Of a DNA stretch of 64,000 nucleotides, positions 1 to 64,000 are shown piece by piece. Source of the stretch: a phage. Within the stretch, counting starts at the first letter, position 1, and the number at the start of each line of letters is the position of its first letter. Position numbers and translations under genes: made by a program. Under the pieces are notes generated by a model. That model saw only the letters and a program-made list of their open reading frames with translations. It was not told the origin of the DNA and ran no database searches. Location: sequence record PX092659.1. The stretch is one strand, 5' to 3'.

Positions 1-628
1 TTTAGGACTATTCAGAAAGAATAGAACAACTGTTACTGTCAATTTCTCAACAAATTAATTGCAAATACTGAAGTGGGGTGGCAACTTCCACTTTCACGCT
101 GCGCTGCTGCCTCATTATACCGCACAAATCCTTGAGGATGGCCGCTAAGCCAGATTTGCTCACCTAATGCTTCATATACTAGCTCATACTAGATGCAATA
201 TAACTTACAGAATCACGTCTCGGTAGTTTTTCACTCCTCCCATCTCACTTCACAACCACCTCATACTAGGTTGCTTCGAGGCCTTACCAGGGTTCCTATG
301 GGACGCAGATCGCTAAGTATTCTATTAACTATTTGCTTAAAAACTAACACGTAACAGTTAAAACAACCCTTAATGGGGCAGCCTAACTGTTCCGTATCGC
401 GGATTGTAAACAAGAAAAAACTTTTTCGTAAAGCTCTAGCAACGTACCTTATGCAGCTATTTACGGGTCATCGATTCCTCTCGCCGTAAATCTCTTGTCA
501 GCTTCACTAAGAAAAATTAGTAAAAGATCAATTTTTACTAATGTCTCTCAATTCAATATAAATATTATAGCAAGATTTTGAGCATCATGCAAGTAGATTT
601 TTAAAGAGAATGCTATCAGTGTCTTTGA

Positions 629-661
629 GCACAGAGAAAACCGAGCCAAAATGACTCGGTT
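629..661 (-). terminator. intrinsic terminator closing minus-strand operon
   Basis: On minus strand: hairpin aaccgag/ctcggtt (9-nt loop) followed by TTTTCTCTG, just downstream of the stop of ORF 669..863. Confidence 0.5.
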
Positions 662-668
662 ATACGGA

Positions 669-863
669 TTAATCATAAAAAAGACCACGAATAGTATTAG
701 CAAATTTAAGTATAATAGCGCGGTTTGAGCTACTTAACTTTTTAATATCGAAAGTGGGATCAGTCAAATATCTCGCCATAAATTTTACTTGTTTAGCTGA
801 AAGTTGACCCTTATTCCACTTTTTAATTTTACCATAACATACCCAATATTCTTTATTCATCAT
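669..863 (-). CDS. hypothetical protein (64 aa)
   Basis: ORF in co-directional minus-strand array, start overlaps upstream gene stop. Confidence 0.4.
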   Translation of the reverse strand: MMNKEYWVCYGKIKKWNKGQLSAKQVKFMARYLTDPTFDIKKLSSSNRAIILKFANTIRGLFYD

Positions 864-1245
864 TTAGTCCCGGAACATAGATCCCAACACGATTTAATTG
901 TTCTTTAGCTTCTTTGAGAATATCTGGAGTGTACTCCCAAATATCATCTTCCACCTGTAAAAGATGTGGCGAACAACCGTCATCAGGCACACGACATATG
1001 GCCAAACCACGTGGATGGAACAAAGAGAAATTTAGGGCAACAATCAAGCCCATAGCAGACAATTCATTCCAATCCAATTCCCATTCCCTGGCATATCCAG
1101 ACAGGAAAATGCCAATGCATGGATCATCTATTTGCTGCTCCGGAAAAGTGAAGGAGGCTTGTCTTACCCCCAACCAACGTTGTAGCAGCTTCTCCGCACG
1201 CTTCACCAAACTAGGATCAATCTGACGCCAGTATACTTGTTCCAT
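853..1245 (-). CDS. hypothetical protein, paralog of 1255..1683
   Basis: 130 aa; shares motifs D(D/E)xPCIG, ELxxMGLxxALN, GWxYxP, PGL with adjacent ORF (tandem paralogs). Confidence 0.5.
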   Translation of the reverse strand: MEQVYWRQIDPSLVKRAEKLLQRWLGVRQASFTFPEQQIDDPCIGIFLSGYAREWELDWNELSAMGLIVALNFSLFHPRGLAICRVPDDGCSPHLLQVEDDIWEYTPDILKEAKEQLNRVGIYVPGLNDE

Positions 1246-1254
1246 TATGCCTCC

Positions 1255-1683
1255 TTAGGCAGTTAAACCCGGAATTTGATAACCAAAACGGCGAAGTTTT
1301 TGGATACCATCATTTACTTCTTCCGGTGAGTAAGACCAACCATAACGTTCATTAACCTGAAAACCAGGAGATTCACTAGTTTTATAGTTAACAACGAGGC
1401 GATGCTTAGCAGGCATAAACAGCTTATAGTTTAACGCAAAAACTAAGCCCATTTCATCTAACTCTTTCCAGCCGACAATTTCTTCAAGACCATCCTCTAC
1501 CTGCACAATTAAACCAATACAGGGAGCCTCATCAATATCATCTTTAAAAGCAAAGGAGATTTCGTTATTCTCACACCATATTTTCAAAGAGTTAATAGCC
1601 TCATTATACAGGCTAGCTGGGAGAGTACGCCAAAAGTTAACCAAAATTGGGTTAGCTTCTTTAGAGAGTACATTATTGAACAT
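1255..1683 (-). CDS. hypothetical protein, paralog of 853..1245
   Basis: 142 aa; same conserved motifs as downstream paralog. Confidence 0.5.
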   Translation of the reverse strand: MFNNVLSKEANPILVNFWRTLPASLYNEAINSLKIWCENNEISFAFKDDIDEAPCIGLIVQVEDGLEEIVGWKELDEMGLVFALNYKLFMPAKHRLVVNYKTSESPGFQVNERYGWSYSPEEVNDGIQKLRRFGYQIPGLTA

Positions 1684-1685
1684 AT

Positions 1686-2192
1686 TTACACCTTAAATTG
1701 TTGTAAGGATTTACACATTTCAAGATCTGGGCTAAATTCTAGCATATAGCTAACAGCTTTTAAATCTTGAAGATTTATCCCAGTCCTACCGTTGACTATA
1801 ACTGTTGGATACTGATACATCATAGCACCCGCATCATCAAGTACACACCAATGTTTGAGCTTATACTTTTCAACGAAACGAAGAACAGAATTACCCCTAG
1901 ATAATCCACCTCCAGTAAAATCCGTTGTACCAAGAAAACGATCGATAAGACCTAATCTGGTCATAATCTGAACGTTCTCCATCTCATTTCTAACAGAGAA
2001 CCAAGATGATACTCCAACAATCATTATCGGAGAAGGACGAATAAAGTCCTGAAAAGCCTTGAGAAGCGGTTTGAAAACCCAGTCACTTCCAAAGAAAATC
2101 TTTTCATCATCAGGTGCATGATGGTGGGAGATGCTCGAATTGAGCACCCCATCAATGTCTAGAAAAATAATCGGAGTATTACTTATTTCCAC
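1686..2192 (-). CDS. HAD-superfamily hydrolase-like protein
   Basis: N-terminal HAD motif I FLDIDGVLN; 168 aa. Confidence 0.55.
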   Translation of the reverse strand: MEISNTPIIFLDIDGVLNSSISHHHAPDDEKIFFGSDWVFKPLLKAFQDFIRPSPIMIVGVSSWFSVRNEMENVQIMTRLGLIDRFLGTTDFTGGGLSRGNSVLRFVEKYKLKHWCVLDDAGAMMYQYPTVIVNGRTGINLQDLKAVSYMLEFSPDLEMCKSLQQFKV

Positions 2193-2361
2193 TTTTGTCC
2201 CTTTCTAAGAACGTATCATACTCAACCGTATCAACATATATGACACCATAGTCATCGGATTTATAGTCCATTTCCCACAGCTCACAGCGATAGCACCAAC
2301 TACCGTCCGCCCATACAAATATATCATCAGGGTGTGCATACACAGATTTAATTATGGACAT
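2179..2361 (-). CDS. small hypothetical protein (60 aa)
   Basis: ORF overlapping neighbours by a few codons in operon. Confidence 0.35.
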   Translation of the reverse strand: MSIIKSVYAHPDDIFVWADGSWCYRCELWEMDYKSDDYGVIYVDTVEYDTFLERDKSGNK

Positions 2362-3175
2362 ATTTGTTCCCCGGCATATAAGGCCTACCCTCTAGATGAG
2401 CTTCTACACGAGCAATAAAATCAGGGTCACTGAAGGCATCTACAGCCCCTTTACCCCAGTAAGGGATACCGCGTTCTTCCAACTGGTACATCTCACTACG
2501 AGTCATGCCTTGATAGCCAGGTTCCGCTGCTAGGGCATTATCATAGTAGTTAACAACCATTAGCTTGGCAGCAGTAAGGTTAAGAATAGGAAATAATTCC
2601 CAGTAGAAGTTAATTACTTGGTTAGAGCAACCAACCACAATGATCATATCTTGACTGGTAATACCATCAAAAACATTGTACATTTCTGTATATGCTGGAG
2701 CATGCTCACCAAAGAAGATGACATTAGGTTTAACCCATTTATAGTCATCTGGGTCAATAGAGTTATACCCAACATCAATAATTCGTTTATTACTACTATT
2801 GTAGCTATCAGCTACAACAACCTCCTTTAAGTATCCATGAATGTGGAGAATATCATTATGGGGAACACCAGCACGCTCAATAAGGTCATCAACGTTAGTA
2901 GTCAAATTTACTACTTGACCTGGGTATTGTTTATACCACTCACCAATACGAAGATGCGCAAGGTTAGGTTCAACAGTTTTTAGCTCTTCACGACGCTTGT
3001 TGTAAAACATATGGGTTTTATGATAAAAATTACCACGAAAGGCATGAATATTACATACTTCTTCTAGATCATAATCATCCCACAATGCTTTACCACTAGC
3101 AGTATCAGTACGAAAGGCTCGTACACCACTTTCAACGCTCAAACCCGCACCGCTAATAATAATTAATCTACGCAT
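2348..3175 (-). CDS. Sir2-like NAD-dependent protein (no zinc-ribbon cysteines)
   Basis: Motifs GAGLSVESGVRAFR, TTNVDDL, HIHG, KPNVIFFGE match the Sir2 catalytic core; no CxxC...CxxC Zn module seen. Confidence 0.7.
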   Translation of the reverse strand: MRRLIIISGAGLSVESGVRAFRTDTASGKALWDDYDLEEVCNIHAFRGNFYHKTHMFYNKRREELKTVEPNLAHLRIGEWYKQYPGQVVNLTTNVDDLIERAGVPHNDILHIHGYLKEVVVADSYNSSNKRIIDVGYNSIDPDDYKWVKPNVIFFGEHAPAYTEMYNVFDGITSQDMIIVVGCSNQVINFYWELFPILNLTAAKLMVVNYYDNALAAEPGYQGMTRSEMYQLEERGIPYWGKGAVDAFSDPDFIARVEAHLEGRPYMPGNKYVHN

Positions 3176-3389
3176 TTTTCACCTGTTCTCTGAAGTTTTG
3201 CCCAATACTGTCTAATAGCTCAGCTAATTCTTTATTGCCTTTCTCCATTAAGGTATTAGCAATAACTTCTAGCATAGTAGCGCAGGATTCAACACCATCC
3301 TTATAGCCAGTTTCCCAGTGCTGCATTAATGCGTTTTCCAAAGCGGCGTTTAAACCCTTATCTGGTAGTATCGGCTTCAAGAATGCCAT
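3168..3389 (-). CDS. hypothetical protein (73 aa)
   Basis: ORF in minus-strand array. Confidence 0.4.
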   Translation of the reverse strand: MAFLKPILPDKGLNAALENALMQHWETGYKDGVESCATMLEVIANTLMEKGNKELAELLDSIGQNFREQVKNA

Positions 3390-3561
3390 AAAGTTTCTCC
3401 TCTAATTCCATAACACGATTTTCATAAGAGGCACGCAACTTTTCAATTGCCAGTGCACGCACCGTAACCTCATTAGAATTAATAGCTAATTGGGCCAGAT
3501 CTTCTGTTTCCATACGTCCGTTGTAAATTAAGCGATATTTAAGATGTTTTACGTTTTTCAT
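3358..3561 (-). CDS. hypothetical protein (67 aa)
   Basis: ORF in minus-strand array. Confidence 0.4.
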   Translation of the reverse strand: MKNVKHLKYRLIYNGRMETEDLAQLAINSNEVTVRALAIEKLRASYENRVMELEEKLYGILEADTTR

Positions 3562-3570
3562 TCTTGTTCC

Positions 3571-3852
3571 TTAGTTCTGTACTGTAAATTCATTCTTATC
3601 ACAGTGAGCATAATAATACCCATACATACGATAAATCTTCACAGCCTTAGTAGACCCCTTCGATTCTTCGTAATCAATCCAGAGCCACTTGTCTTTACCT
3701 ACATAATGTACCCGAAACTTCTTAACTTTCTTATCATTCCATGTTGCAACAACACGACGATAATCAAATCCGCCCAACCAATCCAGAGCTTTACGTTCTT
3801 CACTAGGCTCTCCAAGATGGGAGACATCTACTTTAGGAAGCAACTCGCTCAT
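3571..3852 (-). CDS. hypothetical protein (93 aa)
   Basis: ORF in minus-strand array. Confidence 0.45.
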   Translation of the reverse strand: MSELLPKVDVSHLGEPSEERKALDWLGGFDYRRVVATWNDKKVKKFRVHYVGKDKWLWIDYEESKGSTKAVKIYRMYGYYYAHCDKNEFTVQN

Positions 3853-3951
3853 AACTTTCTCCTCTCAAATTTATAAATCTATTATATATAAATTTTTGGC
3901 TGAAAGCAAATAAAATAAAAGCCAGGTCGACTAGCAACCCGGCTGATTAGC

Positions 3952-5778
3952 TTACTTAAGATTTAAGTGTTTTACTCTACCAAGAACTTCTTTTTGTTTC
4001 CCAGAATTGAAAGGCCTACTGCCAGGAGATCCCAGGTACCCGCAAACCCTACGTGTAACCTCTATTTCTTCAGACCCACAACTCGGACATACAAACCCAC
4101 GTTCAGAGGCAACAGATTCACCCATATACCCACAGTTGAAGCACTCATCAATTGGTATATTAACACCAATATAATGGCTACATTCTAGCCCCTTATCCAC
4201 CACATACTCAAGAGCTTTGTGGAACTTTTTCATTTGAGGTAGTTCCACAAATGATATATTACCACCATTAGCTATTTTGGTAAAATGAGCCTCGTACTCA
4301 AATTTAGTATCTGGAGCTACCTTCTCTCTTACGTCCAAATGGTGACTATTAGTAAGATAGCCTTTGTCTGTTAACCAAGAATACTCTGGGAATCTACGTT
4401 CTAGTAATTTATTAAAACGATTACATAGAGACTCACTAGGAGTAGCATACAAGCTAAACCCAAGATTAGTCTCATTAGCTTTAACTTCGCAACGATTTTT
4501 TAGGTGAGTGAGAACTTCCTCTGTAAATTCAATACAGTCCCTATGGGTCTGTGGTAAACTAAACATTATTTGGCACATCTCATAGACCCCAATATACCCA
4601 AGAGATACAGAGGATCTACCCTCAAAAATAGGCCATACATATTCTTCCCCTTCTAAACGTGCACCAAACCCACCGTGCATATAAAGAATAGGGGCTTGTT
4701 TAGCCTTAACTTTCTTCAGTCTGTTTAAGAAGAAGTCATGCGCTTCAAAAGCCTCATCCACATATTTGTCTAGAATACCCCAGAAATCTTCAAAAACTCC
4801 ATCTGCCTCAGCAGCAACCATAGGTAGATTGATAGACACAACACCTAAATTATTACGTCCTGCAATTTCTCCAGAGGGGATAGCAGATAAAAAACTACGA
4901 CAACCCATAGGGGCTTTAAAATCACCAGTAACAGCTACAACTCTCTCGTAACTTAAATAGTCTGGATACATACGAGTAGCAGAACACTCAAGTGCTAGCT
5001 GTTTTATATCATAGTTAGGATCACCTGGGTTTTTATTTAACCCTTCTTTAACTGAGAATACTAGTTTAGGGAAGATAGGGGTTGACTCAGCAGCACCTAA
5101 ACCTTTAATGCGATTTTGGAGGATGGCTTTCTGAATCATCCTTTCCTCCCACTCCTGCCCTAATCCAAAGCCAAGCGTAACAAAAGGGGTCTGCCCATTA
5201 GAGTTAAATAATGAATTAGTTTCATACTCTAGAGCTTGGAATGCATCATAACACTCTTTTTCAGTAAGCTCAGTAGCATACACAGCAGCTTTTCTTTCAT
5301 CCTTGAGCCAACGTAGCCCACGACCCAGATGTTTATTGTAAGACTTTCTGACATACGGGGCTAGAACCTCGTCGATACGATCAATAGAGGTGCCACCATA
5401 CTGAGCACCAGATACTTGGGCAATAATCTGAGCAGTGATTGCACATGCAGTAGTTATGGATTTAGGAGTTTCAATATTTGCATTACCAATTTTAGTACCA
5501 TTCTTCAGCATGCCACCAAGGTCTACTAAGCAACAGTTAGTGTACCCCTGCGCCCTGTAATCCATATCATGAATGTGTATCTTACCTAGATTATGTGCGT
5601 CTAATAGATGTTTGGGTAATTCCTGCGATACTAAATACTTGTTGATTTCTCCGGCTAATAAGTCTCTTTGAGTATGGAACATCTCACTAGGCTTATTAGC
5701 ATTATTATGTTGTAAGTCCTTGTCAGCAGTTAGAGTGAGCAGGCCTTTGCAATTCTCAATTAATTCATTCTCTGTCAT
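3952..5778 (-). CDS. nrdD: anaerobic ribonucleoside-triphosphate reductase (class III)
   Basis: 608 aa; C-terminal zinc-ribbon cysteines and glycyl-radical motif RRVCGYLG. Confidence 0.85.
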   Translation of the reverse strand: MTENELIENCKGLLTLTADKDLQHNNANKPSEMFHTQRDLLAGEINKYLVSQELPKHLLDAHNLGKIHIHDMDYRAQGYTNCCLVDLGGMLKNGTKIGNANIETPKSITTACAITAQIIAQVSGAQYGGTSIDRIDEVLAPYVRKSYNKHLGRGLRWLKDERKAAVYATELTEKECYDAFQALEYETNSLFNSNGQTPFVTLGFGLGQEWEERMIQKAILQNRIKGLGAAESTPIFPKLVFSVKEGLNKNPGDPNYDIKQLALECSATRMYPDYLSYERVVAVTGDFKAPMGCRSFLSAIPSGEIAGRNNLGVVSINLPMVAAEADGVFEDFWGILDKYVDEAFEAHDFFLNRLKKVKAKQAPILYMHGGFGARLEGEEYVWPIFEGRSSVSLGYIGVYEMCQIMFSLPQTHRDCIEFTEEVLTHLKNRCEVKANETNLGFSLYATPSESLCNRFNKLLERRFPEYSWLTDKGYLTNSHHLDVREKVAPDTKFEYEAHFTKIANGGNISFVELPQMKKFHKALEYVVDKGLECSHYIGVNIPIDECFNCGYMGESVASERGFVCPSCGSEEIEVTRRVCGYLGSPGSRPFNSGKQKEVLGRVKHLNLK

Positions 5779-6628
5779 TGATTATTTCCTCGATAAACTT
5801 TATAGCTACTTTTGGTTCAATATTGAAGAATTCCGTAGCGCCATCAAAATCTTTGTAATGGCAATTCTGTTCTTTAAAGTAGTTATGAGCTAATTTTTCG
5901 ATTCGAACTGCACTACTATATTCGCCAATTTCAAATACTTTAAGTATTTCCAAATCAATAAGGTGGCCACTAGATTTAATATGTAGAAGCCTACGCTCTG
6001 GATTGTTAGACCTACCTATTTTAACTCCATGTGTGGGGCTATGCATAACATATATCTTAGTACTTTCTAAATCTCTATAGCTACAGTAAGGACAACCGTT
6101 CCCTCTTAATACAGATCCTGGAGTAGCTCCCCACCTATGCCCTGCGCCACAGAGAAAGGTAGTCTTAGTATTCGCATTAACATATTCACCTACTATTCTG
6201 ATATTTCTGGCAGTAAGACGATCATTTATAACACTAATACTAAGTTTCTGCTTATTAATAGCACAAGACGGACAGCCACTCCCCCTATTAATTATGCTAT
6301 TAAGCGTAGTAGTCCACTCATGACCACAAATACACCTAAATTTAGTGTTTATATCAACACTATTTTTATATCCCCCCAACAATGTAATACCTCTGTCCTG
6401 TAATACAGAACTAATTTTATCAATATCTAGTTTACGGCTATTAGTAGAGCAAGTAGGACAATTGGTCTTTCCATTCCTAATAGCGTCAAATTTAGCTGTC
6501 CATTGATGGCCATATTCACACTGATACGTATGCCTATACCTAGAATTTTGATACGGCTTATCCACCATAGTAAAACCACGCTCGGCTAGGCATTTATCTA
6601 CTTCTTCTTGGGTTAATTTTTTCGGCAT
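5765..6628 (-). CDS. zinc-finger repeat protein with T5orf172/GIY-YIG-like domain (putative homing endonuclease)
   Basis: Repeated CPxC motifs; C-terminal YVMHSPTHGVKIGRSNNPERR matches the T5orf172 signature; start moved to internal Met MPKK with GGAG-type RBS. Confidence 0.55.
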   Translation of the reverse strand: MPKKLTQEEVDKCLAERGFTMVDKPYQNSRYRHTYQCEYGHQWTAKFDAIRNGKTNCPTCSTNSRKLDIDKISSVLQDRGITLLGGYKNSVDINTKFRCICGHEWTTTLNSIINRGSGCPSCAINKQKLSISVINDRLTARNIRIVGEYVNANTKTTFLCGAGHRWGATPGSVLRGNGCPYCSYRDLESTKIYVMHSPTHGVKIGRSNNPERRLLHIKSSGHLIDLEILKVFEIGEYSSAVRIEKLAHNYFKEQNCHYKDFDGATEFFNIEPKVAIKFIEEIINDRE

Positions 6629-6822
6629 TACTCTTCTCCATAGAATTTTTACATTTATTATACTAAACATTATCCACCATGTCAATTAAAATTTTCTTTC
6701 GCCATCTAATACTGTAATATTTCGCGTATAAATAGTTGAGTATCTAGTATCACACATCCCACGTTAAAAGCAAGCAAATTTTTTATTTAAATGCAATATC
6801 ATAGGCTTATTTAAAATTGTAG

Positions 6823-6851
6823 TTGCTTTTTACTGTATATATTGGTATAAT
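6823..6851 (+). promoter_or_regulatory. T5-type sigma70 promoter
   Basis: TTGCTT-17 nt-TATAAT in divergent intergenic region upstream of phoH. Confidence 0.6.
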
Positions 6852-6924
6852 ATATTTGTAAGTTGATAAACAAGATCTTTTTGTTGATCCTCTGTTAGCG
6901 AAGTACACTATAGGAGTGTTATTT

Positions 6925-7677
6925 ATGGGAAAAGCACGTCAAAAAAGAGAGAACCGCAACGGTTCAAGAAAGCGTGGCAACAAATATGAGAATAACGTAA
7001 TTCAGGCGGATTTTTCTAATGATTACGCTAACCCAGTTGCTAAATCCCTAGTAGGTAAAAACCGCGAGCAAAAATCATATATCAATATGATCAAGAACAA
7101 CACAGTGACTGTGGGTATTGGTGAGCCGGGTACAGGTAAAACCTTTATTCCGTCTGTTCTTGCAGCTCAGGAACTCGTAGACATTCACTCAGATATTGAG
7201 CAAGTGATCCTCGTACGTCCTAATGAACCTCTAGGTAAGTCTCTTGGTATGCTTCCTGGTGATCTAGCGGAAAAGCTAGAGCCTTGGTTGGAGCCAATAG
7301 CTGATGGTATGAAATGGGCCATCGGCGATCATGCGTATAAAGGATATGTCGAACGTCAGAAAATTAAATTTTTGGCTGTCGAACATGCTCGTGGCAGAAC
7401 TTTCAACAACTCCTATGTAATTGTCGATGAAGCTCAGAATATTTCCGTTGAGGCAATGATTTGTCTCCTAACTCGTGTAGGACAAGACTGCCGTTTAATT
7501 ATCTGCGGAGATATAGCTCAGAAAGACATTAAAGGTGACTCAGGTCTAGCACTCCTTATGGAAGTCTATGAGAAATACGAAAATGCCCCATTCTCAATGA
7601 TCGAATTGATTGATAACGTTCGTTCTGTCGAGTCTAAAGCATTCTATGATATTTTTAAAGACATGGGGAAGGTGTAA
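6925..7677 (+). CDS. phoH: PhoH-like ATPase
   Basis: Walker A GEPGTGKT; RBS taggag 6 nt upstream of ATG 6925 (ORF track starts at GTG 6916). Confidence 0.8.
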   Translation: MGKARQKRENRNGSRKRGNKYENNVIQADFSNDYANPVAKSLVGKNREQKSYINMIKNNTVTVGIGEPGTGKTFIPSVLAAQELVDIHSDIEQVILVRPNEPLGKSLGMLPGDLAEKLEPWLEPIADGMKWAIGDHAYKGYVERQKIKFLAVEHARGRTFNNSYVIVDEAQNISVEAMICLLTRVGQDCRLIICGDIAQKDIKGDSGLALLMEVYEKYENAPFSMIELIDNVRSVESKAFYDIFKDMGKV

Positions 7678-7678
7678 T

Positions 7679-7900
7679 ATGGGAAACGTCGTTCATCTGA
7701 GCCGTAAAACTAAAATACATCGTACTTCACTGAGTGCTGCTAATATTATTACACGTAAAGAAGGAGAAGAAAGTCCTAAGACAACCCTAGCGTGGAAAAT
7801 TGTAACCTCAAACCCAAATAAACCCTTCAATTATAACGAGCTGAGCACCTCCATAGATATTCTATTAAAAGAAGTAGCTAGAGCTAAAGTAATTGAATAA
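7679..7900 (+). CDS. hypothetical protein (73 aa)
   Basis: ATG immediately after phoH stop; listed ORF 7610..7900 trimmed to this start. Confidence 0.45.
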   Translation: MGNVVHLSRKTKIHRTSLSAANIITRKEGEESPKTTLAWKIVTSNPNKPFNYNELSTSIDILLKEVARAKVIE

Positions 7901-8042
7901 GCTAAAAAGCTAGACTGGTAATATACAGGGCCTGGGTATGAAAATACTCGGGCCTTTTCTATCAGAAAATTTTATTTGCCTAATGACCAATAATAATGTA
8001 GAATATTCCTTAAATCCTGATAACTATAAAAAGGAAAGCCAA

Positions 8043-10373
8043 ATGAGCCATCGCATTGAAAAAGTAATTAAACGTGACGGTACTGTAGAAGACTTTGCTC
8101 CTGAAAAACTCAATGGTTGGGCAGAGTATGGTTGCAAAACAGTTGATGTAAGTTGGTCAGCCATTACTATGGCTGCTCAAAAAACTCTACCTAAAGGGGT
8201 TGTAGATTCCGACACTCTGATGGACGCATTAATTAAAGCTGCTGAAAGTCTTATCAAAGATAACCCAGCATACGATGTGCCAGCAAAGGAATTACGTCTT
8301 GCGCAAATGCGTAAGCGCCTTTATGACTCTTTCGAACCACCTTCTCTACGTTTCTTCCATGACCATATGGTTAGCGTAGGTGCATGGGAAGACATGAGTG
8401 CATGGATTACCGATGAGCAATTTGAAGCTCTGAATCAGGTTATCGATCATGATCGTGACCGTCTTTTTACTAGTGGTGGACTGAAACAGTTCTTTGATAA
8501 GTATTCCCGTCGTAACATAGCCACTGGTGAAATTTATGAAACCCCGCAGTTTGCCTACATGGGTATGGCAATGGCGATGTTATCTCAACCTAACTGGACA
8601 ATTCTAGATGCAATCGACCTCTACAACGCAATGTCGCTCCACAAAATCAACGTTCCTACGCCGCCACTGGTTGGTCTGCGCTCTAGTGACCGTGGATTTG
8701 CTAGTTGCTGCCTCGTGGATTCCACTGACACGTTGGATTCAATCGACACCGCCGAGCACATCGTCTTCAAAATGGTCGCAGCCAGAGCGGGAATCGGGTA
8801 TCATCTTGAAAGCCGATCAATTGCTGATCCGGTGCGAAATGGGGCATTCCCGCATTCCGGAAAACTGCCATATTATAGACACATTGACCGCTCAGTAAAG
8901 GCCAATACTCAGCAAACTCGTGGGGGTTCTGCCACAGTGTCTTATCCATACTTCGACCCTGAAATCATTCAATTGATGCAGGTTAAGCAACAACGTGCTA
9001 CAGATGAGAATAAAATCGATAAGATGGATTATTCTCTGAGCTTCAACAATCTTTTGTTAAAACGTTATCTGAAAAATGAAGATATTACGCTAATGTCATA
9101 CTTCTATGCTCCAGAAGTTCATGAAGCGTTTTATAGTGATGACGAGGCTAAATTTGAAGAAATCTACGTGGCAGCGGAGAAACGTGTGGCATCTCTTACA
9201 AAGATCGACCACGAAGGAAAAACAGTTCCTGCAGCTCCTAAAGTCTCTGCAAAAGAAATCCTAGATACTTGGCTACGTATCCGAATGGAAACAGGACGTA
9301 TGTATGCTCATCACATCGGGGAATCTAATCGTCACGGTAACTTCCTTGATCCGATCCGTATGACAAACCTTTGTGTTGAGATTACTCAGCCTACGCGCCC
9401 GTTCCATCATATCACAGAACTGTATAAGACAAAAGAGCAGCTTGATCAAATGAAGCCGGAGGATATTGGTGAAGTATCTCTGTGTAACTTAGGTGGTGTT
9501 GTACTTGGGCGCATGGAATCTCTGGCTGAGTGGGAAAAAACTTGCTACATCCTTCTGAAATTCGTTGATACAATTATCGAAATTCAGGATTATCCGTTCC
9601 CAACTATGGAATATACGGCTAAGAAACGTCGTAATGTTGGTATTGGTCTAATGAACGCAGCAGGTGCAATGGCAGCAGAAGGTCTGGCTTATGAAGGTAT
9701 TGAAGCCCGTAACTGGATTCACCGTGAGGCTGAAAAACTGTCTTACTTCCTGCATAAAGCCTCTGTACGCCTAGCTAGAGAACAGGGCGCATGTGAGTGG
9801 TTTGATCGTACTAAACCATCTAAAGGAATTCTGGTAATCGACACGTACAAGAAAACTGTTGATGAACTGGTATCCGTAGGTCTAGAAATGGATTGGGAGT
9901 CTCTGCGTGCAGATATTCTGAAATACGGTATGCGTAACTCTGTTCTGACTGCTCAGATGCCGGGGGAAAGTTCCTCTGTTCTGTTAGGTGTTACTAACTC
10001 TATCGAACCGCCTCGTAAGATTGTATCTATCAAGGGTAGTGCAGTAAATAAAGTAATTGCAATTGCTCCAGGTGCAACCGATTGGGAAACGTTAATGAGC
10101 TATAAATTGGCTTATGATGTAGATCGTATCGAGTGGATCAAATGGGTAGCAACTATGCAGAAATTCTTCAGTCAGTCTATCAGTACGAATATGTACTATG
10201 ACTACACTAAGTTTGAGAATGAAATCATTCCTGGCCCAGTAGTAGTTCGTGATTTCATGACTGCTGTTAAGTATGGGTGGAAAACTTGGTATTATGCTAA
10301 CTTCAATACCGCAAATGGTGGAGGTGCTGGAGAAGAAGCAGCCGGTTGTGCATCAGGTGGTTGTACTATTTAA
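8043..10373 (+). CDS. nrdA: ribonucleoside-diphosphate reductase large subunit (class Ia)
   Basis: ATP-cone start MSHRIEKVIKRDGTVEDF after RBS; motifs NLCVEI and CNLG; C-terminal CASGGC tail. Confidence 0.9.
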   Translation: MSHRIEKVIKRDGTVEDFAPEKLNGWAEYGCKTVDVSWSAITMAAQKTLPKGVVDSDTLMDALIKAAESLIKDNPAYDVPAKELRLAQMRKRLYDSFEPPSLRFFHDHMVSVGAWEDMSAWITDEQFEALNQVIDHDRDRLFTSGGLKQFFDKYSRRNIATGEIYETPQFAYMGMAMAMLSQPNWTILDAIDLYNAMSLHKINVPTPPLVGLRSSDRGFASCCLVDSTDTLDSIDTAEHIVFKMVAARAGIGYHLESRSIADPVRNGAFPHSGKLPYYRHIDRSVKANTQQTRGGSATVSYPYFDPEIIQLMQVKQQRATDENKIDKMDYSLSFNNLLLKRYLKNEDITLMSYFYAPEVHEAFYSDDEAKFEEIYVAAEKRVASLTKIDHEGKTVPAAPKVSAKEILDTWLRIRMETGRMYAHHIGESNRHGNFLDPIRMTNLCVEITQPTRPFHHITELYKTKEQLDQMKPEDIGEVSLCNLGGVVLGRMESLAEWEKTCYILLKFVDTIIEIQDYPFPTMEYTAKKRRNVGIGLMNAAGAMAAEGLAYEGIEARNWIHREAEKLSYFLHKASVRLAREQGACEWFDRTKPSKGILVIDTYKKTVDELVSVGLEMDWESLRADILKYGMRNSVLTAQMPGESSSVLLGVTNSIEPPRKIVSIKGSAVNKVIAIAPGATDWETLMSYKLAYDVDRIEWIKWVATMQKFFSQSISTNMYYDYTKFENEIIPGPVVVRDFMTAVKYGWKTWYYANFNTANGGGAGEEAAGCASGGCTI

Positions 10374-10382
10374 TAAAAACAA

Positions 10383-10410
10383 GGAGATCTTCGGGTCTCC
10401 TTTTTCTTTG
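10383..10410 (+). terminator. intrinsic terminator after nrdA
   Basis: Hairpin ggagatc-ttcg-ggtctcc followed by TTTTTCTTT. Confidence 0.65.
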
Positions 10411-10419
10411 AAATTTTAC

Positions 10420-10448
10420 TTGCTAATCGCTACCAGATTTGCTATAAT
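10420..10448 (+). promoter_or_regulatory. T5-type promoter
   Basis: TTGCTA-17-TATAAT. Confidence 0.65.
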
Positions 10449-10474
10449 ATCTCCATTAGTTAAGGAGATTAGTT

Positions 10475-10990
10475 TTGATAACACAAGATGAATTAAAAAG
10501 GATTCTGGAGTATAATCCAGATGAAGGAACATTTACTTGGTTAAATAACCAAGAAGTACACAATAAAGTAAGAGGATTACCTGCTGGCTGTTTAAAACCA
10601 CACTCAGTAGACCCTAACCGAAAAGACTTAGTGATACAAATCAAGGGCAAGAAGTACCCTGCACAAAATATTGCCTTCCTGTACATGACAGGAAACTTAC
10701 CTAAAGTTATGGTTGACCATATAGATGGAGATTCACTAAACTATAAGTGGACTAATCTAAGAGAAGCAGACTGGCAATTAAATAGTCAAAATAGAAAAAC
10801 CAGTAAAAACAATATATTGGGTACTAAGAATATTCGGAAGAAAGGGTCTGGATTTCAAGTTAGAAAATCCATTAACGGAAAAGAATATGTGAAAACTCTT
10901 CCAACTCTAGAAGAGGCAATAGAGTATCGAGATTCTTTAATCCTCTCTATAACCAAAGATCCAACACTACTTAGAAACACAGATAAATAG
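10475..10990 (+). CDS. HNH homing endonuclease (HNH plus AP2-like DNA-binding region)
   Basis: TTG start after AAGGAG; motifs HIDGDSLN, NLREA, KKGSGFQVRKSINGKEY; sits between nrdA and nrdB. Confidence 0.75.
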   Translation: MITQDELKRILEYNPDEGTFTWLNNQEVHNKVRGLPAGCLKPHSVDPNRKDLVIQIKGKKYPAQNIAFLYMTGNLPKVMVDHIDGDSLNYKWTNLREADWQLNSQNRKTSKNNILGTKNIRKKGSGFQVRKSINGKEYVKTLPTLEEAIEYRDSLILSITKDPTLLRNTDK

Positions 10991-10998
10991 GAGAACTA

Positions 10999-12144
10999 AT
11001 GACAACTTTACTTAACTTAAACTGGGATCATACCAATAAAGATCTATTTCTCGGTGATTCTCTTGGTATTGCAGATTATGTACGAGTAGCCCATCCAGAG
11101 CTGGAAAGGCTGGCGTTATTAGCTCGCTCTCAATTTTGGACTGAAACTGAAATCAGTCTGGAAGCAGATAAGAAACAATGGCCTAATCTCCCACGAGAAA
11201 TTCAGGAAATTACACTCCTGAACTTAGCATGGCAGACTCAAACTGATTCCTTTATCAGTCGTGCCCCTGAAGCAGCTATTATGCCACTTGTAAGTCGTCC
11301 AGAATTGGAAGGTATGCTCAAACAGTGGAGCTATTTTGAAGACTTGCATAGTCGTGCTTATAGCAATATTATTCGTAATGTGCTGACTGATCCAGCAGAA
11401 TTTATTGATTCTGTAACCAAAAACCAAGAAGCATTCGCGCGCATCGCTGATTCTGTTGAACTATTCGATGAACTGTACCAGTTAGGTCAGTATTTCATCG
11501 CAGTACGCGATCATCGTGGCGACAATACATACCCAGAAACGGAGTTTCCTGAAGTTAAACGTGAAACTCAGGCTAAACTATTAGATGCTTACTTTGCTAT
11601 CTATGGTCTGGAAGCAATGCAGTTTTACGCATCCTTTGCATGTACCTTTGCATTAGCAGAGAACGATATTCTGCAAGGTATTGCTAAAAATCTGCAATTA
11701 ATCGCTAAAGATGAAGCTCTGCACACTCAGATGTCCAAAGCAATCATCCAGATTATGTTCCAGCAGTTTGACAAAGACCTAGTAGATGAAGCAGTGGCTA
11801 AAGCACCAGCACAGCTCCTGAAAACCCTGAAAACTGAAATTGAATGGGGTCATTTCATTTTCAAAGGTCGTAGTCTGATTGGCTTGAATGCAGAACTTCT
11901 AGAAGAATATCTGTACTTTGTGGGGCGTAATGCATTTATGCACATCGGTGTAGAATGGCCTAGTCATTTACCAGTAATCACCAAAAACCCTATTCCGTGG
12001 ATTATGAACTGGTTGGATACTACTTCTCTACAGCCTGCTCCACAAGAAATTCAGATTGGTGCAGCCTACCGTGTAGGTCAGGTAACTGAGACCTCTACTG
12101 ATACTCTGAAAGATCTGGGTAATGAATTTGGAGATTTCTTATGA
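10999..12144 (+). CDS. nrdB: ribonucleoside-diphosphate reductase small subunit
   Basis: 381 aa with di-iron ligand pattern typical of NrdB (e.g. EAMQFYASF, DEALHT); follows nrdA. Confidence 0.85.
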   Translation: MTTLLNLNWDHTNKDLFLGDSLGIADYVRVAHPELERLALLARSQFWTETEISLEADKKQWPNLPREIQEITLLNLAWQTQTDSFISRAPEAAIMPLVSRPELEGMLKQWSYFEDLHSRAYSNIIRNVLTDPAEFIDSVTKNQEAFARIADSVELFDELYQLGQYFIAVRDHRGDNTYPETEFPEVKRETQAKLLDAYFAIYGLEAMQFYASFACTFALAENDILQGIAKNLQLIAKDEALHTQMSKAIIQIMFQQFDKDLVDEAVAKAPAQLLKTLKTEIEWGHFIFKGRSLIGLNAELLEEYLYFVGRNAFMHIGVEWPSHLPVITKNPIPWIMNWLDTTSLQPAPQEIQIGAAYRVGQVTETSTDTLKDLGNEFGDFL

Positions 12145-12674
12145 TTACAGCAATGTATGCAGTTGGGCCGAATGGGGAGTTCGGCCTCCGAGGTAAACTT
12201 CCCTGGGGTTCCTTCAAAGAAGAACTAGATGCTTTCTATTCTCAACTGGACGTGTTGAATCCAGATAACATCATCATTGGTGCGGGTACTTATTTAGCTC
12301 TTCCATACGCCGTTAGAGAACGTATGATTGGAGCTTCTGACCTATTTATTCGTGCTGATCGTCCACTGCCAGACGATATTACACATGATATTTACACTCC
12401 AATTTCTAAGATTGGGGATGCTTTACCTACATTTCTGAAAGATCAGCAGACAGTAGTTCTAGGTGGGGCTAACCTTCTTCTAGAAATGTATATTCATGGA
12501 CATATTGAAAGTGCTTTTGTATCTACAATCTTTAGTGATCAAAAACTAGAGGCAGATACACACCTAGATAGTATGATACTGGATTATAACTATGAATCCA
12601 CTCGATTAGTCTATGCAGTTGGCGCAAACAGTGATAACAGCCTGCGATTTGTACAGGAATTGGTTACTTATTAA
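12141..12674 (+). CDS. frd: dihydrofolate reductase
   Basis: N-terminal GPNGEFGLRGKLPW resembles DHFR motif; overlaps nrdB stop and td start (ATGA coupling). Confidence 0.75.
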   Translation: MITAMYAVGPNGEFGLRGKLPWGSFKEELDAFYSQLDVLNPDNIIIGAGTYLALPYAVRERMIGASDLFIRADRPLPDDITHDIYTPISKIGDALPTFLKDQQTVVLGGANLLLEMYIHGHIESAFVSTIFSDQKLEADTHLDSMILDYNYESTRLVYAVGANSDNSLRFVQELVTY

Positions 12675-13513
12675 TGCAACAATACTTAAAAATTTTGACA
12701 GATGTAATTTTACTAGGTGAACCCCGTAATGACCGTACAGGAACAGGCACAGTTTCAATTTTTGATTCTTACGCTAAATTCGATCTACGTGACGGGTTTC
12801 CTGCTGTCACTACCAAACGTCTAGCTTGGAAATCAGTAGTAGGAGAACTTTTATGGTTCTTGTCTGGTTCTACAAATCTTCATGATCTACGTGTATTCAC
12901 ATTTGGTCGTGACGAAGGACAGTGGACCATCTGGACTCCAAATTATGAAGACCAAGCTATAAGTATGGGTTATGATAAGGGTAATCTAGGACCAGTATAT
13001 GGTAAACAGTGGCGTAACTTTGGTGGGCGAGATCAGATTCTAGAACTCATTGAGGGACTCAAAAATAACCCGCATGGCCGTAGACACCTAGTATCTGCAT
13101 GGAACGTAGCTGAACTGGACAAGATGGCATTACCACCATGTCACTATGGTTTCCAATGTTACATAAGTAATGATGGATACTTAGATCTTAAATGGACACA
13201 ACGCTCTGTGGATTGTTTCCTCGGTTTACCTTTCAATATTGCTAGTTATGCTTTATTAACGCATATATTAGCAAAACTGACAGGATTAAAACCTCGTTAT
13301 CTTATCTTTAGTGGCGGTGATACTCATATCTATAATGACCACATGGAACAGGTAGAAGAACAGGTAAAACGTAAACCTCGTCCTTTACCGACTCTAGTAA
13401 TGCCAGAATTTGTAGATCTTTACGACTTACTAGAAAATAATACGGCAGCTTGGTCATTCCATTTAGAGGGGTACGATCCTCATCCAGCTCTTAAAGCTAA
13501 AATGTCCTCTTAA
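12674..13513 (+). CDS. td: thymidylate synthase
   Basis: NDRTGTGT, TTKR, GPVYGKQWR and active-site PPCH motifs; uninterrupted 279 aa. Confidence 0.9.
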   Translation: MQQYLKILTDVILLGEPRNDRTGTGTVSIFDSYAKFDLRDGFPAVTTKRLAWKSVVGELLWFLSGSTNLHDLRVFTFGRDEGQWTIWTPNYEDQAISMGYDKGNLGPVYGKQWRNFGGRDQILELIEGLKNNPHGRRHLVSAWNVAELDKMALPPCHYGFQCYISNDGYLDLKWTQRSVDCFLGLPFNIASYALLTHILAKLTGLKPRYLIFSGGDTHIYNDHMEQVEEQVKRKPRPLPTLVMPEFVDLYDLLENNTAAWSFHLEGYDPHPALKAKMSS

Positions 13514-13518
13514 ATTAA

Positions 13519-13545
13519 ATAGCCCTTCGGGGCTATTATATTTAA
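13519..13545 (+). terminator. intrinsic terminator after td
   Basis: Hairpin atagccc-ttcg-gggctat then TATATTT. Confidence 0.6.
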
Positions 13546-13552
13546 ATTTCAT

Positions 13553-13581
13553 TTGCTTATTTAGTGAAATTTAAATATAAT
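13553..13581 (+). promoter_or_regulatory. T5-type promoter
   Basis: TTGCTT-17-TATAAT. Confidence 0.65.
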
Positions 13582-13606
13582 ATATTTTATAAATTGGAGG
13601 TATACA

Positions 13607-13888
13607 ATGATTTCAGCCAAAGAAGCCCAAGAACTTGCAGGATTAACAGAAGTACCCGCATTTCTAAAGTTTATAGAAGAAAAGATTGTAGAAGCTGCTA
13701 AGTCTGGAAATACAGAAGTAATTATTCGAGATAATCCTTACGCTAGGTGGCTATATAATCCTAGAGAAATGCCAGGAGCCGCTAAATCGGTACTAAAAAC
13801 CTTATCGGATAAGGGGTATCATCACTCACAATACTACCGAGAAGCCGCCTTTGTAGACATGGGTCTTAAAATTAGTTGGGGGGTATAA
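13607..13888 (+). CDS. hypothetical protein (93 aa)
   Basis: ORF after promoter with GGAGG RBS; stop overlaps rnh start. Confidence 0.5.
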   Translation: MISAKEAQELAGLTEVPAFLKFIEEKIVEAAKSGNTEVIIRDNPYARWLYNPREMPGAAKSVLKTLSDKGYHHSQYYREAAFVDMGLKISWGV

Positions 13889-14364
13889 TGTCGGTTTTCC
13901 ACATTTACACAGATGGTGCTTGTAAGTCTAATCCGGGTCCAGGTGCTTGGGGTTTTATTGTCTATGATGATAACGACGATCGTTTAGGTTCTAAATCTGG
14001 TTATAATCCTAAAACTACAAATAATGAGATGGAACTCACAGCTATTGTAGAAGCTCTACGTTGGTCTGTTAAAAAAGATAATAGACCAATTGCTATCTAT
14101 ACTGACTCTGCTTATTGCAAAAATGGTATGGAAAGTTGGATGTTTTCTTGGCAAAGGAAAGGCTGGAAGAAAGCAGATGGTGAAGTTCCTCTTAATCTAG
14201 AACTTTGGCAGGAAGCATTTAAATTAACACAGCAGTATATCAACTTTCATAATACTAACCCTACTTTTATTAAGGTTAAAGGACATTCTGGTATTAGTGG
14301 TAATGAAGCTGTAGACGCCTTATGTAACACAGTTATTACTGAAGCTGAAATGGCTGAGATGTAA
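13888..14364 (+). CDS. rnh: ribonuclease H
   Basis: RNase HI motifs HIYTDGACKSNPGPGAWG, TNNEMEL, YTDS, KGHSG; start set to ATG 13888. Confidence 0.8.
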   Translation: MSVFHIYTDGACKSNPGPGAWGFIVYDDNDDRLGSKSGYNPKTTNNEMELTAIVEALRWSVKKDNRPIAIYTDSAYCKNGMESWMFSWQRKGWKKADGEVPLNLELWQEAFKLTQQYINFHNTNPTFIKVKGHSGISGNEAVDALCNTVITEAEMAEM

Positions 14365-14384
14365 TAAATAAATTAAAAATTCTC

Positions 14385-14413
14385 TTGCTTAAAGCCCTCT
14401 AATTTAGTATAAT
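14385..14413 (+). promoter_or_regulatory. T5-type promoter
   Basis: TTGCTT-17-TATAAT. Confidence 0.65.
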
Positions 14414-14440
14414 ATTCGTATTGAAAGTGAGGAGGGCTTT

Positions 14441-14719
14441 ATGCGGATTTATAACTTAAATTCATTAGGATTTAAACCATTGAGAAAACGTGCACAATCA
14501 CCTCGTCAAATAAGAAAGGCTAATATTGGTGAGCCAGAAACACGTCTTCCACCTCCTCCAGAACAACGTTTAGTTTATCTGGATGAAGAATTAGCCGAAC
14601 GCGAAAGAAAAGCTCAAGAAGAGATTGAGCGTAAGAAAATGTGTACTGCTCCAGCATATAATAAAGGAGCGTATCAATATGTTTCCGATGCAGAACAAGC
14701 CAAGATGGTTGGTAGATAA
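14441..14719 (+). CDS. hypothetical protein (92 aa)
   Basis: ORF after promoter and GGAGG RBS. Confidence 0.45.
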   Translation: MRIYNLNSLGFKPLRKRAQSPRQIRKANIGEPETRLPPPPEQRLVYLDEELAERERKAQEEIERKKMCTAPAYNKGAYQYVSDAEQAKMVGR

Positions 14720-14735
14720 TTTTTAAAAAATTCAT

Positions 14736-14764
14736 TTGCTAAACGCTTCAAATTCTTGTATAAT
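14736..14764 (+). promoter_or_regulatory. T5-type promoter
   Basis: aaaaaattcaTTTGCTA-17-TATAAT, near-consensus copy of the repeated promoter. Confidence 0.7.
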
Positions 14765-14802
14765 ATACTTCATAAATTGATAAACAAAAAGGAAAACAAA
14801 TA

Positions 14803-15318
14803 ATGGCTAAGCAGAAAAACGCAAAAACTCAAGCAGCTACTACAGTTAAAACTTTCCCGCAGACTGAGGCTAACCGCAAAGCTCGTCTGGAACGCCACCT
14901 GCGCAAGCACCCTACTGATGCTCAAGCTGCACAGGCACTGAATCGTCCGGCTCCGATTCGTCAAAAGCCGAAGGCTAAGAACGCTACTCGTTCTGTAGCC
15001 CGCCTTGTGACCTATGTACAAGGTTATGGTCACAAATCTGTCCCAGTAACACTGAGTTTCAATGCTGGAGCAGAATTGTTCCCTCGTAATGGCATGGCCA
15101 TGAAAGATTACGAGAAAGCAGTTAACCAGAAACGCAAACCAACGGCAGATGTACTGCGTGATGCTCGTGGACAGTTTGGTTCTGTTAAGCCAAATATCTT
15201 CGGTGTAGAGTATAGCAAAGATAACGTTCGTGCTCTGTGTTACGGTGTAGGCATTAAGTTCACGGGTGATTCTGCTCGTAAATCTGCTAAACCAGCTCGT
15301 AAACGTAAAGCGAAGTAA
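14803..15318 (+). CDS. basic protein of unknown function (171 aa)
   Basis: K/R-rich; visibly different, GC-richer codon choice than neighbours. Confidence 0.5.
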   Translation: MAKQKNAKTQAATTVKTFPQTEANRKARLERHLRKHPTDAQAAQALNRPAPIRQKPKAKNATRSVARLVTYVQGYGHKSVPVTLSFNAGAELFPRNGMAMKDYEKAVNQKRKPTADVLRDARGQFGSVKPNIFGVEYSKDNVRALCYGVGIKFTGDSARKSAKPARKRKAK

Positions 15319-15325
15319 TAGATAA

Positions 15326-15350
15326 GAGGGGCTTTCGCCCCTCATATTTT
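15326..15350 (+). terminator. intrinsic terminator
   Basis: Hairpin gaggggc-tttc-gcccctc then ATATTTT. Confidence 0.65.
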
Positions 15351-15359
15351 GGAGAAACT

Positions 15360-15596
15360 ATGCGTAATTTTGTAGCAAAGAATGATTTTAACCGTGCTAG
15401 CACCCATAAGTCAGCTAGGGATTATACACGACTTTCTAGTCATGAGGTAATGGATGCCTGTTATGAAGAGCTGGAAGGTAGCTGGAATGAATGGCCCGAC
15501 TTCTCTATGGAAGAAAACTGGGATGTCAGTGAGGATATGCTTCCTGGTTTTAAAGACCCCAAGAAGTGGGAGTCTATTAAAGAGACAGCTCTTTAA
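15360..15596 (+). CDS. hypothetical protein (78 aa)
   Basis: ORF in plus-strand array. Confidence 0.45.
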   Translation: MRNFVAKNDFNRASTHKSARDYTRLSSHEVMDACYEELEGSWNEWPDFSMEENWDVSEDMLPGFKDPKKWESIKETAL

Positions 15597-15624
15597 TAGT
15601 TTTCTACACAATAAAGGATAAGTT

Positions 15625-16326
15625 ATGAAAGTAAAACCATTTGGTATGCTAGATATTGAATCTCTAGGAACTCCAGGAGATTGTGGTACTACTCATATCG
15701 CAATGCCTTCTTTCGCTTTTGTGGCTATGCATGGGATTGACAAAGACCCTGACTTAGTATTTGTTACTTTGGATGTGCAGGATCAGCTTAATTCTGGTGC
15801 CAAAGTTACAGCATCTACTCTAGCATTCTGGATGGATCAAGCTAAAAATAGCCCGTCTGCTATTCACATTATGGAAGCTATGAAGGAACGTAATCCAAAA
15901 CTGATTGCCTTCCAGAATGGTAAACATCATTGCACTAATAAATTAGGCTCAAACTATGCTGCCTTCTCTATGGCACAAAATATTATGGAGTTGGCTCTAG
16001 GCGAAAATGCTTTGTATTATGGCAATGGCCCAGAGTTTGATATGACTATCTACTCTGCAAACACGTTCCATGCTGGAACCAATGAAGAGGTAGTTCCGTG
16101 GAAATTCTGGAATTTGGGTAATGTTCGATCTCTTCGTAATCTCTGGATGCAAGCTGGATACAGTTATAAGGCTCTAGAGACCGAAGCTATTAGCTGGGCA
16201 ATAGCTAAAATGGAGAAGATGGACACCATTCGTTATGGGATCTATCCGGTTAAGCACGACCCAGCATTCGATGCCCTAGTTGAGAGCTATTGTGTTGCAG
16301 CTATGATCGAAAAAATGAAAATTTGA
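15625..16326 (+). CDS. DEDDh-type 3'-5' exonuclease-like protein
   Basis: Exo motif I GMLDIESLG and C-terminal YPVKHDPAFDALVESY (H-x4-D). Confidence 0.55.
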   Translation: MKVKPFGMLDIESLGTPGDCGTTHIAMPSFAFVAMHGIDKDPDLVFVTLDVQDQLNSGAKVTASTLAFWMDQAKNSPSAIHIMEAMKERNPKLIAFQNGKHHCTNKLGSNYAAFSMAQNIMELALGENALYYGNGPEFDMTIYSANTFHAGTNEEVVPWKFWNLGNVRSLRNLWMQAGYSYKALETEAISWAIAKMEKMDTIRYGIYPVKHDPAFDALVESYCVAAMIEKMKI

Positions 16327-16336
16327 TTTGCTTCCG

Positions 16337-16365
16337 GCTCCAAAATTCTGTATAATATATTCATA
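16337..16365 (+). promoter_or_regulatory. T5-type promoter
   Basis: TTGCTT-17-TATAAT. Confidence 0.65.
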
Positions 16366-16396
16366 AATTTGAGAAAACAATAAAAGGAAAACAAAT

Positions 16397-16579
16397 ATGC
16401 CAGTATCTAAAAATGTTCGTAAAAACGGTAAGAAAGCTACTCGTAATCTGGGTATCCGTCGTATGGCTGAACGTCAATCAGGTATCCAGAAAATCTTTGA
16501 TCTGCTAAATCGTGCTAATCCTAAAATTGGTAACAGTAATGATACTGTTCTGCGCACTCTGCTGGCAATTGGTCTGTAA
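16397..16579 (+). CDS. hypothetical basic protein (60 aa)
   Basis: ORF after promoter. Confidence 0.45.
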   Translation: MPVSKNVRKNGKKATRNLGIRRMAERQSGIQKIFDLLNRANPKIGNSNDTVLRTLLAIGL

Positions 16580-16632
16580 TAGACCAAATTTAAACAAATT
16601 CAAATCTCAAACTTCATATAAGGAAGCAAATA

Positions 16633-17271
16633 ATGACTACTCGTATCTCTAAAACTCGCGCTCTGGCAACTATCAAATCTCTGGAAGCTAAAATCCGTAA
16701 AGCTACTGAACAACAGCTTCTGATCGCTGTTGGTGAAGGTAAGGATAAAAATAAGGTTGTAGTTGGCGCTGCAATCGAAGTAGACGATCTGTCTGCTCGT
16801 ATTAAGGCAGATTTCCAATCTCTCCTGGATATGATGTCCCAGCGTGATCGTATCAAAGCTGCTCTTATTAAGAGCAATGCGGAAACAGTGGTTGAGATTG
16901 GTTCTCGTAAGATGACTGTTGCGGAAGCAATTGAAGCTAAGCGTTCTATGGAGCTTAAAGCCCAACTGCTGGCTAACATGCGTAAGCAGTTCCATGCCGC
17001 TACGGTTAAGTTTAATACGCAGAAAGCACAGTTTGATGCTAAATATGAGCGTTTGCAGGATAGCATGGCTACCCGCGATAAGAAAACTTCCGAAGATGAA
17101 GTTAAAATGCAGCTCAACCTGCTGGAACTCAAGAATACTCCATTCTTGATTGATCCGCTGGAACTGGAAAAGCTGATTAAGCAGCACGACGAGGAATATC
17201 AGGACTTTGCAACAAATGTTGACTTTGTTCTGTCCGAGTCTAACGCCTCTACCTTCATTGAAGTAGAGTAA
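16633..17271 (+). CDS. hypothetical protein (212 aa), predicted helical
   Basis: ORF with AGGAAG RBS; antisense ORFs in same interval rejected. Confidence 0.55.
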   Translation: MTTRISKTRALATIKSLEAKIRKATEQQLLIAVGEGKDKNKVVVGAAIEVDDLSARIKADFQSLLDMMSQRDRIKAALIKSNAETVVEIGSRKMTVAEAIEAKRSMELKAQLLANMRKQFHAATVKFNTQKAQFDAKYERLQDSMATRDKKTSEDEVKMQLNLLELKNTPFLIDPLELEKLIKQHDEEYQDFATNVDFVLSESNASTFIEVE

Positions 17272-17654
17272 TAATTTAAAAGCTAGTAAATCGGTAGACG
17301 AAAGCCCAAGCATCTTACCTCGCAGCAGCGGTTGAAATACGAGGTTAAATAAGACCGCTGACCATACTATAAAGTATAATCTATTGGAGATTATGTTTAT
17401 TACACCAGCCTCTTAAGCTGACACGTAAGAACAAAGCGTCGTTGATATTACCGACACAACTTCAAAGATCAACATTTAAGTATGAAAGCTGAAAAGTTTA
17501 AAGAACTCAAACTTCTAAACTTCTAAAGCTAAAAGATGCAAAGTATTCGTTGATGATTCAAACCCTAGATCAAAGGTACATGGCTCGTAAGATATGGCCT
17601 GTGGCGCCTCTAGGCTGTTTATCGGTTTACTAGTTTCACAATTTAAAAATGTAT

Positions 17655-17683
17655 TTGCTAATTTACTAAGTTATCTGTATAAT
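17655..17683 (+). promoter_or_regulatory. T5-type promoter
   Basis: TTGCTA-17-TATAAT. Confidence 0.65.
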
Positions 17684-17713
17684 ATATTTTTAAATTGATG
17701 AAACGAGGCTATT

Positions 17714-18031
17714 ATGACTTTTCATATTTTGATTGATGATGTGCGTAATCTTCACGGAATGGACATTATCATTCGAACCCCAGAAGCCGCTGTAGAGTTT
17801 CTGAATAAAACTGATACCACAGGCCATTTCGTTTATATGGATAATGACTTGGCTGTAGATGGTATGGAAGGTTATCAAATTCTCCGTTTACTCTTAGAAT
17901 TTGGGCAGAGACCAAAGAAAGTGGTACTAGTAACCTCGAACCCAGTAGCTAAGCAAAATATGCGCAATGATTTGCTTGACTTAGGGTATAAAGAAAATCC
18001 CAATCGTGTTGAATATGATTGGCAGGAGTAA
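17714..18031 (+). CDS. hypothetical protein (105 aa), weak receiver-fold-like pattern
   Basis: ILIDDV...YMDNDL...LVTSN pattern; tentative. Confidence 0.45.
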   Translation: MTFHILIDDVRNLHGMDIIIRTPEAAVEFLNKTDTTGHFVYMDNDLAVDGMEGYQILRLLLEFGQRPKKVVLVTSNPVAKQNMRNDLLDLGYKENPNRVEYDWQE

Positions 18032-18036
18032 AAAGA

Positions 18037-18486
18037 ATGAAGGCAGCTTTGCTTTTAGTAGCTGCCCTTACCTTCAGCTTTAGTAGTCAGGCATCGCACG
18101 ATGCAAAAGAAATAGATTGCATTGCTAAAAATATCTATTTCGAAAGTCGTGGTGAGGGCATAAAGGGAATGACGGCGATTGCACATGTTACTAAAAACCG
18201 TGTAAACTCCGGTAAATTCCCAGATTCCTACTGTAAAGTAGTATATCAGTCTAACCAGTTCTCTTGGGTATCTAAGAAACCAAAAGTTGATAAAACTGAT
18301 GAGGCTTGGCAAACCGCTAAGAATTTAGCTAGAGTGATATACTACGTTGATTTACCACAAGATCCTACATATGGAGCACTATACTTCCATAGTGGTAAAG
18401 ATAAACCTTACTGGACAAAGAAGTTTAAGAAAACAACTAAGATTAAGGGACATACGTTTTATAAACCTGTTGTCACTAAAACTTAA
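18037..18486 (+). CDS. secreted SleB-like cell-wall hydrolase
   Basis: Signal peptide MKAALLLVAALTFSFSSQA; motifs NIYFESRGE, AIAHVTKNRV, YCKVVYQSNQFSW typical of the SleB/Hydrolase_2 family. Confidence 0.6.
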   Translation: MKAALLLVAALTFSFSSQASHDAKEIDCIAKNIYFESRGEGIKGMTAIAHVTKNRVNSGKFPDSYCKVVYQSNQFSWVSKKPKVDKTDEAWQTAKNLARVIYYVDLPQDPTYGALYFHSGKDKPYWTKKFKKTTKIKGHTFYKPVVTKT

Positions 18487-18496
18487 AAAAATTTAC

Positions 18497-18525
18497 TTGC
18501 TTAGCTACTTAAATTTCTGTATAAT
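18497..18525 (+). promoter_or_regulatory. T5-type promoter
   Basis: TTGCTT-17-TATAAT. Confidence 0.65.
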
Positions 18526-18556
18526 ACTTTCATAAATTAATGAGAGGAAGCGAAAT

Positions 18557-18727
18557 ATGAAATCAGTTGTAATTATTGGTGTTAACACTCGCGGTATTCG
18601 TACTACGAAAACTGTTAAAACTTCTAACATTGCTGAAATCACTACGAACCCTAAAAAGTTTGATTTCGCCAAAGTCTCAGCAGTTATGACAGAACAATCT
18701 TTTAACCAAGCATTGGGGATGAAATAA
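18557..18727 (+). CDS. small hypothetical protein (56 aa)
   Basis: ATG after GAGGAAG RBS; stop overlaps next start; below the ORF-track length cutoff. Confidence 0.35.
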   Translation: MKSVVIIGVNTRGIRTTKTVKTSNIAEITTNPKKFDFAKVSAVMTEQSFNQALGMK

Positions 18728-19185
18728 TGGGTGAAAATATTCTAATGACCCTTCGTGGACTGCTTAGTCTAGCACGTACTCACGGTGATAAGGAACGGGC
18801 ACTTAATCTTCAGACCATGATTGGTGATCTGCAACGTATTGATAAAGACATTGTTACTCGAACCGAGTTCGTAGCCTATCTGAAAGCTCAGATTAAGGCT
18901 CTAGAAAATGCAAAACAACGCGCTATTAAAGTTGGTACGGAAGTTCCTACCGATGTAGACTATGAGCAACTGCTTTATTCCATGCTGCAAGAGTATCAGC
19001 CAAGTCAACTTACTGAAACTGAAATTCGTGAGTATTTTGCAGAACTGGTTAAATTAAACCCAGGTATTACCAAAGCTCTATTAATGAAAACCATTAAGGC
19101 AGAATTTCCTGGACGTTATGACGGTAAAACAACTGCTTTGATTGCTAGTGAATTTTTTAAAAATTCATTTGCTAAATGCTTATAA
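18727..19185 (+). CDS. hypothetical protein (152 aa)
   Basis: ORF in plus-strand array. Confidence 0.5.
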   Translation: MGENILMTLRGLLSLARTHGDKERALNLQTMIGDLQRIDKDIVTRTEFVAYLKAQIKALENAKQRAIKVGTEVPTDVDYEQLLYSMLQEYQPSQLTETEIREYFAELVKLNPGITKALLMKTIKAEFPGRYDGKTTALIASEFFKNSFAKCL

Positions 19186-19197
19186 ATTCTGTATAAT
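19169..19197 (+). promoter_or_regulatory. T5-type promoter at the start of the tRNA island
   Basis: aaaaattcaTTTGCTA-17-TATAAT; overlaps the 3' end of the upstream CDS. Confidence 0.7.
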
Positions 19198-19435
19198 ATA
19201 TTCATAAATTAGGGAACAGCGAGCCGATTACGCTGAACTTGTCTTAATGTAAGATGCGTCGAGCACTAAGATTCGTTGAATAGAGTCGGTGGGTTAGTTG
19301 TAAAACTAGTACACAGGGGGCGGCAATCCCGGTTAGTGGCTAGAACGTGTAAAATGAGGCGTCTGAAACCTCTCCCCTAAACTCTTCTCTAATTTATAAA
19401 TAGTGGGGTGTGGAAATCACTTATGTAGTAGCACT

Positions 19436-19510
19436 GCCGTCCTAGTATAATTGGTATTATCAAGCCGTAACTGGTGGAAGATGTAGGTTCGAATCTTACG
19501 GTCGGTAAGA
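19436..19510 (+). ncRNA. degenerate tRNA-like element
   Basis: Canonical T-arm gtagg-ttcgaat-cttac and 6/7 acceptor pairing, but no acceptable anticodon stem and no CCA. Confidence 0.25.
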
Positions 19511-20009
19511 ACTGGATAACTGATGCTTTTAACGTAAAAGCTTCCGAGGTTAGTTGCGCACTGCCTAAACCACGCGGTAGTTGGTTCCAGGCTAACCAAC
19601 CAGTCTGCTGAATAGTTTTATTACGATTTAACTATGTCCAGACTAAAGAAGAACTTTAGAAGGTATTCTAGGATAGTGAAGTTCTTTCTCCATATCGGAG
19701 TAGTTTTTCAAGCTATCCACAAAGTGGGAAATGCTGACATGAGAGATGTCACTAATGGTGCACAATAGCACAGGTAATTCGCGATAACTCCTGTTGAGTA
19801 GCAGCAAAAGGCGGGAAGTCATGACCCCAAGCCTAACCGAGTCCTCAATATACCGCAGGACATAACCACTAAGTCACCCTGACTTAAACTGGAAAATAAT
19901 AGACGTTACTGTATTTTGTCTTGAAATACTTAATGAGTGAGACTTATGACTCTCCCGGTATCGTCTGTATTTTTAAGAGTTTTTACGAGAGTTCTTAAAA
20001 ATACTTAAA

Positions 20010-20084
20010 CGGGGTGTAGTCTAAGGGAGAGGCAGGAGTCTTCTAAATTCCTTTATGCAGGTTCGAATCCTGTCACCTCGGCCA
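20010..20084 (+). tRNA. tRNA-Arg (anticodon TCT)
   Basis: Manual cloverleaf: acceptor cggggtg/cacctcg, anticodon loop cttctaa, T-arm gcagg-ttcgaat-cctgt, encoded CCA. Confidence 0.75.
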
Positions 20085-20118
20085 ATTTTATTAACTGTAA
20101 CTAAAACAAAGGAAATAT

Positions 20119-21066
20119 ATGTTTAATACTAAAAATATGAAAGAACTGACTTCTGAGCAGAAAGTAATTCGTACTATTAAACGTTGGGGTATTGGTGCTG
20201 TAGTTGGTTTAGCAGGCTTGATTCTAGCCTTTAATTCATATACTATTGTTTCTGATGGTACGGTTAAAACTCAAACATTTCTGGGTAAAGTAGATCCTAA
20301 CCCAGTATTACCAGGTTTCCATCTTGTAAACCCCTTTGCATCTTTCGACACTTTTAGTACAAAAGATATTGCTGTAAAATTAGATAAACTTCAAGTTCCT
20401 AGTCAGGATAAATTTAAATCCACTGTTGACCTGACTGTTATGTTGCAGTTTGATGGTTCTAAGGCACCGATTAACCGTATTAATGCGGGTACTCAGGATC
20501 AAGCGTTAGACAAATATGTAACTGAAAAATTACTGTCTACTATTCGTGAGTTTGGTAAGTCTGTACCTAAAGCACAAGATTTGTTTGATGCTAAAATTCA
20601 GGCTCAATTGCAAACTGCAATTCAACAGGAAGTTGAAGAGTATGCACGCCCATATGGTTATACAGTTAAGCAGGTATTCCTTCAGGATATTACTTTGCCA
20701 CCGGTAATCATGGAACAGGTACAGAATACCAAAGTTCGTGAAGAACAGGTTAATGCTGCTAAAGCTGAATTAGCTCGTGTTGAACAGGAAGCACAGCAAA
20801 AAGTTAAACAAGCAGAAGCAGATCGCGAAGCTCGTAATAACCAAGCTATTGCCAATGAGCGTGACGCAGATGCCAAACTGTACGCAGCTAAGAAAGAAGC
20901 TGAAGCTAACGCCGCGTTGCAACGTACCATTACTCCTGAGATGATTCGCTGGAAGCAACTGGAAGTTGAAATGATTCGTGCTCAGAAATACCAAGGTGGT
21001 GTACCGCAGACTGTGGTTGGCACTGGCTATGATGGCCAAATGATTATGGATATGCGTAATAAATAA
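20119..21066 (+). CDS. SPFH/band-7 (stomatin/HflC-like) membrane protein
   Basis: N-terminal TM helix, SPFH-like core, C-terminal coiled coil rich in A/E/K/Q (AKAELARVEQEAQQKVKQAEADREA). Confidence 0.65.
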   Translation: MFNTKNMKELTSEQKVIRTIKRWGIGAVVGLAGLILAFNSYTIVSDGTVKTQTFLGKVDPNPVLPGFHLVNPFASFDTFSTKDIAVKLDKLQVPSQDKFKSTVDLTVMLQFDGSKAPINRINAGTQDQALDKYVTEKLLSTIREFGKSVPKAQDLFDAKIQAQLQTAIQQEVEEYARPYGYTVKQVFLQDITLPPVIMEQVQNTKVREEQVNAAKAELARVEQEAQQKVKQAEADREARNNQAIANERDADAKLYAAKKEAEANAALQRTITPEMIRWKQLEVEMIRAQKYQGGVPQTVVGTGYDGQMIMDMRNK

Positions 21067-21090
21067 TACCCGCATGTAACATCTGAAATA

Positions 21091-21126
21091 AGCCCTGCGT
21101 TTCCTGGAGAGCGCAGGGCTTTTCTG
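21091..21126 (+). terminator. intrinsic terminator after SPFH gene
   Basis: 9-bp stem agccctgcg/cgcagggct followed by TTTTCTG. Confidence 0.7.
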
Positions 21127-21141
21127 TATTTAAGATAAAAG

Positions 21142-21180
21142 AAAAGCCCCTAAGTCTTTCGACTAGGGGCTTTATTGTTT
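21142..21180. terminator. bidirectional terminator-like hairpin
   Basis: GC-rich stem gcccctaagtc/gactaggggc flanked by A-run upstream and T-run downstream, between convergent genes. Confidence 0.55.
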
Positions 21181-21390
21181 GGTTCTTTAGAACCATATAC
21201 TCTTGTTACAGCAACCACCCATACGGGAGGCCAATCTTGACTGAAAATCTACTCTAGGGGGCAGGATAAGAGTAGGCTTAAAGGCAAACGGATTGAACGC
21301 CGGTATTTGTGTAAACATTGCTGGAGAGCAACAACGTGCTACAGGCATTGGGCAGCACGAAATAGATTTTCTGCAACACATAATTTCTCC

Positions 21391-21807
21391 TTAGGAGTTA
21401 TTACCACCATTTTGAGCTTTTGCAACTTGGCTTTGGCAGAAGCTATTAAACTTACCCATAAGTGATACAAGCTGTTTCCCATCCTCTGTCTTTGCGAAGT
21501 CTTCGAAAAGGGCTAGTACTGCCTGTCCTTCCGCAGAAACCTGCGGTTGTTGGGTTTGTTGCTGAACTTGCTGCTGAGGCACCTGTTGCTGCATTTGTTG
21601 AGGCATTTGCGACTGCCCGCTCATTTGCTGCATCATTTGCATAGGACTCACACTTCCAGGGTTTTGCTGGAGTTGTTGCTGCATCTGTTGCGCTTCTGCT
21701 AAACGCTGTTGCAATTGTTGTAAGTAGGGGTTATCCAGACCCGGAATGGGCTGCTGGGAGCCCATACTTTGATTAAGTCCGTTATTTACAAAACCATATT
21801 TACTCAT
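21391..21807 (-). CDS. Q-rich low-complexity protein (138 aa)
   Basis: Long Gln/Met-rich stretches; convergent with SPFH gene. Confidence 0.5.
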   Translation of the reverse strand: MSKYGFVNNGLNQSMGSQQPIPGLDNPYLQQLQQRLAEAQQMQQQLQQNPGSVSPMQMMQQMSGQSQMPQQMQQQVPQQQVQQQTQQPQVSAEGQAVLALFEDFAKTEDGKQLVSLMGKFNSFCQSQVAKAQNGGNNS

Positions 21808-21828
21808 AATGGGCTCCTCCCCTTAATA

Positions 21829-22821
21829 TTAAGCCGGCAGTTTAGCCTGCAGACCAGCCAGAGTCTGAGTGATAGCACCAAGACTTACAGCGATTTGATT
21901 AATTACCTGACCGTTAGCACCGTTACCCGCAGCGATTGCTTCACGTAGGCGACATGCATCTAACTCATCCTGAATACGAGCAGTAGTTACACCAGCGATA
22001 GCAGTCTGAAGTTCACAGCAACATTCAGCGATCTGACGTTCCAGAGAGTTCTGGTTAGCACACATCTGAGCCTGAACAGCGGCAAACTGGTTATTAGTTT
22101 GTAAAGTCTGCTGGAAAGCGATCTGTGCAGAATCAAACTTATCTTGTGCACGAGCTATCTGATTAGCTGCGAAAGATTGATCAATCTGGCGAGAAAGATC
22201 GAACTGACCCTGAATAACGTTGCGAGTTTCCTGACAGATCTGATTAGACAGATTAGCACCTGTACCATAGATCGTAGTTAGTACAGACTGAGTATCACGG
22301 CTCTGGTTTTGGGATGTCTGGCTAAACCCATTGTTAACTGCGCTTAAAACAGCTCCAGTACCCTGGTTAGCTTCTGTACGAGTAGTGTTAATAGCTGCTA
22401 GAATACTAGCGGTATCTTGGTTCTGAAGTACTGCATCAACTGCGGTACCATCACCAACTACACCACGTCCACCGAATCCACCGAAACCACCGAATCCGCC
22501 TGTTAATAGAGCACCGATTAGGATAGCTCCGAATAGTCCCATACCTTCACCACCGAAAGCACCTGCGTTTGCTGGGTAACCACCCAGTAGGCCAGGGAAG
22601 CCACTAGTAAATACGTTTACTGGTTCTTGCATTTTATGTTTTCCATATTTATGACAATGTTCATCGTCATCTTCTTCATCATCGTGTTCACGATGTTTTT
22701 CTTCGTAGGCTCTGACCTTCTCCCACTTTTTCTTATCTGATTCCTCGTGACGGTGCAGTTCTGCTGCAACGCTAGCGACGGTCTCAGGACTCTTAGCTAC
22801 TTCTTCTGTCATTTTTGACAC
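21829..22821 (-). CDS. membrane protein with His/acidic N-terminus and glycine-zipper TM segment (330 aa)
   Basis: GAILIGALLTGGFGGFGGFGG segment then Q/N/A/T-rich domain with CCC motif; RBS AGGAGG upstream on minus strand. Confidence 0.55.
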   Translation of the reverse strand: MSKMTEEVAKSPETVASVAAELHRHEESDKKKWEKVRAYEEKHREHDDEEDDDEHCHKYGKHKMQEPVNVFTSGFPGLLGGYPANAGAFGGEGMGLFGAILIGALLTGGFGGFGGFGGRGVVGDGTAVDAVLQNQDTASILAAINTTRTEANQGTGAVLSAVNNGFSQTSQNQSRDTQSVLTTIYGTGANLSNQICQETRNVIQGQFDLSRQIDQSFAANQIARAQDKFDSAQIAFQQTLQTNNQFAAVQAQMCANQNSLERQIAECCCELQTAIAGVTTARIQDELDACRLREAIAAGNGANGQVINQIAVSLGAITQTLAGLQAKLPA

Positions 22822-23018
22822 CTCCTAGTATATAGAAAATGTGTGTCTCTTTGATCACTCATCCATAACATATACTTTACACTACCCCAGCGAAAATGTC
22901 AAGGGGTCTTTAAAAATTGCCCCTGAATTTTTAGTGGGGTCACAAATTTTGGTCCTCACCATTTATCTGCTATCCTTAAGTGCCCTATGATTTTCCTCTA
23001 AAAAGTTAAAAAATTTGA

Positions 23019-23047
23019 TTGCTTGAATGCTAAATTCTCTGTATAAT
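23019..23047 (+). promoter_or_regulatory. T5-type promoter
   Basis: TTGCTT-17-TATAAT. Confidence 0.65.
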
Positions 23048-23077
23048 ATATCTATAAATTTGAAAGAGGAACCAAAT

Positions 23078-23596
23078 ATGAATGTTGATGAGCTAACACA
23101 GCACCTCTTATCTAGAGGATTTGATACAGATAAATATCATTGCTGGTTAAGTCCGGAAGGATGGCTAACAGTCCCGTTGTATGACTTCTCTGGGATGTTG
23201 AGGGGCTATCAAACTTATAATCCTTCTGCTCCAAAAGGTCATGGTAAGTGCCCCTTTGAAGCTAAATACTTTACTTATTCTACTACCCAGTGTGTATGGG
23301 GACTAGAAACTCTCAATGGAGATGAAAAAGTAGTATTGATTGCTGAATCTGTATTTAAGGCAGTTGCGTTACATAATGCTGGTTATCCAGCCCTAGCAAT
23401 GTTGGGTTCTTCTCCAGGAAAAGCGTTATTAAAGCAACTGAAATTACTACCTTTTAAATTGGTAGCTGTCGGAGATAATGATCCTGCGGGTGAAAAATTT
23501 GCTAGAAAATTAAACGGCTTTGTTTCTCCCGTAGATGTGGATGAGATGTCTACCGAAAACTTGAAAAATTTTCTTGCTATGAAGCTAAATTTCTAA
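23078..23596 (+). CDS. small Toprim-domain-like protein
   Basis: Start MNVDELTQ after GAGG RBS; VVLIAESVFKA...LVAVGDNDPAGEKF resembles Toprim E...DxD. Confidence 0.5.
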   Translation: MNVDELTQHLLSRGFDTDKYHCWLSPEGWLTVPLYDFSGMLRGYQTYNPSAPKGHGKCPFEAKYFTYSTTQCVWGLETLNGDEKVVLIAESVFKAVALHNAGYPALAMLGSSPGKALLKQLKLLPFKLVAVGDNDPAGEKFARKLNGFVSPVDVDEMSTENLKNFLAMKLNF

Positions 23597-23602
23597 TATA
23601 AT
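23574..23602 (+). promoter_or_regulatory. T5-type promoter embedded in the 3' end of the upstream CDS
   Basis: TTGCTA-17-TATAAT directly upstream of tRNA-Ser/tRNA-Met. Confidence 0.6.
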
Positions 23603-23617
23603 ATATCTTATAAATTC

Positions 23618-23706
23618 GGAAGAATAGCATAACGGTATTGCAGCAGATTGCTAATCTGTCGGCTTGAAATATAGCCTTGTGGGTTCGATTCCCACTTCTT
23701 CCGCCA
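23618..23706 (+). tRNA. tRNA-Ser (anticodon GCT), class II
   Basis: Acceptor ggaagaa/ttcttcc, anticodon loop ttgctaa, long variable arm, T-arm gtggg-ttcgatt-cccac, CCA. Confidence 0.75.
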
Positions 23707-23712
23707 AACATA

Positions 23713-23787
23713 GGGTCGGTAGCTTAAAGTTAAAGCGGTGGCCTCATAAGCTAACGAGTAGGAGTTAGATTCTCCTCCGACCCACCA
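23713..23787 (+). tRNA. tRNA with CAT anticodon (Met, fMet or Ile-lysidine)
   Basis: Acceptor gggtcgg/ccgaccc, anticodon loop ctcataa, T-loop ttagatt, CCA. Confidence 0.65.
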
Positions 23788-23801
23788 ATTAGGTACTGCG
23801 T

Positions 23802-24203
23802 ATGGAAAAGGTTGAATTTGAGTACTTTGGAGTTATTTTAATTGTACACTTAAATGGTACAATAGAAACTAAAGATAGAATAATAACACAACGAAATCAA
23901 TATGGCGAGTATACTAGAACTATAAAAGGAAAGGTACTGTCTCCACGTTGCAATGGTAAATCTGGGTATTTTCAGGTGAAGATTTGCAATAAGGGATTAG
24001 GTAAAAATGAGTATGTGCACAGACTCGTATGGATGGCTTTCAACGGTGAAATACCGGAAGGCTATGAAATAGAGCACAAAGATGATGATAAGTCTAATAA
24101 TGCTTTACCTAACCTAGAATTATTCACAAGAAAGCAGAATATGGACAAAGTCTTAAATAAGATGACTAGAGATTCTCTAGGTCGTTTTGAAAAACTTAAC
24201 TAG
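23802..24203 (+). CDS. HNH homing endonuclease
   Basis: VHRLVWMAFNGEIPEGYEIEHKDDDKSNN...NLELFTRKQN (HNH_3-type). Confidence 0.7.
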   Translation: MEKVEFEYFGVILIVHLNGTIETKDRIITQRNQYGEYTRTIKGKVLSPRCNGKSGYFQVKICNKGLGKNEYVHRLVWMAFNGEIPEGYEIEHKDDDKSNNALPNLELFTRKQNMDKVLNKMTRDSLGRFEKLN

Positions 24204-24211
24204 GAGACTAT

Positions 24212-24397
24212 ATGTCTAAGTTTCAAGAACTCAAGCAAGAGCTAGAAGAATGTGCCTGCCCTGAGTGTAGAGGAATTGGTGAAAGTTCTGATGCAGAAGC
24301 AGGAGATACTTTTTGCAATATCTGGGTTTGCCCAACTTGCAATGGTACAGGTATTAATCCTAACTGCGGTATTTCCCTAGATATTGAGCGAGGATAA
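24212..24397 (+). CDS. small zinc-ribbon protein (61 aa)
   Basis: CxxC...CxxC (CPEC...CPTC). Confidence 0.45.
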   Translation: MSKFQELKQELEECACPECRGIGESSDAEAGDTFCNIWVCPTCNGTGINPNCGISLDIERG

Positions 24398-24498
24398 TAC
24401 CTGTGAAACTAAAAGATTATTATATTGGTTGGTTTGTGGGACTAGTAGTAGTATTTTCACTAGGCTATAATATGTATCAACTAATAAACTGATTACAT

Positions 24499-24575
24499 GG
24501 GGGTGTAATCGAATTGGCATAGGTACTGGACTTAAAATTCAGGTTTTGTGGGTTCGAATCCCACCACCCCTACCA
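24499..24575 (+). tRNA. tRNA with TAA anticodon (Leu by anticodon) but class I architecture
   Basis: Acceptor gggggtg/cacccct, anticodon arm ctgga-cttaaaa-ttcag, 5-nt variable loop, T-arm gtggg-ttcgaat-cccac, CCA. Confidence 0.55.
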
Positions 24576-24590
24576 AATTAAGGAAATAAG

Positions 24591-24758
24591 ATGTATAGAC
24601 ATCCACCTCCGCCAACACGTCGTTCCAGAGAAGTTATCCTCATGGAGTTGACTAAAAACTTCAAGGCAACTCTTGAAGATAGAGATTTAGGCACGGATGA
24701 AGACATTGATTTTATTTGTAGACTATTAAAGATGAAACTGGAGAAACAACATGGCTAA
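24591..24758 (+). CDS. small hypothetical protein (55 aa)
   Basis: ATG after AAGGAAA; below ORF-track cutoff. Confidence 0.3.
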   Translation: MYRHPPPPTRRSREVILMELTKNFKATLEDRDLGTDEDIDFICRLLKMKLEKQHG

Positions 24759-24957
24759 TCCTGAAATTACCGCACAACGTTTCATGCTTAAAGGCATGAT
24801 TGCTGAAGCAGGTATGACTCAAGAGGTTGCAGACTTTCATAAGCAATTTCTTGATATTATAACTCTAGCTAAAGAGACTGGAGAAAAAGAACACGGAGCA
24901 GCAATTATGGCTATATCTCTTATTAGTCTAGACTTGGCTGAAGAATCTGGAGTTTAG
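24751..24957 (+). CDS. hypothetical protein (68 aa)
   Basis: ORF in plus-strand array. Confidence 0.45.
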   Translation: MANPEITAQRFMLKGMIAEAGMTQEVADFHKQFLDIITLAKETGEKEHGAAIMAISLISLDLAEESGV

Positions 24958-24977
24958 CTCCTCCAAACAGAATTTTT

Positions 24978-25007
24978 AAAAATGTACTTGCCTTTTGCTT
25001 TAAATTT
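24978..25007 (+). promoter_or_regulatory. T5-type promoter
   Basis: TTGCCT-18-TATAAT. Confidence 0.55.
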
Positions 25008-25047
25008 CTGATATAATAGTTATATAAATTGATGAAGGAGTTAACGA

Positions 25048-25323
25048 ATGCAAAATCGTGTTATAGCAGCTGGTATTGAAAGTGCAATCTGTAAATCCTG
25101 GGAAGGCTGGGAAGGTGAGATTGAATGGCTTTATTTCTATGATGTAGAACTTCTGCCGGAAGTTAAAGCTAAATGTGTTGAAGCTGGCATGGCTCCAGAT
25201 GCAAAAGCTGATATTGATATTTCAATGTCTGAACTTAAAGGTCGTGTAATTACTGTTAGTGATGAGGGCGAAGAAGTCTTCGAACTTCCATTCTCCTTAA
25301 TTGTCACTCCTAAGTTCGACTAA
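25048..25323 (+). CDS. hypothetical acidic protein (91 aa)
   Basis: ORF with GGAG RBS. Confidence 0.5.
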   Translation: MQNRVIAAGIESAICKSWEGWEGEIEWLYFYDVELLPEVKAKCVEAGMAPDAKADIDISMSELKGRVITVSDEGEEVFELPFSLIVTPKFD

Positions 25324-25359
25324 CTAATACAGCACTGAGCAAGTTCTTTAAAATTTGAC

Positions 25360-25389
25360 TTGCTCAGTGCTATAAAACTTGATATAATA
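25360..25389 (+). promoter_or_regulatory. T5-type promoter overlapping a terminator-like inverted repeat
   Basis: TTGCTC-18-TATAAT; 13-bp inverted repeat agcactgagcaag/cttgctcagtgct (25331-25370) spans the -35. Confidence 0.55.
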
Positions 25390-25520
25390 GTTATCTAATT
25401 TGGAAAGTTCTTTTTAAGGTAGTTCCTACTTTAGTAGAGTAAATTTTTGGCAGATGGCCCCACCATTTTACCGATAACTCCTAGTCAGTGCGGCAACACT
25501 GGCTACCTTAAAGAGAATTT

Positions 25521-25608
25521 GGGCGTTTATTCCGTAAGTGGTAGCGGAGGGGATTGTAAATCCCTGGTCATTGCGACTCGAGTGGTTCGACTCCATTAAC
25601 GCCCACCA
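25521..25608 (+). tRNA. tRNA-Tyr (anticodon GTA), class II
   Basis: Acceptor gggcgtt/aacgccc, anticodon arm gggga-ttgtaaa-tccct, long variable arm, CCA. Confidence 0.75.
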
Positions 25609-25615
25609 AATTTAA

Positions 25616-25692
25616 GTCCTGTTAGACAAACGGGTAAAGTCACTACCCTTTCAAGGTAGGATTTGCGGGTTCGATCCCCGCACAGGACGCCA
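25616..25692 (+). tRNA. tRNA-Glu (anticodon TTC)
   Basis: Acceptor gtcctgt/acaggac, anticodon arm ctacc-ctttcaa-ggtag, T-arm gcggg-ttcgatc-cccgc, CCA. Confidence 0.75.
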
Positions 25693-25701
25693 ATTTCTGC
25701 A

Positions 25702-25777
25702 TTCCTAGAGTGTTACTGGACAGCATGTCGGTCTCCAAAACCGTACGGTCTAGGTTCGAGTCCTAGTAGGTTTGCCA
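25702..25777 (+). ncRNA. tRNA-like element (anticodon arm compatible with CCA/Trp; acceptor stem defective)
   Basis: T-arm ctagg-ttcgagt-cctag plus encoded GCCA end, but only 3-5 of 7 acceptor pairs. Confidence 0.3.
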
Positions 25778-25783
25778 AAATTT

Positions 25784-25858
25784 GCACCTTTAGCTGAGAT
25801 GGATTAGCGCTTGCCTGAAGAGCTTGAGAGGTTCGTTCGATACGAACAGGGTGCACCA
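25784..25858 (+). tRNA. tRNA with GAA anticodon (Phe?), weak anticodon stem
   Basis: Acceptor gcacctt/agggtgc, T-arm gttcg-ttcgata-cgaac, CCA; anticodon stem has two U-U mismatches. Confidence 0.45.
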
Positions 25859-25875
25859 AATTGAAGGAGCTGCTG

Positions 25876-26148
25876 ATGCATCCTGAAAACTTCTTTATTT
25901 ACTGCGCGGATAAGTCGCTGAAACGTAGAATTAACAAAGTCTATCATTATCGTGCTAGTCAACAGCCTTATGTATATGCTTTTGACGGTGATCACATTCC
26001 ACTAGAACAATTATCTTGTGATTACATGATATTGAAGAACTTTGACGAGACGAAGATCTCAAGCGTTCATAATCGACAGAATCCCTTAACGTGGAAATAT
26101 AAGAAGAAAAAGAAAGGCATCAAATTCTTAAAAAATGTAGTTGCTTAG
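25876..26148 (+). CDS. hypothetical protein (about 90 aa)
   Basis: Listed ORF 25861..26148 trimmed to first ATG; ends inside next promoter. Confidence 0.4.
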   Translation: MHPENFFIYCADKSLKRRINKVYHYRASQQPYVYAFDGDHIPLEQLSCDYMILKNFDETKISSVHNRQNPLTWKYKKKKKGIKFLKNVVA

Positions 26149-26169
26149 TTTCTAAAAGTTCTGTATAAT
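26141..26169 (+). promoter_or_regulatory. T5-type promoter
   Basis: TTGCTT-17-TATAAT. Confidence 0.65.
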
Positions 26170-26217
26170 AATTACATAAATTGAACTGGAGAAGCAACAT
26201 GACAGAACAAGATAAAC

Positions 26218-26293
26218 CGACCGTTGGCTGAATGGCTTAGGCGAAGGATTGCAAATCCTTTTTATGTGAGTTCAAATCTCATGCGGTCGTCCA
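26218..26293 (+). tRNA. tRNA-Cys (anticodon GCA)
   Basis: Acceptor cgaccgt/gcggtcg, anticodon arm aagga-ttgcaaa-tcctt, T-arm gtgag-ttcaaat-ctcat, CCA. Confidence 0.75.
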
Positions 26294-26300
26294 AATTTTA

Positions 26301-26383
26301 GGGTCGTTAGCCAAGCGGTTTGGCGGCGGATTGTTAATCCGTGTCGAAAGACAACGTAGGTTCGAATCCTACACGGCCCGCCA
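26301..26383 (+). tRNA. tRNA with GTT anticodon (Asn by anticodon) and a 13-nt variable arm
   Basis: Acceptor gggtcgt/acggccc, D-stem gcca/tggc, anticodon arm gcgga-ttgttaa-tccgt, variable arm gtcgaaagacaac, CCA. Confidence 0.6.
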
Positions 26384-26485
26384 AATTCTGTGTAGAGTTA
26401 AGTAAACCGGTAGCCAACCAGCTATCATTGCTGACATCGAATTCAGCCACAGATACCATTTTCATTAATAACTGAGGAAACAAGC

Positions 26486-26671
26486 ATGTCCAAGAATGTA
26501 ATTGCGCAGCTAGAAGTTCATCGTGATAGCACTATTAACAATATTGAAGTTGAAAAGAAATACATCGAAGAACTTAAACACGATATACTAGTAAGTCTCA
26601 ATCGTCTTAATGTACGAAAAGAGTTTCTTAAAGAACTTAATGCAGCTATTGAAAAACTCAAAGCTGAGTAA
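26486..26671 (+). CDS. hypothetical protein (61 aa)
   Basis: ORF with GAGGAAA RBS. Confidence 0.45.
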   Translation: MSKNVIAQLEVHRDSTINNIEVEKKYIEELKHDILVSLNRLNVRKEFLKELNAAIEKLKAE

Positions 26672-26680
26672 ATGAATTAT

Positions 26681-26757
26681 GCGACCGGGGCTGGCTTGGT
26701 AATGGTACTCCCCTGTCACGGGAGAGAATGTGGGTTCGAATCCCATCGGTCGCGCCA
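26681..26757 (+). tRNA. tRNA-Asp (anticodon GTC)
   Basis: Acceptor gcgaccg/cggtcgc, anticodon arm ctccc-ctgtcac-gggag, T-arm gtggg-ttcgaat-cccat, CCA. Confidence 0.8.
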
Positions 26758-26774
26758 AATAAGGTAGGTTAGCT

Positions 26775-26927
26775 ATGGAATGTAGGGAGTTTACTCCAGA
26801 AGAGATAGAGCAGATAAAAGAATCTGCTATGAAAAATGCTAGAATATCTCTGTCACTGGAAGGTATCATTATTAGTGATGTAAACTTTGAAAAAATCAAA
26901 GCCATAGCTGATGAACTGGAAAAGTAA
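26775..26927 (+). CDS. small hypothetical protein (50 aa)
   Basis: ATG after AAGGTAGG; below ORF-track cutoff. Confidence 0.3.
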   Translation: MECREFTPEEIEQIKESAMKNARISLSLEGIIISDVNFEKIKAIADELEK

Positions 26928-26933
26928 TTTAAT

Positions 26934-27009
26934 ACATCCATAGCTCAATGGTTAGAGCTACCGCCTCTTAAGCGGAGGGTTCTAGGTTCAAGTCCTAGTG
27001 GGTGTACCA
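26934..27009 (+). tRNA. tRNA-Lys (anticodon CTT)
   Basis: Acceptor acatcca/tgggtgt, D-stem gctc/gagc, anticodon loop ctcttaa (one A-A mismatch at stem base), T-arm ctagg-ttcaagt-cctag, CCA. Confidence 0.55.
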
Positions 27010-27034
27010 AATTAATTTAGTATGAGAATATACT

Positions 27035-27382
27035 ATGCGTAATGCTAAAGAAGAGCTGTTACTCGCCTTAAAAAATACCAATTCTAAAGTTAAGTGTATT
27101 AAAATAGAATTTGGGTATTATGGGGACAAAAAAGTCTGGGTATTACCTTTAGGTTATACAGAAGAAGACATTGAGGGGTTTCTTAATAACCTAGACTTTG
27201 AATATGATTCTGGATACGGTGGACAATTACTTTATGGTAATGTATGGTTTGCCGATGGAACTTGGCTAGAACGTGGGGAATATGATGGTGCTGAGTGGTG
27301 GGAATACAAGGCTACACCAGCAATCCCAGAGGAATGCCGAACAATTAATGGTGAAGTAGATAATACTTTACGGTTAAACTAA
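27035..27382 (+). CDS. hypothetical protein (115 aa)
   Basis: ORF in plus-strand array. Confidence 0.5.
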   Translation: MRNAKEELLLALKNTNSKVKCIKIEFGYYGDKKVWVLPLGYTEEDIEGFLNNLDFEYDSGYGGQLLYGNVWFADGTWLERGEYDGAEWWEYKATPAIPEECRTINGEVDNTLRLN

Positions 27383-27504
27383 TAAAATTTCAGTGCAGAA
27401 CACGGAGCTAGCAATTCGGAAGTGCTGACTCATGATAAGCTGCCTATGTACTTGCAAAGCGGTCGTGTCCAAGACTCGGACTCTTGCACTGAAAACAATC
27501 AAAC

Positions 27505-27623
27505 ATTCTAGCGTGGTTGATGGGGAAACCAGCTTGGCTAGGGCAGAAGCTCGTTCGATTCGAGTGAAAGAATGGTTCTCGTAAGTCCGCACAAGTGATA
27601 GCAGGTTCGAGTCCTGTCTAGAA
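27505..27623 (+). ncRNA. tRNA-like RNA with a ~105-nt body
   Basis: 7-bp acceptor-like helix attctag/ctagaat closing a region that ends with canonical T-arm gcagg-ttcgagt-cctgt. Confidence 0.3.
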
Positions 27624-27774
27624 TGATACTATAAAGTTTACTTATTGAGTAGGTTCCGATAGATCGGCGGGTCTATTCTGGCAGTTAAGAGAGGTCTCGC
27701 AAACTTCTTTGTCAGCCGTGGGGTTGGTAGCCTCCAGGTGGCCTACACAATAAGTAAATTTATTAAAAATTCAT

Positions 27775-27803
27775 TTGCTATTTCGCTTAATTCTCGGTAT
27801 AAT
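27775..27803 (+). promoter_or_regulatory. T5-type promoter
   Basis: aaaaattcaTTTGCTA-17-TATAAT. Confidence 0.7.
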
Positions 27804-27835
27804 ATATCTTATAAAGTGTTGAGAAGGAAAGCAAA

Positions 27836-28033
27836 ATGAAAAAAGTTTTACTGCTGTCTGTATTCCTACTTACTGGTTGTTTTAAACTTGACTCAACCAT
27901 TAATAAAGAGTATGAATTTGCTAAAAATTTCTGTGGCGGAGAGAGTAATATAAAGAATTTCTACATATATAGTACAATTCCTAGTACCGTTTATTGTGTA
28001 GACGGACGAATTATTAATATTCCTCCACAATAA
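27836..28033 (+). CDS. small lipoprotein (65 aa)
   Basis: Signal peptide with lipobox LLTGC. Confidence 0.5.
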   Translation: MKKVLLLSVFLLTGCFKLDSTINKEYEFAKNFCGGESNIKNFYIYSTIPSTVYCVDGRIINIPPQ

Positions 28034-28042
28034 AAGAATTAA

Positions 28043-28118
28043 CAGTGCGTAGCGCAGTTGGTAGCGTGGGAGCCTTGGATGCTTCGGGTCGCAGGTTCGA
28101 GTCCTGCCGCACTGACCA
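28043..28118 (+). tRNA. tRNA-Pro (anticodon TGG)
   Basis: Acceptor cagtgcg/cgcactg, anticodon arm ggagc-cttggat-gcttc, T-arm gcagg-ttcgagt-cctgc, CCA. Confidence 0.8.
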
Positions 28119-28124
28119 AACAAT

Positions 28125-28202
28125 TGCGGGTTAGATCTCTGGTAGAGATCGCTAGTCTCATAAGCTAGAAAGAGGTAGGTTCGATTCCTGCACCCGCTTC
28201 CA
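28125..28202 (+). tRNA. tRNA with CAT anticodon (Met, fMet or Ile-lysidine), U-U mismatch at 1:72
   Basis: Acceptor tgcgggt/acccgct, D-stem gatc/gatc, anticodon arm ctagt-ctcataa-gctag, T-arm gtagg-ttcgatt-cctgc, CCA. Confidence 0.6.
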
Positions 28203-28222
28203 TTTTAATAGAGGGTTTCGAA

Positions 28223-28390
28223 ATGAAAGTATTTCGATTAGTAGTAAGTGACAAACGTTTAGGTAAGAATACCTCAAAATCCTTACTTGCTCATTATGGA
28301 AAAGATGAGAAAGAAGTAATGGCGGAGTTTGGGATTAATCACCCTTACTTGAAAGTTCACTCTATTAAAGAAGTATATAATGGTTACTAA
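28223..28390 (+). CDS. small hypothetical protein (55 aa)
   Basis: ATG after GAGGG; between tRNA genes; below ORF-track cutoff. Confidence 0.3.
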   Translation: MKVFRLVVSDKRLGKNTSKSLLAHYGKDEKEVMAEFGINHPYLKVHSIKEVYNGY

Positions 28391-28391
28391 T

Positions 28392-28470
28392 AGATCGCTA
28401 GCTCAATAGGTTTAGTAGCATCCGACTTTTAATCGGAAGGTTCTGGGTTCGAGTCCCAGGCGATCTACCA
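28392..28470 (+). tRNA. tRNA-Lys (anticodon TTT)
   Basis: Acceptor agatcgc/gcgatct, anticodon arm tccga-cttttaa-tcgga, T-arm ctggg-ttcgagt-cccag, CCA. Confidence 0.75.
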
Positions 28471-28488
28471 ATTTCAAGAAAAACGCAG

Positions 28489-28517
28489 TTGCTTAATGCG
28501 TAATTTCTTGTTACAAT
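28489..28517 (+). promoter_or_regulatory. T5-type promoter
   Basis: TTGCTT-17-TACAAT; drives a non-coding transcript. Confidence 0.6.
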
Positions 28518-28745
28518 ATTTATATAAATTGATGAGGAGAAATCCTCGTCATAGTTCACTAAGGTATTAGCTCGACCTAGGACTGGCTGCCAAAAAGCAC
28601 GATCCCTACGATTCGGGAGAAGTTCTAGATTAGTCCACTAGATTCAGCGGCAACTGAATAGTGTATCGGGTTTGCGAGATGACGCGGTTCCTTCCGCTCG
28701 AAGCGAAGGTGCTGTAGTTACGCCGAGCTAATAGCCTTAGTAAAC

Positions 28746-28820
28746 TAAAGAATTTGGGCGAATAGTGTCAGCGGGAGCACACCAGACTTGCAATCTGGTA
28801 GGGAGGGTTCGAGTCCCTCT
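28746..28820 (+). tRNA. tRNA-Ala (anticodon TGC)
   Basis: Acceptor gggcgaa/tttgtcc (G-U pairs), anticodon arm ccaga-cttgcaa-tctgg, T-arm gaggg-ttcgagt-ccctc, CCA. Confidence 0.75.
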
Positions 28821-28825
28821 TTGTC

Positions 28826-28902
28826 CACCAAATACGCGTGATTGATGGAATTGGCATACATACCGTCCTTAGAAGTCGGGTTTTGAGGGTTCGAATCCCT
28901 TG
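28826..28902 (+). tRNA. tRNA with TAG anticodon (Leu by anticodon) but class I architecture
   Basis: Acceptor gcgtgat/gtcacgc, anticodon arm ccgtc-cttagaa-gtcgg (one mismatch), 5-nt variable loop, T-arm gaggg-ttcgaat-ccctt, CCA. Confidence 0.55.
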
Positions 28903-29014
28903 TCACGCACCAAATTTGATGGTCAGAGTAAATTAAACCTACTATCTCGGTTGAGCTGTTTTAATGGGTTCGAATCCCAGCGAGGCGTAACTGCCTGGCG
29001 TGATAGAGGCATCA

Positions 29015-29105
29015 TCTTATTACTGGAAGAGCAAATCGAATTGGCGACGAAAACCGCTTGGAAAGTGGCTGACTGGTAAAACGGCTTGAGAGTTCAAATC
29101 TCTCC
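29015..29105 (+). tRNA. tRNA-Ser (anticodon GGA), class II
   Basis: Acceptor ggaagag/ctcttcc, anticodon loop ttggaaa, ~18-nt variable arm, T-arm gagag-ttcaaat-ctctc, CCA. Confidence 0.65.
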
Positions 29106-29134
29106 TCTTCCGCCAAACACTTGAGGTAATAATA

Positions 29135-29482
29135 ATGTTAGCAAAAGATAAAGCTCTAGAGTTTTTAGCATCTTTAGATGAAGATAAGATTATAGATGCT
29201 GCTGAAAAAGCTGGAATGCCCGATTTAACATATCTGGAACGTGCTATTATTGCTCGTGATAAACTACAGAAAGAGTTTGCTATTGCCCAGGAGGAGTTTT
29301 ATACTCGCTATAACGCTCTTACTAAGCAAATTGAAAATGAGTGTTCCCATACTTGGGGAGTAACAGAAAACCTAGGTAATGATCACGATGGCTGGTCTAA
29401 AGTAAAAATTACCTACTATCATCGTAGGACTTGTAAAATTTGTGGAAAAGTAGAAGATTTCACTAGTACGAGTGACTATTAG
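29135..29482 (+). CDS. hypothetical protein (115 aa), C-terminal zinc-ribbon-like
   Basis: CSHTW...CKIC motif; RBS TGAGGTAA. Confidence 0.5.
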   Translation: MLAKDKALEFLASLDEDKIIDAAEKAGMPDLTYLERAIIARDKLQKEFAIAQEEFYTRYNALTKQIENECSHTWGVTENLGNDHDGWSKVKITYYHRRTCKICGKVEDFTSTSDY

Positions 29483-29495
29483 TATAATAAATACT

Positions 29496-29585
29496 AGAAG
29501 ATAGGACGTAGTGGTACGTAACTGGTCTTGAAAACCAGCCCGCTGTAGCGATACGGTGATGGTTCGACTCCATTATCTTCTGCCA
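29496..29585 (+). tRNA. tRNA-Ser (anticodon TGA), class II
   Basis: Acceptor agaagat/atcttct, anticodon arm ctggt-cttgaaa-accag, long variable arm, T-arm gatgg-ttcgact-ccatt, CCA. Confidence 0.8.
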
Positions 29586-29605
29586 ATTAACTATAAGGAA
29601 GTCTT

Positions 29606-29779
29606 ATGAGCAAAACAGTTACTGTAACAATGAAGGACGGTAAAAAATTTAAAGCATGTCTTCATGAAACAGATAAGGGGTGGATGGCTTATTTGCCACA
29701 CCTAGATTCCACCGGGTACGGAATGACCCAACGTGAAGCTATTGTTGATGCTTTAAATGAGGCTTCTGCTGGTTTATAA
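29606..29779 (+). CDS. small HicB/UPF0150-like protein (57 aa)
   Basis: GWMAYLPHLDSTGYGMTQREAIVDALNEA resembles HicB-fold antitoxins; RBS AAGGAAG; no HicA partner seen. Confidence 0.4.
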   Translation: MSKTVTVTMKDGKKFKACLHETDKGWMAYLPHLDSTGYGMTQREAIVDALNEASAGL

Positions 29780-30148
29780 AAAATTCTTGAAGTATGCCGG
29801 AATCGGTAGACGGGGCTGCCTAAAAGGTTTATAGGGAACATCCACTCCCTGCAACATACCTCATAAAGCGGCTGAGATAAATGGTCTATCTCGTGAAGGT
29901 TCAAGTCCTTCTGCTTCTTGATACATCTATGGCTCAAAGTGTAACGGTGCTATTTGATGCTCTTGGTAAGACTTCCCCGACATGCGTTCGGGAGTAAGCT
30001 GCTAAGACTAGAGTAGAAGAGTTTCTGAGAGCCGCCACAATTGAAAATTCGTACTCGTCTTGAGCTGCGTGCAATAGGAGATAACTTGATTAGTATTCTA
30101 GAACATGCTAATTGAGGATGGTTTCGCTAACCCTGCGAGTTTTCAATT

Positions 30149-30225
30149 GTGGCTATATCATAATTGGTTAATGATCCTGATTGTGAATCAGGCCTATGTG
30201 GATTCGAATTCCACTAGCCACCCCA
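30149..30225 (+). tRNA. tRNA-His (anticodon GTG)
   Basis: Acceptor gtggcta/tagccac, D-stem tcat/atga, anticodon arm cctga-ttgtgaa-tcagg, T-arm gtgga-ttcgaat-tccac, discriminator C, CCA; position -1 is T not G. Confidence 0.7.
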
Positions 30226-30250
30226 AATTAACTTAAATAGGAAATAAAAT

Positions 30251-30448
30251 ATGGCTGATTTCTGCAAACAATGCTCCATTGATATGTGGGGCAGAGATAC
30301 TGGTGATCTTTCTGGTTTGATTACAGAAGCTGAGGTCAAAGAAGGTTATGGTGCAGTTGTGATTTGCGAAGGATGCGGAGTTATTCGAGTAGATCATGAA
30401 GGCAAACGTTTAAAAGAACCGGAAAACTTAGGAGAAACAAATGAGTAA
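30251..30448 (+). CDS. small zinc-ribbon protein (65 aa)
   Basis: CKQC...CEGC motif. Confidence 0.45.
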   Translation: MADFCKQCSIDMWGRDTGDLSGLITEAEVKEGYGAVVICEGCGVIRVDHEGKRLKEPENLGETNE

Positions 30449-30677
30449 TGCTTTAATTAGTGAAATTATGTTAACACGTCTTGCAGAACTGCAAACTCTT
30501 CGAGATGAATCTCAGAATAACTTAGCCTATCATAAACAGATGGTAGATACTCTTACTACTCGTATTGAAACTTACGAGCGTGATATTGCAGCATTACAGG
30601 CTCTTTTCTCAGTATCAGCACCAGATACTTTAGAGCAGCCTGTTGTATCTCAGCCAGTAGAAACAGCATCTAGTTAA
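30441..30677 (+). CDS. hypothetical protein (78 aa)
   Basis: Start overlaps upstream stop. Confidence 0.45.
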   Translation: MSNALISEIMLTRLAELQTLRDESQNNLAYHKQMVDTLTTRIETYERDIAALQALFSVSAPDTLEQPVVSQPVETASS

Positions 30678-30686
30678 TAGCATTTT

Positions 30687-30762
30687 TGGAGTGTAGATCA
30701 ATTGGCAGATCGTCGGCCTCTGACTCCGAAGGTTCCTGGTTCGATCCCAGGCACTCCAGCCA
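30687..30762 (+). tRNA. tRNA-Gln (anticodon CTG)
   Basis: Acceptor tggagtg/cactcca, anticodon loop ctctgac, T-arm cctgg-ttcgatc-ccagg, CCA. Confidence 0.7.
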
Positions 30763-30768
30763 AATAAT

Positions 30769-30844
30769 TGGAGAGTAGTGTAACGGTTAGCACAACGGCC
30801 TTTGACTCCGTTAATGGTAGGTTCGATTCCTCCTTCTCCAGCCA
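30769..30844 (+). tRNA. tRNA-Gln (anticodon TTG)
   Basis: Acceptor tggagag/ttctcca, anticodon loop ctttgac, T-loop ttcgatt, CCA; near-duplicate of the previous gene. Confidence 0.7.
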
Positions 30845-30852
30845 AGTAATAA

Positions 30853-30928
30853 GCGGTTAAGCACACGGGTTGTGTCGCAGGCCTTCCAAGCCTCGCTGAG
30901 TAGGGTTCGATTCCCTCTAGCCGCTCCA
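30853..30928 (+). tRNA. tRNA-Gly (anticodon TCC)
   Basis: Acceptor gcggtta/tagccgc, D-stem caca/tgtg, anticodon loop cttccaa, T-loop ttcgatt, CCA; some stem mismatches. Confidence 0.6.
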
Positions 30929-30944
30929 ACTTTAAGGAAACGTT

Positions 30945-31196
30945 ATGCACGTTTTTGAGTTTCGTAATAAAAGTACCGATAAACGAGTTATTGTTATTGG
31001 AGAAACATACCGAGCATACGAACAAACTGACGGCTCTGTCATCCTGAATGATGAGAAAGGAGGTTTTAGCTTTTATCCAGAAGAACCTTATGAAGAGTTT
31101 CGAAAACAATTTAACCTAGACTGGAGAAAGCATTTAAACACTGTTGCTTCATCTGTAGTATTGCCAACTACCAGTACTGTACTATCTAATGGCTGA
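30945..31196 (+). CDS. hypothetical protein (83 aa)
   Basis: ORF with AAGGAAA RBS. Confidence 0.45.
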   Translation: MHVFEFRNKSTDKRVIVIGETYRAYEQTDGSVILNDEKGGFSFYPEEPYEEFRKQFNLDWRKHLNTVASSVVLPTTSTVLSNG

Positions 31197-31353
31197 TAAC
31201 CTAAAAGTCAAGATCGACAAACAAAAGAAACGTGTAGAAGTAGAGATTGGTGAAGAACGTGTAGCCTTCACCTTTGAATTCCTACAACAAATGGCAATGG
31301 TAGTTATGACTGATAAGTCTCCTGTTATTGAAAAAGAAATCCCGTTGAAATAA
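31189..31353 (+). CDS. small hypothetical protein (54 aa)
   Basis: ATG overlapping upstream stop; followed by hairpin cccgtt-gaaata-acggg. Confidence 0.35.
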   Translation: MADNLKVKIDKQKKRVEVEIGEERVAFTFEFLQQMAMVVMTDKSPVIEKEIPLK

Positions 31354-31363
31354 CGGGATCATC

Positions 31364-31438
31364 GCTCCTAAAGCATTGCTGGCGATGCAGTTGCCTTGTA
31401 AGCATCTGAACCGGGTTCGATTCCTGGTGGGAGCACCA
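31364..31438 (+). tRNA. tRNA-Thr (anticodon TGT)
   Basis: Acceptor gctccta/tgggagc, D-stem gcat/atgc, anticodon loop cttgtaa, T-arm ccggg-ttcgatt-cctgg, CCA. Confidence 0.65.
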
Positions 31439-31453
31439 AATTTAAAAATTCAT

Positions 31454-31482
31454 TTGCTTTCTCTCTTATTTATTGTTATAAT
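31454..31482 (+). promoter_or_regulatory. T5-type promoter
   Basis: aaaaattcaTTTGCTT-17-TATAAT. Confidence 0.7.
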
Positions 31483-31512
31483 ATTTATATAAATTAATGA
31501 GAGGGAAACCAA

Positions 31513-31803
31513 ATGAAACGTTATCTTTCTGTTGTGTTCCAAACTGGTGGTCAACGCTATACCTATGAATTTCCTAGCTCTTGGAAGATCAAAGAAGGTG
31601 ATCAAGTAGTAGTGTTAACACCGCGAGATGGATATAAAGTAGTAACGGTTAAACAAGTATTCCCAAAAGATCATGAACCAGCTAAAGGCATTCGCTATAA
31701 GATGATTCATGGTGTGGTTCGTCAAGTACCACGAACTGAGGTAGAAGTAGATAAGACTGGAGAAGCTAAATTCCGTTATACTTCTTACCTAGATAGTGTG
31801 TGA
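31513..31803 (+). CDS. hypothetical protein (96 aa)
   Basis: ORF with GAGGGAAA RBS. Confidence 0.5.
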   Translation: MKRYLSVVFQTGGQRYTYEFPSSWKIKEGDQVVVLTPRDGYKVVTVKQVFPKDHEPAKGIRYKMIHGVVRQVPRTEVEVDKTGEAKFRYTSYLDSV

Positions 31804-31818
31804 TGTAAATATTTTAAT

Positions 31819-31895
31819 GCTTCGGTAGCTTAGCGATCTAAAGCACTCGGCTGATAACCGAGAGATCGGGGGTTTAAATCCCTCCCGGAGTACCA
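31819..31895 (+). tRNA. tRNA-Ile (anticodon GAT)
   Basis: Acceptor gcttcgg/ccggagt, D-stem gctt/aagc, anticodon arm ctcgg-ctgataa-ccgag, T-arm ggggg-tttaaat-ccctc, CCA. Confidence 0.8.
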
Positions 31896-31991
31896 AATTT
31901 AGGAATTAAGACTATGCGTCCAGGAAAGTTTAAAAAAGCTAGTTGGTCTAAAGAGTATAAAGAATACTTACTTAGTCTAATAAAACATAAT

Positions 31992-32067
31992 AGTTAGTTG
32001 GCAGAGTGGTTATGCACCTCCTTCATACGGAGCGACTACAGTGGTTCAAATCCACTACTAACTACCA
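31992..32067 (+). tRNA. tRNA with CAT anticodon (third copy; Met, fMet or Ile-lysidine)
   Basis: Acceptor agttagt/actaact, anticodon loop ttcatac, T-arm agtgg-ttcaaat-ccact, CCA. Confidence 0.65.
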
Positions 32068-32090
32068 AATTCTAACATCGGGGAGATCTA

Positions 32091-32459
32091 ATGAAAGCAT
32101 ATCAAAACCTTAAATCTGGCGTAATTAACCTTGTTCATGAAAATCAGATTATTCAGCTATACTCCGACAACGGTGAACTTAAACAGAAAGTTCTAGTTGA
32201 AGATCTAGAAGGTATCACACCACAATTCGATCCTGAATCCTTCCGTGAAGTTAAGGTGGAAGTCGCCCCTCAAATCGAAGGTGGTCAGCACCTAAATGTC
32301 AATGTATTAAGCCGTGATCAGCTTTTGGATGCACAGAAACATCCTGAAAAATATCCTCAGTTGACCATCCGTGTCTCTGGCTACGCTGTTCGATTTAATG
32401 CACTGACTCGTGAACAACAGAACGACGTTATTAGTCGTACATTTACTCAGGCGATGTAA
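32091..32459 (+). CDS. grcA: autonomous glycyl-radical cofactor (GrcA/YfiD-like)
   Basis: C-terminal [10 protein letters not shown]...[37 protein letters not shown] matches the PFL-type glycyl-radical domain (RVSGY). Confidence 0.8.
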
Positions 32460-32540
32460 TGGGGTTTGGGTACGATTTCTCCGAACTACGTGGGGTAGTC
32501 GAGCAAACTCCATTTATCTCCCAAGTTTTAGGAGAAATGT

Positions 32541-32855
32541 GTGGATCGAGCATTAAGACGCCATCACCGGCAACGTGTGAAGAACAACCGCAGGAAGTAT
32601 TGGACAGTCTTCCCACATGAAGAAAGCCCTAAGCGGTTAGGTATTATCACTACTACTCCTTGCATCTGTTCTTGTTGGATGTGTGGGAACCCTCGCAAAT
32701 ACTATAAGAATAGTAAAGCAGGCATGAAAATTTCGGAGATTAGGAAAATGGAAGCAATGATTATGGGCATCTCAAATGATGAATTTGATGACTTTGTAGG
32801 ATTCGGAGAAGGAATCAGCTCAGGCTGTTTCGAAGATGAGCGCCCCGATCTGTAA
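32541..32855 (+). CDS. hypothetical Cys-rich protein (104 aa)
   Basis: GTG start after AGGAG; CxCxxC and CG motifs. Confidence 0.45.
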   Translation: MDRALRRHHRQRVKNNRRKYWTVFPHEESPKRLGIITTTPCICSCWMCGNPRKYYKNSKAGMKISEIRKMEAMIMGISNDEFDDFVGFGEGISSGCFEDERPDL

Positions 32856-32867
32856 TTAATAATAAAC

Positions 32868-32900
32868 CCCAGCTATTGAATAAGTAGTCTGGGGTTTTTC
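32868..32900 (+). terminator. intrinsic terminator
   Basis: Stem ccccag/ctgggg then TTTTTC. Confidence 0.65.
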
Positions 32901-32976
32901 TGTATAAAGGTACATAATATATGTATAACAAAATTCATCCACATTAGGTTAATTTAAAAGACTTAATGGAGGTAAT

Positions 32977-33324
32977 ATGAGCCGTACTTATCGTAAACAA
33001 TCTGGTGATCAGTGGTGGAAGTCTAAAGAACAATTCTCTCAAGAATATTCTTTCTTCAAAGAAAATGGCTACTGGATTCGTGTTATTTATGCTAAATCCT
33101 GGGATGATATAAAACAGGAAATGAAGGAAGCAACCATTCGTAATGAGAAAAAGGATGGTTATAACTGGAATTCTATTAGTAAGAATGTTAAGTGGCATTC
33201 TAATAAAATGGTTCGTCAAGGGAATCGTCAAGAACTCCACCGCGTGATGAAAGATCCAGAAAATTACGACTATAATCGCGATCATGACATGCGTAAGCGT
33301 GGATTATGGTGGTGCTATGACTAA
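32977..33324 (+). CDS. hypothetical protein (115 aa), Trp/Lys-rich
   Basis: ORF with GGAGG RBS. Confidence 0.5.
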   Translation: MSRTYRKQSGDQWWKSKEQFSQEYSFFKENGYWIRVIYAKSWDDIKQEMKEATIRNEKKDGYNWNSISKNVKWHSNKMVRQGNRQELHRVMKDPENYDYNRDHDMRKRGLWWCYD

Positions 33325-33341
33325 ATTCTGAAATAATTCAT

Positions 33342-33370
33342 TTGCTAAACCTCTCTTTTCTTGCTATAAT
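33342..33370 (+). promoter_or_regulatory. T5-type promoter
   Basis: aaataattcaTTTGCTA-17-TATAAT. Confidence 0.7.
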
Positions 33371-33400
33371 ATATTTATAAATTGATGAGAGAGGTTTGAA

Positions 33401-33682
33401 ATGAAAACTCGTCTAGACTGTGCTGTTCATGTTCTTGAACACGATGTTGTGGGAACCTGTATGTCTTACCATGAAGCAGGTCGTTTAATTAAAGAACGTG
33501 TGGCAGATGTGTGCGGATTGAAGATTGCTGCTGAGGAAGCTGATGATCTTTTAGGTCAAGCACTAGAGAAAACCGAAATGTTTCTCTGCGATTCTTGTTC
33601 TTGGTGGTGTGAAGCTCACGAACGTTCTTTCAACGATTATGATGTATGTCGTGATTGTAGTGGGGAGGATGAAGATGAATAA
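33401..33682 (+). CDS. hypothetical Cys-rich acidic-tail protein (93 aa)
   Basis: CDSCSWWC...CRDCSGEDEDE tail; stop overlaps next ATG. Confidence 0.5.
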   Translation: MKTRLDCAVHVLEHDVVGTCMSYHEAGRLIKERVADVCGLKIAAEEADDLLGQALEKTEMFLCDSCSWWCEAHERSFNDYDVCRDCSGEDEDE

Positions 33683-33974
33683 GTTTATTATTGCACTGAT
33701 GATCTCCGCAGTTAGTTTCGGTTCTTTGGCATCTACCAAAGTTTCTATGAAAAATGGTAATGTTAAAGTCCAACAGAACGGCATTATTACCGAGTATGGT
33801 AAAGTTCGTGATGTTAGGGAACGTAATGGTAAAGTAGAAATATATACTAATAAAAACTTCTCTACTCCAGCCGTTACTATTAGCAAACGCGGTGAAATAA
33901 CCACTCAACGTACTAATAGCTCCAGTTCTTTTACTTGTCGTTATGATTGCGACTTTGAAGGTGAAGATGAATAA
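33675..33974 (+). CDS. secreted hypothetical protein
   Basis: Signal peptide MNKFIIALMISAVSFGSLAS; ends ...CRYDCDFEGEDE; listed ORF 33609.. trimmed to this ATG. Confidence 0.5.
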   Translation: MNKFIIALMISAVSFGSLASTKVSMKNGNVKVQQNGIITEYGKVRDVRERNGKVEIYTNKNFSTPAVTISKRGEITTQRTNSSSSFTCRYDCDFEGEDE

Positions 33975-34386
33975 TTTAGACCCTAGAATTAAATTTGCAA
34001 TTACAGAAATCCAAGATCAAATTGACGAGGACTTCACCGTTTGGTCAAGGTCTGGTAATGGGGAATACTGCCAGCTTTACAGCATGAAAATGGGTATCTC
34101 AATTGAGCTTAATATCAACTCTGAAGGTAGAGTAGAAGCCCAACCCATGTTCAGTGTTCCAGGCTTCTCTGGGTTTGTTGCGGGTATGAAATTATGCCTA
34201 CCAAATAACCATCTTCATCGAGTTATTTGTCAGCTAGAGACTATTAAGCATTTCTTGCCAGAAGATAATATCAATGACTACTACCATGAAGTCGTAGCAG
34301 CTCATATGATGAGAGAATGTAAACGTCGGAGAGAAGAACGTGAAAAGACTAAACATCAACAGCACAGTGCAGATTCCAGCAACTAA
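33967..34386 (+). CDS. hypothetical protein (about 139 aa)
   Basis: ATG within GATGAATAA overlap; listed ORF 33943.. trimmed. Confidence 0.5.
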   Translation: MNNLDPRIKFAITEIQDQIDEDFTVWSRSGNGEYCQLYSMKMGISIELNINSEGRVEAQPMFSVPGFSGFVAGMKLCLPNNHLHRVICQLETIKHFLPEDNINDYYHEVVAAHMMRECKRRREEREKTKHQQHSADSSN

Positions 34387-34636
34387 GGATGTTTTAACAT
34401 TCCTACGTAGTGAGAATACCCAGTTTTGGCATGACTATATTCAGGAAAATAAAAATAATCCAGACATAGTTGCTTTTGCCAAAAAACGTATTGGGGAATA
34501 TAAAGATCCAGAGATTAAAGATGGGATGATTACTATGCAGTTATGGATAGCTATGAAAACCTTTGGACCTACTATGAGTTTAGGATTTACTCCACTGTTT
34601 ACTGATATTCTAATTAATGAAAGGGATCTGAAATGA
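34340..34636 (+). CDS. hypothetical protein (98 aa)
   Basis: ORF overlapping upstream gene end. Confidence 0.4.
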   Translation: MKRLNINSTVQIPATKDVLTFLRSENTQFWHDYIQENKNNPDIVAFAKKRIGEYKDPEIKDGMITMQLWIAMKTFGPTMSLGFTPLFTDILINERDLK

Positions 34637-34917
34637 TTATCTCCCCATTTGCTCTTTGGTTCGTCATTGGATCTATAGTTGCTATTTATAGCCTGGTTGA
34701 TGATCTGTATATTTCTAAGAATAAAGATGTAATATTATACGTTATACATAAAACACGTCCACTAGATCTAGCACCTCTTGATGATACAACACTATTAAGA
34801 TGTGGTATGTCTGTGATATTTATTATGGATATTCTGCTAGGACCAGCATCTGTATTTTTCTATTACCGAAAAACTCGTAATATGAAAAAATTTAAAGCAG
34901 AAATGCAGAATAATTAA
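34633..34917 (+). CDS. small membrane protein (94 aa)
   Basis: Two hydrophobic helices. Confidence 0.45.
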   Translation: MIISPFALWFVIGSIVAIYSLVDDLYISKNKDVILYVIHKTRPLDLAPLDDTTLLRCGMSVIFIMDILLGPASVFFYYRKTRNMKKFKAEMQNN

Positions 34918-35026
34918 AGAACTCGCGTAGGACCGAGTTGCGTCACCTGCAACTGTTACGGATAAGGGAGTCGTGCCCCTTAGTGCGGTAAGTGGTGAGT
35001 TGGTCGCTGACCTTAACTGGAGATTA

Positions 35027-35372
35027 TATGACTATAGTACTAATTCTTGTTACCACTTGGTTTTTAATCGGCGCTGGGTATGCAGTAGCTATACTTAGAC
35101 ACTTAGATGAATATTCTGCTGAATGGTTCATTAAACACCTTCGTATAGACAACAAGGAGCACGAGTTTGAAAACGAAAAACAAAGAAAAGCAGTTGAAGA
35201 AATGACAGGCGAAGAATGCTTATTCTATATGCGTGCAATAGGATTCTTAGGATTATTTAGTGCTGGCCCACTAGGTTTTACCATAGCTCCTTATAAAGAA
35301 ACAGTAGACGATATTAAGTTATGGAGAAATGCAGGGGTACTGCACAAAGCTAGAAAAACTAATATTACATAA
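35027..35372 (+). CDS. membrane protein (about 115 aa)
   Basis: Start MTIVLILVTTWFLIGAGYAVAIL; listed ORF 34992.. trimmed. Confidence 0.5.
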
Positions 35373-35416
35373 GATTGACACTAAGTCAGCTTACTAGCAA
35401 AAGCAAATAATGACAA

Positions 35417-35451
35417 AGCCCAGCCTGCAAAGTTGCGACTGGGCTATTTTT
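35417..35451 (+). terminator. intrinsic terminator
   Basis: Stem agcccag/ctgggct then TTTTTAT. Confidence 0.7.
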
Positions 35452-35466
35452 ATAATAAAATTTTAG

Positions 35467-35495
35467 TTGCTTAGATGCCCAAACTTTTGTATAAT
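35467..35495 (+). promoter_or_regulatory. T5-type promoter
   Basis: TTGCTT-17-TATAAT. Confidence 0.65.
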
Positions 35496-35526
35496 ATGTT
35501 TATAGATTGAGGCAAGAGGATTAAAT

Positions 35527-36225
35527 ATGAGGATTATTTCTAAGTTCGCCGATGTTTATGATTTGCAGAACAGTTTGTTCGACCCAGATCGTGTTTGGGA
35601 ACGTAAAACTGAAGAGTTGCTGGTTAAAGTAACCGATGATGCAGAAAAGAACATTGTGCATACTCGCCAGGTATTTCGTGATGGCTCGCTATCTTTTCGT
35701 GGTGATTTCGAATATTTTGTAAACCCACTATTTGTTGCAGGTGAAGTTTACTGGTTGCACGAGCTGTACTGCTGGCATCCGGCATTTAGCTTCAAAACGT
35801 TCAACCTCGACACTATGTTCGATAAAATGGAAGAGATGGGATTGCATGCCCGCTCTTACTTAATGGATAAGAGTCGTGGAGATGTTCGTGAAACAATGCG
35901 TGATTTGCTCATTGAAGCAAAACCTAAAGCAGAACGTATCTTGTCCGAACTGCGTGTACCGATTGCATATGTGAAAGGTATTAAAAAGAACGATAATGAT
36001 GATGTTCGTAACTTCGTGATTCAGACTAACATTCGTTTCCATCAGTCAGGTATTCCGTGGCAGGAAATTGAAAGTAACTTATATCGTTTACACCAGATGA
36101 TCGAGCAATATATCTGGGGCGTGTTAGGAACCGGTGAGCCTGATATGATTACCACTTCCGATAAGGATCGCTTAACCGCACATGGATTTGATACTGTTAC
36201 TTCTTTTAGGAATATGAAAAGATGA
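35527..36225 (+). CDS. hypothetical protein (232 aa)
   Basis: ORF with GAGG RBS. Confidence 0.55.
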   Translation: MRIISKFADVYDLQNSLFDPDRVWERKTEELLVKVTDDAEKNIVHTRQVFRDGSLSFRGDFEYFVNPLFVAGEVYWLHELYCWHPAFSFKTFNLDTMFDKMEEMGLHARSYLMDKSRGDVRETMRDLLIEAKPKAERILSELRVPIAYVKGIKKNDNDDVRNFVIQTNIRFHQSGIPWQEIESNLYRLHQMIEQYIWGVLGTGEPDMITTSDKDRLTAHGFDTVTSFRNMKR

Positions 36226-36719
36226 TCAGTAAGGAAGAGCTAAGAAGAATGTTCGATTACCAAGAAGATGGTAATCTTATCTGGAAACCCAGGGAAGGGG
36301 ACGAACATTTTAATAAGATATTCGCCGGAACAGTAGCAGGATCTAGACAAAGTACAGGGCATAGAGTAGTTGAACTATATAATGGTTCCATAGCTATAGG
36401 GGCACATAGATTAATCTATGCATGGCATACTGGAGAATGGCCTGAAATAGTTGATCACAAGGATAAAGACCCAACTAATGATAGATTTGAGAATCTAAGA
36501 CCTGCTACAAGATCTGATAATGCTTGTAACCAAAAAGTAAGAAGCGATAACCATTTAGGCGTTAAAAATATCCATAGAAAAACAAATGGGACTTACCAAG
36601 TAAGAATTACCAAACACGGTAAGCAAGTTTCGAAAACACTTAAGAGTTTGGAAGAGGCTATAAAATGGCGGGATACCAAACTCAAAGAACTCCACGGTGA
36701 GTTTGCGAGTACAGGCTAA
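36222..36719 (+). CDS. HNH homing endonuclease
   Basis: HRLIYAWHTGEWPEIVDHKDKDPTNDRFENLRPATRSDN...GTYQVRITKHGKQV (HNH_3 plus AP2-like). Confidence 0.75.
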   Translation: MISKEELRRMFDYQEDGNLIWKPREGDEHFNKIFAGTVAGSRQSTGHRVVELYNGSIAIGAHRLIYAWHTGEWPEIVDHKDKDPTNDRFENLRPATRSDNACNQKVRSDNHLGVKNIHRKTNGTYQVRITKHGKQVSKTLKSLEEAIKWRDTKLKELHGEFASTG

Positions 36720-37162
36720 TGCGGAAATGGTTTGTAGACTTAGTTTGGAATAACAAGATATACATCCTGGGAGCAGGTCTAGCGATAGGCATCGGGTTCG
36801 GTGCTTATCACTTAGTAGATAAAGTGGAGACTTTAGCAGGAGATCTTGCGGTAGCTACTAAAAAGATTTCTTCTCTAGAAACCTCCCTTAATAAGGTGAA
36901 AGCTGAAAGCGAACTTCGTGAGACTAGAATGAATCAGTATTTCACGATGAATAATATTTCTCAAGCAGACTTAGATAAGAAAATTGGTCAGCTTGATAAG
37001 GCACTTAGCCGCCAAGATATTATAGCTGCAAAGCCCGGATTGGTAACATTAATTGCTAAAAAGCAGAGTAAAGAGTTCGAGGAAAGATTAGCGTGTTTAA
37101 CTGGAAACTTGGAATACTGCTCGCAGCCGCAATCACAATCACAGGCTGTGCACAAGAAATAG
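36719..37162 (+). CDS. membrane-anchored coiled-coil protein (147 aa)
   Basis: N-terminal TM helix; overlaps next ORF by ~70 nt, so one boundary is uncertain. Confidence 0.45.
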   Translation: MRKWFVDLVWNNKIYILGAGLAIGIGFGAYHLVDKVETLAGDLAVATKKISSLETSLNKVKAESELRETRMNQYFTMNNISQADLDKKIGQLDKALSRQDIIAAKPGLVTLIAKKQSKEFEERLACLTGNLEYCSQPQSQSQAVHKK

Positions 37163-37446
37163 AGTCAGAACCCACACACGAGCTACCAACAGCTCATGTA
37201 GACTGGCCTAAAGGACTTCAACCTTGTAGCTTTGACTTTAAGTTTGAAAAGAAATTAGCTACAAATGGAGAAGATGGCGTAGTAGTTGTTGTACCATATA
37301 AAGATTGGAATGCAAAAGCAAAATGTGAGGAAGCAGTTTACTCTTACATTTCACGACTGACTGGTATGGTTTGCTTCTATCGTCAAGATTTACAAGAAAA
37401 ACGTTGCTTAGTTTACTATCCACCCATTACAAATAGGAAAGATTAA
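37093..37446 (+). CDS. lipoprotein (117 aa)
   Basis: Signal peptide with lipobox ITGC. Confidence 0.45.
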   Translation: MFNWKLGILLAAAITITGCAQEIESEPTHELPTAHVDWPKGLQPCSFDFKFEKKLATNGEDGVVVVVPYKDWNAKAKCEEAVYSYISRLTGMVCFYRQDLQEKRCLVYYPPITNRKD

Positions 37447-38198
37447 TGTCAGTATTAGTCGGTTTACATGGTGAAGCTGGTTCGGGAAAAGATACCGTTG
37501 CAAAATTAATTATCGATTGGTGTAATGACACGTATCCAACGTGTTTATCCCGTCGTTACCGTTTTGCTAAGCCCGTTTATGAACTTGCATCCGTAATCCT
37601 CGGTGTAACTCCAGAGTTTCTAGGAGAGCGCAGAGGAAAAGAGATTGACCAATGGTTTACGGTCACACAATCTCAATTGGAGCGAGCCAGAGATGTGTGG
37701 TTTAAGTACGGTATCGATAAGTTTGAAGACTTCTCGTACGTTTGGCCTATTTTTGAGGAAAAATATCTTAATCCTCAACAACTTATCTCAGAGAATAAAG
37801 AAGACGGACTTTATAGTTTATTTATTTCTCCGAGAAAAATGTTACAGCTCATAGGGACAGAGCTAGGAAGGCAGCTGGTGCATGAACGCATTTGGCTCAT
37901 AATTCTGGAGCAATCCATCGCTAAAGACGACCCAGATGTCGCCGTAATAACAGATGTTAGATTCCCCAATGAAGGAGAGTTACTCAGAGAAACAAACCAT
38001 TTAGATATGGATTCTTTGATAGTAAATGTAGTACCCGCTGAGCAGAAGTTCACTATTAAATCAGATCATCCATCTGAAAGTGGTATTCCTGCAAAATATA
38101 TTACTCACGAATTAGTTAATAAATTCGATGGTATCAATAACCTTAAACTAGAAGTTTATAACTTCTGTGACTTAGAGCTAGAACCACTAGTTGGATAA
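37446..38198 (+). CDS. dnk: P-loop kinase, dNMP-kinase-like
   Basis: Walker A GEAGSGKDT at N-terminus; 250 aa. Confidence 0.65.
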   Translation: MSVLVGLHGEAGSGKDTVAKLIIDWCNDTYPTCLSRRYRFAKPVYELASVILGVTPEFLGERRGKEIDQWFTVTQSQLERARDVWFKYGIDKFEDFSYVWPIFEEKYLNPQQLISENKEDGLYSLFISPRKMLQLIGTELGRQLVHERIWLIILEQSIAKDDPDVAVITDVRFPNEGELLRETNHLDMDSLIVNVVPAEQKFTIKSDHPSESGIPAKYITHELVNKFDGINNLKLEVYNFCDLELEPLVG

Positions 38199-38210
38199 TC
38201 AAGGATCGCT

Positions 38211-38810
38211 ATGACTAATAAAAAAGAAGAAAAGACTAACCTGTTTCACTCCATTCGCCAATCTAATGAGTATACCTTTTTCTTTGATGAAGAATTAGGC
38301 CCGCCGGATGAATACCGTGATTTATCAATGGTACTTATGCAGGCAAATGAGGACGACGAAATTAATCTGATGATTAATGGCCCTGGTGGTTATGTTGATA
38401 CTGCTGCACAGTTATCTAACTTAATTGCTAATTGCCGTGGAACAGTTATAGGACACCTGATTGGTCCTAGTGCTTCTGCTTACTGCACAATTTTCCTATC
38501 CTGTCATGGATGGGTAGTACATCCACATGCTACGCTAATGGGACACACGTTCTCTGGCGGATTCTGTGAGAAGGGTCAAGAAATCAAGAAAGCCTATGAA
38601 TCTTACAACAAGTTCGTAGAAGATATGATGCTAGATGTCTACTATCCGTTCTTCTCAATAGACGAAATCGACGAGATGGTAAAAGACAACAAAAATATCT
38701 ATCTAGATAGCAAAGAAATCCATAAGCGTATTGAAATCTTGGCAAAATATCGATCTGAGCAATATAATAAAGCCCAGTTACCTCAATCCGAGGAGCATAA
38801 CGAAGAGTAA
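38211..38810 (+). CDS. ClpP-like serine protease
   Basis: MINGPGGYV and GPSASAY motifs resemble ClpP INSPGG / catalytic Ser region. Confidence 0.55.
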   Translation: MTNKKEEKTNLFHSIRQSNEYTFFFDEELGPPDEYRDLSMVLMQANEDDEINLMINGPGGYVDTAAQLSNLIANCRGTVIGHLIGPSASAYCTIFLSCHGWVVHPHATLMGHTFSGGFCEKGQEIKKAYESYNKFVEDMMLDVYYPFFSIDEIDEMVKDNKNIYLDSKEIHKRIEILAKYRSEQYNKAQLPQSEEHNEE

Positions 38811-38820
38811 GTAATTTTAA

Positions 38821-38850
38821 GCCAGGGTTTAACGACCCTGGCTTTTCTTT
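38821..38850 (+). terminator. intrinsic terminator
   Basis: Stem gccagggt/accctggc then TTTTCTTTT. Confidence 0.7.
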
Positions 38851-38913
38851 TATCTAAAATTCTTCTTGACAACGACAAAATTTTATGCTCCAGAAGTGAT
38901 CTTTAAAAACACA

Positions 38914-38942
38914 TTGTAATTTTCCTCCAAAATTAGTATAAT
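38914..38942 (+). promoter_or_regulatory. sigma70-type promoter upstream of the lysis genes
   Basis: TTGTAA-17-TATAAT; differs from the TTGCTA early family. Confidence 0.55.
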
Positions 38943-38966
38943 GGTACTGGTTAGAGGAGGTTACAA

Positions 38967-39623
38967 TTGGAAAAGTTCTTACAATTATTAACGGTACTGC
39001 TCCAAGAAGCGAAAGATCCAGCATCGCTTCTTAAACGTCTGCTAACTATCTTAGTTGCTGTCATTATTTTCTTATTTGTTAGTAATACTAGTGAGGTGAT
39101 GTCGTTCTTAAAGACTTTCTCCACGTCTGCGGTTCTACAGGATGTTCAAACTCAAAGGATAAGTAATTTTCCTAACGTAGCTAGAGAAAAGAGCATGGTG
39201 CTTTTTTCCCAAACGGGTGCGGATGCTGTTTTTGTAGTCAAGTATAAACCCGATGCCATTAATGATTATTCTAACATTATTGCATGGGAAAGCAATGCGC
39301 AATTAGATAGGGCTGACTTGGCCGATAAAGCGGTAAATAAGACGTCTGAGCTATATAGACGTCACTTAGACGGCTTTAACTACGCATCGGATTTAAGTGT
39401 AAAAGTAAATAAATACATGGGGTTAAATATACCTGCGTTTAAGAACGTTACTTTTAATTACATATACACTTGTCCGTACTTCAATCTAAACAATATCTAT
39501 GCTGGATATATTGGTATTGCTTGGAAAGATAATCCTGTAGATGCAGCCGATTCTGAGAAATTTAACGAGTATTTAACAAAGCTCTGTTCCCCACAACAGA
39601 GATCTTTAGGTAGATCAATATGA
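38967..39623 (+). CDS. hol: putative holin
   Basis: TTG start after GAGGAGG; single N-terminal TM helix; overlaps endolysin start. Confidence 0.55.
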   Translation: MEKFLQLLTVLLQEAKDPASLLKRLLTILVAVIIFLFVSNTSEVMSFLKTFSTSAVLQDVQTQRISNFPNVAREKSMVLFSQTGADAVFVVKYKPDAINDYSNIIAWESNAQLDRADLADKAVNKTSELYRRHLDGFNYASDLSVKVNKYMGLNIPAFKNVTFNYIYTCPYFNLNNIYAGYIGIAWKDNPVDAADSEKFNEYLTKLCSPQQRSLGRSI

Positions 39624-40033
39624 GTTTTAAATTTGGTAAAAATAGCGAAAAACAATTAGCTACCGTTAAGCCAGAGCTACAAAAAGTAGCTCGTAGAGCT
39701 TTAGAATTATCTCCTTATGATTTCACGATCGTACAGGGTATTCGTACAGTAGCACAAAGTGCCCAGAATATTGCTAATGGTACTTCATTCTTAAAAGATC
39801 CTAGTAAAAGCAAGCATATTACTGGGGATGCTCTTGATTTTGCTCCATACATTAATGGTAAGATTGATTGGAATGATTTAGAAGCATTTTGGGCAGTTAA
39901 AAAGGCTTTTGAACAAGCAGGTAAAGAACTAGGCATTAAACTTCGTTTTGGTGCTGATTGGAATGCTTCTGGAGACTATCACGATGAAATAAAACGTGGT
40001 ACCTATGATGGCGGTCATGTCGAACTAGTTTAA
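39620..40033 (+). CDS. lys: endolysin, zinc-dependent L-alanyl-D-glutamate peptidase (M15-type)
   Basis: 137 aa; zinc ligands in SKHITGDALD and DGGHVEL. Confidence 0.8.
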   Translation: MSFKFGKNSEKQLATVKPELQKVARRALELSPYDFTIVQGIRTVAQSAQNIANGTSFLKDPSKSKHITGDALDFAPYINGKIDWNDLEAFWAVKKAFEQAGKELGIKLRFGADWNASGDYHDEIKRGTYDGGHVELV

Positions 40034-40044
40034 TTAATAACTTA

Positions 40045-40067
40045 GGCGGGAGTATTCCCGCCTTTTT
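40045..40067 (+). terminator. intrinsic terminator after lys
   Basis: Stem ggcggga/tcccgcc then TTTTT. Confidence 0.7.
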
Positions 40068-40110
40068 AGGCAAAGGGGGCTTTAATAATTTTTGAAGATA
40101 GGAGAAAGCC

Positions 40111-40527
40111 ATGTTTGCAGAACTATTCACTATGATGCTGCTAGGTATCTGGAAAATAAGTCTAGTAGTATTCGTTTTAATGATAGTCTTTACTATCATT
40201 GCATTAACTACCAGAAATAGCTTATTAATAAAGGTTATTCACGGACTAGAGTATATAATTATGGGTTCATTCGGCGTTTGTAAATGCAATTGCCATAGAG
40301 ATACGAAATATTGTTGGTTATGGATGGAACTAGAGAATCCCATATCCATAGCTTTGGCTGTTTCATTCGGTATGATTCTTATGGCCCTTACTCTAGCATT
40401 AATACCTTTGATGTTAGCTGGGGGAGTTACAGCGTATTTCACCCTTTTCTCCCCGATACTTATGTACTCAATTTACCCAATAACTATGTATCTAGTTAGG
40501 AAAAGATTTATACATGTAGTAGATTAA
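40111..40527 (+). CDS. polytopic membrane protein (138 aa)
   Basis: Four predicted hydrophobic helices. Confidence 0.5.
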   Translation: MFAELFTMMLLGIWKISLVVFVLMIVFTIIALTTRNSLLIKVIHGLEYIIMGSFGVCKCNCHRDTKYCWLWMELENPISIALAVSFGMILMALTLALIPLMLAGGVTAYFTLFSPILMYSIYPITMYLVRKRFIHVVD

Positions 40528-40540
40528 GATAAAAAAGTAG

Positions 40541-40569
40541 TTGACTTTTAGCCCTAGTTATTATATAAT
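40541..40569 (+). promoter_or_regulatory. T5-type promoter
   Basis: TTGACT-17-TATAAT. Confidence 0.65.
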
Positions 40570-40602
40570 ATATACATAAATTAGTTAAGAGAGGTATATA
40601 TT

Positions 40603-41034
40603 ATGTCTGATCGTTTCTATACTCAAATGGCGGAACATTTTCGTATACCACATTACGAGCTAAACATTGCACTCCGTGATCATGACTCTCCTGAGTACAA
40701 AAAGCTCGAAAAGAAAGCGGAAAAATCTATTGATACAAAGGTAGGTGCATCTATGTCTAAGGGCAAAAAGTTAACTCGTCTTGATCTTAATAAAATTTTA
40801 ACTGAACTTTTGGGTACTGATATTGAAGGTGCTAAATTACCACTTCTTGTACTAGAGACTATGATTAAAAAGGTCAAAAATAAAGAATATAAGAAGGTAG
40901 AAGTCCCGGAAGGCAGATTAAAGGCTCCTTATCAGGAAGCATTAACTGAGTGTTTGGGTGTAAATCTTGATCTGAGCACCGCAACCGTAAAAACTATGAA
41001 AAACTTCTTAGAGGCCATTAATAACTATGAGTAA
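40603..41034 (+). CDS. hypothetical protein (143 aa)
   Basis: ORF with GAGAGG RBS. Confidence 0.5.
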   Translation: MSDRFYTQMAEHFRIPHYELNIALRDHDSPEYKKLEKKAEKSIDTKVGASMSKGKKLTRLDLNKILTELLGTDIEGAKLPLLVLETMIKKVKNKEYKKVEVPEGRLKAPYQEALTECLGVNLDLSTATVKTMKNFLEAINNYE

Positions 41035-41317
41035 ATTAGTATATCTATTAAAAGGTTCCACCTGTAACCCGTGTAAACTTTTCGAGCCAGTATTTGATAA
41101 AGTAGTCAATGACTATAATTTGGAAGTCCATAAAGAGACTGATAATACAGAATTAATGCAGAAATTTGGTGTACGCCAAGTTCCTGTAGTAGTTCTAGCG
41201 GATCGCTTACCTAATGGTCGAGTAGAAGCTAATCATATTTTGATTGGACGTCAGCTTCGTAAAGAAACTATGCACGAAGCTATTAAAAACTTCCTGGAGG
41301 ATAATCCAGAAGATTAA
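41027..41317 (+). CDS. thioredoxin/glutaredoxin-like protein
   Basis: CNPC redox motif near N-terminus. Confidence 0.55.
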   Translation: MSKLVYLLKGSTCNPCKLFEPVFDKVVNDYNLEVHKETDNTELMQKFGVRQVPVVVLADRLPNGRVEANHILIGRQLRKETMHEAIKNFLEDNPED

Positions 41318-41324
41318 TAAACCA

Positions 41325-41356
41325 AGCCTGATCTTAGCGGATCAGGCTTTTATTTT
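41325..41356 (+). terminator. intrinsic terminator
   Basis: Stem agcctgatc/gatcaggct then TTTTATTTT. Confidence 0.7.
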
Positions 41357-41358
41357 AC

Positions 41359-41387
41359 TTGCTTTTTGCTAAAAATTTTGGTATAAT
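41359..41387 (+). promoter_or_regulatory. T5-type promoter
   Basis: TTGCTT-17-TATAAT. Confidence 0.65.
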
Positions 41388-41420
41388 ACTTATATAAATT
41401 GATGAGAAGGCTATCTTCGT

Positions 41421-41855
41421 ATGGGTTCTAGTCATACTAAGGGCTATCTACGCACTACAAGAAATAGGAGTATTCCAATGAACTATGCATATCTTATTAT
41501 TAATAATAACGTAGTTTGTGGTACTCGCGCTGTTGAGATGGGTATTACAGAAGAAAAGTATAAGTCACTTCCAGAAAAGGAACAACAATATTATGTTGAA
41601 GAAGCTGCTTGGGAGTATGCTGAGGTTTATCCCGAAGAACGTGAAGATCGTCTTACTCTTGTTGTGTCTCTGGGTTTGGTTGGCTGTGATACCGAAGTTG
41701 ATACAGACCTAGAGACTTTAGAGGAGTGGGAAGAGTTAGATATTTCAGCTAAAAACTCCTTAATCCGTGAAGCCTTTTGGGAAGCTGTAGATTGCCATGT
41801 AGTATTTGAGCCTAATGATGAAGAGGCTGAAAAACATACTAACCATTGGAGATAA
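41421..41855 (+). CDS. hypothetical acidic protein (144 aa or shorter)
   Basis: ORF; internal Met at MNYAYLI may be the true start. Confidence 0.45.
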   Translation: MGSSHTKGYLRTTRNRSIPMNYAYLIINNNVVCGTRAVEMGITEEKYKSLPEKEQQYYVEEAAWEYAEVYPEEREDRLTLVVSLGLVGCDTEVDTDLETLEEWEELDISAKNSLIREAFWEAVDCHVVFEPNDEEAEKHTNHWR

Positions 41856-41859
41856 TTAA

Positions 41860-42105
41860 ATGTTAGCGGAACAAGCAAAACGTTTAGCTAGAATAAATAG
41901 AGCCGCGTCCCTTAAGAGCCGAAAGAAAACGTATAGATGGGTTAAGCGAAGGATAGTATCTTCTGTCGAGATTGGAGGTTCTTTTGTACAGCTTAATCGT
42001 GACGAAATTAGTTATGAAGCTATAAAAGCCCTCTATAAAGATGGTTATACTCTAAAACTATCAAATAATTATGGTACAACTATTTTAAATGTTATTTGGG
42101 AATAA
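41860..42105 (+). CDS. hypothetical protein (81 aa)
   Basis: ORF in array. Confidence 0.45.
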   Translation: MLAEQAKRLARINRAASLKSRKKTYRWVKRRIVSSVEIGGSFVQLNRDEISYEAIKALYKDGYTLKLSNNYGTTILNVIWE

Positions 42106-42107
42106 TT

Positions 42108-42971
42108 ATGAAAAAAGAATTTAATGTGCATAAAACACTAGTAGTACCTGATGATGTTAACTTATTCTTTGTTGGTGATATTCATGGATGCAACGATTTA
42201 CTAGAAGATGCATTACAATTAGCTGGCTATAACGGCAAGAAAGACTGCGTTGTATGCGTTGGGGATTTAATTGATCGAGGCACGCAGAACCTACAAGTTT
42301 TAGCCAAATTCCTGTATAATCCACGCTTTATCAGTGTCCGTGGTAATCATGACCAATTTATGATTGTGGGAGATTGGGCTAACTGGATGTATAACGGTGG
42401 TATGTGGGCCATGAATGAACTAGATGCAGATACCATTAAAAATATTGCTGAAGACATGGCTGAAAAAATGCCAGTATTTCTGACTGTATTGCATCGTGGT
42501 AAAAAGTATGGTGTTGTTCATGGTGGTGTACCTTTTACGTACAAAGAATGCGGTAACGAAGTAGAAACCCCAGTATGGGATAGCCTTATTGCACAAGTAG
42601 AAGCAGCTAAGGAAGATCCACATGACCATCCTGGATACCATGTTGAGCCATACTTATGGGATCGAGATGTAATCCAAGAAATAGGTTTTCACTTAGCTAA
42701 AAATGGTGAAGAACACTCACATTTCCAGCGTTATGCAGGGTTTAAAGAGAAATACATGGTAGAAGTACCTCCGGTTAATGGAGTAGACTTTGTATTTCAT
42801 GGGCATACCGGAGTACCTTACCCGATTTTATACCAGAACCGTGTTTACCTAGATACCGGCGGTGTTTTCAACGGGCAGTTGACGGTTGCGCAGGTTAACG
42901 ATGAAACTGGCAAAATCACCACATTTACCACAGACAAAAATGATAGCTGCGGTGTACAGAGGATCCTTTAA
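42108..42971 (+). CDS. Ser/Thr protein phosphatase (PPP/lambda-PPase-like)
   Basis: GDIHGC, GDLIDRG, RGNHD metallophosphatase motifs. Confidence 0.8.
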   Translation: MKKEFNVHKTLVVPDDVNLFFVGDIHGCNDLLEDALQLAGYNGKKDCVVCVGDLIDRGTQNLQVLAKFLYNPRFISVRGNHDQFMIVGDWANWMYNGGMWAMNELDADTIKNIAEDMAEKMPVFLTVLHRGKKYGVVHGGVPFTYKECGNEVETPVWDSLIAQVEAAKEDPHDHPGYHVEPYLWDRDVIQEIGFHLAKNGEEHSHFQRYAGFKEKYMVEVPPVNGVDFVFHGHTGVPYPILYQNRVYLDTGGVFNGQLTVAQVNDETGKITTFTTDKNDSCGVQRIL

Positions 42972-43258
42972 TGAATGATAGAATGAAAGAAGTACAAGAA
43001 GAATTACGAGCAATGCGTATTGATGCCCTTCGTTGGAGGGCATTAGTTAATGCTTTCGTCAAAGGAGACACCGGAGTAATATATTCTGGAATAGCAGTCA
43101 ATTTTTGTTTTAATTCTCCTGCTGAAATAGAGATAGAAACAAGGCTTACTACCTACCTTAATGAGGTAGACCTTAAGGAAGGAGAGACTCCCGAGGAGTT
43201 TAAAACTAGAGTATTAACTACCTGGGTTGATAACTTAATACAAAAAAGGAGTAAGTGA
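42971..43258 (+). CDS. hypothetical protein (95 aa)
   Basis: ORF, ATGA overlap. Confidence 0.45.
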   Translation: MNDRMKEVQEELRAMRIDALRWRALVNAFVKGDTGVIYSGIAVNFCFNSPAEIEIETRLTTYLNEVDLKEGETPEEFKTRVLTTWVDNLIQKRSK

Positions 43259-43848
43259 TGAAGGTTAAATTCTGGTCAGACTTGCACTTAGACCACCCTG
43301 GAGCACTACGTTTCCGTCCGTGGTTTAAGAACATGAAAGAGCACGATGAGTATATTCTAGATACTTTGTCCAAGCATATTGGTAAACGAACAAAACTTAT
43401 TTTGCTAGGAGATATTGCAGTAGGTCGTGAAGGTCTGGACAAATTAAAGTCGGTTATCCACAATGTCCCTAATCAACTCATTATGGGTAATCATGATGCG
43501 GAGCGTCAAGGACTGAGTATTAGGGACTTAGCGGAAGTTTATGATGATATTCAGGCTCTAGGTAAACAGACTGGAGGTGGCAAAAAGTTTTGGCTATCTC
43601 ACTGCCCTTTGCATCCCAATGAACTTCGTGGTAAACTAAATATTCACGGACACGTACATACTACTTCTTTACGTGATCCACGTTATATTAATGTCTCATT
43701 TGAAATGAGTAAAATTCCAATTCCGCTAGAGGATATTGTATCTGGTAAGTTTACTAGCTATGATAGGGTAGTTAATTGTACTACCGGCGAGGTATTACAA
43801 ATAGGAGAAGACGTAGCTGCTGTATTACGTGGTGATATAAATGTCTAA
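43255..43848 (+). CDS. calcineurin-like metallophosphoesterase
   Basis: SDLHLD, LGDIAVG, GNHD, GHVH motifs. Confidence 0.7.
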   Translation: MMKVKFWSDLHLDHPGALRFRPWFKNMKEHDEYILDTLSKHIGKRTKLILLGDIAVGREGLDKLKSVIHNVPNQLIMGNHDAERQGLSIRDLAEVYDDIQALGKQTGGGKKFWLSHCPLHPNELRGKLNIHGHVHTTSLRDPRYINVSFEMSKIPIPLEDIVSGKFTSYDRVVNCTTGEVLQIGEDVAAVLRGDINV

Positions 43849-43956
43849 GTATATAGCTGAGGCTATTATTAAACGAATCATACAAGCGATAGCAATACTT
43901 ATAATTATTTGTATTGCTATTGGCACAGGATTAGGCATTTTAACTAAAAGTTTTAT

Positions 43957-43985
43957 TTGCTAAAATGCTTAAGTTTCTGTATAAT
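43957..43985 (+). promoter_or_regulatory. T5-type promoter
   Basis: TTGCTA-17-TATAAT. Confidence 0.65.
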
Positions 43986-44015
43986 TACTTTATAAATTGA
44001 TGAGAAGGAATCAAA

Positions 44016-44447
44016 ATGAACAAAGTTGATAAAGCTCTAGTTTTCGCAGCAGCAGATAAGTTTGAACAAGTTAAGGCAACTTTCCGAACCTTGTTCCAGT
44101 CTTACGTTCAGGATAAGTCTAATCCTATTTCTGAACGCTTGATGGTTTGGGAGTGTCATGCTTGCAATGCCCTGCTAATTGCTGATTACCGTAGTGATAT
44201 AGATAAAGATCTTTGTGAAATCCTTATCCCCGAGGAAGCAGAACGTTATCAGTTAATCTCTTTCCAAGATTTGGCGGAGCATATCATTCCTGATGATCTT
44301 TGGGACAAATATTACGGTGATCCTGAAGATGAAGGAATGACTCCAGAAGCCTGTATTGAGCTGATCTGCAAAGATCATCCTGAAATTGCAGAGAAATTTG
44401 AAAAAGTTTTTGCTTCTGAGTTCTCCGGCGTTGTTAACGATTGGTAA
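44016..44447 (+). CDS. hypothetical protein (143 aa)
   Basis: ORF with AGGAA RBS. Confidence 0.5.
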   Translation: MNKVDKALVFAAADKFEQVKATFRTLFQSYVQDKSNPISERLMVWECHACNALLIADYRSDIDKDLCEILIPEEAERYQLISFQDLAEHIIPDDLWDKYYGDPEDEGMTPEACIELICKDHPEIAEKFEKVFASEFSGVVNDW

Positions 44448-44464
44448 GTAATTAAAAAATTCAG

Positions 44465-44493
44465 TTGCTTTAAGCCTTAAAATTCTGTATAAT
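44465..44493 (+). promoter_or_regulatory. T5-type promoter
   Basis: TTGCTT-17-TATAAT. Confidence 0.65.
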
Positions 44494-44525
44494 AAGTTCA
44501 TAAATTAATGAGAGAGGAAATTCTA

Positions 44526-44804
44526 ATGGAAAACATGACTAAAGACTTCGACGCCTCTAACCTTACCAAGACTGAAATGGCCAATGTATTAGCAATTCTC
44601 CTCGACATGCAAGGATTTGAGGGGCAACTGATGAAAATGTCTATTCCGGCGATGAAGAAGATGTATGATTCTCTTAACAAGAACGCTATGGCCTTTAACT
44701 TAGCAAAACAAGAGGCACGCTTTGCTAAGGAGCATCAAGCAGTGGCAGAACGCCGAGCAGCTAGCTTTGAGCGTGAAGTCAAGCAATTAAAGAAAAAATG
44801 CTAA
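44526..44804 (+). CDS. hypothetical protein (92 aa)
   Basis: Listed ORF 44508.. trimmed to ATG after GAGGAAA. Confidence 0.45.
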   Translation: MENMTKDFDASNLTKTEMANVLAILLDMQGFEGQLMKMSIPAMKKMYDSLNKNAMAFNLAKQEARFAKEHQAVAERRAASFEREVKQLKKKC

Positions 44805-45334
44805 CACAAGAAAGATTAAAAGAGTTATTTGAATACCGCCCGGAAACGGGCGAGTTTATAAGGAAAGTCAGTAGAGGACGAGGTAAAGCAGGTAGTATTG
44901 CTGGTAGTCCTGATAAGGATGGTTATATATTTATTGGGATAAATAGAAGAAGATATGCAGCCCATAGGTTAGCCTTTTTGTACATGGAGGGGTATATTCC
45001 AAATCTAGTACACCACTTAAATAATATAAGAAAAGATAATAGATGGTGTAATTTAAAAGATTGTACGTCCCAAGAAAATAATCGTAGCAAAATCGCTCAA
45101 TCTAATTCGGGGTACTTAGGAGTTACCTGGAAAAAAGATCGACAACAATGGAGAGTCCAGGCCAGAAGCGCCGAAAGCATTACAGTACACGGAGGCTACT
45201 TTAGGTATCTAGATTTAGAGTTGGCAGTTCAAAGAGCTAATGAACTACGTTTAGAACTACATGGGCCTAATGCTGTTATAGAAACTTTTGATCATACAAA
45301 ACCCTTACCTACTTTAGAGGACTTAAATAAATGA
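44798..45334 (+). CDS. HNH homing endonuclease
   Basis: AAHRLAFLYMEGYIPNLVHHLNNIRKDNRWCNL...QEN and AP2-like GVTWKKDRQQWRVQ. Confidence 0.7.
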   Translation: MLTQERLKELFEYRPETGEFIRKVSRGRGKAGSIAGSPDKDGYIFIGINRRRYAAHRLAFLYMEGYIPNLVHHLNNIRKDNRWCNLKDCTSQENNRSKIAQSNSGYLGVTWKKDRQQWRVQARSAESITVHGGYFRYLDLELAVQRANELRLELHGPNAVIETFDHTKPLPTLEDLNK

Positions 45335-45612
45335 TTACAGAAATTCTCATTGGATTGCTAGTGCTTATGACACTAGCAGCGATTGGTGGGATTATTGGTA
45401 TTGTAAGCATACGAAAAAATATGGAGGGTATGATTATTACTAATAGTGGACTTCACTGTCGTTTGATAGAACAAGAACAAGATATTGAACTAGCACAGAG
45501 ACGCTCAGATATTCTAAAAGAAAAACTAAACAATATTGAAGCAATAGCTGGAAATACCAAATTACCTGCCAAAGTAATGCGTGCACAGATAATCACGGAG
45601 ATTAAAAAATGA
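45331..45612 (+). CDS. small membrane protein (93 aa)
   Basis: N-terminal TM helix. Confidence 0.45.
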   Translation: MITEILIGLLVLMTLAAIGGIIGIVSIRKNMEGMIITNSGLHCRLIEQEQDIELAQRRSDILKEKLNNIEAIAGNTKLPAKVMRAQIITEIKK

Positions 45613-45854
45613 TGATGTTTATTCTAGCATTTTATTTGATTGTGGTAGGGGTTCTAGTTACTAAGTACCATACATGGGCACCAAAGAATGTAGGTAAGGT
45701 AGCACTGTTTGTTATCCCAGTTCCACTTATTATACTTTCTATGCTACTGGTGATGTTAATAGGTAAAGTAACAAAAACAGATGTTAAGCGCATTGCTGAC
45801 GAATTGCAACAGTCCTGTGATATGGTTGAGGATATTCTTAAAGATGAAGCTTAA
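45609..45854 (+). CDS. small membrane protein (81 aa)
   Basis: Two hydrophobic helices. Confidence 0.45.
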   Translation: MMMFILAFYLIVVGVLVTKYHTWAPKNVGKVALFVIPVPLIILSMLLVMLIGKVTKTDVKRIADELQQSCDMVEDILKDEA

Positions 45855-46170
45855 TTTTAATGAATTAAATACCTTACATGAGATATTACAGTTTGTGAAT
45901 AATAATATTAGTATTCCAGATGATACACTAGAAGTTCTCAGGGTAATCGAGAAAAAGGTAGGAATTGAAATTGAGGACTCTTGGAAACCACTTTCTGTAT
46001 TAACACCTCTTAATATGAAAGTGATAGTTAAAAATATCGATACTGGTGAAGAATGTAAGATGATTCGTAAAGAACTAGCTGATAGTTATTCACCAAAGTC
46101 TGTAGTAATGTATCATGATGACACACCTAAGATCCTACAGACAGCTAATTACGTATGGCGTCTCCCATGA
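45844..46170 (+). CDS. hypothetical protein (108 aa)
   Basis: Listed ORF 45781.. trimmed to ATG overlapping upstream stop. Confidence 0.45.
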   Translation: MKLNFNELNTLHEILQFVNNNISIPDDTLEVLRVIEKKVGIEIEDSWKPLSVLTPLNMKVIVKNIDTGEECKMIRKELADSYSPKSVVMYHDDTPKILQTANYVWRLP

Positions 46171-46314
46171 TTGATTTAGTACCAATTACTGCGGGGCTAC
46201 TGGCACTATTAGTGCTCGCAGTTTTTATTATTGTGGAGCAGGCCAAAGTAATAAGGAGACTTAAAAACAATGATAAAACGTCTTGTTTATCAGGCACCAA
46301 AGATTGTAACTGAG
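46168..46314 (+). CDS. small membrane protein (48 aa)
   Basis: Plus-strand ATG overlapping upstream stop; preferred over antisense ORF 46145..46354. Confidence 0.3.
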
Positions 46315-46470
46315 TATTTTGTATTACTGCCTCAGATTGTATTTCTAACAGCATTATTTAATATACTTTTTCGACATCTAGGAATAACGGAAAATATTTT
46401 CTACACTTCTGAACTACTTCCTTTTATGTACGAAGGCATCCTCGTGGCAATTAACGGAGTTCGTAAATGA
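46270..46470 (+). CDS. small membrane protein (66 aa)
   Basis: ORF in array. Confidence 0.4.
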   Translation: MIKRLVYQAPKIVTEYFVLLPQIVFLTALFNILFRHLGITENIFYTSELLPFMYEGILVAINGVRK

Positions 46471-46928
46471 CAGCACTACAACAACTACAGAATTACTGGT
46501 TTGATAACCAATTTAACGATCTCTTTATCCAGTTATTTGTCGAAACGAACGGACGCTTCAACTACCGATTCTTTAATAAGTTTCACGAAACAAAATTCTC
46601 GCATACAGAAATTAATGCAGCGATCCAAGACCTAACTGGTTCTAAAGTAATTCAGTATCGTGAAGTAGACTTCACACCGGATTGCTTTGGGTTTAAATTG
46701 TTTAAGAAAGCGTATAAATTTGGTAAGTTTGAAGATGCTCGTCAATGGGTTTACGATTTCTGGTACAACACTGATATTGTTCCTAGTCGTGTACTGATTC
46801 TTAACTGGATTGCTAAACAACATCCACCTAAAGCTCAATCGTCCTTCTTACCAACAGACACAGGAAACCTTTACCATGACAGAAAAGAAAAATCCATTGC
46901 TGGAGCAGATGAAGGAATGGGAGAGTAA
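46467..46928 (+). CDS. hypothetical protein (153 aa)
   Basis: ORF, ATGA overlap. Confidence 0.5.
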   Translation: MTALQQLQNYWFDNQFNDLFIQLFVETNGRFNYRFFNKFHETKFSHTEINAAIQDLTGSKVIQYREVDFTPDCFGFKLFKKAYKFGKFEDARQWVYDFWYNTDIVPSRVLILNWIAKQHPPKAQSSFLPTDTGNLYHDRKEKSIAGADEGMGE

Positions 46929-47247
46929 TATTGAATCTGGCCTAATAGACGGTGAAGATATTGTTAACTCTATGCTAGAAGTAACAATAGATAATATTAA
47001 TCCTATTTTGGCCAGTGAAACCTCAGATCTTATAGGACTTTCTAGTACTTTCGATTCTTTAGCTAAATTAGCTTTAGATAATGAAGAGATAACCAAAGAA
47101 GATCTCGCCTCATCTATGAATATGGCTATTAACGCTTACATCGGCAAACGTACCGATGAACTTGGTAAACAGATCAATAAGCGTGATACTACGCTAGGTC
47201 TTATGGAAACGGCCACTATGTTACGAAGTGGTAAACAACTTCATTAA
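46876..47247 (+). CDS. hypothetical protein (about 123 aa)
   Basis: Listed ORF 46810.. trimmed to internal ATG (MTEKKNP). Confidence 0.45.
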   Translation: MTEKKNPLLEQMKEWESNIESGLIDGEDIVNSMLEVTIDNINPILASETSDLIGLSSTFDSLAKLALDNEEITKEDLASSMNMAINAYIGKRTDELGKQINKRDTTLGLMETATMLRSGKQLH

Positions 47248-47253
47248 TTCTAG

Positions 47254-47284
47254 AGGCCAGGACTTAATTGTTCTGGCCTTTTGT
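47254..47284 (+). terminator. intrinsic terminator
   Basis: Stem aggccag/ctggcct then TTTTGTGTTT. Confidence 0.7.
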
Positions 47285-47302
47285 GTTTCAAGGAACTTCA
47301 AA

Positions 47303-47506
47303 ATGCAAGTATATGTCCTTACCAGAGATATAAATGAGTATAATCAGGATGGTGAGTATTTTGTAAAAGTATTCGCTGAAAAGCCAAGTAAACAACAATT
47401 ATTAGATGCTGGAGTACCGGAAGACCAAGCTAAGTGTTTACTACAAGATAAAGAATTTACTGGAGATGCTTACGAATGTTTCTACCTTAACTGTGAGACT
47501 ATTTAA
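47303..47506 (+). CDS. hypothetical protein (67 aa)
   Basis: Listed ORF 47228.. trimmed to ATG after the terminator. Confidence 0.45.
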   Translation: MQVYVLTRDINEYNQDGEYFVKVFAEKPSKQQLLDAGVPEDQAKCLLQDKEFTGDAYECFYLNCETI

Positions 47507-47507
47507 T

Positions 47508-47948
47508 ATGAGAGAGAAAGTAAATGAATTATTAATCGAGGAAGCTAACAACTTTCCAATAAATAGGTTCATTAAATCGGATGGTTCTATTAATAGAACT
47601 AAGATTAAGCAGCTACATTCCGACTTCCAGCAAGAAGCACTAAACCTTATATTTATCAAGAAAGCCGTTGCAGCTCACGGGGCTTTCTTCGGATATGAGC
47701 GTGTAAATTATAAAACAATGCAACAGCAAGTAGAGATCTATTGTCCAGATCACGATGATTATTACTGGCAAACTGCTAGATCTCATTTAGAAGGGCATGG
47801 TTGTCGACTGTGTGCACACAAGGTTGTGCAGCGTGTCACGGATTATGGAACCTATACCGTACCAGCATGTTATCATAAATTTGTAATTGACGATAACCAT
47901 ATAGTTTGGTATAATAAGTTTTCAAAGTTAAGAATGGAGATAAAATAA
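47508..47948 (+). CDS. hypothetical protein (146 aa), Cys/His cluster
   Basis: Listed ORF 47406.. trimmed to ATG; HGCRLCAH motif. Confidence 0.45.
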   Translation: MREKVNELLIEEANNFPINRFIKSDGSINRTKIKQLHSDFQQEALNLIFIKKAVAAHGAFFGYERVNYKTMQQQVEIYCPDHDDYYWQTARSHLEGHGCRLCAHKVVQRVTDYGTYTVPACYHKFVIDDNHIVWYNKFSKLRMEIK

Positions 47949-48133
47949 TGGAAACTCTTTTTATTTTAATGCTAGTAGGTTCCTTGCTAGTTATACTAGC
48001 ACTTCTATTTATTTGCAATCTTCTTAATAAAGAGAACCTAGAGTTAAAGTGTGAGAACCAAATCCTTAACCGTGAGATTAAACAATATAATCTAGCAGCT
48101 CATAATCTGCTAGACAAACTGGAGAATAAGTAA
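47948..48133 (+). CDS. small membrane protein (61 aa)
   Basis: N-terminal TM helix then coiled coil. Confidence 0.45.
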   Translation: METLFILMLVGSLLVILALLFICNLLNKENLELKCENQILNREIKQYNLAAHNLLDKLENK

Positions 48134-48744
48134 TGACTTTTAATACACAACAATCTATTCAAGTAGTACCAGACCATGAACTGAATACGTGGGATTATAG
48201 CTTTAAAGATTTAACTGCTACTGTACAATTCAAATCTATGAAGCTAACATTTGCACACACTGACCTTAAAGCCTGTAAGGATTTTGAAGGTAAGCTCGGA
48301 GATGCTCGTAAGATCTTTGGCAAGGCTCGTATTCCAGCGGATAACCTTATTAATGCATTAATAGATGCTGGTTATAAACTCATGAAGGCTGAGGTAAACC
48401 GTCCTAGTGCTCCAGTAACTATTCGAAATCCGTGGCCGTCAGGGCCAATTACAGTGCGGAACAGTCCTAAAGTAACGTCGGATTTGCACAATGTTCCGTG
48501 CGGTGGCATTATAGAAAATAGTTCCTCATATCGAGTTGGTGAAGATTACGGCCCTTCTGTACAGCTGAAACATACTCAAGAAGCTTTTGAATCTGATATG
48601 CGAAGCGTAGCACCTGCGGATGCTGGAGTTTCTAGGGATTCTGTTTATACTATTCATTTTAATAATCCTGGTAAGCATGGAAGTCTAAATGATGCAATTA
48701 TGGAGGCACTGGGAGCTGTTATTAACGAAAGTAAAAAGGATTAA
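48133..48744 (+). CDS. hypothetical protein (203 aa)
   Basis: ORF, ATGA overlap. Confidence 0.5.
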   Translation: MTFNTQQSIQVVPDHELNTWDYSFKDLTATVQFKSMKLTFAHTDLKACKDFEGKLGDARKIFGKARIPADNLINALIDAGYKLMKAEVNRPSAPVTIRNPWPSGPITVRNSPKVTSDLHNVPCGGIIENSSSYRVGEDYGPSVQLKHTQEAFESDMRSVAPADAGVSRDSVYTIHFNNPGKHGSLNDAIMEALGAVINESKKD

Positions 48745-48823
48745 TAATTCCTAACACACGAGCCTCTACGGAGGCTCTAAAATAAAAAGAAGGTCATCCA
48801 GACCTTAAAAATGGGAGATAATA

Positions 48824-49708
48824 ATGTATAACTTTAAAGATAAACTAAGACAAAATGCTGGTAAAACAAAACCTAAAGAGAACAATAATATTCCTAATGC
48901 CAAAGTATTACCATTTCCAGAACTATCTCAAGAAGAAAAAGATAAATTAGCATTTATGTTTGATGCCCTTCTAGGGCTAAATGGACGTTTATATTCCTCA
49001 CTCAATATTAATGAGAAACGTTTAGTAGAGATGTTTTGTAAACGTTATCAAGTTACTTCAAAGGGCAATTCTTATAAAGAAGGCGAGAAAGCATTCACAG
49101 TCTTAAAAATCAGTGCATATGCACATCGTTTCTTAGTTTATGGGTTACAGATGGAATACTTCACCATCCCATCATTTAGCTCTTTCCATATCTTTGAAGA
49201 TGAACGAATGAATATTGATGATCTCTATGGGGATACGTACAAATATTCAGGAAGTCCATTCCATGATGCATTAAGAAGCTATCCTACTAGTTATCTGCCA
49301 GTTAGGGCATCACAAGGTAAAGCTAGCGTCTTCGCTGTGTACTCAGGATCTAAAGCATCGGATCTAGAAACTTATATATTTAAAGAGCGTAAATCTGTGC
49401 TTCCAGATGAAGCATTGTATAACAATCCGTTGCTTCCAGAAAAAGAACCAGAAAAAACTGATGTAACCCAACCAATCCCATCTGATTCTCAGTATTTAAT
49501 TTATGAGAAACAAGTTAAGTTATCTCTAGAAATTGGGTTAGTTACACCGCTTGCTGCAGCGTTCATAAATAGATATCTAGAAATTCCTGACGAGTTCCAC
49601 ACACGTTATAATACGAATATTCAGATAACAGATGAACTAATTGCGTTAGCAAAAGATACACCTACAGATACTGAGGCGTATCAAAAAGCATACCAAGAGT
49701 TACTGTAA
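48824..49708 (+). CDS. hypothetical protein (294 aa)
   Basis: ORF with GGAGA RBS; last plus-strand gene before the repeat region. Confidence 0.55.
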   Translation: MYNFKDKLRQNAGKTKPKENNNIPNAKVLPFPELSQEEKDKLAFMFDALLGLNGRLYSSLNINEKRLVEMFCKRYQVTSKGNSYKEGEKAFTVLKISAYAHRFLVYGLQMEYFTIPSFSSFHIFEDERMNIDDLYGDTYKYSGSPFHDALRSYPTSYLPVRASQGKASVFAVYSGSKASDLETYIFKERKSVLPDEALYNNPLLPEKEPEKTDVTQPIPSDSQYLIYEKQVKLSLEIGLVTPLAAAFINRYLEIPDEFHTRYNTNIQITDELIALAKDTPTDTEAYQKAYQELL

Positions 49709-50225
49709 GATCCTGCATGTCTCGGTGCACAATACCTGTACCGAGACAGAAATACAAACTCTCGTTGACAGATAGCTAAATGTATGTTATCATAACTCTA
49801 TGAGTTAATAGAATTAACCATTTAGAGTTGCCACACAGAAGGTGTGGTGGTTCAGTAATTTAAAATTACTAACTTGTAGCGTAGGATACGGAGCGACAGG
49901 ACAAGTTAATAAGTAATTTAATATAAATTGCTAGAAACATCACAAGACCTTCTGGCGGGGGCAAAGCTCTATATGAGAACCCTGGGGGATCTTATATTTA
50001 AAATAAAAGTAAAACTTTTGACCACATAATTTACATTCAAGATGATACACCTGTTGCCGCTCATCTGCTAGGATGGTACAACACTTTCTTCTAGACTCCT
50101 AAGTTTCTAGGGCAGTTTTCATTGTTCCTAGAAACTCCAGCAATAGGCGGTTAATACAGGGCGGTTATAGGGAGGGCGGTTATTTCTAGAAGACATTTTT
50201 TGAAAACACATTTCCAGAAATTACT

Positions 50226-50825
50226 GTCGGATTTGCACATTGTGTTTCTAGAAATTTATGGTCGGATTTGCACAAACGCCTAAGTTTTTAGGAACATATA
50301 ATCTCCTGAAAATAGCAGCATTATTTCGGGCCGAAGGCCCATGATTGCCTGAGTTTTTAGAGCCACAAGAATTTTCACTTGTCAAGCTATTTTGCCCCAT
50401 TTAGCTAATAAAATTTTACTTTTTCTGCACCTATCTCAAATTTCCCCAAATTATCTCAACTCTTCCCCAAAATCCCCGCAAATCAGGTGCTTCGCACCAA
50501 TCCTGCGCCCACATCCTTCTAGCTCCCAAATTTTTCTCGCTCTCTCATCTTCTCCTCAAACCTATACAATCACACACCCTCCAATCGAAGTCACAAAAAT
50601 CTTGTCGGATTCGCACATCTTAATCCTAGAAAAACCGTGTCGGATTTGCACATACCCCACAGGATTCGAACGCAGTTCGTGATTGCTGGAGTTTTTGGGA
50701 AAATTCGTCGTCGGATTCGCACATCACAAAAGTTTTTAGGGTCGGATTTGCACACTACCAAAAATTGTCGGATTCGCACATACACGCCAGCACGTAACCC
50801 TTGGAGCAAATGTCGGATTTGCACA
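50226..50825 (+). repeat. eight direct copies of GTCGGATT(T/C)GCACA
   Basis: Copies at 50226, 50261, 50604, 50639, 50710, 50741, 50767, 50812, all in the same orientation with irregular spacing. Confidence 0.85.
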
Positions 50826-50864
50826 AAAGCGCAGGGCAATTGCCCTGCTCGCCTGAATGCGAAT

Positions 50865-50957
50865 GATAATAAGAATCATTATCATTTAAAAAGCGAAATG
50901 AGAATGATAATAATTCGCATTTAAAAAGTGAAATGCGAATGATAATAATTCGCATTT
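50865..50957. promoter_or_regulatory. cluster of three AT-rich operator-like palindromes (Fur-box-like)
   Basis: 50865-50883 gataataagaatcattatc is 17/19 to GATAATGATAATCATTATC; 50896-50922 and 50931-50957 are 27-bp palindromes aaatg(a/c)gaatgataataattcgcattt. Confidence 0.45.
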
Positions 50958-50967
50958 AAGAATGGAA

Positions 50968-51099
50968 GTGAGAAACACTATTATTTAAGTTATCCACAGA
51001 CTTATTAACAGCACGATTTGACTTGACAGAATCCTAGCCATTTTGAGGCGTTATTAACAGACTTATCCACAGCTTATCCTACTGTATAAATATACAGTA
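50968..51099. repeat. left arm of ~130-bp imperfect inverted repeat carrying DnaA boxes and a LexA box
   Basis: Starts gtgagaaacact; TTATCCACA at 50990-50998 and 51063-51071, TTATTAACA variants at 51003 and 51050; about 80% identical to the reverse complement of 53916-54045. Confidence 0.8.
51080..51099. promoter_or_regulatory. LexA (SOS) box-like site
   Basis: TACTGTATAAATATACAGTA fits CTGT-N8-ACAG with AT spacer and TA flanks. Confidence 0.55.
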
Positions 51100-51293
51100 T
51101 TCCTATGTAGTGAATAATTCTAATATACCGCTAAAACGTCCTAGATCGCATTCTAACGCGTTTAATTTTGGTGGGGATACTAAAACAAGGGCAAAATTGG
51201 AGGAGGCTTAAAAATTAGTTAGCCCGCTAACGATCACACAAGGCGACACGTAACACCCTAATCATTAGCAGGCTAACCATCGCGGGCGCAGTC

Positions 51294-51314
51294 AAATGAG
51301 AATCATTCTCATTT
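51294..51314. promoter_or_regulatory. perfect 21-bp palindrome AAATGAGAATCATTCTCATTT
   Basis: Core TGAGAATCATTCTCA is 13/15 to Fur core TGATAATCATTATCA; same half-site as the palindromes at 50896-50957. Confidence 0.4.
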
Positions 51315-51355
51315 GAGAATTGGGGGTACTCCCTGGTAGTTGCGCCCCGTGATTA

Positions 51356-51550
51356 TTAGTCCGGTAATTGATGCGTGATCTTCTCCTCCTCCCCGTAGGA
51401 ATCGACCAAATGCTGATAATAACCATCGTGATCATAAATCACTTTATCATACTCGCCCCGCTCGACCGCTTGCCGGTTTTCCGGCGTATCGGGCACGTAA
51501 AAAACATCAACCATTGTACTGATTTTGGTTACAACAATTTTATTGCTCAT
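51356..51550 (-). CDS. hypothetical protein (64 aa)
   Basis: Last ORF of the minus-strand cassette. Confidence 0.45.
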   Translation of the reverse strand: MSNKIVVTKISTMVDVFYVPDTPENRQAVERGEYDKVIYDHDGYYQHLVDSYGEEEKITHQLPD

Positions 51551-51891
51551 TGCGCCACCTTTCGAAACGCTGTTTCAATACTATCCGCAGTGGATTGAAT
51601 ATATGCGCCTTTCATTATCAGGCGCTCGGTGCATATCTTGCGGAAAATATTAATAAAATCATCTTCATTTTCTGCAATTAACGCTTCACCCATAACCTGA
51701 ACGTCACAAGATGCAAAGGTCAAAAATTGAAACGCTAGTTCACGGGCAACGACCGCATTGATTTTATAATGCGCCGTGCCCTCATAAATATTAATAACGC
51801 CCTTATAAGCTGGTGAAAGCTGGTTTAAATAGTTTGCTAATAATGCCGGACGGCAATTAGCAACAAAGCGGTTGCCCTCATAAATAACCAT
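51547..51891 (-). CDS. hypothetical protein (about 114 aa)
   Basis: Listed ORF 51547..51930 trimmed to internal ATG (MVIYEGN). Confidence 0.45.
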   Translation of the reverse strand: MVIYEGNRFVANCRPALLANYLNQLSPAYKGVINIYEGTAHYKINAVVARELAFQFLTFASCDVQVMGEALIAENEDDFINIFRKICTERLIMKGAYIQSTADSIETAFRKVAQ

Positions 51892-51892
51892 T

Positions 51893-52105
51893 TTATAACA
51901 CTCCCCGAAACGCAGCGTAAAAGGTGGCAAAGTGTTTAACCGTTTCAGCGATCACGTTGCCGCGCTTGTCGAATTTTTTCTCGGTAACACGAAAGGCATT
52001 TTTGTTACGTGCTACATATTCGATTTTACAATCTTCCCGCTCGAACGTGCTAACATCCACCAGCTTAAAGCCTTTCGAACGAGCAAGAGAAACGTTGCGG
52101 ATCAT
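51893..52105 (-). CDS. hypothetical protein (70 aa)
   Basis: ORF; AGGAG RBS on minus strand. Confidence 0.45.
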   Translation of the reverse strand: MIRNVSLARSKGFKLVDVSTFEREDCKIEYVARNKNAFRVTEKKFDKRGNVIAETVKHFATFYAAFRGVL

Positions 52106-52107
52106 TT

Positions 52108-52257
52108 TTATTCTCCTTTACTAGTCATGCAGCCCAGCAGATAAGAAAATACAGCAATGCCAGCACCAACAATAACGGCGTGAACACCGAAAGCTATTGC
52201 AAACAACGATAAAATAGCGCCCAAGATACCTGCCAGAATAGCTCGAAAAATAACCAT
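52108..52257 (-). CDS. small membrane protein (49 aa)
   Basis: Hand-translated minus-strand ORF MVIFRAILAGILG...; stop abuts next start; below ORF-track cutoff. Confidence 0.3.
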   Translation of the reverse strand: MVIFRAILAGILGAILSLFAIAFGVHAVIVGAGIAVFSYLLGCMTSKGE

Positions 52258-52306
52258 TTGTAATACTCCCCTAGTTAGTGGGGCGAAAGTAACGCCCCGT
52301 TATTAA

Positions 52307-52570
52307 TTACATTAAAACAATTTTTGCCGCTTGTTTTTTGGTACAGTGTTCCGCTTTCAGGGTATCCAGCAAAAAGCCAGCCGTTTGCTGATCAATCTTA
52401 TCAGCGTTATACAATTCTTGGATGGTGTTATAAGTTTTAGCAATGCCGTATTCTTGCACCATTTCGTGAATAATAACGCGATTAGACACCCAGCCTTGAG
52501 CGGTAAACAGATGACTAGCAGAAGAGTATGCAACCATTTTAAGCCTCCAAATTTTTGGGAAAATTTTCAA
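52307..52570 (-). CDS. hypothetical protein (87 aa)
   Basis: ORF in cassette. Confidence 0.45.
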   Translation of the reverse strand: MKIFPKIWRLKMVAYSSASHLFTAQGWVSNRVIIHEMVQEYGIAKTYNTIQELYNADKIDQQTAGFLLDTLKAEHCTKKQAAKIVLM

Positions 52571-52600
52571 CCGTCCTCAAACGGTGTAAAGGCATTATAA

Positions 52601-52629
52601 CAAAAAAGGCCGCTGATTATGGCGGCCTT
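52601..52629 (-). terminator. intrinsic terminator (minus strand)
   Basis: Stem aaggccgc/gcggcctt; on minus strand followed by TTTTTTG; downstream of the 330-aa gene. Confidence 0.65.
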
Positions 52630-52655
52630 TACAAAACTTTACACTAGGTTAATTA

Positions 52656-53648
52656 TTACTCGCTTTCGGTGCTAGTGGTAAAAGTAGAAATATCAATACC
52701 TTTCACCATTTCATCAATCATCTCAGCGATGTTAAAACTTTGCACCATTTCTAACATAGCCGCTTCCATAGCTGCACCCGCTACCGCTTTCGCCTTTTGG
52801 TTAGCAGGGGCGTACTGGTCAACCGCTACGCTCAGCAGGTTGGCAATCACTACTCGACCAATCGGCGTATCAATATAACCTTTGATCATGAATGGTGCTT
52901 TTTTAGCCGCTACTTTCGTGATTTGGGTTAATGCAATTTTACCCGCTTCCAGTTTTGCAGCATTTACAATAGCGGATTTATTAGCGGCAACGATGTTAGC
53001 AATCTTGGTCATGGTGTTTTTTCCTTTGTTTTCAGTAGTTTGAATTTTAACGCTTTGAGTGTTAGAATTTACAGCATGGTTTTCCGTATTGTCAATAGGC
53101 TGATTTTCATCTTTCCAGAAAGTAAAACCGGCTTCCTGTATCAGATCATTATAAACATACGGGTATAACTCCGACGGTAACAAAAAATTACCGTTATCAT
53201 CAAAAGCCATTACAGCCGCAAAACGATACCCGTCATAATCTGATCGATTCCATCCAACTGATAAATAACGCCAAAATGAATCGAGAAAATTTTCTACGTC
53301 ATAAAGATCCTTATCATAAGGCTCATAATTTTCTATCGTGAAAACTTCTAAGCTCGCCCCCGCATCATAGGCTTTTACTGTATTGCCTTTTACTACGATA
53401 AAATCAGTATCTGGCCCTCGACTAGTAAGCAAGTGAGATTCCTGATTATATAAAACAAGCGTTGCCCCTTGCTTATATAACGGTAGAAAACTATTCATAT
53501 TATAAGCATCATAATCATCAAAAAAGTTATGATGAATAGTTTCAATATTGAAAACAAAATGTTTGATGCTGGTTGTTCTGCTACCGTCCAGCAGGTTACG
53601 CAGCGCACCTTTTAAGATGGTTGCGTTATCTGGTTTATATAGCCTCAT
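52656..53648 (-). CDS. hypothetical two-domain protein (330 aa)
   Basis: N-terminal ~180-aa domain, polar linker, Ala/Lys-rich helical C-terminus; first gene of the cassette. Confidence 0.55.
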   Translation of the reverse strand: MRLYKPDNATILKGALRNLLDGSRTTSIKHFVFNIETIHHNFFDDYDAYNMNSFLPLYKQGATLVLYNQESHLLTSRGPDTDFIVVKGNTVKAYDAGASLEVFTIENYEPYDKDLYDVENFLDSFWRYLSVGWNRSDYDGYRFAAVMAFDDNGNFLLPSELYPYVYNDLIQEAGFTFWKDENQPIDNTENHAVNSNTQSVKIQTTENKGKNTMTKIANIVAANKSAIVNAAKLEAGKIALTQITKVAAKKAPFMIKGYIDTPIGRVVIANLLSVAVDQYAPANQKAKAVAGAAMEAAMLEMVQSFNIAEMIDEMVKGIDISTFTTSTESE

Positions 53649-53915
53649 TTGTTCGGCCTCCCTCGTTAATCGGTGAGTGAATGATAAAGGTAATTTTCTA
53701 ACATAGGCAAATATTATTTTACCTTTTTATTTTCCTTGCCTAGCGCCTAGTTTTATGCTAACCGCGCAGCGGTGCAATAAAGAGCAAAACACGGCGAAGC
53801 CACCAGGGCGACGGGTGAAGGCTTTACTTTAATATTGCCCCACCGCATTTAGCTCGTTAGAAAGCGTTTTAGGCCGCTTAAAATTGATTGCAGTTGTTAA
53901 CACTACCTTTCTACC

Positions 53916-54045
53916 CTGTATATTTATACAGTAGGATAACCTGTGGATAAGTCTGTGGATAAGCCCTTATATCGCCGCCTATCGTGTCAAATCAAAAAGT
54001 GCTGTGGATAACGTTGTGGATAACTTAAATAACAGTGTTTCTCAC
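53916..54045. repeat. right arm of inverted repeat carrying a LexA box and four DnaA boxes
   Basis: CTGTATATTTATACAG at 53916-53931; TGTGGATAA (reverse complement of TTATCCACA) at 53942, 53954, 54003, 54015; ends agtgtttctcac. Confidence 0.8.
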
Positions 54046-54213
54046 TAACTAATTTATAAAGTTATTATATCGTAAAACATAGTTAGTTGGCTAATAGGAT
54101 TTTACCGTGATTATGAGTCTGCTAACTAATCCTGAAAAACTCATTAGCTCGCTTGCTAACTATTTTGATATAATATAATAGAGATTAAATTAATAACATA
54201 AGGAAACAATTAG

Positions 54214-54732
54214 ATGCCTAAATATAAAGATATAGATTATGACCTTTTTAATAGTTACTTTTATTATGATGAAACAGCGTTATCATTTTTACGTTGGCGG
54301 GAGGATCACGCCGTCGCAGGTGGTTTAAATGGTAATTATTGGCAAGTTGAATTATTAGACATGGGGCAATTCAAAGTACATAGAATTATCTTTTGTATAA
54401 TGAATGGCGGTATAGATAGCGAGCTAATGATTGACCATATTGATCGTAACACACGTAACAATAACATCTGGAATCTTCGCGCGGTTGATAGTTCGCAGAA
54501 TAATTATAATCGTACTCCTAGTGAGTATGAAAACTGTAAGCGTGCTAATGGTATCCCTAGAAACATTTACGTTAATAAAGTTCGCCCCCGTGATAGTTTC
54601 GGGCGTGATTATTTAACTGCTCAAATTAAGAATCCTATTACTAACAAGCGTGTTAGTAAGCCTGGTTATGATTTACAAGAGTTATTATTATGGCTTGAAG
54701 CTAAAAAAGCTGAATTTGGAATTGTCAATTAA
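54214..54732 (+). CDS. HNH endonuclease
   Basis: VHRIIFCIMNGGIDSELMIDHIDRNTRNNNIWNLRAV...QNN. Confidence 0.65.
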   Translation: MPKYKDIDYDLFNSYFYYDETALSFLRWREDHAVAGGLNGNYWQVELLDMGQFKVHRIIFCIMNGGIDSELMIDHIDRNTRNNNIWNLRAVDSSQNNYNRTPSEYENCKRANGIPRNIYVNKVRPRDSFGRDYLTAQIKNPITNKRVSKPGYDLQELLLWLEAKKAEFGIVN

Positions 54733-55121
54733 TTAATTTTATAAAATAACTCGTTTAGTCTTGATTTTTAAAAGTCAAGACCTTTTTCAACTATTTTTCA
54801 ATTTTGCGGTTGTTAAATATTTGTTAAGTCAAAAATAAGCGGCCTAAAACGCCCTAGAACGCGATGAAAGTTTTAGCCATGCCATTGCATTGCCTACCCT
54901 CGTTTATCGCTACCACGAGCTTTTTAGATTTTGTCAAGTAGGGCAAGGCAAATAAAACTGAAAAAATTACTTGCCAACCTGCTGGGTTTTATGGTATTCG
55001 CGCGCCCGTTTCCTTTAAACTTAGGTGAGCGCCGGACGCGGTGCGGTGAAACTGTGTTAGCCATATTGCTAATAATTTTGGTATAATATAATAACCAAAT
55101 GAAACTAATAGGAGAATATTA

Positions 55122-55463
55122 ATGATTGAGCTAACAAAAGATATTGATTTAGAAACTGTACTAGATAATCTTTACTATGATGAAACTAGTCCCAGTTGCC
55201 TACGGTGGAAAGTATCCCGCCCCGGTTGCGCCCTTCATGGGGTAGCAGGTACTAAAAGAAAGGATGGTTACTGGTCTGTACAGCTCAATAAAGAGCGTTA
55301 CTTAGCGCATCGTATTGTGTGGTTATTATTTAATTATAAAATAGATAGCAAACTAGTAATTGATCATATTGATCGTAACCCTAGTAATAATTTTATTGAT
55401 AACTTACGGTTAGTAACTCAAGCCGAAAACAACCAAAATAAGGGAGGCTATAGAAAGGCGTAA
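55122..55463 (+). CDS. HNH endonuclease-like protein (paralog of 54214..54732)
   Basis: AHRIVWLLFNYKIDSKLVIDHIDRNPSNNFIDNLRLV...ENN. Confidence 0.6.
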   Translation: MIELTKDIDLETVLDNLYYDETSPSCLRWKVSRPGCALHGVAGTKRKDGYWSVQLNKERYLAHRIVWLLFNYKIDSKLVIDHIDRNPSNNFIDNLRLVTQAENNQNKGGYRKA

Positions 55464-55595
55464 AACTTACGTTTCTTTACAAAAATAAGGTTGCGCCATT
55501 TTCGGGAATCTCTTACTATTTATCACGTAGGGCGGCAATGACGAACTACACGGCGGGAAGTTTACCGCCACGCTCTTTAAAAATTGGGTACATCT

Positions 55596-55880
55596 TAAAG
55601 CCTATCGGCGGTAAACTTATTCATTATAAGGAATCGACGATATGAAACAAACTCTTTTGATCACTGGCAAGCCTAGCAAGGCACTAGATAGCAAAACAAA
55701 AAATTTGTTGACAGTAGCGCAAAGATCGATAAAATATCGATTTAAGCAGTACAAGAAAGGCCGCCAGCAAGGTCTAGAAATGATCTGGCGAAATATTATG
55801 ATTGACTTAAAAGAAAATCATAAAAAATTGCAAAAAACCGTTTGACAACCTAGCCGATAGGTTTTAAGATGTACCCAGTT
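55596..55880. repeat. 24-bp inverted repeat pair flanking a 67-aa ORF
   Basis: 55596-55619 gggtacatcttaaagcctatcggc versus 55857-55880 gccgataggttttaagatgtaccc (23/24 complementary). Confidence 0.8.
55642..55845 (+). CDS. small basic hypothetical protein (67 aa)
   Basis: ORF bracketed by the 24-bp inverted repeats. Confidence 0.4.
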   Translation: MKQTLLITGKPSKALDSKTKNLLTVAQRSIKYRFKQYKKGRQQGLEMIWRNIMIDLKENHKKLQKTV

Positions 55881-56076
55881 CGATAAGAGCGATAACTTGA
55901 TAAAATTTGACGGTCGGTGCTTACCATAATGCATCCCGCCCCCTAACTGGGATATAGCGGCCTACGTGGAGTTCTTTAAATCGATTATATTGGCGAGCGG
56001 ATTGTTACTTATTACCTGCTGTTACTTTCTAGCAGGTAATGCGGAACAATCCACCAAATAACTCGGAGTTTATATT

Positions 56077-56328
56077 ATGCAAAACGTTATTACCGCGCCT
56101 AAAATTGGTCAATCCGTCTTCATTCCTTTCGTTACTAAAACGGATGAATTAACCGGAAAGGCCGAACGCATTAAAGGTGCGGCGCTTATGCCGTTCGATA
56201 CAATCGACGCGGTATATGCTGAAACTGAACGCAGTAACAACGGCAAGCCTGTTTTTAGCGTTCGCGTTAAATCCGGTGACGTTGTAAAGGTTGTTCAACG
56301 TAACGAAAAATGGGAAGCTGTTTTATAA
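56077..56328 (+). CDS. hypothetical protein (83 aa)
   Basis: ORF with RBS; followed by hairpin atatccccc/gggggatat. Confidence 0.45.
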   Translation: MQNVITAPKIGQSVFIPFVTKTDELTGKAERIKGAALMPFDTIDAVYAETERSNNGKPVFSVRVKSGDVVKVVQRNEKWEAVL

Positions 56329-56427
56329 TTTAGTGTTAACTTTATATCCCCCTAGTAGTTCGGGGGATATAACGATTAACATTATGTTAATCTTATCCCT
56401 TAAATTAAACTAATAGGAGTTTTTACC

Positions 56428-56835
56428 ATGACTAACGTTAAAACCGCAAAATTTTCTTGGAATGAAGAAAACACCCAGCAGGCTGTTACCATGTATCAGC
56501 AGTTAATTAACGAAAACGGTTTAGATTTCGCAAATAGCGACGGTTTAAAAGAAATTGCGAAAGCAGTTGGCGCGGCTTCTCCCGTGTCCGTTCGCTCAAA
56601 ATTGACCAGTGCAAAAGCGTATCAGAAAAGCGATAAGCCGCGCAAAGTTGGCGGCGGTAGCTCAATCCGCAAAGCGCATTATGTGCGCGTTATTGCAAAA
56701 CATGCCATCGATTCCGGCATTATCAAAGACGCTGACGATCTGGCATCACTGGAAAGCGCAAAATTGGAAACGCTGGACGCCGTGGCGCAACTGTTAGGCG
56801 TTGCCGATGAAGTGAAACAAGCCGCAGGCGAATAA
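56428..56835 (+). CDS. hypothetical protein (135 aa)
   Basis: ORF with AGGAG RBS; followed by palindrome agtggggaatattccccact. Confidence 0.5.
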   Translation: MTNVKTAKFSWNEENTQQAVTMYQQLINENGLDFANSDGLKEIAKAVGAASPVSVRSKLTSAKAYQKSDKPRKVGGGSSIRKAHYVRVIAKHAIDSGIIKDADDLASLESAKLETLDAVAQLLGVADEVKQAAGE

Positions 56836-56891
56836 ATTTAATTAGTGGGGAATATTCCCCACTATAATTTCCCTTTGACTGGAGTTTTAAA

Positions 56892-57089
56892 ATGATCCTT
56901 TACCCCACTGAATCCCTCATTCTAGGCTTATTTATTATGGCGGCCTCATTATTATTCGCTTATTTTCAAAATGATTTAGATTCATATTATTTTAAGCGTA
57001 AATCTAAATTGGCAAAACGTTTAGGCTTACTTTGCTTTATTGCCGCCGTTGTTTGTGGTGTTAGTTCTAGTCTAATGCCGATTAGTTAA
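56892..57089 (+). CDS. small membrane protein (65 aa)
   Basis: Two hydrophobic helices. Confidence 0.4.
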   Translation: MILYPTESLILGLFIMAASLLFAYFQNDLDSYYFKRKSKLAKRLGLLCFIAAVVCGVSSSLMPIS

Positions 57090-57187
57090 ATGTTGCAAAT
57101 TATAACGCTGTAAATAAACGGCGTTATATTTGGCAATATTTGCCAATAACAAACGTTTTTTAATCCCTTTAATGGAGTTTTATTAAT

Positions 57188-58852
57188 ATGATTATTTCCG
57201 CAGAAAAACAAACCGTTATCCTGAAAATGGCCGCTGACTTTAATTTCTATGGTAAACGTCTGCGCGCCACTAAACTGGAGGTCTGCGACGATATATCAAA
57301 AGCGGTCTATGATACTACAAAACACTCGACCGCGATTTGTGATTGGTTGGAAGCAAATAAACCAGCGAAACCAAAAGCGGCGAAAGTAGCAAAAGCCATT
57401 AAAAACGACGAGCGCCCAGAAGCGGCGGGGATTGTTTCTAGTACCGTGGAACAATGGGAAGTAAAACAAGGTAAACGCTTTATTATTACGTCGATTCAGA
57501 ATAATACTTTCCCGCATAAAAACTTTTTAGCCTCGTTGGAGCAATTTGCTAAATATATCGGCGCTGATTTGCTGGTTAGCAAGTATATTTATAATAAAAA
57601 CGGATTCCAAAATGGCGAGGGTGCAGATGGAATAAAATATGATTCCGCGTTCGATAAATATATTTGCAGCAAAAACGTGTTTTTGAATAATCGCCGTTTT
57701 GCTTTCATGGCTGAAATTAACGTTTTGCCCACCGCAGATTATCCGCTTTCTGGATTCGCTGAAACTGCAACCGCGCTTAATCTGGAAGGTCTGGCAATTG
57801 GAGCGGCTAAAATCACCGCCGAAAGCGTGCCAGCTTTAAAAGGTGAAATTGTGCGCCGCATGTATTCAACCGGAACGGCAACGCTCAAAAACTACATTCA
57901 GCAGAAAGCAGGGCAAAAAGCCGAAGCATTGCATAATTACGGTGCGCTTATTGTCGAGTTTGATGAGGACGGTGAATTTTTTGTTCGCCAGCTTGAAACG
58001 ATGGACGAAAGCGGCATGTTTTATGATCTGAATATCTGCGCGACCCCCGCCGGATGTTTTGAAACGTCCGATCATGTTTTAGGCTTGCAATATGGCGATA
58101 TTCACGCCGAAAAATTAGATGATGATTGTGCCGTTGCGTCATGGGCTGGCGAAAATAGCTTGCTTGATATTCTCAAGCCTAAATATCAGTTTATCCATGA
58201 CGTGCATGATTTCACATCACGCAACCATCATAACCGTGCGTCAGGTGTATTCCTAGCGAAACAGTATGCAGCCGGACGTGATAAAGTTCTGGATGATCTT
58301 ATCGATACCGGTCGCGTGCTGGAATCAATGGAACGCGATTTTAGCCAAACAATCATTGTTGAATCGAATCACGATTTGGCGCTATCCCGTTGGCTTGATG
58401 ATCGTAATGCTAACATTAAAGACGATCCAGCCAATGCGGAACTATATCACCGCCTAAATGCTGCGATTTATGGAGCTATTGCAAAGCAGGATGATACTTT
58501 CAACGTGCTAGATTATGCGCTGCGTAAGGTTGCAGGTTGTGAGTTTAACGCCATTTTCCTAACGACTGACCAATCTTTCAAGATTGCAGGCATTGAATGC
58601 GGCGTACACGGTCACAACGGCATAAACGGCAGCCGTGGCAATCCGAAACAGTTTAAGAAATTGGGTAAACTGAACACGGGGCACACTCACACCGCCAGCA
58701 TTTACGGCGGGGTATACACCGCTGGCGTGGCTGGTAGTCTGGATATGGGTTACAACGTTGGCGCGTCAAGCTGGACGCAAACGCATTTAATTACATATGC
58801 AAACGGTCAGCGCACTTTGATCGACTTTAAAAACGGTAAATTCTTTGCCTAA
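57188..58852 (+). CDS. A1: pre-early A1-like protein, predicted metallophosphatase/nuclease
   Basis: 554 aa; GDIH, HDVHD, ESNHD, GVHGHNG, GHTH phosphoesterase motifs; position and size match phage T5 A1. Confidence 0.65.
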   Translation: MIISAEKQTVILKMAADFNFYGKRLRATKLEVCDDISKAVYDTTKHSTAICDWLEANKPAKPKAAKVAKAIKNDERPEAAGIVSSTVEQWEVKQGKRFIITSIQNNTFPHKNFLASLEQFAKYIGADLLVSKYIYNKNGFQNGEGADGIKYDSAFDKYICSKNVFLNNRRFAFMAEINVLPTADYPLSGFAETATALNLEGLAIGAAKITAESVPALKGEIVRRMYSTGTATLKNYIQQKAGQKAEALHNYGALIVEFDEDGEFFVRQLETMDESGMFYDLNICATPAGCFETSDHVLGLQYGDIHAEKLDDDCAVASWAGENSLLDILKPKYQFIHDVHDFTSRNHHNRASGVFLAKQYAAGRDKVLDDLIDTGRVLESMERDFSQTIIVESNHDLALSRWLDDRNANIKDDPANAELYHRLNAAIYGAIAKQDDTFNVLDYALRKVAGCEFNAIFLTTDQSFKIAGIECGVHGHNGINGSRGNPKQFKKLGKLNTGHTHTASIYGGVYTAGVAGSLDMGYNVGASSWTQTHLITYANGQRTLIDFKNGKFFA

Positions 58853-58919
58853 TTAAATTTATAAGCTGGGAATATTCCCAGCTTAAACGCCTTATTAAAT
58901 TAATTGGAGTTATATAAGT

Positions 58920-59312
58920 ATGAAAAAGCAAAATATTCCATTCGATCGCGCTCAATCTTCCATTGTTCTGGTTTATTCTAATGGCGAACGTTACCACGTC
59001 GAGGCGGGGCACGTTATTGATGAGCTATTGGACTTTAACGACGCCTTGCAGGTTACTACCTTTGCATATATGCAAGGTAAACTAACCAGCCATATTAAGG
59101 CAAAAGGCGTTTATGTTGACACGGTGAAACAAGAAACGATTATCATCGACTCCGTAAAATCCGGCCTAGCCTTTGCAGTTGTCGCGCCTTGCCCCGCTTG
59201 CCCCGATGATCAATTGACCAGCGCAAAGGTATATACCTGCGCGGGCATTCGTTCCGGTGTATCTGGTGAAGATATTAGTTTTATTGCTGATGCGTTGGCG
59301 TATGGTCTTTAA
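58920..59312 (+). CDS. A2: pre-early A2-like protein
   Basis: 130 aa immediately downstream of the A1-like gene; assigned by position and size only. Confidence 0.45.
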   Translation: MKKQNIPFDRAQSSIVLVYSNGERYHVEAGHVIDELLDFNDALQVTTFAYMQGKLTSHIKAKGVYVDTVKQETIIIDSVKSGLAFAVVAPCPACPDDQLTSAKVYTCAGIRSGVSGEDISFIADALAYGL

Positions 59313-59392
59313 TAGTTGATTTATTATTGCCCGCTATTTATAAGCGGGCAATGCTGGATAAACTAAATCCCTTAAATGGAGAACGTAACAAA

Positions 59393-60127
59393 ATGAATCA
59401 AGTTAAAACGAATATTACCCGTAATTTCCCGCATATTTCCCGCGTCATGATTTGGGATCTGGACGGCACTATCATTAATTCTTTCCATCGCGTAGCGCCT
59501 TGCTTTGATAGCGAGGGCAATTTAGATTTAAATAAGTATAAAAATGAAGCCTGCAAACATGATTTAATAATGCAAGATACACTATTGCCCCTTGTTACAT
59601 ATATGCGCCAGTGCATGAATGACGCAAATACTTTAAACATTATTTGCACCGCTCGACTAATGAGCAAGTCGGACTATTATTATTTGCGCAAACAAGGCTT
59701 GCGCGGTCGTGGTAATAGTAATATCCGCGTGTTTTCCCGTGATACACTGCATAAATATTTTGAGGCTGATAAAGTTAGCGAGATATACCACAGCAAAGAC
59801 GCAGTTTATAAAAGTTACTATTTTGGGCTATTCAAACAATTATATCCGAACGCTGATTTTACAATGATTGATGATCATAAAGGCGTGCTATCAGCGGCAG
59901 CGTCATACGGATTTAAAACGCTGGACGCGCAAGCCGTTAATGATATTCTATCGATCGGCGTTACATTGATAGGTGAAACCTTTATTGATGAATCTCTTGA
60001 GGATGATAATGATTATCAGTTCCTAGCCGATCGCTTGCAATTATGTTGGGAAAGTATGACCGAAGAAGAACGCGCAGAATATAGTTGCAGCCCGCAACAA
60101 TATATTGAGAAATTAAAAGTTGCGTAA
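59393..60127 (+). CDS. dmp: HAD-family 5'-deoxyribonucleotidase-like protein
   Basis: HAD motif I WDLDGTIIN; 244 aa from ATG 59393 (listed ORF starts further upstream at 59327). Confidence 0.65.
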   Translation: MNQVKTNITRNFPHISRVMIWDLDGTIINSFHRVAPCFDSEGNLDLNKYKNEACKHDLIMQDTLLPLVTYMRQCMNDANTLNIICTARLMSKSDYYYLRKQGLRGRGNSNIRVFSRDTLHKYFEADKVSEIYHSKDAVYKSYYFGLFKQLYPNADFTMIDDHKGVLSAAASYGFKTLDAQAVNDILSIGVTLIGETFIDESLEDDNDYQFLADRLQLCWESMTEEERAEYSCSPQQYIEKLKVA

Positions 60128-60144
60128 TAATTAAAGTTGAAATT

Positions 60145-60181
60145 GTTTCACCCTGCAATTAAAATGGTTGCAGGGTGAAAC
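60145..60181 (+). terminator. strong hairpin (possible terminator) after the dmp-like gene
   Basis: Perfect 14-bp stem gtttcaccctgcaa/ttgcagggtgaaac with 9-nt loop; no clear T-run. Confidence 0.45.
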
Positions 60182-60291
60182 AGTTAGCATGGTAATAGTA
60201 ACGGGGGTGGCGGTTAGCAGACTAAGTATTTTCGCCGGAGGCAGTGAGCACACCCTCATGTGTAATCTTATGAAATTTGGCAAAAGTCAAA

Positions 60292-60537
60292 TTAGCGCAT
60301 AGAAGGGTCATCAAACCTGTGTTCTGGTCTGAACTCACGGAATCTCTTCCGCGACGCCCGAGAACCATCCGACCACTCCCGTTCAAACTCCGCACGTTTC
60401 TCCGAGAATCTCCGCTCTCTTTCCGCAATCTCCCGCGATACTTCCGCAATATATTTACGATGCTTGTTAATAGCCGCAGTCATTCCGAAAACTCCCGCGA
60501 TTATCCCGATAATAAAAGCAACTATAATACTAAACAT
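60292..60537 (-). CDS. small membrane protein (81 aa), last of tandem array
   Basis: N-terminal TM helix MFSIIVAFIIGIIAGVFGM then R/E-rich tail. Confidence 0.45.
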   Translation of the reverse strand: MFSIIVAFIIGIIAGVFGMTAAINKHRKYIAEVSREIAERERRFSEKRAEFEREWSDGSRASRKRFREFRPEHRFDDPSMR

Positions 60538-60724
60538 CTAATTCCCTCTCAATTTGCAGAATACGGGTACTATCACAACGTTGAAGTTCTACTAATTTTT
60601 CTATAGCAAATTGTTGCTGCTTTACCTGGGCCTCTAGAGTTTTTAGACGAACATACGCGGTATAAGAAACAATGAAAATTGCCCAGACTAGTATTACTAT
60701 TAGTGTAGCTGCCACTTCCATCAT
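60530..60724 (-). CDS. small membrane protein (64 aa)
   Basis: N-terminal TM helix then coiled-coil tail; ATG overlaps upstream stop. Confidence 0.45.
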   Translation of the reverse strand: MMEVAATLIVILVWAIFIVSYTAYVRLKTLEAQVKQQQFAIEKLVELQRCDSTRILQIERELDV

Positions 60725-60828
60725 TTACGTTTCTCCAGTAATAAGGTTTCAACTCTAGCTAAGTGATTATCTAAAATACATTGCCCGATAATCACAATCC
60801 CTAGTAATGCAATAATTACCCATTCCAT
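60721..60828 (-). CDS. small membrane protein (35 aa)
   Basis: Hand-translated MEWVIIALLGIVIIGQCILDNHLARVETLLLEKRK; ATG overlaps stop of upstream ORF. Confidence 0.3.
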   Translation of the reverse strand: MEWVIIALLGIVIIGQCILDNHLARVETLLLEKRK

Positions 60829-60983
60829 TATTTACGCTCCTCTAATAAAATTTCAATCCTAGATAATCTGTTACTCAACTGTACTAATTTAACTTCTACT
60901 TGTGTTATAGAGGTATCTATTACACGTAAGCCTACAAAGAGAAGTATCAGTAAGACGAATATGCCAATAATTACCCATTCCAT
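60828..60983 (-). CDS. small membrane protein (51 aa)
   Basis: Listed ORF 60828..61013 trimmed to MEWVIIGIFVLLILLFVGL..., paralogous to 60721..60828. Confidence 0.4.
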   Translation of the reverse strand: MEWVIIGIFVLLILLFVGLRVIDTSITQVEVKLVQLSNRLSRIEILLEERK

Positions 60984-61111
60984 TAAATCCACCCCGCCAT
61001 AGCTGCTAACCAAAAACCTACGAAAATAAAGAATAGGATAGTTCCGAATCCAAAGCTATTAATCCAACTATCGTACACTTCTCCGCGTCTATTCTTTCTT
61101 TTATTTGACAT
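60983..61111 (-). CDS. small membrane protein (42 aa), first of tandem array
   Basis: Hand-translated MSNKRKNRRGEVYDSWINSFGFGTILFFIFVGFWLAAMAGWI; GGAG RBS upstream on minus strand. Confidence 0.3.
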   Translation of the reverse strand: MSNKRKNRRGEVYDSWINSFGFGTILFFIFVGFWLAAMAGWI

Positions 61112-61272
61112 GTCTTTCATACTCCTGTAAATGTTGTATTTGGAATATTCTAGCAATTGCACGAGTCATAACATTTTATCTTATATGGTGTTCTGAATGA
61201 CCTCAATTGCATTGTGAACTAGTTTTGACCTAGGATCCACCCCGGTACACATTCCTGGAAAGATTTTTCCTG

Positions 61273-61506
61273 TTAGAAAGCCCCTTCGCATGTATTTCCT
61301 TCGGTAAAGTAGCTTACCGGAGCCCAGAAAGACCCGTAGGCCATGATTGGTGCCACTAAGAACATATCCCCTTTCCTATCAAAAACATTGGCCTTATATT
61401 TCACATGATCCTGCATATAGTAGGCCTCACATTTAATATCTTTAGGCCCAAAAGTAGAGCAAGCCGAAAGAAGTACCACTGCCAGAGCTAAAAATAATTT
61501 TTTCAT
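61273..61506 (-). CDS. llp: Llp-like lipoprotein (lytic-conversion / receptor-blocking type)
   Basis: 77 aa; signal peptide with lipobox LLSAC; divergent from the adjacent receptor-binding gene, the arrangement known for T5 llp/oad. Confidence 0.65.
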   Translation of the reverse strand: MKKLFLALAVVLLSACSTFGPKDIKCEAYYMQDHVKYKANVFDRKGDMFLVAPIMAYGSFWAPVSYFTEGNTCEGAF

Positions 61507-61585
61507 TTACATTCTCCTCTATTTAATTTATAATACTATTATACAGAATTATGGCAGTATAAGCAACTAAATTTTTGGAGAACTT

Positions 61586-63508
61586 ATGAGTTTTTTCGCT
61601 GGTAAGCTAAATAACAAATCTATACTCTCACTGCGAAGGGGTAGTGGTGGGGATACTAACCAACATATCAACCCTGATTCCCAAACCATCTTTCACTCAG
61701 ATATGCCGCACGTAATTATAACGGAAACTCATTCTACTGGGTTAAGGTTGGATCAGGGTGCTGGTGACTATTACTGGTCTGAGATGCCTAGTAGAATTAC
61801 ACAGCTACATAATAATGACCCCAATAGAGTTGTGCTAACAGAAATTGAGTTTTCTGATGGCTCTAGACATATGTTATCTGGCATGTCTATGGGGGTAGGG
61901 GCTAAAGCGTATGGAATTATAAATCCGCAGGTCATGTCTCAAGGTGGTTTAAAAACACAAATAACAGCTAGTGCTGATCTATCTCTTGATGTGGGCTATT
62001 TTAATAGTGGTACTAGTGGAACTATCCCCCAGAAATTAAGAGACGGTACTGGATGTCAGCATATGTTTGGCGCCTTTAGTGGGCGTAGAGGGTTTGCATC
62101 TAGTGCAATGTATTTAGGGGGTGCCGCTCTTTATAAGTCTGCCTGGGATGGTTCAGGATATGTAGTGCCGGATTCAGGAACTCTAACTATCCCTAGCGAC
62201 TACGTTAGGCATCCCGGAGCTAGAAACTTTGGATTTAACGCCATATATGTTCGTGGTAGGTCTTGTAATAGAGTTCTTTATGGTATGGAAGGGCCCAACT
62301 ACACCACTGCTGGAGCTGTACATGGGGCGTCGAGTTCAGGGGCTCTTAACTTTATGTCTAATCCTAGCAATCCCTCGGCTCCTAAGTACTCTGTAGGTTT
62401 CGCACGTGCTGATCCCACTAACTATGCGTATTGGGAAAGTATGGGTGATCCGAATGATGCTGCTAATGGGCCCATAGGTATATATAGTGAGCACCTCGGT
62501 ATTTATCCATCTAAAATTACCTGGTATGTTACTAACTTAGTGTATAATGGTTCAGGTTATAGTATTGATGCTGGATTATTTACAGGTAATGATATAAAAT
62601 TAAGCCCCACTGAATTTATTATTAAAGGTATTAACGTTAATAATACATCTTGGAAGTTTATCAACTTTGTTGAGAAAAACTTTAATGTAGGGAGCAGAGC
62701 TGATTTTCGTGATGTTGGGTGTAACTTGAGTATGGGTGGCCCCTCTACTGGGATCTCTGGCATAGCAACATTTGGACTACCAACCACAGAAAGCAATAAC
62801 GCACCAAGTATTAAGGGTGGTAACGTTGGTGGTTTAAATACTAATGTAGTTAGTATTTATAACTTTTTACCTTCAGCATCTTGGTATGTTTCTAGTAATC
62901 CTCCAAAAATAGGGAGTAATTATGGGGACGTTTGGAGTGAAAATCTTCTACCTTTAAGACTTCTAGGTGGTAGCGGAAGTACTGTACTATCTGGTAACAT
63001 AGTATTTCAGGGTAATGGTTCCGTGCATGTTGGTACTGTGGGACTAGATCTTAATAGTAGTAGAAATGGTGCAATTGTATGTACTATGGAGTTCCTAGAT
63101 GACACATGGTTGTCTGCAGGAGGTATTGGCTGCTTTAATCCTACGGAAATGCTATCTAAAGGCGCTGAATATGGCGATAGTAGGTTTAGAATGGGTGGCA
63201 ATACTATTGATAAAAAACTTCACCAAATATTGTCCCTACCTGCAGGAGAATATGTACCATTTTTTACTATTAAAGGTACTGTAGTAAATGCTTGTAAATT
63301 ACAGGCTGCTGGGTATACTCCAACTCCGTACTGGGTATCTGGGTTGCCAGGATCCGTAGGTCAAACGGGTTACTATACTCTAACATACTATATGAGAAAT
63401 GATGGAAATAATAATATCTCTATTTGGTTAGAATCCTCTATGAGCAATATAATTGGCATGAAAGCATGCTTACCAAATATTAAACTTATAATTCAACGCC
63501 TTACCTAA
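61586..63508 (+). CDS. oad: receptor-binding tail protein pb5/Oad-like
   Basis: 640 aa, Gly/Ser/Asn-rich, divergent from llp; size and context match T5 pb5. Confidence 0.65.
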
Positions 63509-63518
63509 AGGAGGAAAT

Positions 63519-64000
63519 ATGGCAAATGATGTATTAGTACCAGATCTTATGTCCCCTGAAGGGATGGATGTAATTGAAGCTTATTTACAGTGCGGCAGCG
63601 ATGTGCCTTCTGCCGCACGTAGTCTTGGAATGTCCGAAATTGCTTTCCGAGATATTATGAATCGTAGTGAGGTTAAGAACTACTTAAATGATATTTTTAT
63701 GGAGAGTGGTTTCCGTAATAGGGATCGTTTATTTGGTGTTCTGGATGAAGTTATTAAGCGTAAGCTGGAGGAACTAGAAGAAACTGGCATGGGTTCTGAC
63801 CAGGATATTATGGATATTCTCTGGAAAGCACACAAAATGAAGATGGAAGAAATGAAGATGATGGTGGAGTTAGAAAAAGCTAAAGCTGCCGTCCGTACTC
63901 CAGCTAACCAGACCAACATCCAGAATAATATTATTGCTGGAGCTGGGGATCAAAACTACATGGACTTAATTACTTCCCTAGCTACTGGAGGTAAGAAGTA
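63519..64000 (+). CDS. hypothetical protein, partial (runs off window end)
   Basis: ATG after AGGAGG RBS, open to window end; starts [22 protein letters not shown]. Confidence 0.5.

What the first reader, a model, noticed from the sequence alone, without database searches (positions are those of the whole stretch)
669..3175. Operon pairing a zinc-less Sir2-like protein with a HAD hydrolase and two paralogous unknown proteins, next to nrdD
The Sir2-like ORF has the catalytic motifs (GAGxS, TxNxD, HG, FGE) but I see no zinc-ribbon cysteines, a trait of some NAD-consuming rather than deacetylating Sir2 proteins. It is co-oriented with a HAD-type phosphatase and a tandem paralog pair sharing PCIG/MGL/PGL motifs. 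One hypothesis is a phage NAD or ADP-ribose processing module, which would be relevant to NAD-depleting host defences. This is inference, not established.
Basis: inference. Interest (0 to 1): 0.6.

Follow-up and report, generated by a model that had tools for sequence, protein, structure and literature searches.

The report
T5-phage sirtuin–phosphatase early operon
This is the well-conserved early operon of a T5-like phage, holding a cysteine-free sirtuin, a small phosphatase and several tiny unknown proteins; it has been described in silico before but never tested, and most likely helps the phage repair cut RNA or manage NAD during infection.

Summary
Window 639-3944 (minus strand) is a nine-gene unit bracketed by two terminator-like hairpins. 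It equals T5.100-T5.107 of phage T5 and matches 449 phage records.

- **Sirtuin (2348-3175).** It is a canonical-family sirtuin closest to E. coli CobB and SIRT5, with every NAD-binding and catalytic motif. It has no zinc-binding cysteines, and this holds for all 120 homologue clusters checked. The beta-sheet module that normally holds zinc is still predicted, so it is not a defence-type NADase sirtuin.
- **HAD (1686-2192).** It is a catalytically intact HAD_SAK_2 phosphatase.
- **Paralogs (853-1245, 1255-1683).** They are 31% identical and each holds two DUF7415 repeats with no known fold. The "PCIG" cysteine is not conserved.

Both key points are already published: zinc loss in phage Sir2/CobB (Skliros 2016) and the sirtuin plus "Swiss-army-knife" HAD neighbourhood in T5-like phage SP15, predicted to act in RNA repair (Iyer 2022). 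No experiment was found.

My neighbourhood survey links this sirtuin clade repeatedly to RNA ligase, kinase and phosphoesterase genes, and also to NAD-rebuilding genes.

Best guess, at about 40%, is NAD-dependent RNA-end healing. Protein deacylation and NAD/ADP-ribose metabolite processing remain live rivals. Novelty is low and interest moderate.

The parts
3920..3944 (-). terminator-like hairpin after nrdD; upstream boundary of the operon
   Evidence: 10-bp stem, 6 GC pairs, T-run. T5 annotates a terminator and a promoter at the same place.
3571..3852 (-). 93-aa ORF of unknown function (phrog_7953); first gene of the unit
   Evidence: conserved in T5-like phages
3358..3561 (-). 67-aa ORF of unknown function (phrog_5236)
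3168..3389 (-). 73-aa acidic ORF (phrog_5827); overlaps the Sir2 start by 8 nt
   Evidence: Its homologue in phage PSa2 is mislabelled 'NMN transporter'.
2348..3175 (-). Cysteine-free CobB-like (class III-like) sirtuin, equivalent to T5.102
   Evidence: PF02146 at E 7e-25. Best PDB match by sequence and by fold is E. coli CobB 1s5p. Invariant residues: GAGxS, F21 R22, Y58..R61, N94 D96, H113 G114, FFxE, G182xS184, N209. The HG..FGE segment holds 0 Cys. Model pLDDT 89.6.
2179..2361 (-). 60-aa acidic ORF (phrog_5116); overlaps the Sir2 end and the HAD start; candidate Sir2 partner
   Evidence: It lies directly after Sir2 in both Sir2 alleles of T5-likes, in Sugarlandvirus and in two contigs that lack HAD and DUF7415 (L085, L087). 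Its divergence tracks that of Sir2. pI 4.3.
1686..2192 (-). HAD_SAK_2 phosphatase, equivalent to T5.105
   Evidence: PF18143 at E 4e-19. HAD motifs are intact: I, DIDGV 13-17; II, SS 62-63; III, R99; IV, DD 119-120. No solved relative by sequence.
1255..1683 (-). DUF7415 x2 protein, paralog B, equivalent to T5.106
   Evidence: PF24187 at E 3e-35 with two repeats. 31% identical to paralog A.
853..1245 (-). DUF7415 x2 protein, paralog A, equivalent to T5.107
669..863 (-). 64-aa basic ORF (phrog_29527); last gene; absent from T5 itself
   Evidence: pI 10
639..661 (-). terminator-like hairpin; downstream boundary of the operon
   Evidence: 10-bp stem

Best explanation
The locus is the early operon of a T5-like phage (Demerecviridae), equal to T5.100-T5.107.

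**The sirtuin.** It belongs to a phage-specific branch of CobB/SIRT5-like sirtuins. This branch has lost the zinc ligands but kept the fold, the NAD pocket, the catalytic His and the Tyr..Arg pair that recognises an anionic group.

**Most likely role (inferred, not shown).** The operon heals damaged RNA ends using NAD, as proposed by Iyer et al. 2022.
1. The sirtuin uses NAD to ADP-ribosylate a 2'-phosphate left on RNA cut by host, metal-independent anticodon or other RNases.
2. The ADP-ribose 2''-OH, activated through H113, then attacks the phosphate. The phosphate leaves as ADP-ribose 1'',2''-cyclic phosphate.
3. This is the chemistry of Tpt1/KptA, carried out on a sirtuin scaffold. It closely parallels sirtuin deacylation.

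**The HAD phosphatase.** It either removes terminal 2'/3'-phosphates from the RNA, like the HAD domain of T4 Pnkp, or dephosphorylates the ADP-ribose-phosphate by-product so that it can be recycled to NAD.

**Ligation.** T5-like phages carry no RNA ligase in this window, so ligation would have to be done by a host enzyme.

**The small proteins.** The 60-aa protein is probably a partner or regulator of the sirtuin. The two acidic DUF7415 proteins are probably not enzymes. Their role is open, and their link to the module is weaker.
For: **Shown here**
- Family, motifs and fold of Sir2 and of HAD.
- One tightly packed transcription unit.

**Context of the sirtuin clade**
- Orthologues at 57-65% identity sit directly after calcineurin-type phosphoesterase, Rnl1 RNA ligase, cREC and an AAA_33 kinase in Vequintavirus and Mydovirus.
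- That arrangement occurs in 11 of 59 IMG/VR loci. A 607-kb phage contig also has Rnl1 next to the sirtuin, making 12 loci with Rnl1.
- In jumbo phage BF the sirtuin sits between a 2H phosphoesterase and a Nudix-cREC fusion.

**Context of HAD and DUF7415**
- In Aeh1-like Aeromonas phages a HAD_SAK_2 gene and a single-domain DUF7415 gene flank T4-type rnlA within about 2.5 kb.
- So each of the three T5 components is found beside an RNA ligase in some other lineage.

**Published and established support**
- A published prediction covers this very neighbourhood, in phage SP15 (PMC9503650). SP15 carries the same operon (P0124).
- The two-step mechanisms of Tpt1 and of sirtuins are parallel (established knowledge).
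- The invariant Y58/R61 pair fits an anionic phosphoryl or carboxyl group.
Against: - No RNA ligase, polynucleotide kinase, cREC or 2H gene lies anywhere in the 64-kb window.
- The whole sirtuin clade is acidic, with pI 4.6-6.05. This is unlike typical RNA-binding enzymes.
- The acyl-lysine pocket residues of CobB are conserved or conservatively replaced: A76/C41, Y92/Y58, R95/R61, I131/V95. This fits ordinary lysine deacylation equally well.
- In ABPH49 the nearest HAD relative is in a NARP1 operon with no sirtuin or ligase nearby.
- Klebsiella T5-likes keep the sirtuin and the DUF7415 pair but have no HAD.
- Ten sirtuin loci show none of these neighbours.
- The Aeh1-like arrangement is one lineage, and it lies in the plastic T4 td-denA-rnlA region.
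- E. coli already has KptA (my own knowledge).
- No experiment exists.
Confidence: 0.4

Rival explanations
1. Protein deacylase. The sirtuin is a zinc-independent CobB/SIRT5-like lysine deacylase (desuccinylase, demalonylase or deacetylase). It resets acylation of host or phage proteins early in infection, for example by activating acetyl-CoA synthetase as proposed for Vibrio phage phiSt2. The HAD and the small proteins are unrelated neighbours.
For: - The closest sequence and fold relatives are CobB, Sir2-Af1 and SIRT5.
- H113 and the class III Y58..R61 motif are invariant, and the pocket positions are conserved.
- The small beta-module that helps bind peptide substrates is retained in the model.
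- Published proposal: PMC5107563.
Against: - All NCBIfam CobB equivalogs score far below their cut-offs, for example 90 against 320 bits.
- The clade is phage-specific, and only 24-26% identical to CobB in the structure-based alignment.
- This reading does not explain the repeated placement beside RNA ligase, kinase, phosphoesterase and cREC genes in several lineages, or beside the HAD.
- The host already has CobB.
Confidence: 0.25
2. NAD/ADP-ribose metabolite module. The sirtuin and the HAD act on small molecules. The sirtuin cleaves or transfers from NAD or an NAD-derived signal. The HAD dephosphorylates a phosphorylated ADP-ribose such as ADPR-1''-phosphate, as the Macro-domain Adpp does. 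Together they protect the phage NAD pool or destroy immune signals.
For: - HAD_SAK_2, Adps and Namat form one operon in Acinetobacter phage ABPH49. That HAD is about 35-38% identical to the T5-like HADs, the only relatives outside its own lineage found in the phage collection.
- That layout mirrors NARP1-AP, where the extra gene is an ADPR-1P phosphatase (bioRxiv 10.64898/2026.01.28.702374).
- NARP1, NamPT or NMNAT genes lie within 8 kb of the sirtuin in 11 of 59 loci. In L110 and in phage BF they are directly upstream on the same strand.
- T5-like phages are known to invest in NAD rebuilding through NARP3 (PMC13464706).
Against: - The HAD-NARP1 link is a single small lineage of three records.
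- In the Mydovirus-type loci NARP1 is on the opposite strand, about 5 kb away, while the ligase module is contiguous with the sirtuin.
- No NARP genes were found in this window.
- The sirtuin is not of the NADase (SIR2_2) type.
- An NAD-consuming enzyme would work against NAD conservation unless it were tightly controlled.
Confidence: 0.2
3. No functional module. The nine genes are simply co-transcribed early accessory genes with unrelated jobs. The DUF7415 and 60-aa proteins might be host-takeover or anti-defence binders. The sirtuin-HAD adjacency is lineage inheritance within T5-like phages.
For: - Single-domain DUF7415 is typical of P2-like prophage replication operons, next to gpA-like, Dam-like and DksA-like genes. 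It also occurs fused to MazG-like and dTMP-kinase domains. This is a context unrelated to sirtuins.
- Sugarlandvirus lacks the HAD.
- Other sirtuin lineages lack both HAD and DUF7415.
- Genes in this region are mosaic, with two alleles each of nrdD and Sir2.
- All the small proteins are acidic, as many phage inhibitor proteins are.
Against: - Sirtuin-HAD adjacency persists across both sirtuin alleles (52% identity), while the HAD stays about 90% identical.
- It also persists in a distant T5-like contig where the HAD is 43% identical (L041/L084).
- HAD and DUF7415 re-associate in unrelated Aeh1-like phages.
- The genes overlap in a way that suggests translational coupling.
Confidence: 0.15

Closest known systems
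E. coli CobB and other class III sirtuins (SIRT5, Sir2-Af1)
   Same: - Best sequence match (1s5p, E 2e-17) and best fold match (TM 0.85 normalised to the target).
- The same NAD motifs, the catalytic His and the Y..R anion-binding pair.
- A small domain with a beta-sheet module.
   Different: - No zinc-binding cysteines anywhere in the clade.
- Only 24-26% identity in the structure-based alignment.
- Fails every CobB equivalog cut-off.
- Found only in phages.
- An extra C-terminal stretch of about 60 aa.
- Substrate unknown.
Sirtuin plus 'Swiss-army-knife' HAD neighbourhood of Escherichia phage SP15 (type 3 of Iyer, Burroughs, Anantharaman and Aravind 2022, PMC9503650)
   Same: It is the same operon. 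SP15 is a T5-like phage whose DUF7415 protein is 93% identical to the one here. The sirtuin clade, the HAD family and the predicted RNA-repair role are the same.
   Different: The passages of that paper read here do not mention the DUF7415 pair, the 60-aa sirtuin-linked ORF, the HAD-NARP1 operon of ABPH49 or the Aeh1-like HAD-Rnl1-DUF7415 arrangement. It is a prediction only.
Sir2/CobB of Vibrio phages phiSt2, phiGrn1 and KVP40 (Skliros et al. 2016, PMC5107563)
   Same: The same phage sirtuin group; Vibrio phage hits are 35-41% identical. Loss of the zinc ligand in the finger domain has already been reported, and T5 is listed as a carrier.
   Different: Those phages pair the gene with NamPT/NMNAT rather than with HAD and DUF7415. 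The proposed role there was deacetylation of host Acs.
Tpt1/KptA RNA 2'-phosphotransferase
   Same: The proposed reaction is the same: NAD-dependent removal of an RNA 2'-phosphate as ADP-ribose 1'',2''-cyclic phosphate. The position in repair neighbourhoods, next to ligase, kinase and cyclic phosphodiesterase genes, is also the same.
   Different: The fold is unrelated (ART fold against a sirtuin Rossmann fold). There is no homology, and the activity has not been tested for any sirtuin.
T4 Pnkp plus Rnl1 tRNA repair
   Same: A HAD-type phosphatase associated with RNA healing. In Aeh1-like phages the HAD_SAK_2 gene lies in the td-denA-rnlA region.
   Different: T5-like phages have no kinase domain and no RNA ligase in the window. 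The HAD here is a stand-alone 168-aa protein with no solved relative by sequence.
NARP1-AP (Adps, Adpp, Namat), the phage NAD reconstitution pathway with an ADPR-1''-phosphate phosphatase
   Same: ABPH49 has a three-gene layout with a phosphatase gene joined to Adps and Namat. That phosphatase is about 35-38% identical to the T5-like HADs.
   Different: Adpp is a Macro-domain protein, not a HAD. No Adps or Namat gene is in this window. The HAD substrate is untested.

Membership tests
Canonical sirtuins (Pfam SIR2, PF02146) | Profile match above the curated cut-off, with the Rossmann NAD motifs (GAGxS, TxNxD, GxS, N) | tested here: met
   88.4 bits against a cut-off of 24. Motifs are invariant in 44 and in 120 homologues.
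Canonical sirtuins (Pfam SIR2, PF02146) | Catalytic histidine (HG motif) | tested here: met
   H113 G114 are invariant and align with the HG motif of CobB.
Canonical sirtuins (Pfam SIR2, PF02146) | Cys4 zinc site in the small domain | tested here: not met
   0 Cys in the HG..FGE segment here and 0-2 in all 120 homologue clusters, against 4 in CobB.
Canonical sirtuins (Pfam SIR2, PF02146) | Small-domain beta-sheet module present | tested here: met
   AlphaFold model only: strands 114-122, 131-134 and 147-152, with mean pLDDT of 89-97 over residues 111-150. The alignment to CobB spans nearly the whole protein.
Canonical sirtuins (Pfam SIR2, PF02146) | NAD-dependent lysine deacylase activity | not testable with these tools
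   Needs an enzyme assay.
CobB equivalogs (NCBIfam NF040867, NF001755 and others) | Score at or above the curated equivalog cut-off | tested here: not met
   Best scores are 99.7 against 243 bits and 90.1 against 320 bits.
Class III sirtuins (SIRT5/CobB type) | Tyr-x-x-Arg pair that binds an anionic acyl group | tested here: met
   Y58 and R61 are invariant and align with FYNARR of CobB (Y92, R95). The residue numbering of CobB is from my own knowledge, and is consistent with the mutant names.
Defence-type SIR2_2 sirtuins (PF13289; ThsA, DSR, Sir2-HerA, KomC) | Match to SIR2_2 or defence profiles, with a fold lacking the zinc module altogether | tested here: not met
   No PF13289 hit at E up to 1. 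No PADLOC hit. The nearest folds are CobB, SIRT5 and Af1. The module is retained.
SirTM (macrodomain-linked ADP-ribosylating sirtuins) | Adjacent Macro-domain partner gene | tested here: not met
   No Macro domain in any of the nine operon ORFs.
HAD phosphatases, HAD_SAK_2 (PF18143) | Profile match above the cut-off | tested here: met
   69.8 bits against 27.5, covering the full length of the profile.
HAD phosphatases, HAD_SAK_2 (PF18143) | Catalytic motifs I (DxD), II (S/T), III (K/R) and IV (DD) | tested here: met
   D13-I-D15, S62 S63, R99 and D119 D120, conserved in three or four distant homologues.
HAD phosphatases, HAD_SAK_2 (PF18143) | Substrate is an RNA terminal phosphate | not testable with these tools
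   The family name rests on a prediction. The context evidence is mixed.
DUF7415 (PF24187) | Profile match above the cut-off | tested here: met
   120.8 and 107.6 bits against 27, with two repeats in each protein.
Tpt1/KptA RNA 2'-phosphotransferases | Homology to the KptA ART-type fold | tested here: not met
   The protein has a sirtuin fold. Any likeness is functional analogy only.
Phage tRNA repair (T4 Pnkp-Rnl1 type) | RNA ligase and 5'-kinase encoded with the healing enzyme | tested here: not met
   No Rnl1, AAA_33 kinase, cREC or 2H match in the 64-kb window. They are present beside sirtuin orthologues in other phages.
NARP1 / NARP1-AP NAD reconstitution | Adps and Namat genes in the locus | tested here: not met
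   None in the window. They are present next to a HAD homologue in ABPH49.

The most novel reading that the evidence does not exclude
A sirtuin acts on nucleic acid rather than protein. This phage clade would be a zinc-free analogue of Tpt1 that removes RNA 2'-phosphates with NAD. The HAD_SAK_2 enzyme would dephosphorylate the resulting ADP-ribose phosphate, which would also make it a HAD-type counterpart of the Macro-domain Adpp seen in NARP1 operons. RNA repair and NAD recycling would then be coupled in one early module, and the 60-aa acidic protein would gate the sirtuin.
Probability: 0.25. Interest if true: 0.8.

Novelty: already known. Interest (0 to 1): 0.35.

Why it matters
The sirtuin clade occurs in about 1000 of 50,697 phage records, including T5-, rV5-, phAPEC8-, KVP40-like and jumbo phages, and none of them has been studied biochemically.

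- If it is an RNA 2'-phosphotransferase, it would be the first sirtuin shown to act on RNA. It would also reveal a second, convergent route for NAD-dependent RNA repair used against tRNA-cutting bacterial defences.
- If instead it or the HAD works on ADP-ribose derivatives, it would add a layer to the NAD arms race alongside NARP1, NARP2, NARP3 and Adpp.

Either result would matter for choosing or engineering T5-like therapeutic phages. As a genome finding, however, it repeats what is already in the T5 annotation and in two comparative papers.

Tried and rejected
- **Defence-type NADase sirtuin:** rejected. There is no SIR2_2 or PADLOC match, and the fold is nearest CobB.
- **Recent capture of host cobB:** rejected. 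Identity is only 24-26% in the structure-based alignment, and the clade is phage-only.
- **'PCIG' cysteine as an active site of the paralogs:** rejected. The Cys is often Ser.
- **A PnuC next to Sir2 in phage PSa2:** rejected. It is a 64-aa mislabelled ORF.
- **NARP3 (NadR/PnuC) or NARP1 in this window:** not found among ORFs of 150 aa or more, or by seed searches.
- **Close relatives of the ABPH49 HAD in IMG/VR:** none.
- **Experimental papers on T5 Sir2, on DUF7415 or on sirtuin-Tpt1 activity:** none in the library.
- **Burroughs and Aravind 2016,** the origin of the HAD_SAK name, is not held.
- **Solved structure for the HAD by sequence:** none.


Full report
**What the window is**

The region 600-3900 matches 449 phage records at up to 95% identity. 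Nearly all are Salmonella and Escherichia T5-like phages (Demerecviridae, Markadamsvirinae). The window also carries nrdD, phoH, nrdAB, frd, td and 24 tRNA genes. It therefore covers the early region of a T5-like genome. In T5 itself the same genes are T5.100-T5.107, with an annotated promoter after the nrdD terminator and a terminator after T5.107.

**Check of the observation**

On the minus strand the ORFs are as follows.

| Coordinates | Length | Identity |
|---|---|---|
| 3571-3852 | 93 aa | unknown |
| 3358-3561 | 67 aa | unknown |
| 3168-3389 | 73 aa | unknown |
| 2348-3175 | 275 aa | Sir2 |
| 2179-2361 | 60 aa | unknown |
| 1686-2192 | 168 aa | HAD |
| 1255-1683 | 142 aa | DUF7415 x2, paralog B |
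| 853-1245 | 130 aa | DUF7415 x2, paralog A |
| 669-863 | 64 aa | unknown |

- Neighbouring genes overlap by 8-32 nt or are 2-9 nt apart. Terminator-like hairpins lie at 3944-3920 and 661-639. This is one transcription unit.
- Pfam gives SIR2 PF02146 (E 7e-25), HAD_SAK_2 PF18143 (E 4e-19), and DUF7415 PF24187 twice in each paralog.
- The paralogs are 31% identical, E 2e-19.
- The sirtuin has only two cysteines, C41 and C183. The 47 residues between HG and FGE have none, where CobB has four. Among 120 homologue clusters of at least 50% identity the segment has 0-2 Cys. The loss is clade-wide.
Two refinements apply: the 'PCIG' Cys is not conserved, and extra small ORFs sit within the unit.

**What kind of sirtuin**

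- The best solved relatives by sequence are E. coli CobB (1s5p, E 2e-17), Sir2-Af1/Af2 and SIRT5.
- An AlphaFold model built on 44 sequences has pLDDT 89.6. It is closest to the same proteins by Foldseek, with TM 0.85 normalised to CobB.
- The model keeps a confident three-stranded sheet at residues 114-152, where the zinc ribbon normally lies. The module has survived without its ligands.
- Invariant residues include GAGxS, F21-R22, N94/D96, H113-G114, FFxE, GxS and N209. They also include Y58..R61, which aligns with the Y92/R95 pair of CobB that recognises anionic acyl groups.
- The protein fails all CobB equivalog cut-offs, has no defence-family match, and all close homologues come from phages or phage-sized contigs.
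- It is therefore a phage-specific, cysteine-free offshoot of class III-like sirtuins. It is not a member of the SIR2_2 NADase group, whose lack of the entire zinc module is what is linked to NADase activity (PMC12700824).

**Prior knowledge**

- Skliros et al. 2016 had already reported that the Sir2/CobB proteins of Vibrio phages phiSt2, phiGrn1 and KVP40 lack the zinc ligand. They listed T5 among the carriers and proposed deacetylation of host Acs (PMC5107563).
- Iyer et al. 2022 defined a distinct phage sirtuin clade with three neighbourhood types. [quoted passage not shown] They proposed a KptA-like removal of RNA 2'-phosphates (PMC9503650). SP15 has this same operon.
- I found no experimental work.

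**Independent test of the context**

I fetched annotated loci and 59 IMG/VR loci around sirtuin homologues. The results for the 59 loci are listed here.

- 28 have sirtuin followed by HAD and DUF7415 (27 with two DUF7415 genes, one with a single copy). All are T5-like.
- 3 have the sirtuin with one or two DUF7415 genes but no HAD. These are Sugarlandvirus-like.
- 11 have a calcineurin-type phosphoesterase, Rnl1 RNA ligase, usually cREC, and an AAA_33 kinase leading into the sirtuin. A 607-kb contig also has Rnl1 beside the sirtuin, giving 12 loci with Rnl1.
- 11 have NAD-synthesis genes within 8 kb. In 8 of these, Adps and Namat (NARP1) lie on the opposite strand about 5 kb from the ligase module. 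In L110 and in jumbo phage BF they are directly upstream on the same strand.
- 10 have none of these.

In phage BF the sirtuin lies between a 2H (Acb1-like) phosphoesterase and a Nudix-cREC fusion. The RNA-end-processing link is thus reproduced in several gene orders. The NAD-supply link is real but looser.

**The HAD**

- All four HAD motifs are intact.
- Outside T5-likes, homologues occur in T4-like Aeromonas and Morganella phages and in Acinetobacter phage ABPH49.
- In Aeh1-like phages the gene lies about 0.6 kb upstream of denA-rnlA, and a single-domain DUF7415 gene follows rnlA directly. This matches the old T5 annotation notes pointing to Aeh1 ORF303c and ORF299c.
- In ABPH49 the HAD overlaps the start of an Adps-Namat operon, with no sirtuin or ligase nearby. 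This copies the layout of NARP1-AP, whose extra gene is a Macro-domain ADPR-1''-phosphate phosphatase (bioRxiv 10.64898/2026.01.28.702374).
- That lineage comprises only three records.
- The HAD may therefore act on RNA ends or on ADP-ribose phosphates. The second option would also fit downstream of a Tpt1-like reaction.

**DUF7415 and the 60-aa ORF**

- A full HMM search shows that the second repeat is a widespread module of about 55 aa, with consensus IDWNELSxxGLIxRINxEILHPLGLA...DGxWEY.
- That module occurs alone in many small phage proteins. It also occurs fused to MazG-like dATP/dGTP pyrophosphohydrolase and to thymidylate kinase.
- In IMG/VR it is typical of P2-like prophage early operons, next to gpA-like, Dam-like and DksA-like genes.
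- Both T5 paralogs are acidic, pI 4.6-4.7.
- Its tie to the sirtuin is therefore weaker than the tie of the HAD.
- The 60-aa ORF is the tightest companion of the sirtuin. It follows Sir2 directly in both Sir2 alleles of T5-likes, in Sugarlandvirus, and in two contigs without HAD or DUF7415. Its divergence tracks that of Sir2.

**Weighing the explanations**

*For NAD-dependent RNA-end healing:*
- The multi-lineage context.
- The published prediction.
- The chemical parallel between sirtuin deacylation and the Tpt1 reaction.
- The anion-binding Y..R pair.

*Against it in T5:*
- No ligase or kinase in the window.
- An acidic enzyme family.
- A pocket that would equally suit succinyl-lysine.
- Loss of the HAD in Klebsiella T5-likes.
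- The ABPH49 operon.

I put RNA-end healing at about 0.40, protein deacylation at 0.25, NAD/ADP-ribose metabolite processing at 0.20, and 'no common function' at 0.15.

**Verdict**

The locus and its two notable traits are already in the literature, so novelty is low ('already known'). Interest is moderate (0.35). A sirtuin clade found in about 1000 of 50,697 phage records still has no demonstrated activity, and clear, cheap experiments could decide between three concrete mechanisms.

Noticed in passing
window 1686-2192 (HAD), residues 77-168: PHROG phrog_18062 is labelled 'Sir2 (NAD-dependent deacetylase)', but it matches the C-terminal half of the HAD protein at E 3.6e-56. This explains why many T5-like records list two 'Sir2' genes. 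It is an annotation error that keeps being propagated.
   Followed up: partly
window 2179-2361 (-): The 60-aa acidic ORF overlaps both the Sir2 end and the HAD start. It always follows Sir2, including in lineages without HAD or DUF7415, and it co-varies with the Sir2 allele. It may be a sirtuin partner or regulator, and it is not mentioned in the papers read.
   Followed up: partly
L009 / L194 (Acinetobacter phage ABPH49, MH533020.1 26615-29836): A HAD_SAK_2 gene overlaps the start of an Adps-Namat (NARP1) operon. This resembles NARP1-AP but with a HAD instead of the Macro-domain Adpp. Only three records carry this HAD type.
   Followed up: partly
L012, L042, L043, L047 (Aeh1-like Aeromonas phages): HAD_SAK_2, one small ORF, denA, T4-type rnlA and a single-domain DUF7415 gene lie within about 2.5 kb.
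   Followed up: partly
window 5765-6685 (-): A 306-aa ORF with treble-clef zinc fingers (DUF4379/CapR) and a T5orf172/MUG113 domain overlaps the nrdD start. It looks like a homing-endonuclease-type insertion. It is absent at this place in phage S131.
   Followed up: partly
window 3952-5778 (nrdD) and 2348-3175 (Sir2), compared with L017, L092 and L096: Both nrdD (57-60% against 99.7% identity) and Sir2 (about 92% against 52%) exist as two divergent alleles among otherwise syntenic T5-like phages. phoH and the HAD stay at 90-98% identity. This points to mosaic exchange of single genes.
   Followed up: partly
phage records OR847503.1 and OR847565.1; proteins P0139 and P0146: Short records named 'Listeria phage LM 4-11-1' and partial 'Enterococcus faecalis' proteins are 92-97% identical to this T5-like operon. 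They are probably contamination or mislabelling.
   Followed up: no
L193 (Escherichia phage PSa2, OL770310.1 58683-59691): A 64-aa homologue of window ORF 3168-3389 is annotated as 'nicotinamide mononucleotide transporter'. In the same record Sir2 is split into two CDSs by a frameshift.
   Followed up: yes
window 21391-21807 (-) and 21829-22821 (-): Two low-complexity ORFs lie on the opposite strand at the start of the tRNA region. One is Gln-rich (138 aa). The other is Gly/Gln/Ala-rich (330 aa). They sit next to an SPFH/Band-7 gene at 20119-21066.
   Followed up: no
window 20010-32067 (+): There are 24 tRNA genes, including three tRNA-Met, two tRNA-Lys and two tRNA-Gln. This matters if the phage faces tRNA-cleaving defences.
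   Followed up: no
proteins P0202 and P0298 (DUF7415 homologues): By eye, some single-domain DUF7415 proteins are fused to an ASCH/DUF3850-like segment. Others are fused to a MazG-like pyrophosphohydrolase or to thymidylate kinase.
   Followed up: partly

What the first reader, a model, noticed from the sequence alone, without database searches (positions are those of the whole stretch)
20119..22821. SPFH-family membrane protein convergent with a Q-rich protein and a glycine-zipper membrane protein, insulated by terminators
Inside the otherwise plus-strand tRNA island, an SPFH/stomatin-like gene is followed by two terminators and faces a two-gene minus-strand unit (138-aa Q-rich protein; 330-aa protein with GGFGGFGGFGG transmembrane segment). 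The insulated opposite-strand arrangement looks like an accessory or moron-type module, possibly membrane-associated.
Basis: partly seen in the sequence, partly recalled or inferred. Interest (0 to 1): 0.5.

Follow-up and report, generated by a model that had tools for sequence, protein, structure and literature searches.

The report
Mobile three-gene phage cassette beside SPFH

Summary
The window is a Tequintavirus (98% identical to phage SP15) and the region corresponds to T5 genes T5.080 to T5.077.

- The minus-strand unit has three genes, not two. A 64-aa protein with four Cys-Cys pairs (T5.079, 21187-21381) follows the Q-rich gene.
- The large gene starts at ATG 22812 (327 aa), not GTG 22821.
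- The first "terminator" hairpin carries T5's annotated 32.6% major DNA nick (GA^GCGC, 21110/21111).

The SPFH gene and the cassette are separate units.

- **SPFH:** found in about 440 T5-like records and about 290 T4-like and other phage records.
- **A-B-C cassette:** found in about half of T5-like phages and cleanly deleted in others. The same gene order occurs in two lambdoid phages (opposite strand, between Q and the holin gene), in Pseudomonas phage RSP, and in one further phage.

Published CRISPRi-ART data score T5.077 to T5.080 as "Not Fit".

Protein A combines a glycine-rich hydrophobic segment with a predicted ~140-residue helix. It carries an invariant CCC motif shared with an undescribed family found on phage-like contigs. 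None of A, B or C matches Pfam, PDB, PADLOC or NCBIfam.

The moron-type reading holds for the cassette only. Its function is unknown; my best guess is an envelope-associated role in phage-phage or phage-host conflict.

The parts
20010..20084 (+). tRNA-Arg(TCT), lying 34 nt upstream of the SPFH gene. It is part of the same early + strand transcription unit, which in T5 is rnaX, then tRNA-Arg, then T5.080.
   Evidence: ARAGORN and Rfam; T5 annotation.
20119..21066 (+). SPFH/Band-7 protein of 315 aa, the T5.080 homologue. It has a basic N-terminus (net +4), one hydrophobic helix at about residues 24-43, an SPFH domain at 52-225 and an Ala/Glu/Lys/Gln-rich helical tail. It has no Cys, so the inherited 'lipoprotein' name is wrong.
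   Evidence: Pfam PF01145 at 2e-17. PHROG 200. Closest solved chains are QmcA (1.8e-6) and prohibitins. Hydropathy and Cys count. 63 synonymous against 2 non-synonymous codon changes versus T5.
21090..21121 (+). Hairpin 1. A 10-bp perfect G+C-rich stem followed by TTTTCTGTATTT, terminator-like for the SPFH transcript. Its loop/stem edge holds GA^GCGC, T5's annotated 32.6% major nick, between 21110 and 21111 on the + strand.
   Evidence: fold, z=-4.8; mapping of the T5 nick feature.
21137..21179 (.). Hairpin 2, a bidirectional intrinsic terminator with T-runs on both strands. It ends the A-B-C operon 11 nt after the stop codon of C.
   Evidence: T5 annotation 'efficient bidirectional rho-independent terminator' mapped by alignment. 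Fold on both strands. The stem is kept through inversion of its interior and through a different stem sequence in relatives. An analogous bidirectional hairpin lies 8 nt after gene C in lambdoid locus L006.
21187..21381 (-). Gene C (T5.079 homologue). 64 aa, 12.5% Cys as four CC pairs, 12.5% Pro, net basic, with no hydrophobic segment.
21205..21345 (.). An ultra-conserved nucleotide block inside gene C. It is about 98% identical even to phage EH5, where the neighbouring sequence is 62-90% identical. Its substitutions are not biased to third codon positions. This is an unexplained extra constraint.
   Evidence: the mRNA-sense strand folds with z=-2.4.
21391..21807 (-). Gene B (T5.078 homologue). 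138 aa, with a conserved N-terminal helix motif PYLQQLQQRL, a Q/P-rich linker of variable length, and a conserved C-terminal motif EGQAVLALFE-FAKTEDGKQLVS-GKFNxFCQS containing an invariant Cys.
21829..22812 (-). Gene A (T5.077 homologue), 327 aa. It has an N-terminal helix, a variable acidic/His-rich stretch, the conserved motif MQEPVNVFTNG, and a glycine-rich hydrophobic segment (GLFGAILIGALLTGGFGGFGGFGG). The C-terminal ~200 residues are rich in Ala, Gln, Thr and Asn. They are predicted as one ~140-residue helix plus a second helix, and carry invariant C251 and C264-C266.
22874..22902 (-). Sigma-70-type promoter TTGACA-17-TAAAGT for the A-B-C operon, equivalent to T5 promoter P12. It is divergent from the promoter of the Toprim/anti-retron gene at 23027-23596.

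Best explanation
The region holds two independent transcription units that meet tail-to-tail at a pair of hairpins.

**Unit 1 (shown).** The SPFH gene (T5.080 homologue) ends the early rnaX / tRNA-Arg transcription unit. It is a strongly conserved accessory gene shared with T4-like phages. Inferred: it forms an HflK/C-, QmcA- or prohibitin-like oligomeric scaffold on the inner membrane. The positive-inside rule places its SPFH domain in the periplasm.

**Unit 2 (shown).** This is a self-contained three-gene cassette in the order A, B, C (T5.077, T5.078, T5.079). It has its own sigma-70 promoter (P12), coupled translation and a bidirectional terminator. It is dispensable and is gained and lost as a block. 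The same cassette is inserted in unrelated phages, typically against the local direction of transcription, so it behaves as a moron-type cargo module.

**How the cassette probably works (inferred, about 0.3 confidence).**
- A is held at the inner membrane by its glycine-zipper-like segment.
- A assembles through its ~21-nm helix into an oligomer.
- The invariant CCC ring of A, the single conserved Cys of B and the CC pairs of C are held together by disulfides or by a bound metal.
- The complex acts at the cell envelope in conflicts with competing phages or with host immunity (exclusion or counter-defence), not in replication, assembly or lysis.

Confidence is about 0.85 for the anatomy and the accessory, mobile status. 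It is about 0.3 for the envelope and conflict mechanism.
For: **Identity and anatomy**
- The region is 98% identical to SP15 and co-linear with T5.076 to T5.081.

**Independence of the two units**
- SPFH at >=80% identity is in about 439 T5-like records, and at 35-78% identity in about 290 T4-like, Aeromonas and Vibrio phage records.
- A is in 223 records and C in 222.
- Phage fuchur lacks window 21216-22967 exactly. It keeps SPFH, both hairpins and a 29-nt remnant of the 3' end of C.
- SESL lacks A and B.
- EH5, STG2 and EscoHU1 carry A-B-C next to a NadR-PnuC cassette.

**Mobility**
- A-B-C in the same order occurs in two lambdoid phages, between the Q antiterminator and holin/lysozyme/Rz, on the opposite strand (L006/L007 and L042).
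- It also occurs in Pseudomonas phage RSP and its relative L009, in L043 and in a divergent T5-like contig that has no SPFH gene beside it (L005).

**Dispensability**
- T5.077, T5.078, T5.079 and T5.080 are all 'Not Fit' in the CRISPRi-ART screen (PMC11879866, supplementary file 16).

**Selection**
- A, B and SPFH show third-position substitution bias.
- Invariant Cys residues are found in A, B and C across about 40% identity.

**Structure of A**
- With a 58-sequence alignment, the C-terminal domain is predicted at pLDDT 89.5 as helices 13-155 and 158-204 of the domain.
- Hydrophobic periodicity is 3.65 residues over residues 132-200 (peak 68 against a shuffle 95th percentile of 55) and borderline over 132-275.
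- The hydrophobic segment scores +1.6 kcal/mol on the Hessa scale, comparable to the SPFH anchor at +2.25.

**Neighbourhood**
- The adjacent Toprim gene (SP15 ORF75, T5.076) lets the phage evade retrons Eco2 and Eco7, and the island's tRNA-Tyr counters retron Eco7 (PMC11555353; bioRxiv 10.1101/2023.03.15.532788).
Against: - There is no functional evidence of any kind for A, B or C. They have no significant hit in Pfam, NCBIfam, PADLOC or PDB, and their PHROG families carry no function.
- The topology of A is unresolved. The hydrophobic segment is weak in distant homologues (+2.6 to about +9 kcal/mol; and my own sum for P0026).
- Most members of the wider CCC family have no hydrophobic segment at all. 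The CCC domain may therefore be cytoplasmic, which would argue against a disulfide-stapled periplasmic rod.
- B and C have no export signals.
- The long single helix is a monomer prediction with pTM 0.41.
- The cassette was not found in 185,579 representative bacterial genomes or in 5,426 E. coli genomes. It is therefore not a common prophage cargo, and expression from a lysogen is not shown.
- No promoter was found by the simple scan upstream of A in L006.
Confidence: 0.55

Rival explanations
1. The cassette is a counter-defence (anti-immunity) module. A-B-C would neutralise a host defence system, like its neighbours in the tRNA-rich 'anti-defence island'.
For: - It lies directly beside the Toprim gene that defeats retrons, and within the tRNA island whose tRNA-Tyr counters retron Eco7.
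- The adjacent slot carries a NadR-PnuC NAD-salvage cassette in relatives. From general knowledge, NAD+ reconstitution counters NAD-depleting immunity.
- It is expressed early from a strong sigma-70 promoter.
- Its patchy distribution is typical of anti-defence genes.
Against: - Known anti-defence proteins are usually single small soluble proteins. Here three co-inherited genes include a 327-aa membrane-type protein.
- In lambdoid phages the cassette sits on the opposite strand in the classical cargo slot. That position is more typical of genes expressed from a prophage.
- The published fragment screen reported rescue from retrons only for fragments F6, F7 and F8, not F9. I could not verify what F9 contains.
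Confidence: 0.2
2. One reading: SPFH and the minus-strand genes form one functional, membrane-associated module.
For: - They are adjacent and convergent in about 220 T5-like genomes.
- SPFH proteins scaffold membrane complexes (general knowledge; closest solved structures are QmcA and prohibitin).
- A has a membrane-type segment.
Against: - SPFH persists where the cassette is deleted.
- The cassette occurs without an adjacent SPFH gene in L005, L006/L007, L009/RSP, L042 and L043.
- SPFH occurs in about 290 T4-like and other phage records that lack A.
- The two are separately transcribed and separated by two terminators.
Confidence: 0.07
3. The cassette is an accessory lysis or envelope device, such as a spanin-like bridge or a lysis-timing regulator. 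A would be an inner-membrane protein with a periplasm-spanning, disulfide-linked coiled coil and C a small Pro/Cys-rich partner.
For: - The architecture of A resembles an i-spanin: an N-proximal anchor, a long helix of about 21 nm (143 residues x 0.15 nm) and conserved Cys.
- C is small and rich in Pro and Cys, like an o-spanin.
- In both lambdoid phages the cassette abuts holin/lysozyme/Rz.
- In L043 it follows a transglycosylase-like protein.
- A SleB-type cell-wall hydrolase gene lies 2-3 kb away in T5-like phages.
Against: - C has no signal peptide or lipobox.
- T5 has annotated Rz-like spanins elsewhere, T5.044 and T5.045.
- The lambdoid carriers have their own PF03245 Rz genes.
- The cassette is on the opposite strand to the lysis genes.
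- Half of T5-like phages lyse without it.
- Knock-down has no fitness effect.
Confidence: 0.1
4. The cassette is a metal- or thiol-handling complex (for sequestration, delivery or redox). It would be built from the CCC motif of A, the Cys of B, the CC pairs of C and the His/Asp/Glu-rich N-terminus of A.
For: - Cys residues are invariant in all three proteins across about 40% identity.
- The CCC motif is invariant in 58 aligned family members, and most weak-hit family members lack any hydrophobic segment and so are probably cytoplasmic.
- His-rich acidic tracts, up to HHYHHHHHEH, occur in the N-terminus of A in many T5-like phages.
- From general knowledge, vicinal Cys pairs bind soft metals in MerT, MerA, ArsD and metallothioneins.
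Against: - The His-rich tract is absent from distant homologues.
- No match to any metal-binding family was found.
- It is unclear why a lytic phage would need this.
Confidence: 0.1
5. The stretch called gene C is mainly a nucleotide-level element (a structured 3' end of the operon mRNA, an sRNA or a DNA site) and not, or not only, a protein-coding gene.
For: - The block at 21205-21345 is about 98% conserved where its neighbours are 62-90% conserved, and its substitutions show no third-position bias.
- It is retained in SESL although A and B are gone and the reading frame from the start of A is out of phase.
- The mRNA-sense strand folds with z=-2.4.
- Gene callers almost never call it.
Against: - The ORF, its length and its Shine-Dalgarno sequence are kept in all T5-like loci I translated. 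This includes a multi-substitution C-terminal variant (NKSIWF or TPRVWF) that preserves the frame and the stop.
- Homologues in L006, L009/RSP and L042 keep the Cys-pair motifs with different codons and have their own Shine-Dalgarno sequences.
- Rfam finds nothing here.
- There is too little variation to test covariation.

The two readings are not exclusive.
Confidence: 0.15

Closest known systems
SPFH (stomatin/prohibitin/flotillin/HflK-C) proteins: E. coli QmcA and HflK/HflC, and the prohibitins
   Same: The SPFH gene product matches Pfam Band_7 above threshold. It aligns to QmcA over residues 42-266, covering the SPFH domain and the following helical region. It has a single N-terminal hydrophobic anchor.
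   Different: - Similarity to solved members is only distant (E=1.8e-6 to QmcA).
- It is phage-borne and shared between T5-like and T4-like phages at up to 78% identity.
- There is no partner subunit, NfeD gene or FtsH link at the locus.
- Topology is inferred only.
- The database name 'lipoprotein' is not supported, because the protein has no Cys.
Morons (autonomous cargo units) of lambdoid phages, in the sense of Hendrix and colleagues. From memory, examples are lambda bor and lom, HK97 gp15 and stx in the Q-S interval.
   Same: - It has its own promoter and terminator.
- It is inserted between functional modules and often against local transcription.
- It is present or absent among close relatives and unnecessary for lytic growth.
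- In two lambdoid phages it sits in the same Q-to-holin interval.
   Different: - It has three co-inherited genes rather than one.
- It is carried mostly by virulent T5-like phages and expressed as an early operon.
- It was not found in representative bacterial genomes as prophage cargo.
- Its function is unknown.
Rz/Rz1 two-component spanins
   Same: A has an N-proximal membrane segment, a long predicted helix of periplasm-spanning length and conserved Cys. C is a small Pro- and Cys-rich protein.
   Different: - C has no lipoprotein signal.
- A has an 85-residue charged N-terminal domain.
- There is a third protein, B.
- The cassette is outside the lysis cassette and on the opposite strand.
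- Carrier phages have their own spanins.
- There is no sequence similarity.
Phage superinfection-exclusion membrane proteins (from memory: T4 Imm and Sp, P22 SieA, HK97 gp15, T5 Llp)
   Same: These are also early or prophage-expressed, non-essential, patchily distributed phage genes that act at the envelope.
   Different: There is no sequence or domain similarity to any of them. Those are single proteins. No exclusion phenotype has been tested for A-B-C.
The undescribed 'CCC-helix' family (PHROGs 8119, 9288 and 16490, all of unknown function)
   Same: The C-terminal domain of A shares the motif ..Q[IL]AECCCE[LI]KE.. and the surrounding helix. About 70 of the 94 weak hits in a profile search of 1.84 billion representative proteins carry it. 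About a fifth of those also have an N-terminal glycine-rich hydrophobic segment like A.
   Different: Most members are shorter (150-270 aa) and soluble-looking. In the two loci examined (L010, L011) they are not followed by B- or C-like genes. None occurs in cultured phages outside the T5-like phages and RSP.

Membership tests
SPFH / Band 7 (PF01145) | Sequence match to the SPFH domain above the curated threshold | tested here: met
   64.2 bits against a cut-off of 23.6, E=2e-17, residues 52-225.
SPFH / Band 7 (PF01145) | Membrane anchor N-terminal to the SPFH domain, with a helical (coiled-coil) region after it | tested here: met
   The best 19-residue window is IGAVVGLAGLILAFNSYTI (KD 1.79, Hessa +2.25). 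The alignment to QmcA extends through residue 266.
SPFH / Band 7 (PF01145) | Assembly into a large ring or cage oligomer on a membrane | not testable with these tools
   Needs biochemistry or cryo-EM. Inferred only, from QmcA and prohibitin structures.
Bacterial lipoprotein (the name attached to PHROG 200 and T5.080) | A lipobox with an invariant Cys after a signal peptide | tested here: not met
   The 315-aa protein contains no Cys at all.
Moron / autonomous accessory cassette | Own promoter and own terminator flanking the unit | tested here: met
   TTGACA-17-TAAAGT corresponds to T5 P12. A bidirectional terminator lies 11 nt after C. There is a terminator after C in L006 too, but no consensus promoter was found there.
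Moron / autonomous accessory cassette | Present in some and absent from other closely related genomes, with precise boundaries | tested here: met
   A is in 223 of about 440 T5-like records. Fuchur has a deletion of 21216-22967. SESL has lost A and B.
Moron / autonomous accessory cassette | The same unit occurs in unrelated phage backbones | tested here: met
   L006/L007 and L042 (lambdoid), L009 and RSP, L043, and L005.
Moron / autonomous accessory cassette | Not required for lytic growth | tested here: met
   From the literature, not from my own computation: T5.077, T5.078 and T5.079 are 'Not Fit' in CRISPRi-ART (PMC11879866 supplement). Natural deletion variants are viable isolates.
Moron / autonomous accessory cassette | Expressed from the prophage / confers a phenotype on the host | not testable with these tools
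   No lysogen data exist. The cassette is absent from representative bacterial genomes and from E. coli genomes.
Two-component spanin (Rz/Rz1) | An o-spanin with a lipoprotein signal and lipobox Cys | tested here: not met
   C starts MCC... with no hydrophobic h-region.
Two-component spanin (Rz/Rz1) | Located in, and co-transcribed with, the lysis cassette | tested here: not met
   It lies on the opposite strand to holin/lysozyme/Rz in L006 and L042. T5's annotated spanins are T5.044 and T5.045.
Known anti-phage defence systems (PADLOC-DB 2.0) | Match of any component to a defence-system profile | tested here: not met
   Zero families at E<=1 for SPFH, A, B and C.
Glycine-zipper membrane protein families (Pfam Gly-zipper_Omp, Gly-zipper_YMGG, Rick_17kDa) | Profile match to a glycine-zipper family | tested here: not met
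   The only Pfam result for A is RIFIN at E=0.77. The GxxxG-type pattern is visible by eye in GAILIGALLTGGFGGFGG, but that is a resemblance, not membership.
Transmembrane protein (protein A) | A hydrophobic segment sufficient for a membrane-spanning helix, conserved in the family | tested here: inconclusive
   The score is +1.6 kcal/mol in the window protein. It is +2.6 to +5.2 in P0020-P0025 and P0033-P0035. In P0026 the homologous segment sums to about +9, by my own calculation on the Hessa scale.

The most novel reading that the evidence does not exclude
A-B-C is a new kind of three-protein phage system. It would be built around an undescribed 'CCC-helix' domain superfamily: a membrane-tethered, roughly 21-nm helical oligomer whose cysteine ring, together with two small Cys-bearing partners, forms a disulfide- or metal-dependent device. 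That device would exclude rival phages or disarm a host defence. The cassette moves horizontally between virulent T5-like, lambdoid and Pseudomonas siphophages. In addition, the synonymous-site-frozen block inside gene C may encode a second, RNA- or DNA-level function.
Probability: 0.25. Interest if true: 0.7.

Novelty: new member of a known kind. Interest (0 to 1): 0.45.

Why it matters
- **T5 accessory genes.** T5 is a model phage, yet most genes of its tRNA-rich island have no function. Parts of that island were recently shown to defeat retrons and tRNA-targeting immunity.
- **A tractable candidate.** T5.077 to T5.079 form one co-inherited, horizontally mobile and dispensable unit. Their invariant cysteine motifs make it a concrete candidate for a new conflict system. 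The unit occurs in cultured phages (T5, SP15, BASEL T5-like phages and Pseudomonas phage RSP), and natural deletion variants are already available as controls.
- **Annotation fixes.** Gene T5.079 is almost universally missed. The name 'lipoprotein' for the SPFH protein is wrong. The name 'cAMP-dependent protein kinase catalytic subunit' for protein B has no support from the Pfam, NCBIfam or PHROG searches.
- **A missing family.** About 70 clusters of proteins from phage-like contigs share a CCC-helix motif that is absent from Pfam.

Tried and rejected
- **Domain and family searches.** Searches of A, B and C against Pfam, NCBIfam, PADLOC, PHROGs and PDB sequences found nothing informative.
- **Structure prediction.** AlphaFold2 on full-length A with 16 sequences gave a poor model (pLDDT 47). 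The C-terminal domain with 58 sequences gave a confident but featureless long helix.
- **Fold searches.** Foldseek against PDB and BFVD returned no matches, as expected for a single helix.
- **Searches for more copies.** A scan of representative bacterial genomes and a search of E. coli complete genomes found no copy. IMG/VR and JGI metagenome scans returned only T5-like contigs.
- **Wider family in cultured phages.** tblastn of two wider-family members against cultured phages found nothing.
- **RNA families.** Rfam found nothing in the intergenic region or in gene C.
- **Is a hairpin a general feature of T5 nick sites?** No. The 18.5% and 64.8% nicks lie inside the dnk and D13 coding sequences. 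GCGC occurs 95 times in the window against 94.7 expected.
- **Is the cassette the phage's spanin?** Rejected.
- **Literature.** I found no paper on T5.077 to T5.080 function or on phage SPFH function. The 1966 paper that mentions T5st is held only as an abstract-length text. My recollection that T5st(0) deletions remove the 32.6% nick is therefore from memory and is not used as evidence.
- **The 8-kb deletions.** I could not establish whether the published T5n and SP15m deletions, or fragment F9, include the cassette.

Full report
**What the window is.** The 3.2 kb around the finding is 98.3% identical to Escherichia phage SP15 and 97-98% identical to many other Tequintavirus genomes. It is co-linear, in reverse orientation, with T5 genes T5.081 to T5.076. 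The window carries 24 tRNA genes, all on the + strand. The finding therefore lies in the well-known tRNA-rich early region of a T5-like phage.

- The SPFH ORF (20119-21066, +) matches Pfam Band_7 at E=2e-17.
- A 138-aa ORF with 27.5% Gln lies at 21391-21807 (-), and a large ORF containing GGFGGFGGFGG lies upstream of it.
- Two hairpins lie between the convergent units. Both fold far better than shuffled sequence, with z from -4.3 to -5.4 and 0 of 200 shuffles folding as well.

Three corrections are needed.

1. There is a third minus-strand gene at 21187-21381. It encodes 64 aa: MCCRKSISCCPMPVARCCSPAMFTQIPAFNPFAFKPTLILPPRVDFQSRLASRMGGCCNKSIWF. Its AAGGAG ribosome-binding site overlaps the stop codon of the 138-aa gene. 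T5's record annotates it as T5.079. Almost no other record does. It forms a single cluster among 5.8 billion database proteins.
2. The large gene starts at ATG 22812 (327 aa). The GTG at 22821 lies inside the AGGAGG Shine-Dalgarno sequence, and all relatives begin MTEE or MTDE.
3. The two hairpins are not equivalent. By alignment to T5, hairpin 2 (21137-21179) is the feature T5 annotates as an 'efficient bidirectional rho-independent transcription terminator'. Hairpin 1 (21090-21121) contains T5's annotated 'major DNA single-chain interruption', the 32.6% nick with consensus Pu^GCGC. The nick falls between 21110 and 21111, at the 3' edge of the loop.

The -35/-10 pair TTGACA-17-TAAAGT at 22902-22874 falls inside T5's annotated promoter P12.

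**Is gene C real?** The ORF, its length and its ribosome-binding site are kept in window, T5, EH5, SP15, EscoHU1, STG2, VAH1 and JLBYU40. That includes a C-terminal variant (NKSIWF or TPRVWF) produced by several clustered substitutions that keep the frame and the stop. In distant cassettes the homologous small ORF keeps the motifs M-C-(x)-C-C, CC-P-x-x-V-P-x-CC and G-x-CC. These use different synonymous codons (TGC/TGT, CCT/CCC/CCG, GTC/GTT) and have their own Shine-Dalgarno sequences. That is selection on the protein.

There is also something odd at the nucleotide level. The block at about 21205-21345 is about 98% identical even to EH5, where the flanking genes and terminators are 62-90% identical. 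The few substitutions in C are not concentrated at third codon positions, whereas those in SPFH, A and B clearly are. The mRNA-sense strand folds moderately better than shuffles (z=-2.4), and Rfam finds nothing. I could not explain this extra constraint.

**Two units, not one module.** tblastn against 50,697 phage records gives these counts.

| Gene | Records with a match |
|---|---|
| SPFH (all) | 726 |
| SPFH at >=80% identity (T5-like) | about 439 |
| SPFH at 35-78% identity (T4-like Klebsiella, Enterobacter, Cronobacter, Aeromonas and Vibrio phages) | about 290 |
| Protein A | 223 |
| Protein C | 222 |

The natural variants show that the two units separate.

- **Fuchur.** Homology to the window runs from the SPFH gene through both hairpins to 21215, then resumes at 22968. 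This is a clean 1,752-bp deletion that removes promoter P12, A, B and most of C, leaving a 29-nt scar.
- **SESL.** It has lost A and B only.
- **EH5, STG2 and EscoHU1.** They keep A-B-C but carry a NadR-PnuC cassette on the far side.
- **EscoHU1.** It also has an HNH endonuclease gene inserted between C and SPFH.

Conversely, the cassette occurs without an adjacent SPFH gene in every non-Tequintavirus context I found, as described next. SPFH and A-B-C are therefore inherited independently. Their adjacency in T5 is a matter of location, not evidence of joint function.

**The cassette is mobile.** Homologues of A at 36-54% identity led to five further contexts. In each, A is followed by a B homologue carrying the same C-terminal motif..LFxEFAxTxDGKxLVxxxGKFxxFCQS. 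In four of the five a clear C homologue follows. In L005 the small ORF keeps only two CC pairs.

- **L005:** a divergent T5-like contig of 109.5 kb. The cassette is on the opposite strand to all its neighbours.
- **L006/L007 and L042:** two different lambdoid phages. The cassette lies between the Q antiterminator and holin/lysozyme/Rz, on the opposite strand. In L006 it ends in a bidirectional hairpin 8 nt after C.
- **L009 and Pseudomonas phage RSP:** L009 is a 62-kb contig, and RSP is its cultured relative (MK443266). RSP has the complete A-B-C.
- **L043:** a further phage contig.

Scans of IMG/VR and JGI metagenomes found only T5-like copies. Representative bacterial genomes and 5,426 E. 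coli genomes have none. The cassette is therefore rare outside T5-like phages.

**Dispensability.** In the CRISPRi-ART genome-wide knock-down of T5, T5.077, T5.078, T5.079 and T5.080 are all classified 'Not Fit'. T5.076 is 'Semi-Fit' and annotated as anti-retron (PMC11879866, supplementary files 8 and 16). The Toprim gene next door (window 23027-23596, SP15 ORF75) allows evasion of retrons Eco2 and Eco7. The surrounding ~8-kb tRNA-rich region is spontaneously deletable (PMC11555353 and its preprint). I could not determine whether those deletions include the cassette.

**The proteins: SPFH.**
- It has a net +4 N-terminal tail, one hydrophobic helix, the Band_7 domain and a long Ala/Glu/Lys/Gln-rich helical region.
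- Its closest solved relatives are E. coli QmcA (E=1.8e-6) and the prohibitins.
- It has no cysteine, so the name 'lipoprotein' that propagates from PHROG 200 and T5.080 is wrong.
- Purifying selection is strong, with 63 synonymous against 2 non-synonymous codon differences from T5.

**The proteins: A.**
- The conserved motif MQEPVNVFTNG precedes the glycine-rich hydrophobic segment.
- The C-terminal ~200 residues are rich in Ala, Gln, Thr and Asn and low in charge. They carry invariant C251 and C264-C266 and an invariant C-terminal motif, NGQVINQIAVSLGAITQTLAxLQ.
- A profile search of 1.84 billion representative proteins found only 5 clusters below 1e-30. It also found about 90 weak hits, of which about 70 carry the motif ..Q[IL]AECCCE[LI]KE.. 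About a fifth of those also have an N-terminal G-rich hydrophobic segment.
- The two weak-hit loci I inspected (L010, L011) look phage-like. They lack B- and C-like genes.
- With a 58-sequence alignment of this wider family, AlphaFold2 predicts the C-terminal domain confidently (pLDDT 89.5). It forms one ~143-residue helix, a two-residue break shortly after the CCC motif, and a 47-residue helix. A helix of 143 residues is about 21 nm long.
- Hydrophobicity has a 3.65-residue (11/3) periodicity. It is significant for residues 132-200 and borderline for 132-275. A visible 22-residue repeat fits an oligomeric coiled coil or a surface-lying amphipathic helix.
- As a transmembrane helix, the hydrophobic segment scores about the same as the SPFH anchor in this phage. 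It scores much worse in distant homologues, so the topology is open.

**The proteins: B and C.** Neither has a hydrophobic segment or a signal peptide.

**Most likely mechanism, and its limits.**
- *Shown:* an autonomous, translationally coupled, horizontally mobile and dispensable three-gene operon. All three products carry invariant cysteines. It sits in a genomic island where other cargo has proven anti-immunity roles.
- *Inferred:* A is membrane-tethered and oligomerises through its long helix. The CCC ring, the Cys of B and the CC pairs of C are joined by disulfides (if periplasmic) or by a metal (if cytoplasmic). The complex serves phage-phage or phage-host conflict at the envelope.

I put about 0.3 on this functional reading. 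No computation available here can decide between them. The experiments that would are listed under next steps.

**Comparison with what is known.**
- The SPFH gene is an ordinary, if unstudied, phage member of the SPFH superfamily.
- The cassette meets the structural and distributional criteria of a moron, but its proteins belong to no described family.
- It resembles a spanin pair superficially and fails the defining tests. C has no lipobox, the cassette is not in the lysis cassette, and its carriers have their own Rz.
- It matches no known defence or exclusion protein.

**Verdict.** The ORFs, promoter, terminator and nick were annotated in T5 in 2005, so the locus itself is not new. What is new here is the following.

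- T5.077 to T5.079 form one mobile cassette shared with lambdoid and Pseudomonas phages.
- The cassette defines conserved Cys motifs and links to a wider unnamed CCC-helix family.
- Gene C carries an unexplained nucleotide-level constraint.

Interest is moderate. This is a good experimental lead in a model phage, not a surprise.

Noticed in passing
window 21205-21345 (inside gene C): A block of about 140 nt is nearly invariant (about 98%) across T5-like phages whose flanking genes differ by 10-38%. It shows no third-codon-position bias. This suggests an RNA- or DNA-level constraint on top of coding. SESL retains it although A and B are deleted there.
   Followed up: partly
window 21090-21121 (nick between 21110 and 21111): T5's annotated 32.6% major nick site (GA^GCGC) lies at the loop edge of a strong terminator-like hairpin. 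The 18.5% and 64.8% nicks lie inside the dnk and D13 coding sequences, so the hairpin is not a general feature of nick sites. GCGC occurs 95 times in the window against 94.7 expected, so the tetranucleotide alone cannot specify nick sites.
   Followed up: partly
window 21122-21179, compared with L013 (SP15), L001 (VAH1), L014 (EscoHU1), and L012, L015 and L016: The interior of terminator hairpin 2 is inverted between the window/T5 and VAH1/EscoHU1. The 26-nt spacer between the two hairpins is inverted in SP15 relative to the window. EH5, STG2 and SESL have a different stem sequence with the fold kept. This suggests small inversions between the inverted repeats, with structure conserved.
   Followed up: partly
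L004 (fuchur) 5098-5211 against window 22968-23081; L012, L014, L016: A NadR-like nicotinamide-nucleotide adenylyltransferase plus PnuC-like transporter cassette occupies the neighbouring slot in about 205 T5-like records. In fuchur it is preceded by the same promoter and 5' leader that precedes the Toprim gene in the window. In EH5 the Toprim gene is missing. The slot is a cargo-exchange hotspot.
   Followed up: partly
L014 (EscoHU1) 2743-3273: An HNH endonuclease gene is inserted between the gene C terminator and the SPFH gene, at the position of the nick/terminator spacer.
   Followed up: no
window 19436-19507 (+): There is an Rfam tRNA match just above the gathering score (30.7 bits, E=0.0015) that ARAGORN does not call. 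It lies inside the stretch that T5 annotates as rnaX, a 719-nt stable RNA of unknown function upstream of tRNA-Arg.
   Followed up: no
window 23027-23596 (+): This Toprim-domain gene is named 'DNA primase' in many records. It is the homologue of SP15 ORF75 / T5.076, reported to let the phage evade retrons Eco2 and Eco7 (PMC11555353). The 'primase' name is probably misleading.
   Followed up: partly
window 21391-21807 (-): Several GenBank records name protein B 'cAMP-dependent protein kinase catalytic subunit'. No Pfam, NCBIfam or PHROG result supports any kinase similarity.
   Followed up: yes
proteins P0036-P0126 (profile-search hits); loci L010, L011: About 70 clusters of 90-690-aa proteins share the motif ..Q[IL]AECCCE[LI]KE.. 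in a long helical region. The two loci inspected look phage-like. Some members have several copies of the motif or N-terminal glycine-rich hydrophobic segments. There is no Pfam family and no functional PHROG annotation.
   Followed up: partly
window 23802-24203 (+): A 133-aa ORF with an HNH-type motif (..HRLVWMAFNGEIPEGYEIEHKDDDKSNN..) lies among the tRNA genes. It is probably one of the homing endonucleases typical of T5 tRNA islands.
   Followed up: no
window 18019-18486 (+): A SleB-type cell-wall hydrolase (Hydrolase_2 in relatives) has an apparent signal peptide. RefSeq names it 'endolysin', but T5's known lysis genes are elsewhere. A homologue also lies about 2 kb from the cassette in the divergent T5-like locus L005.
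   Followed up: no
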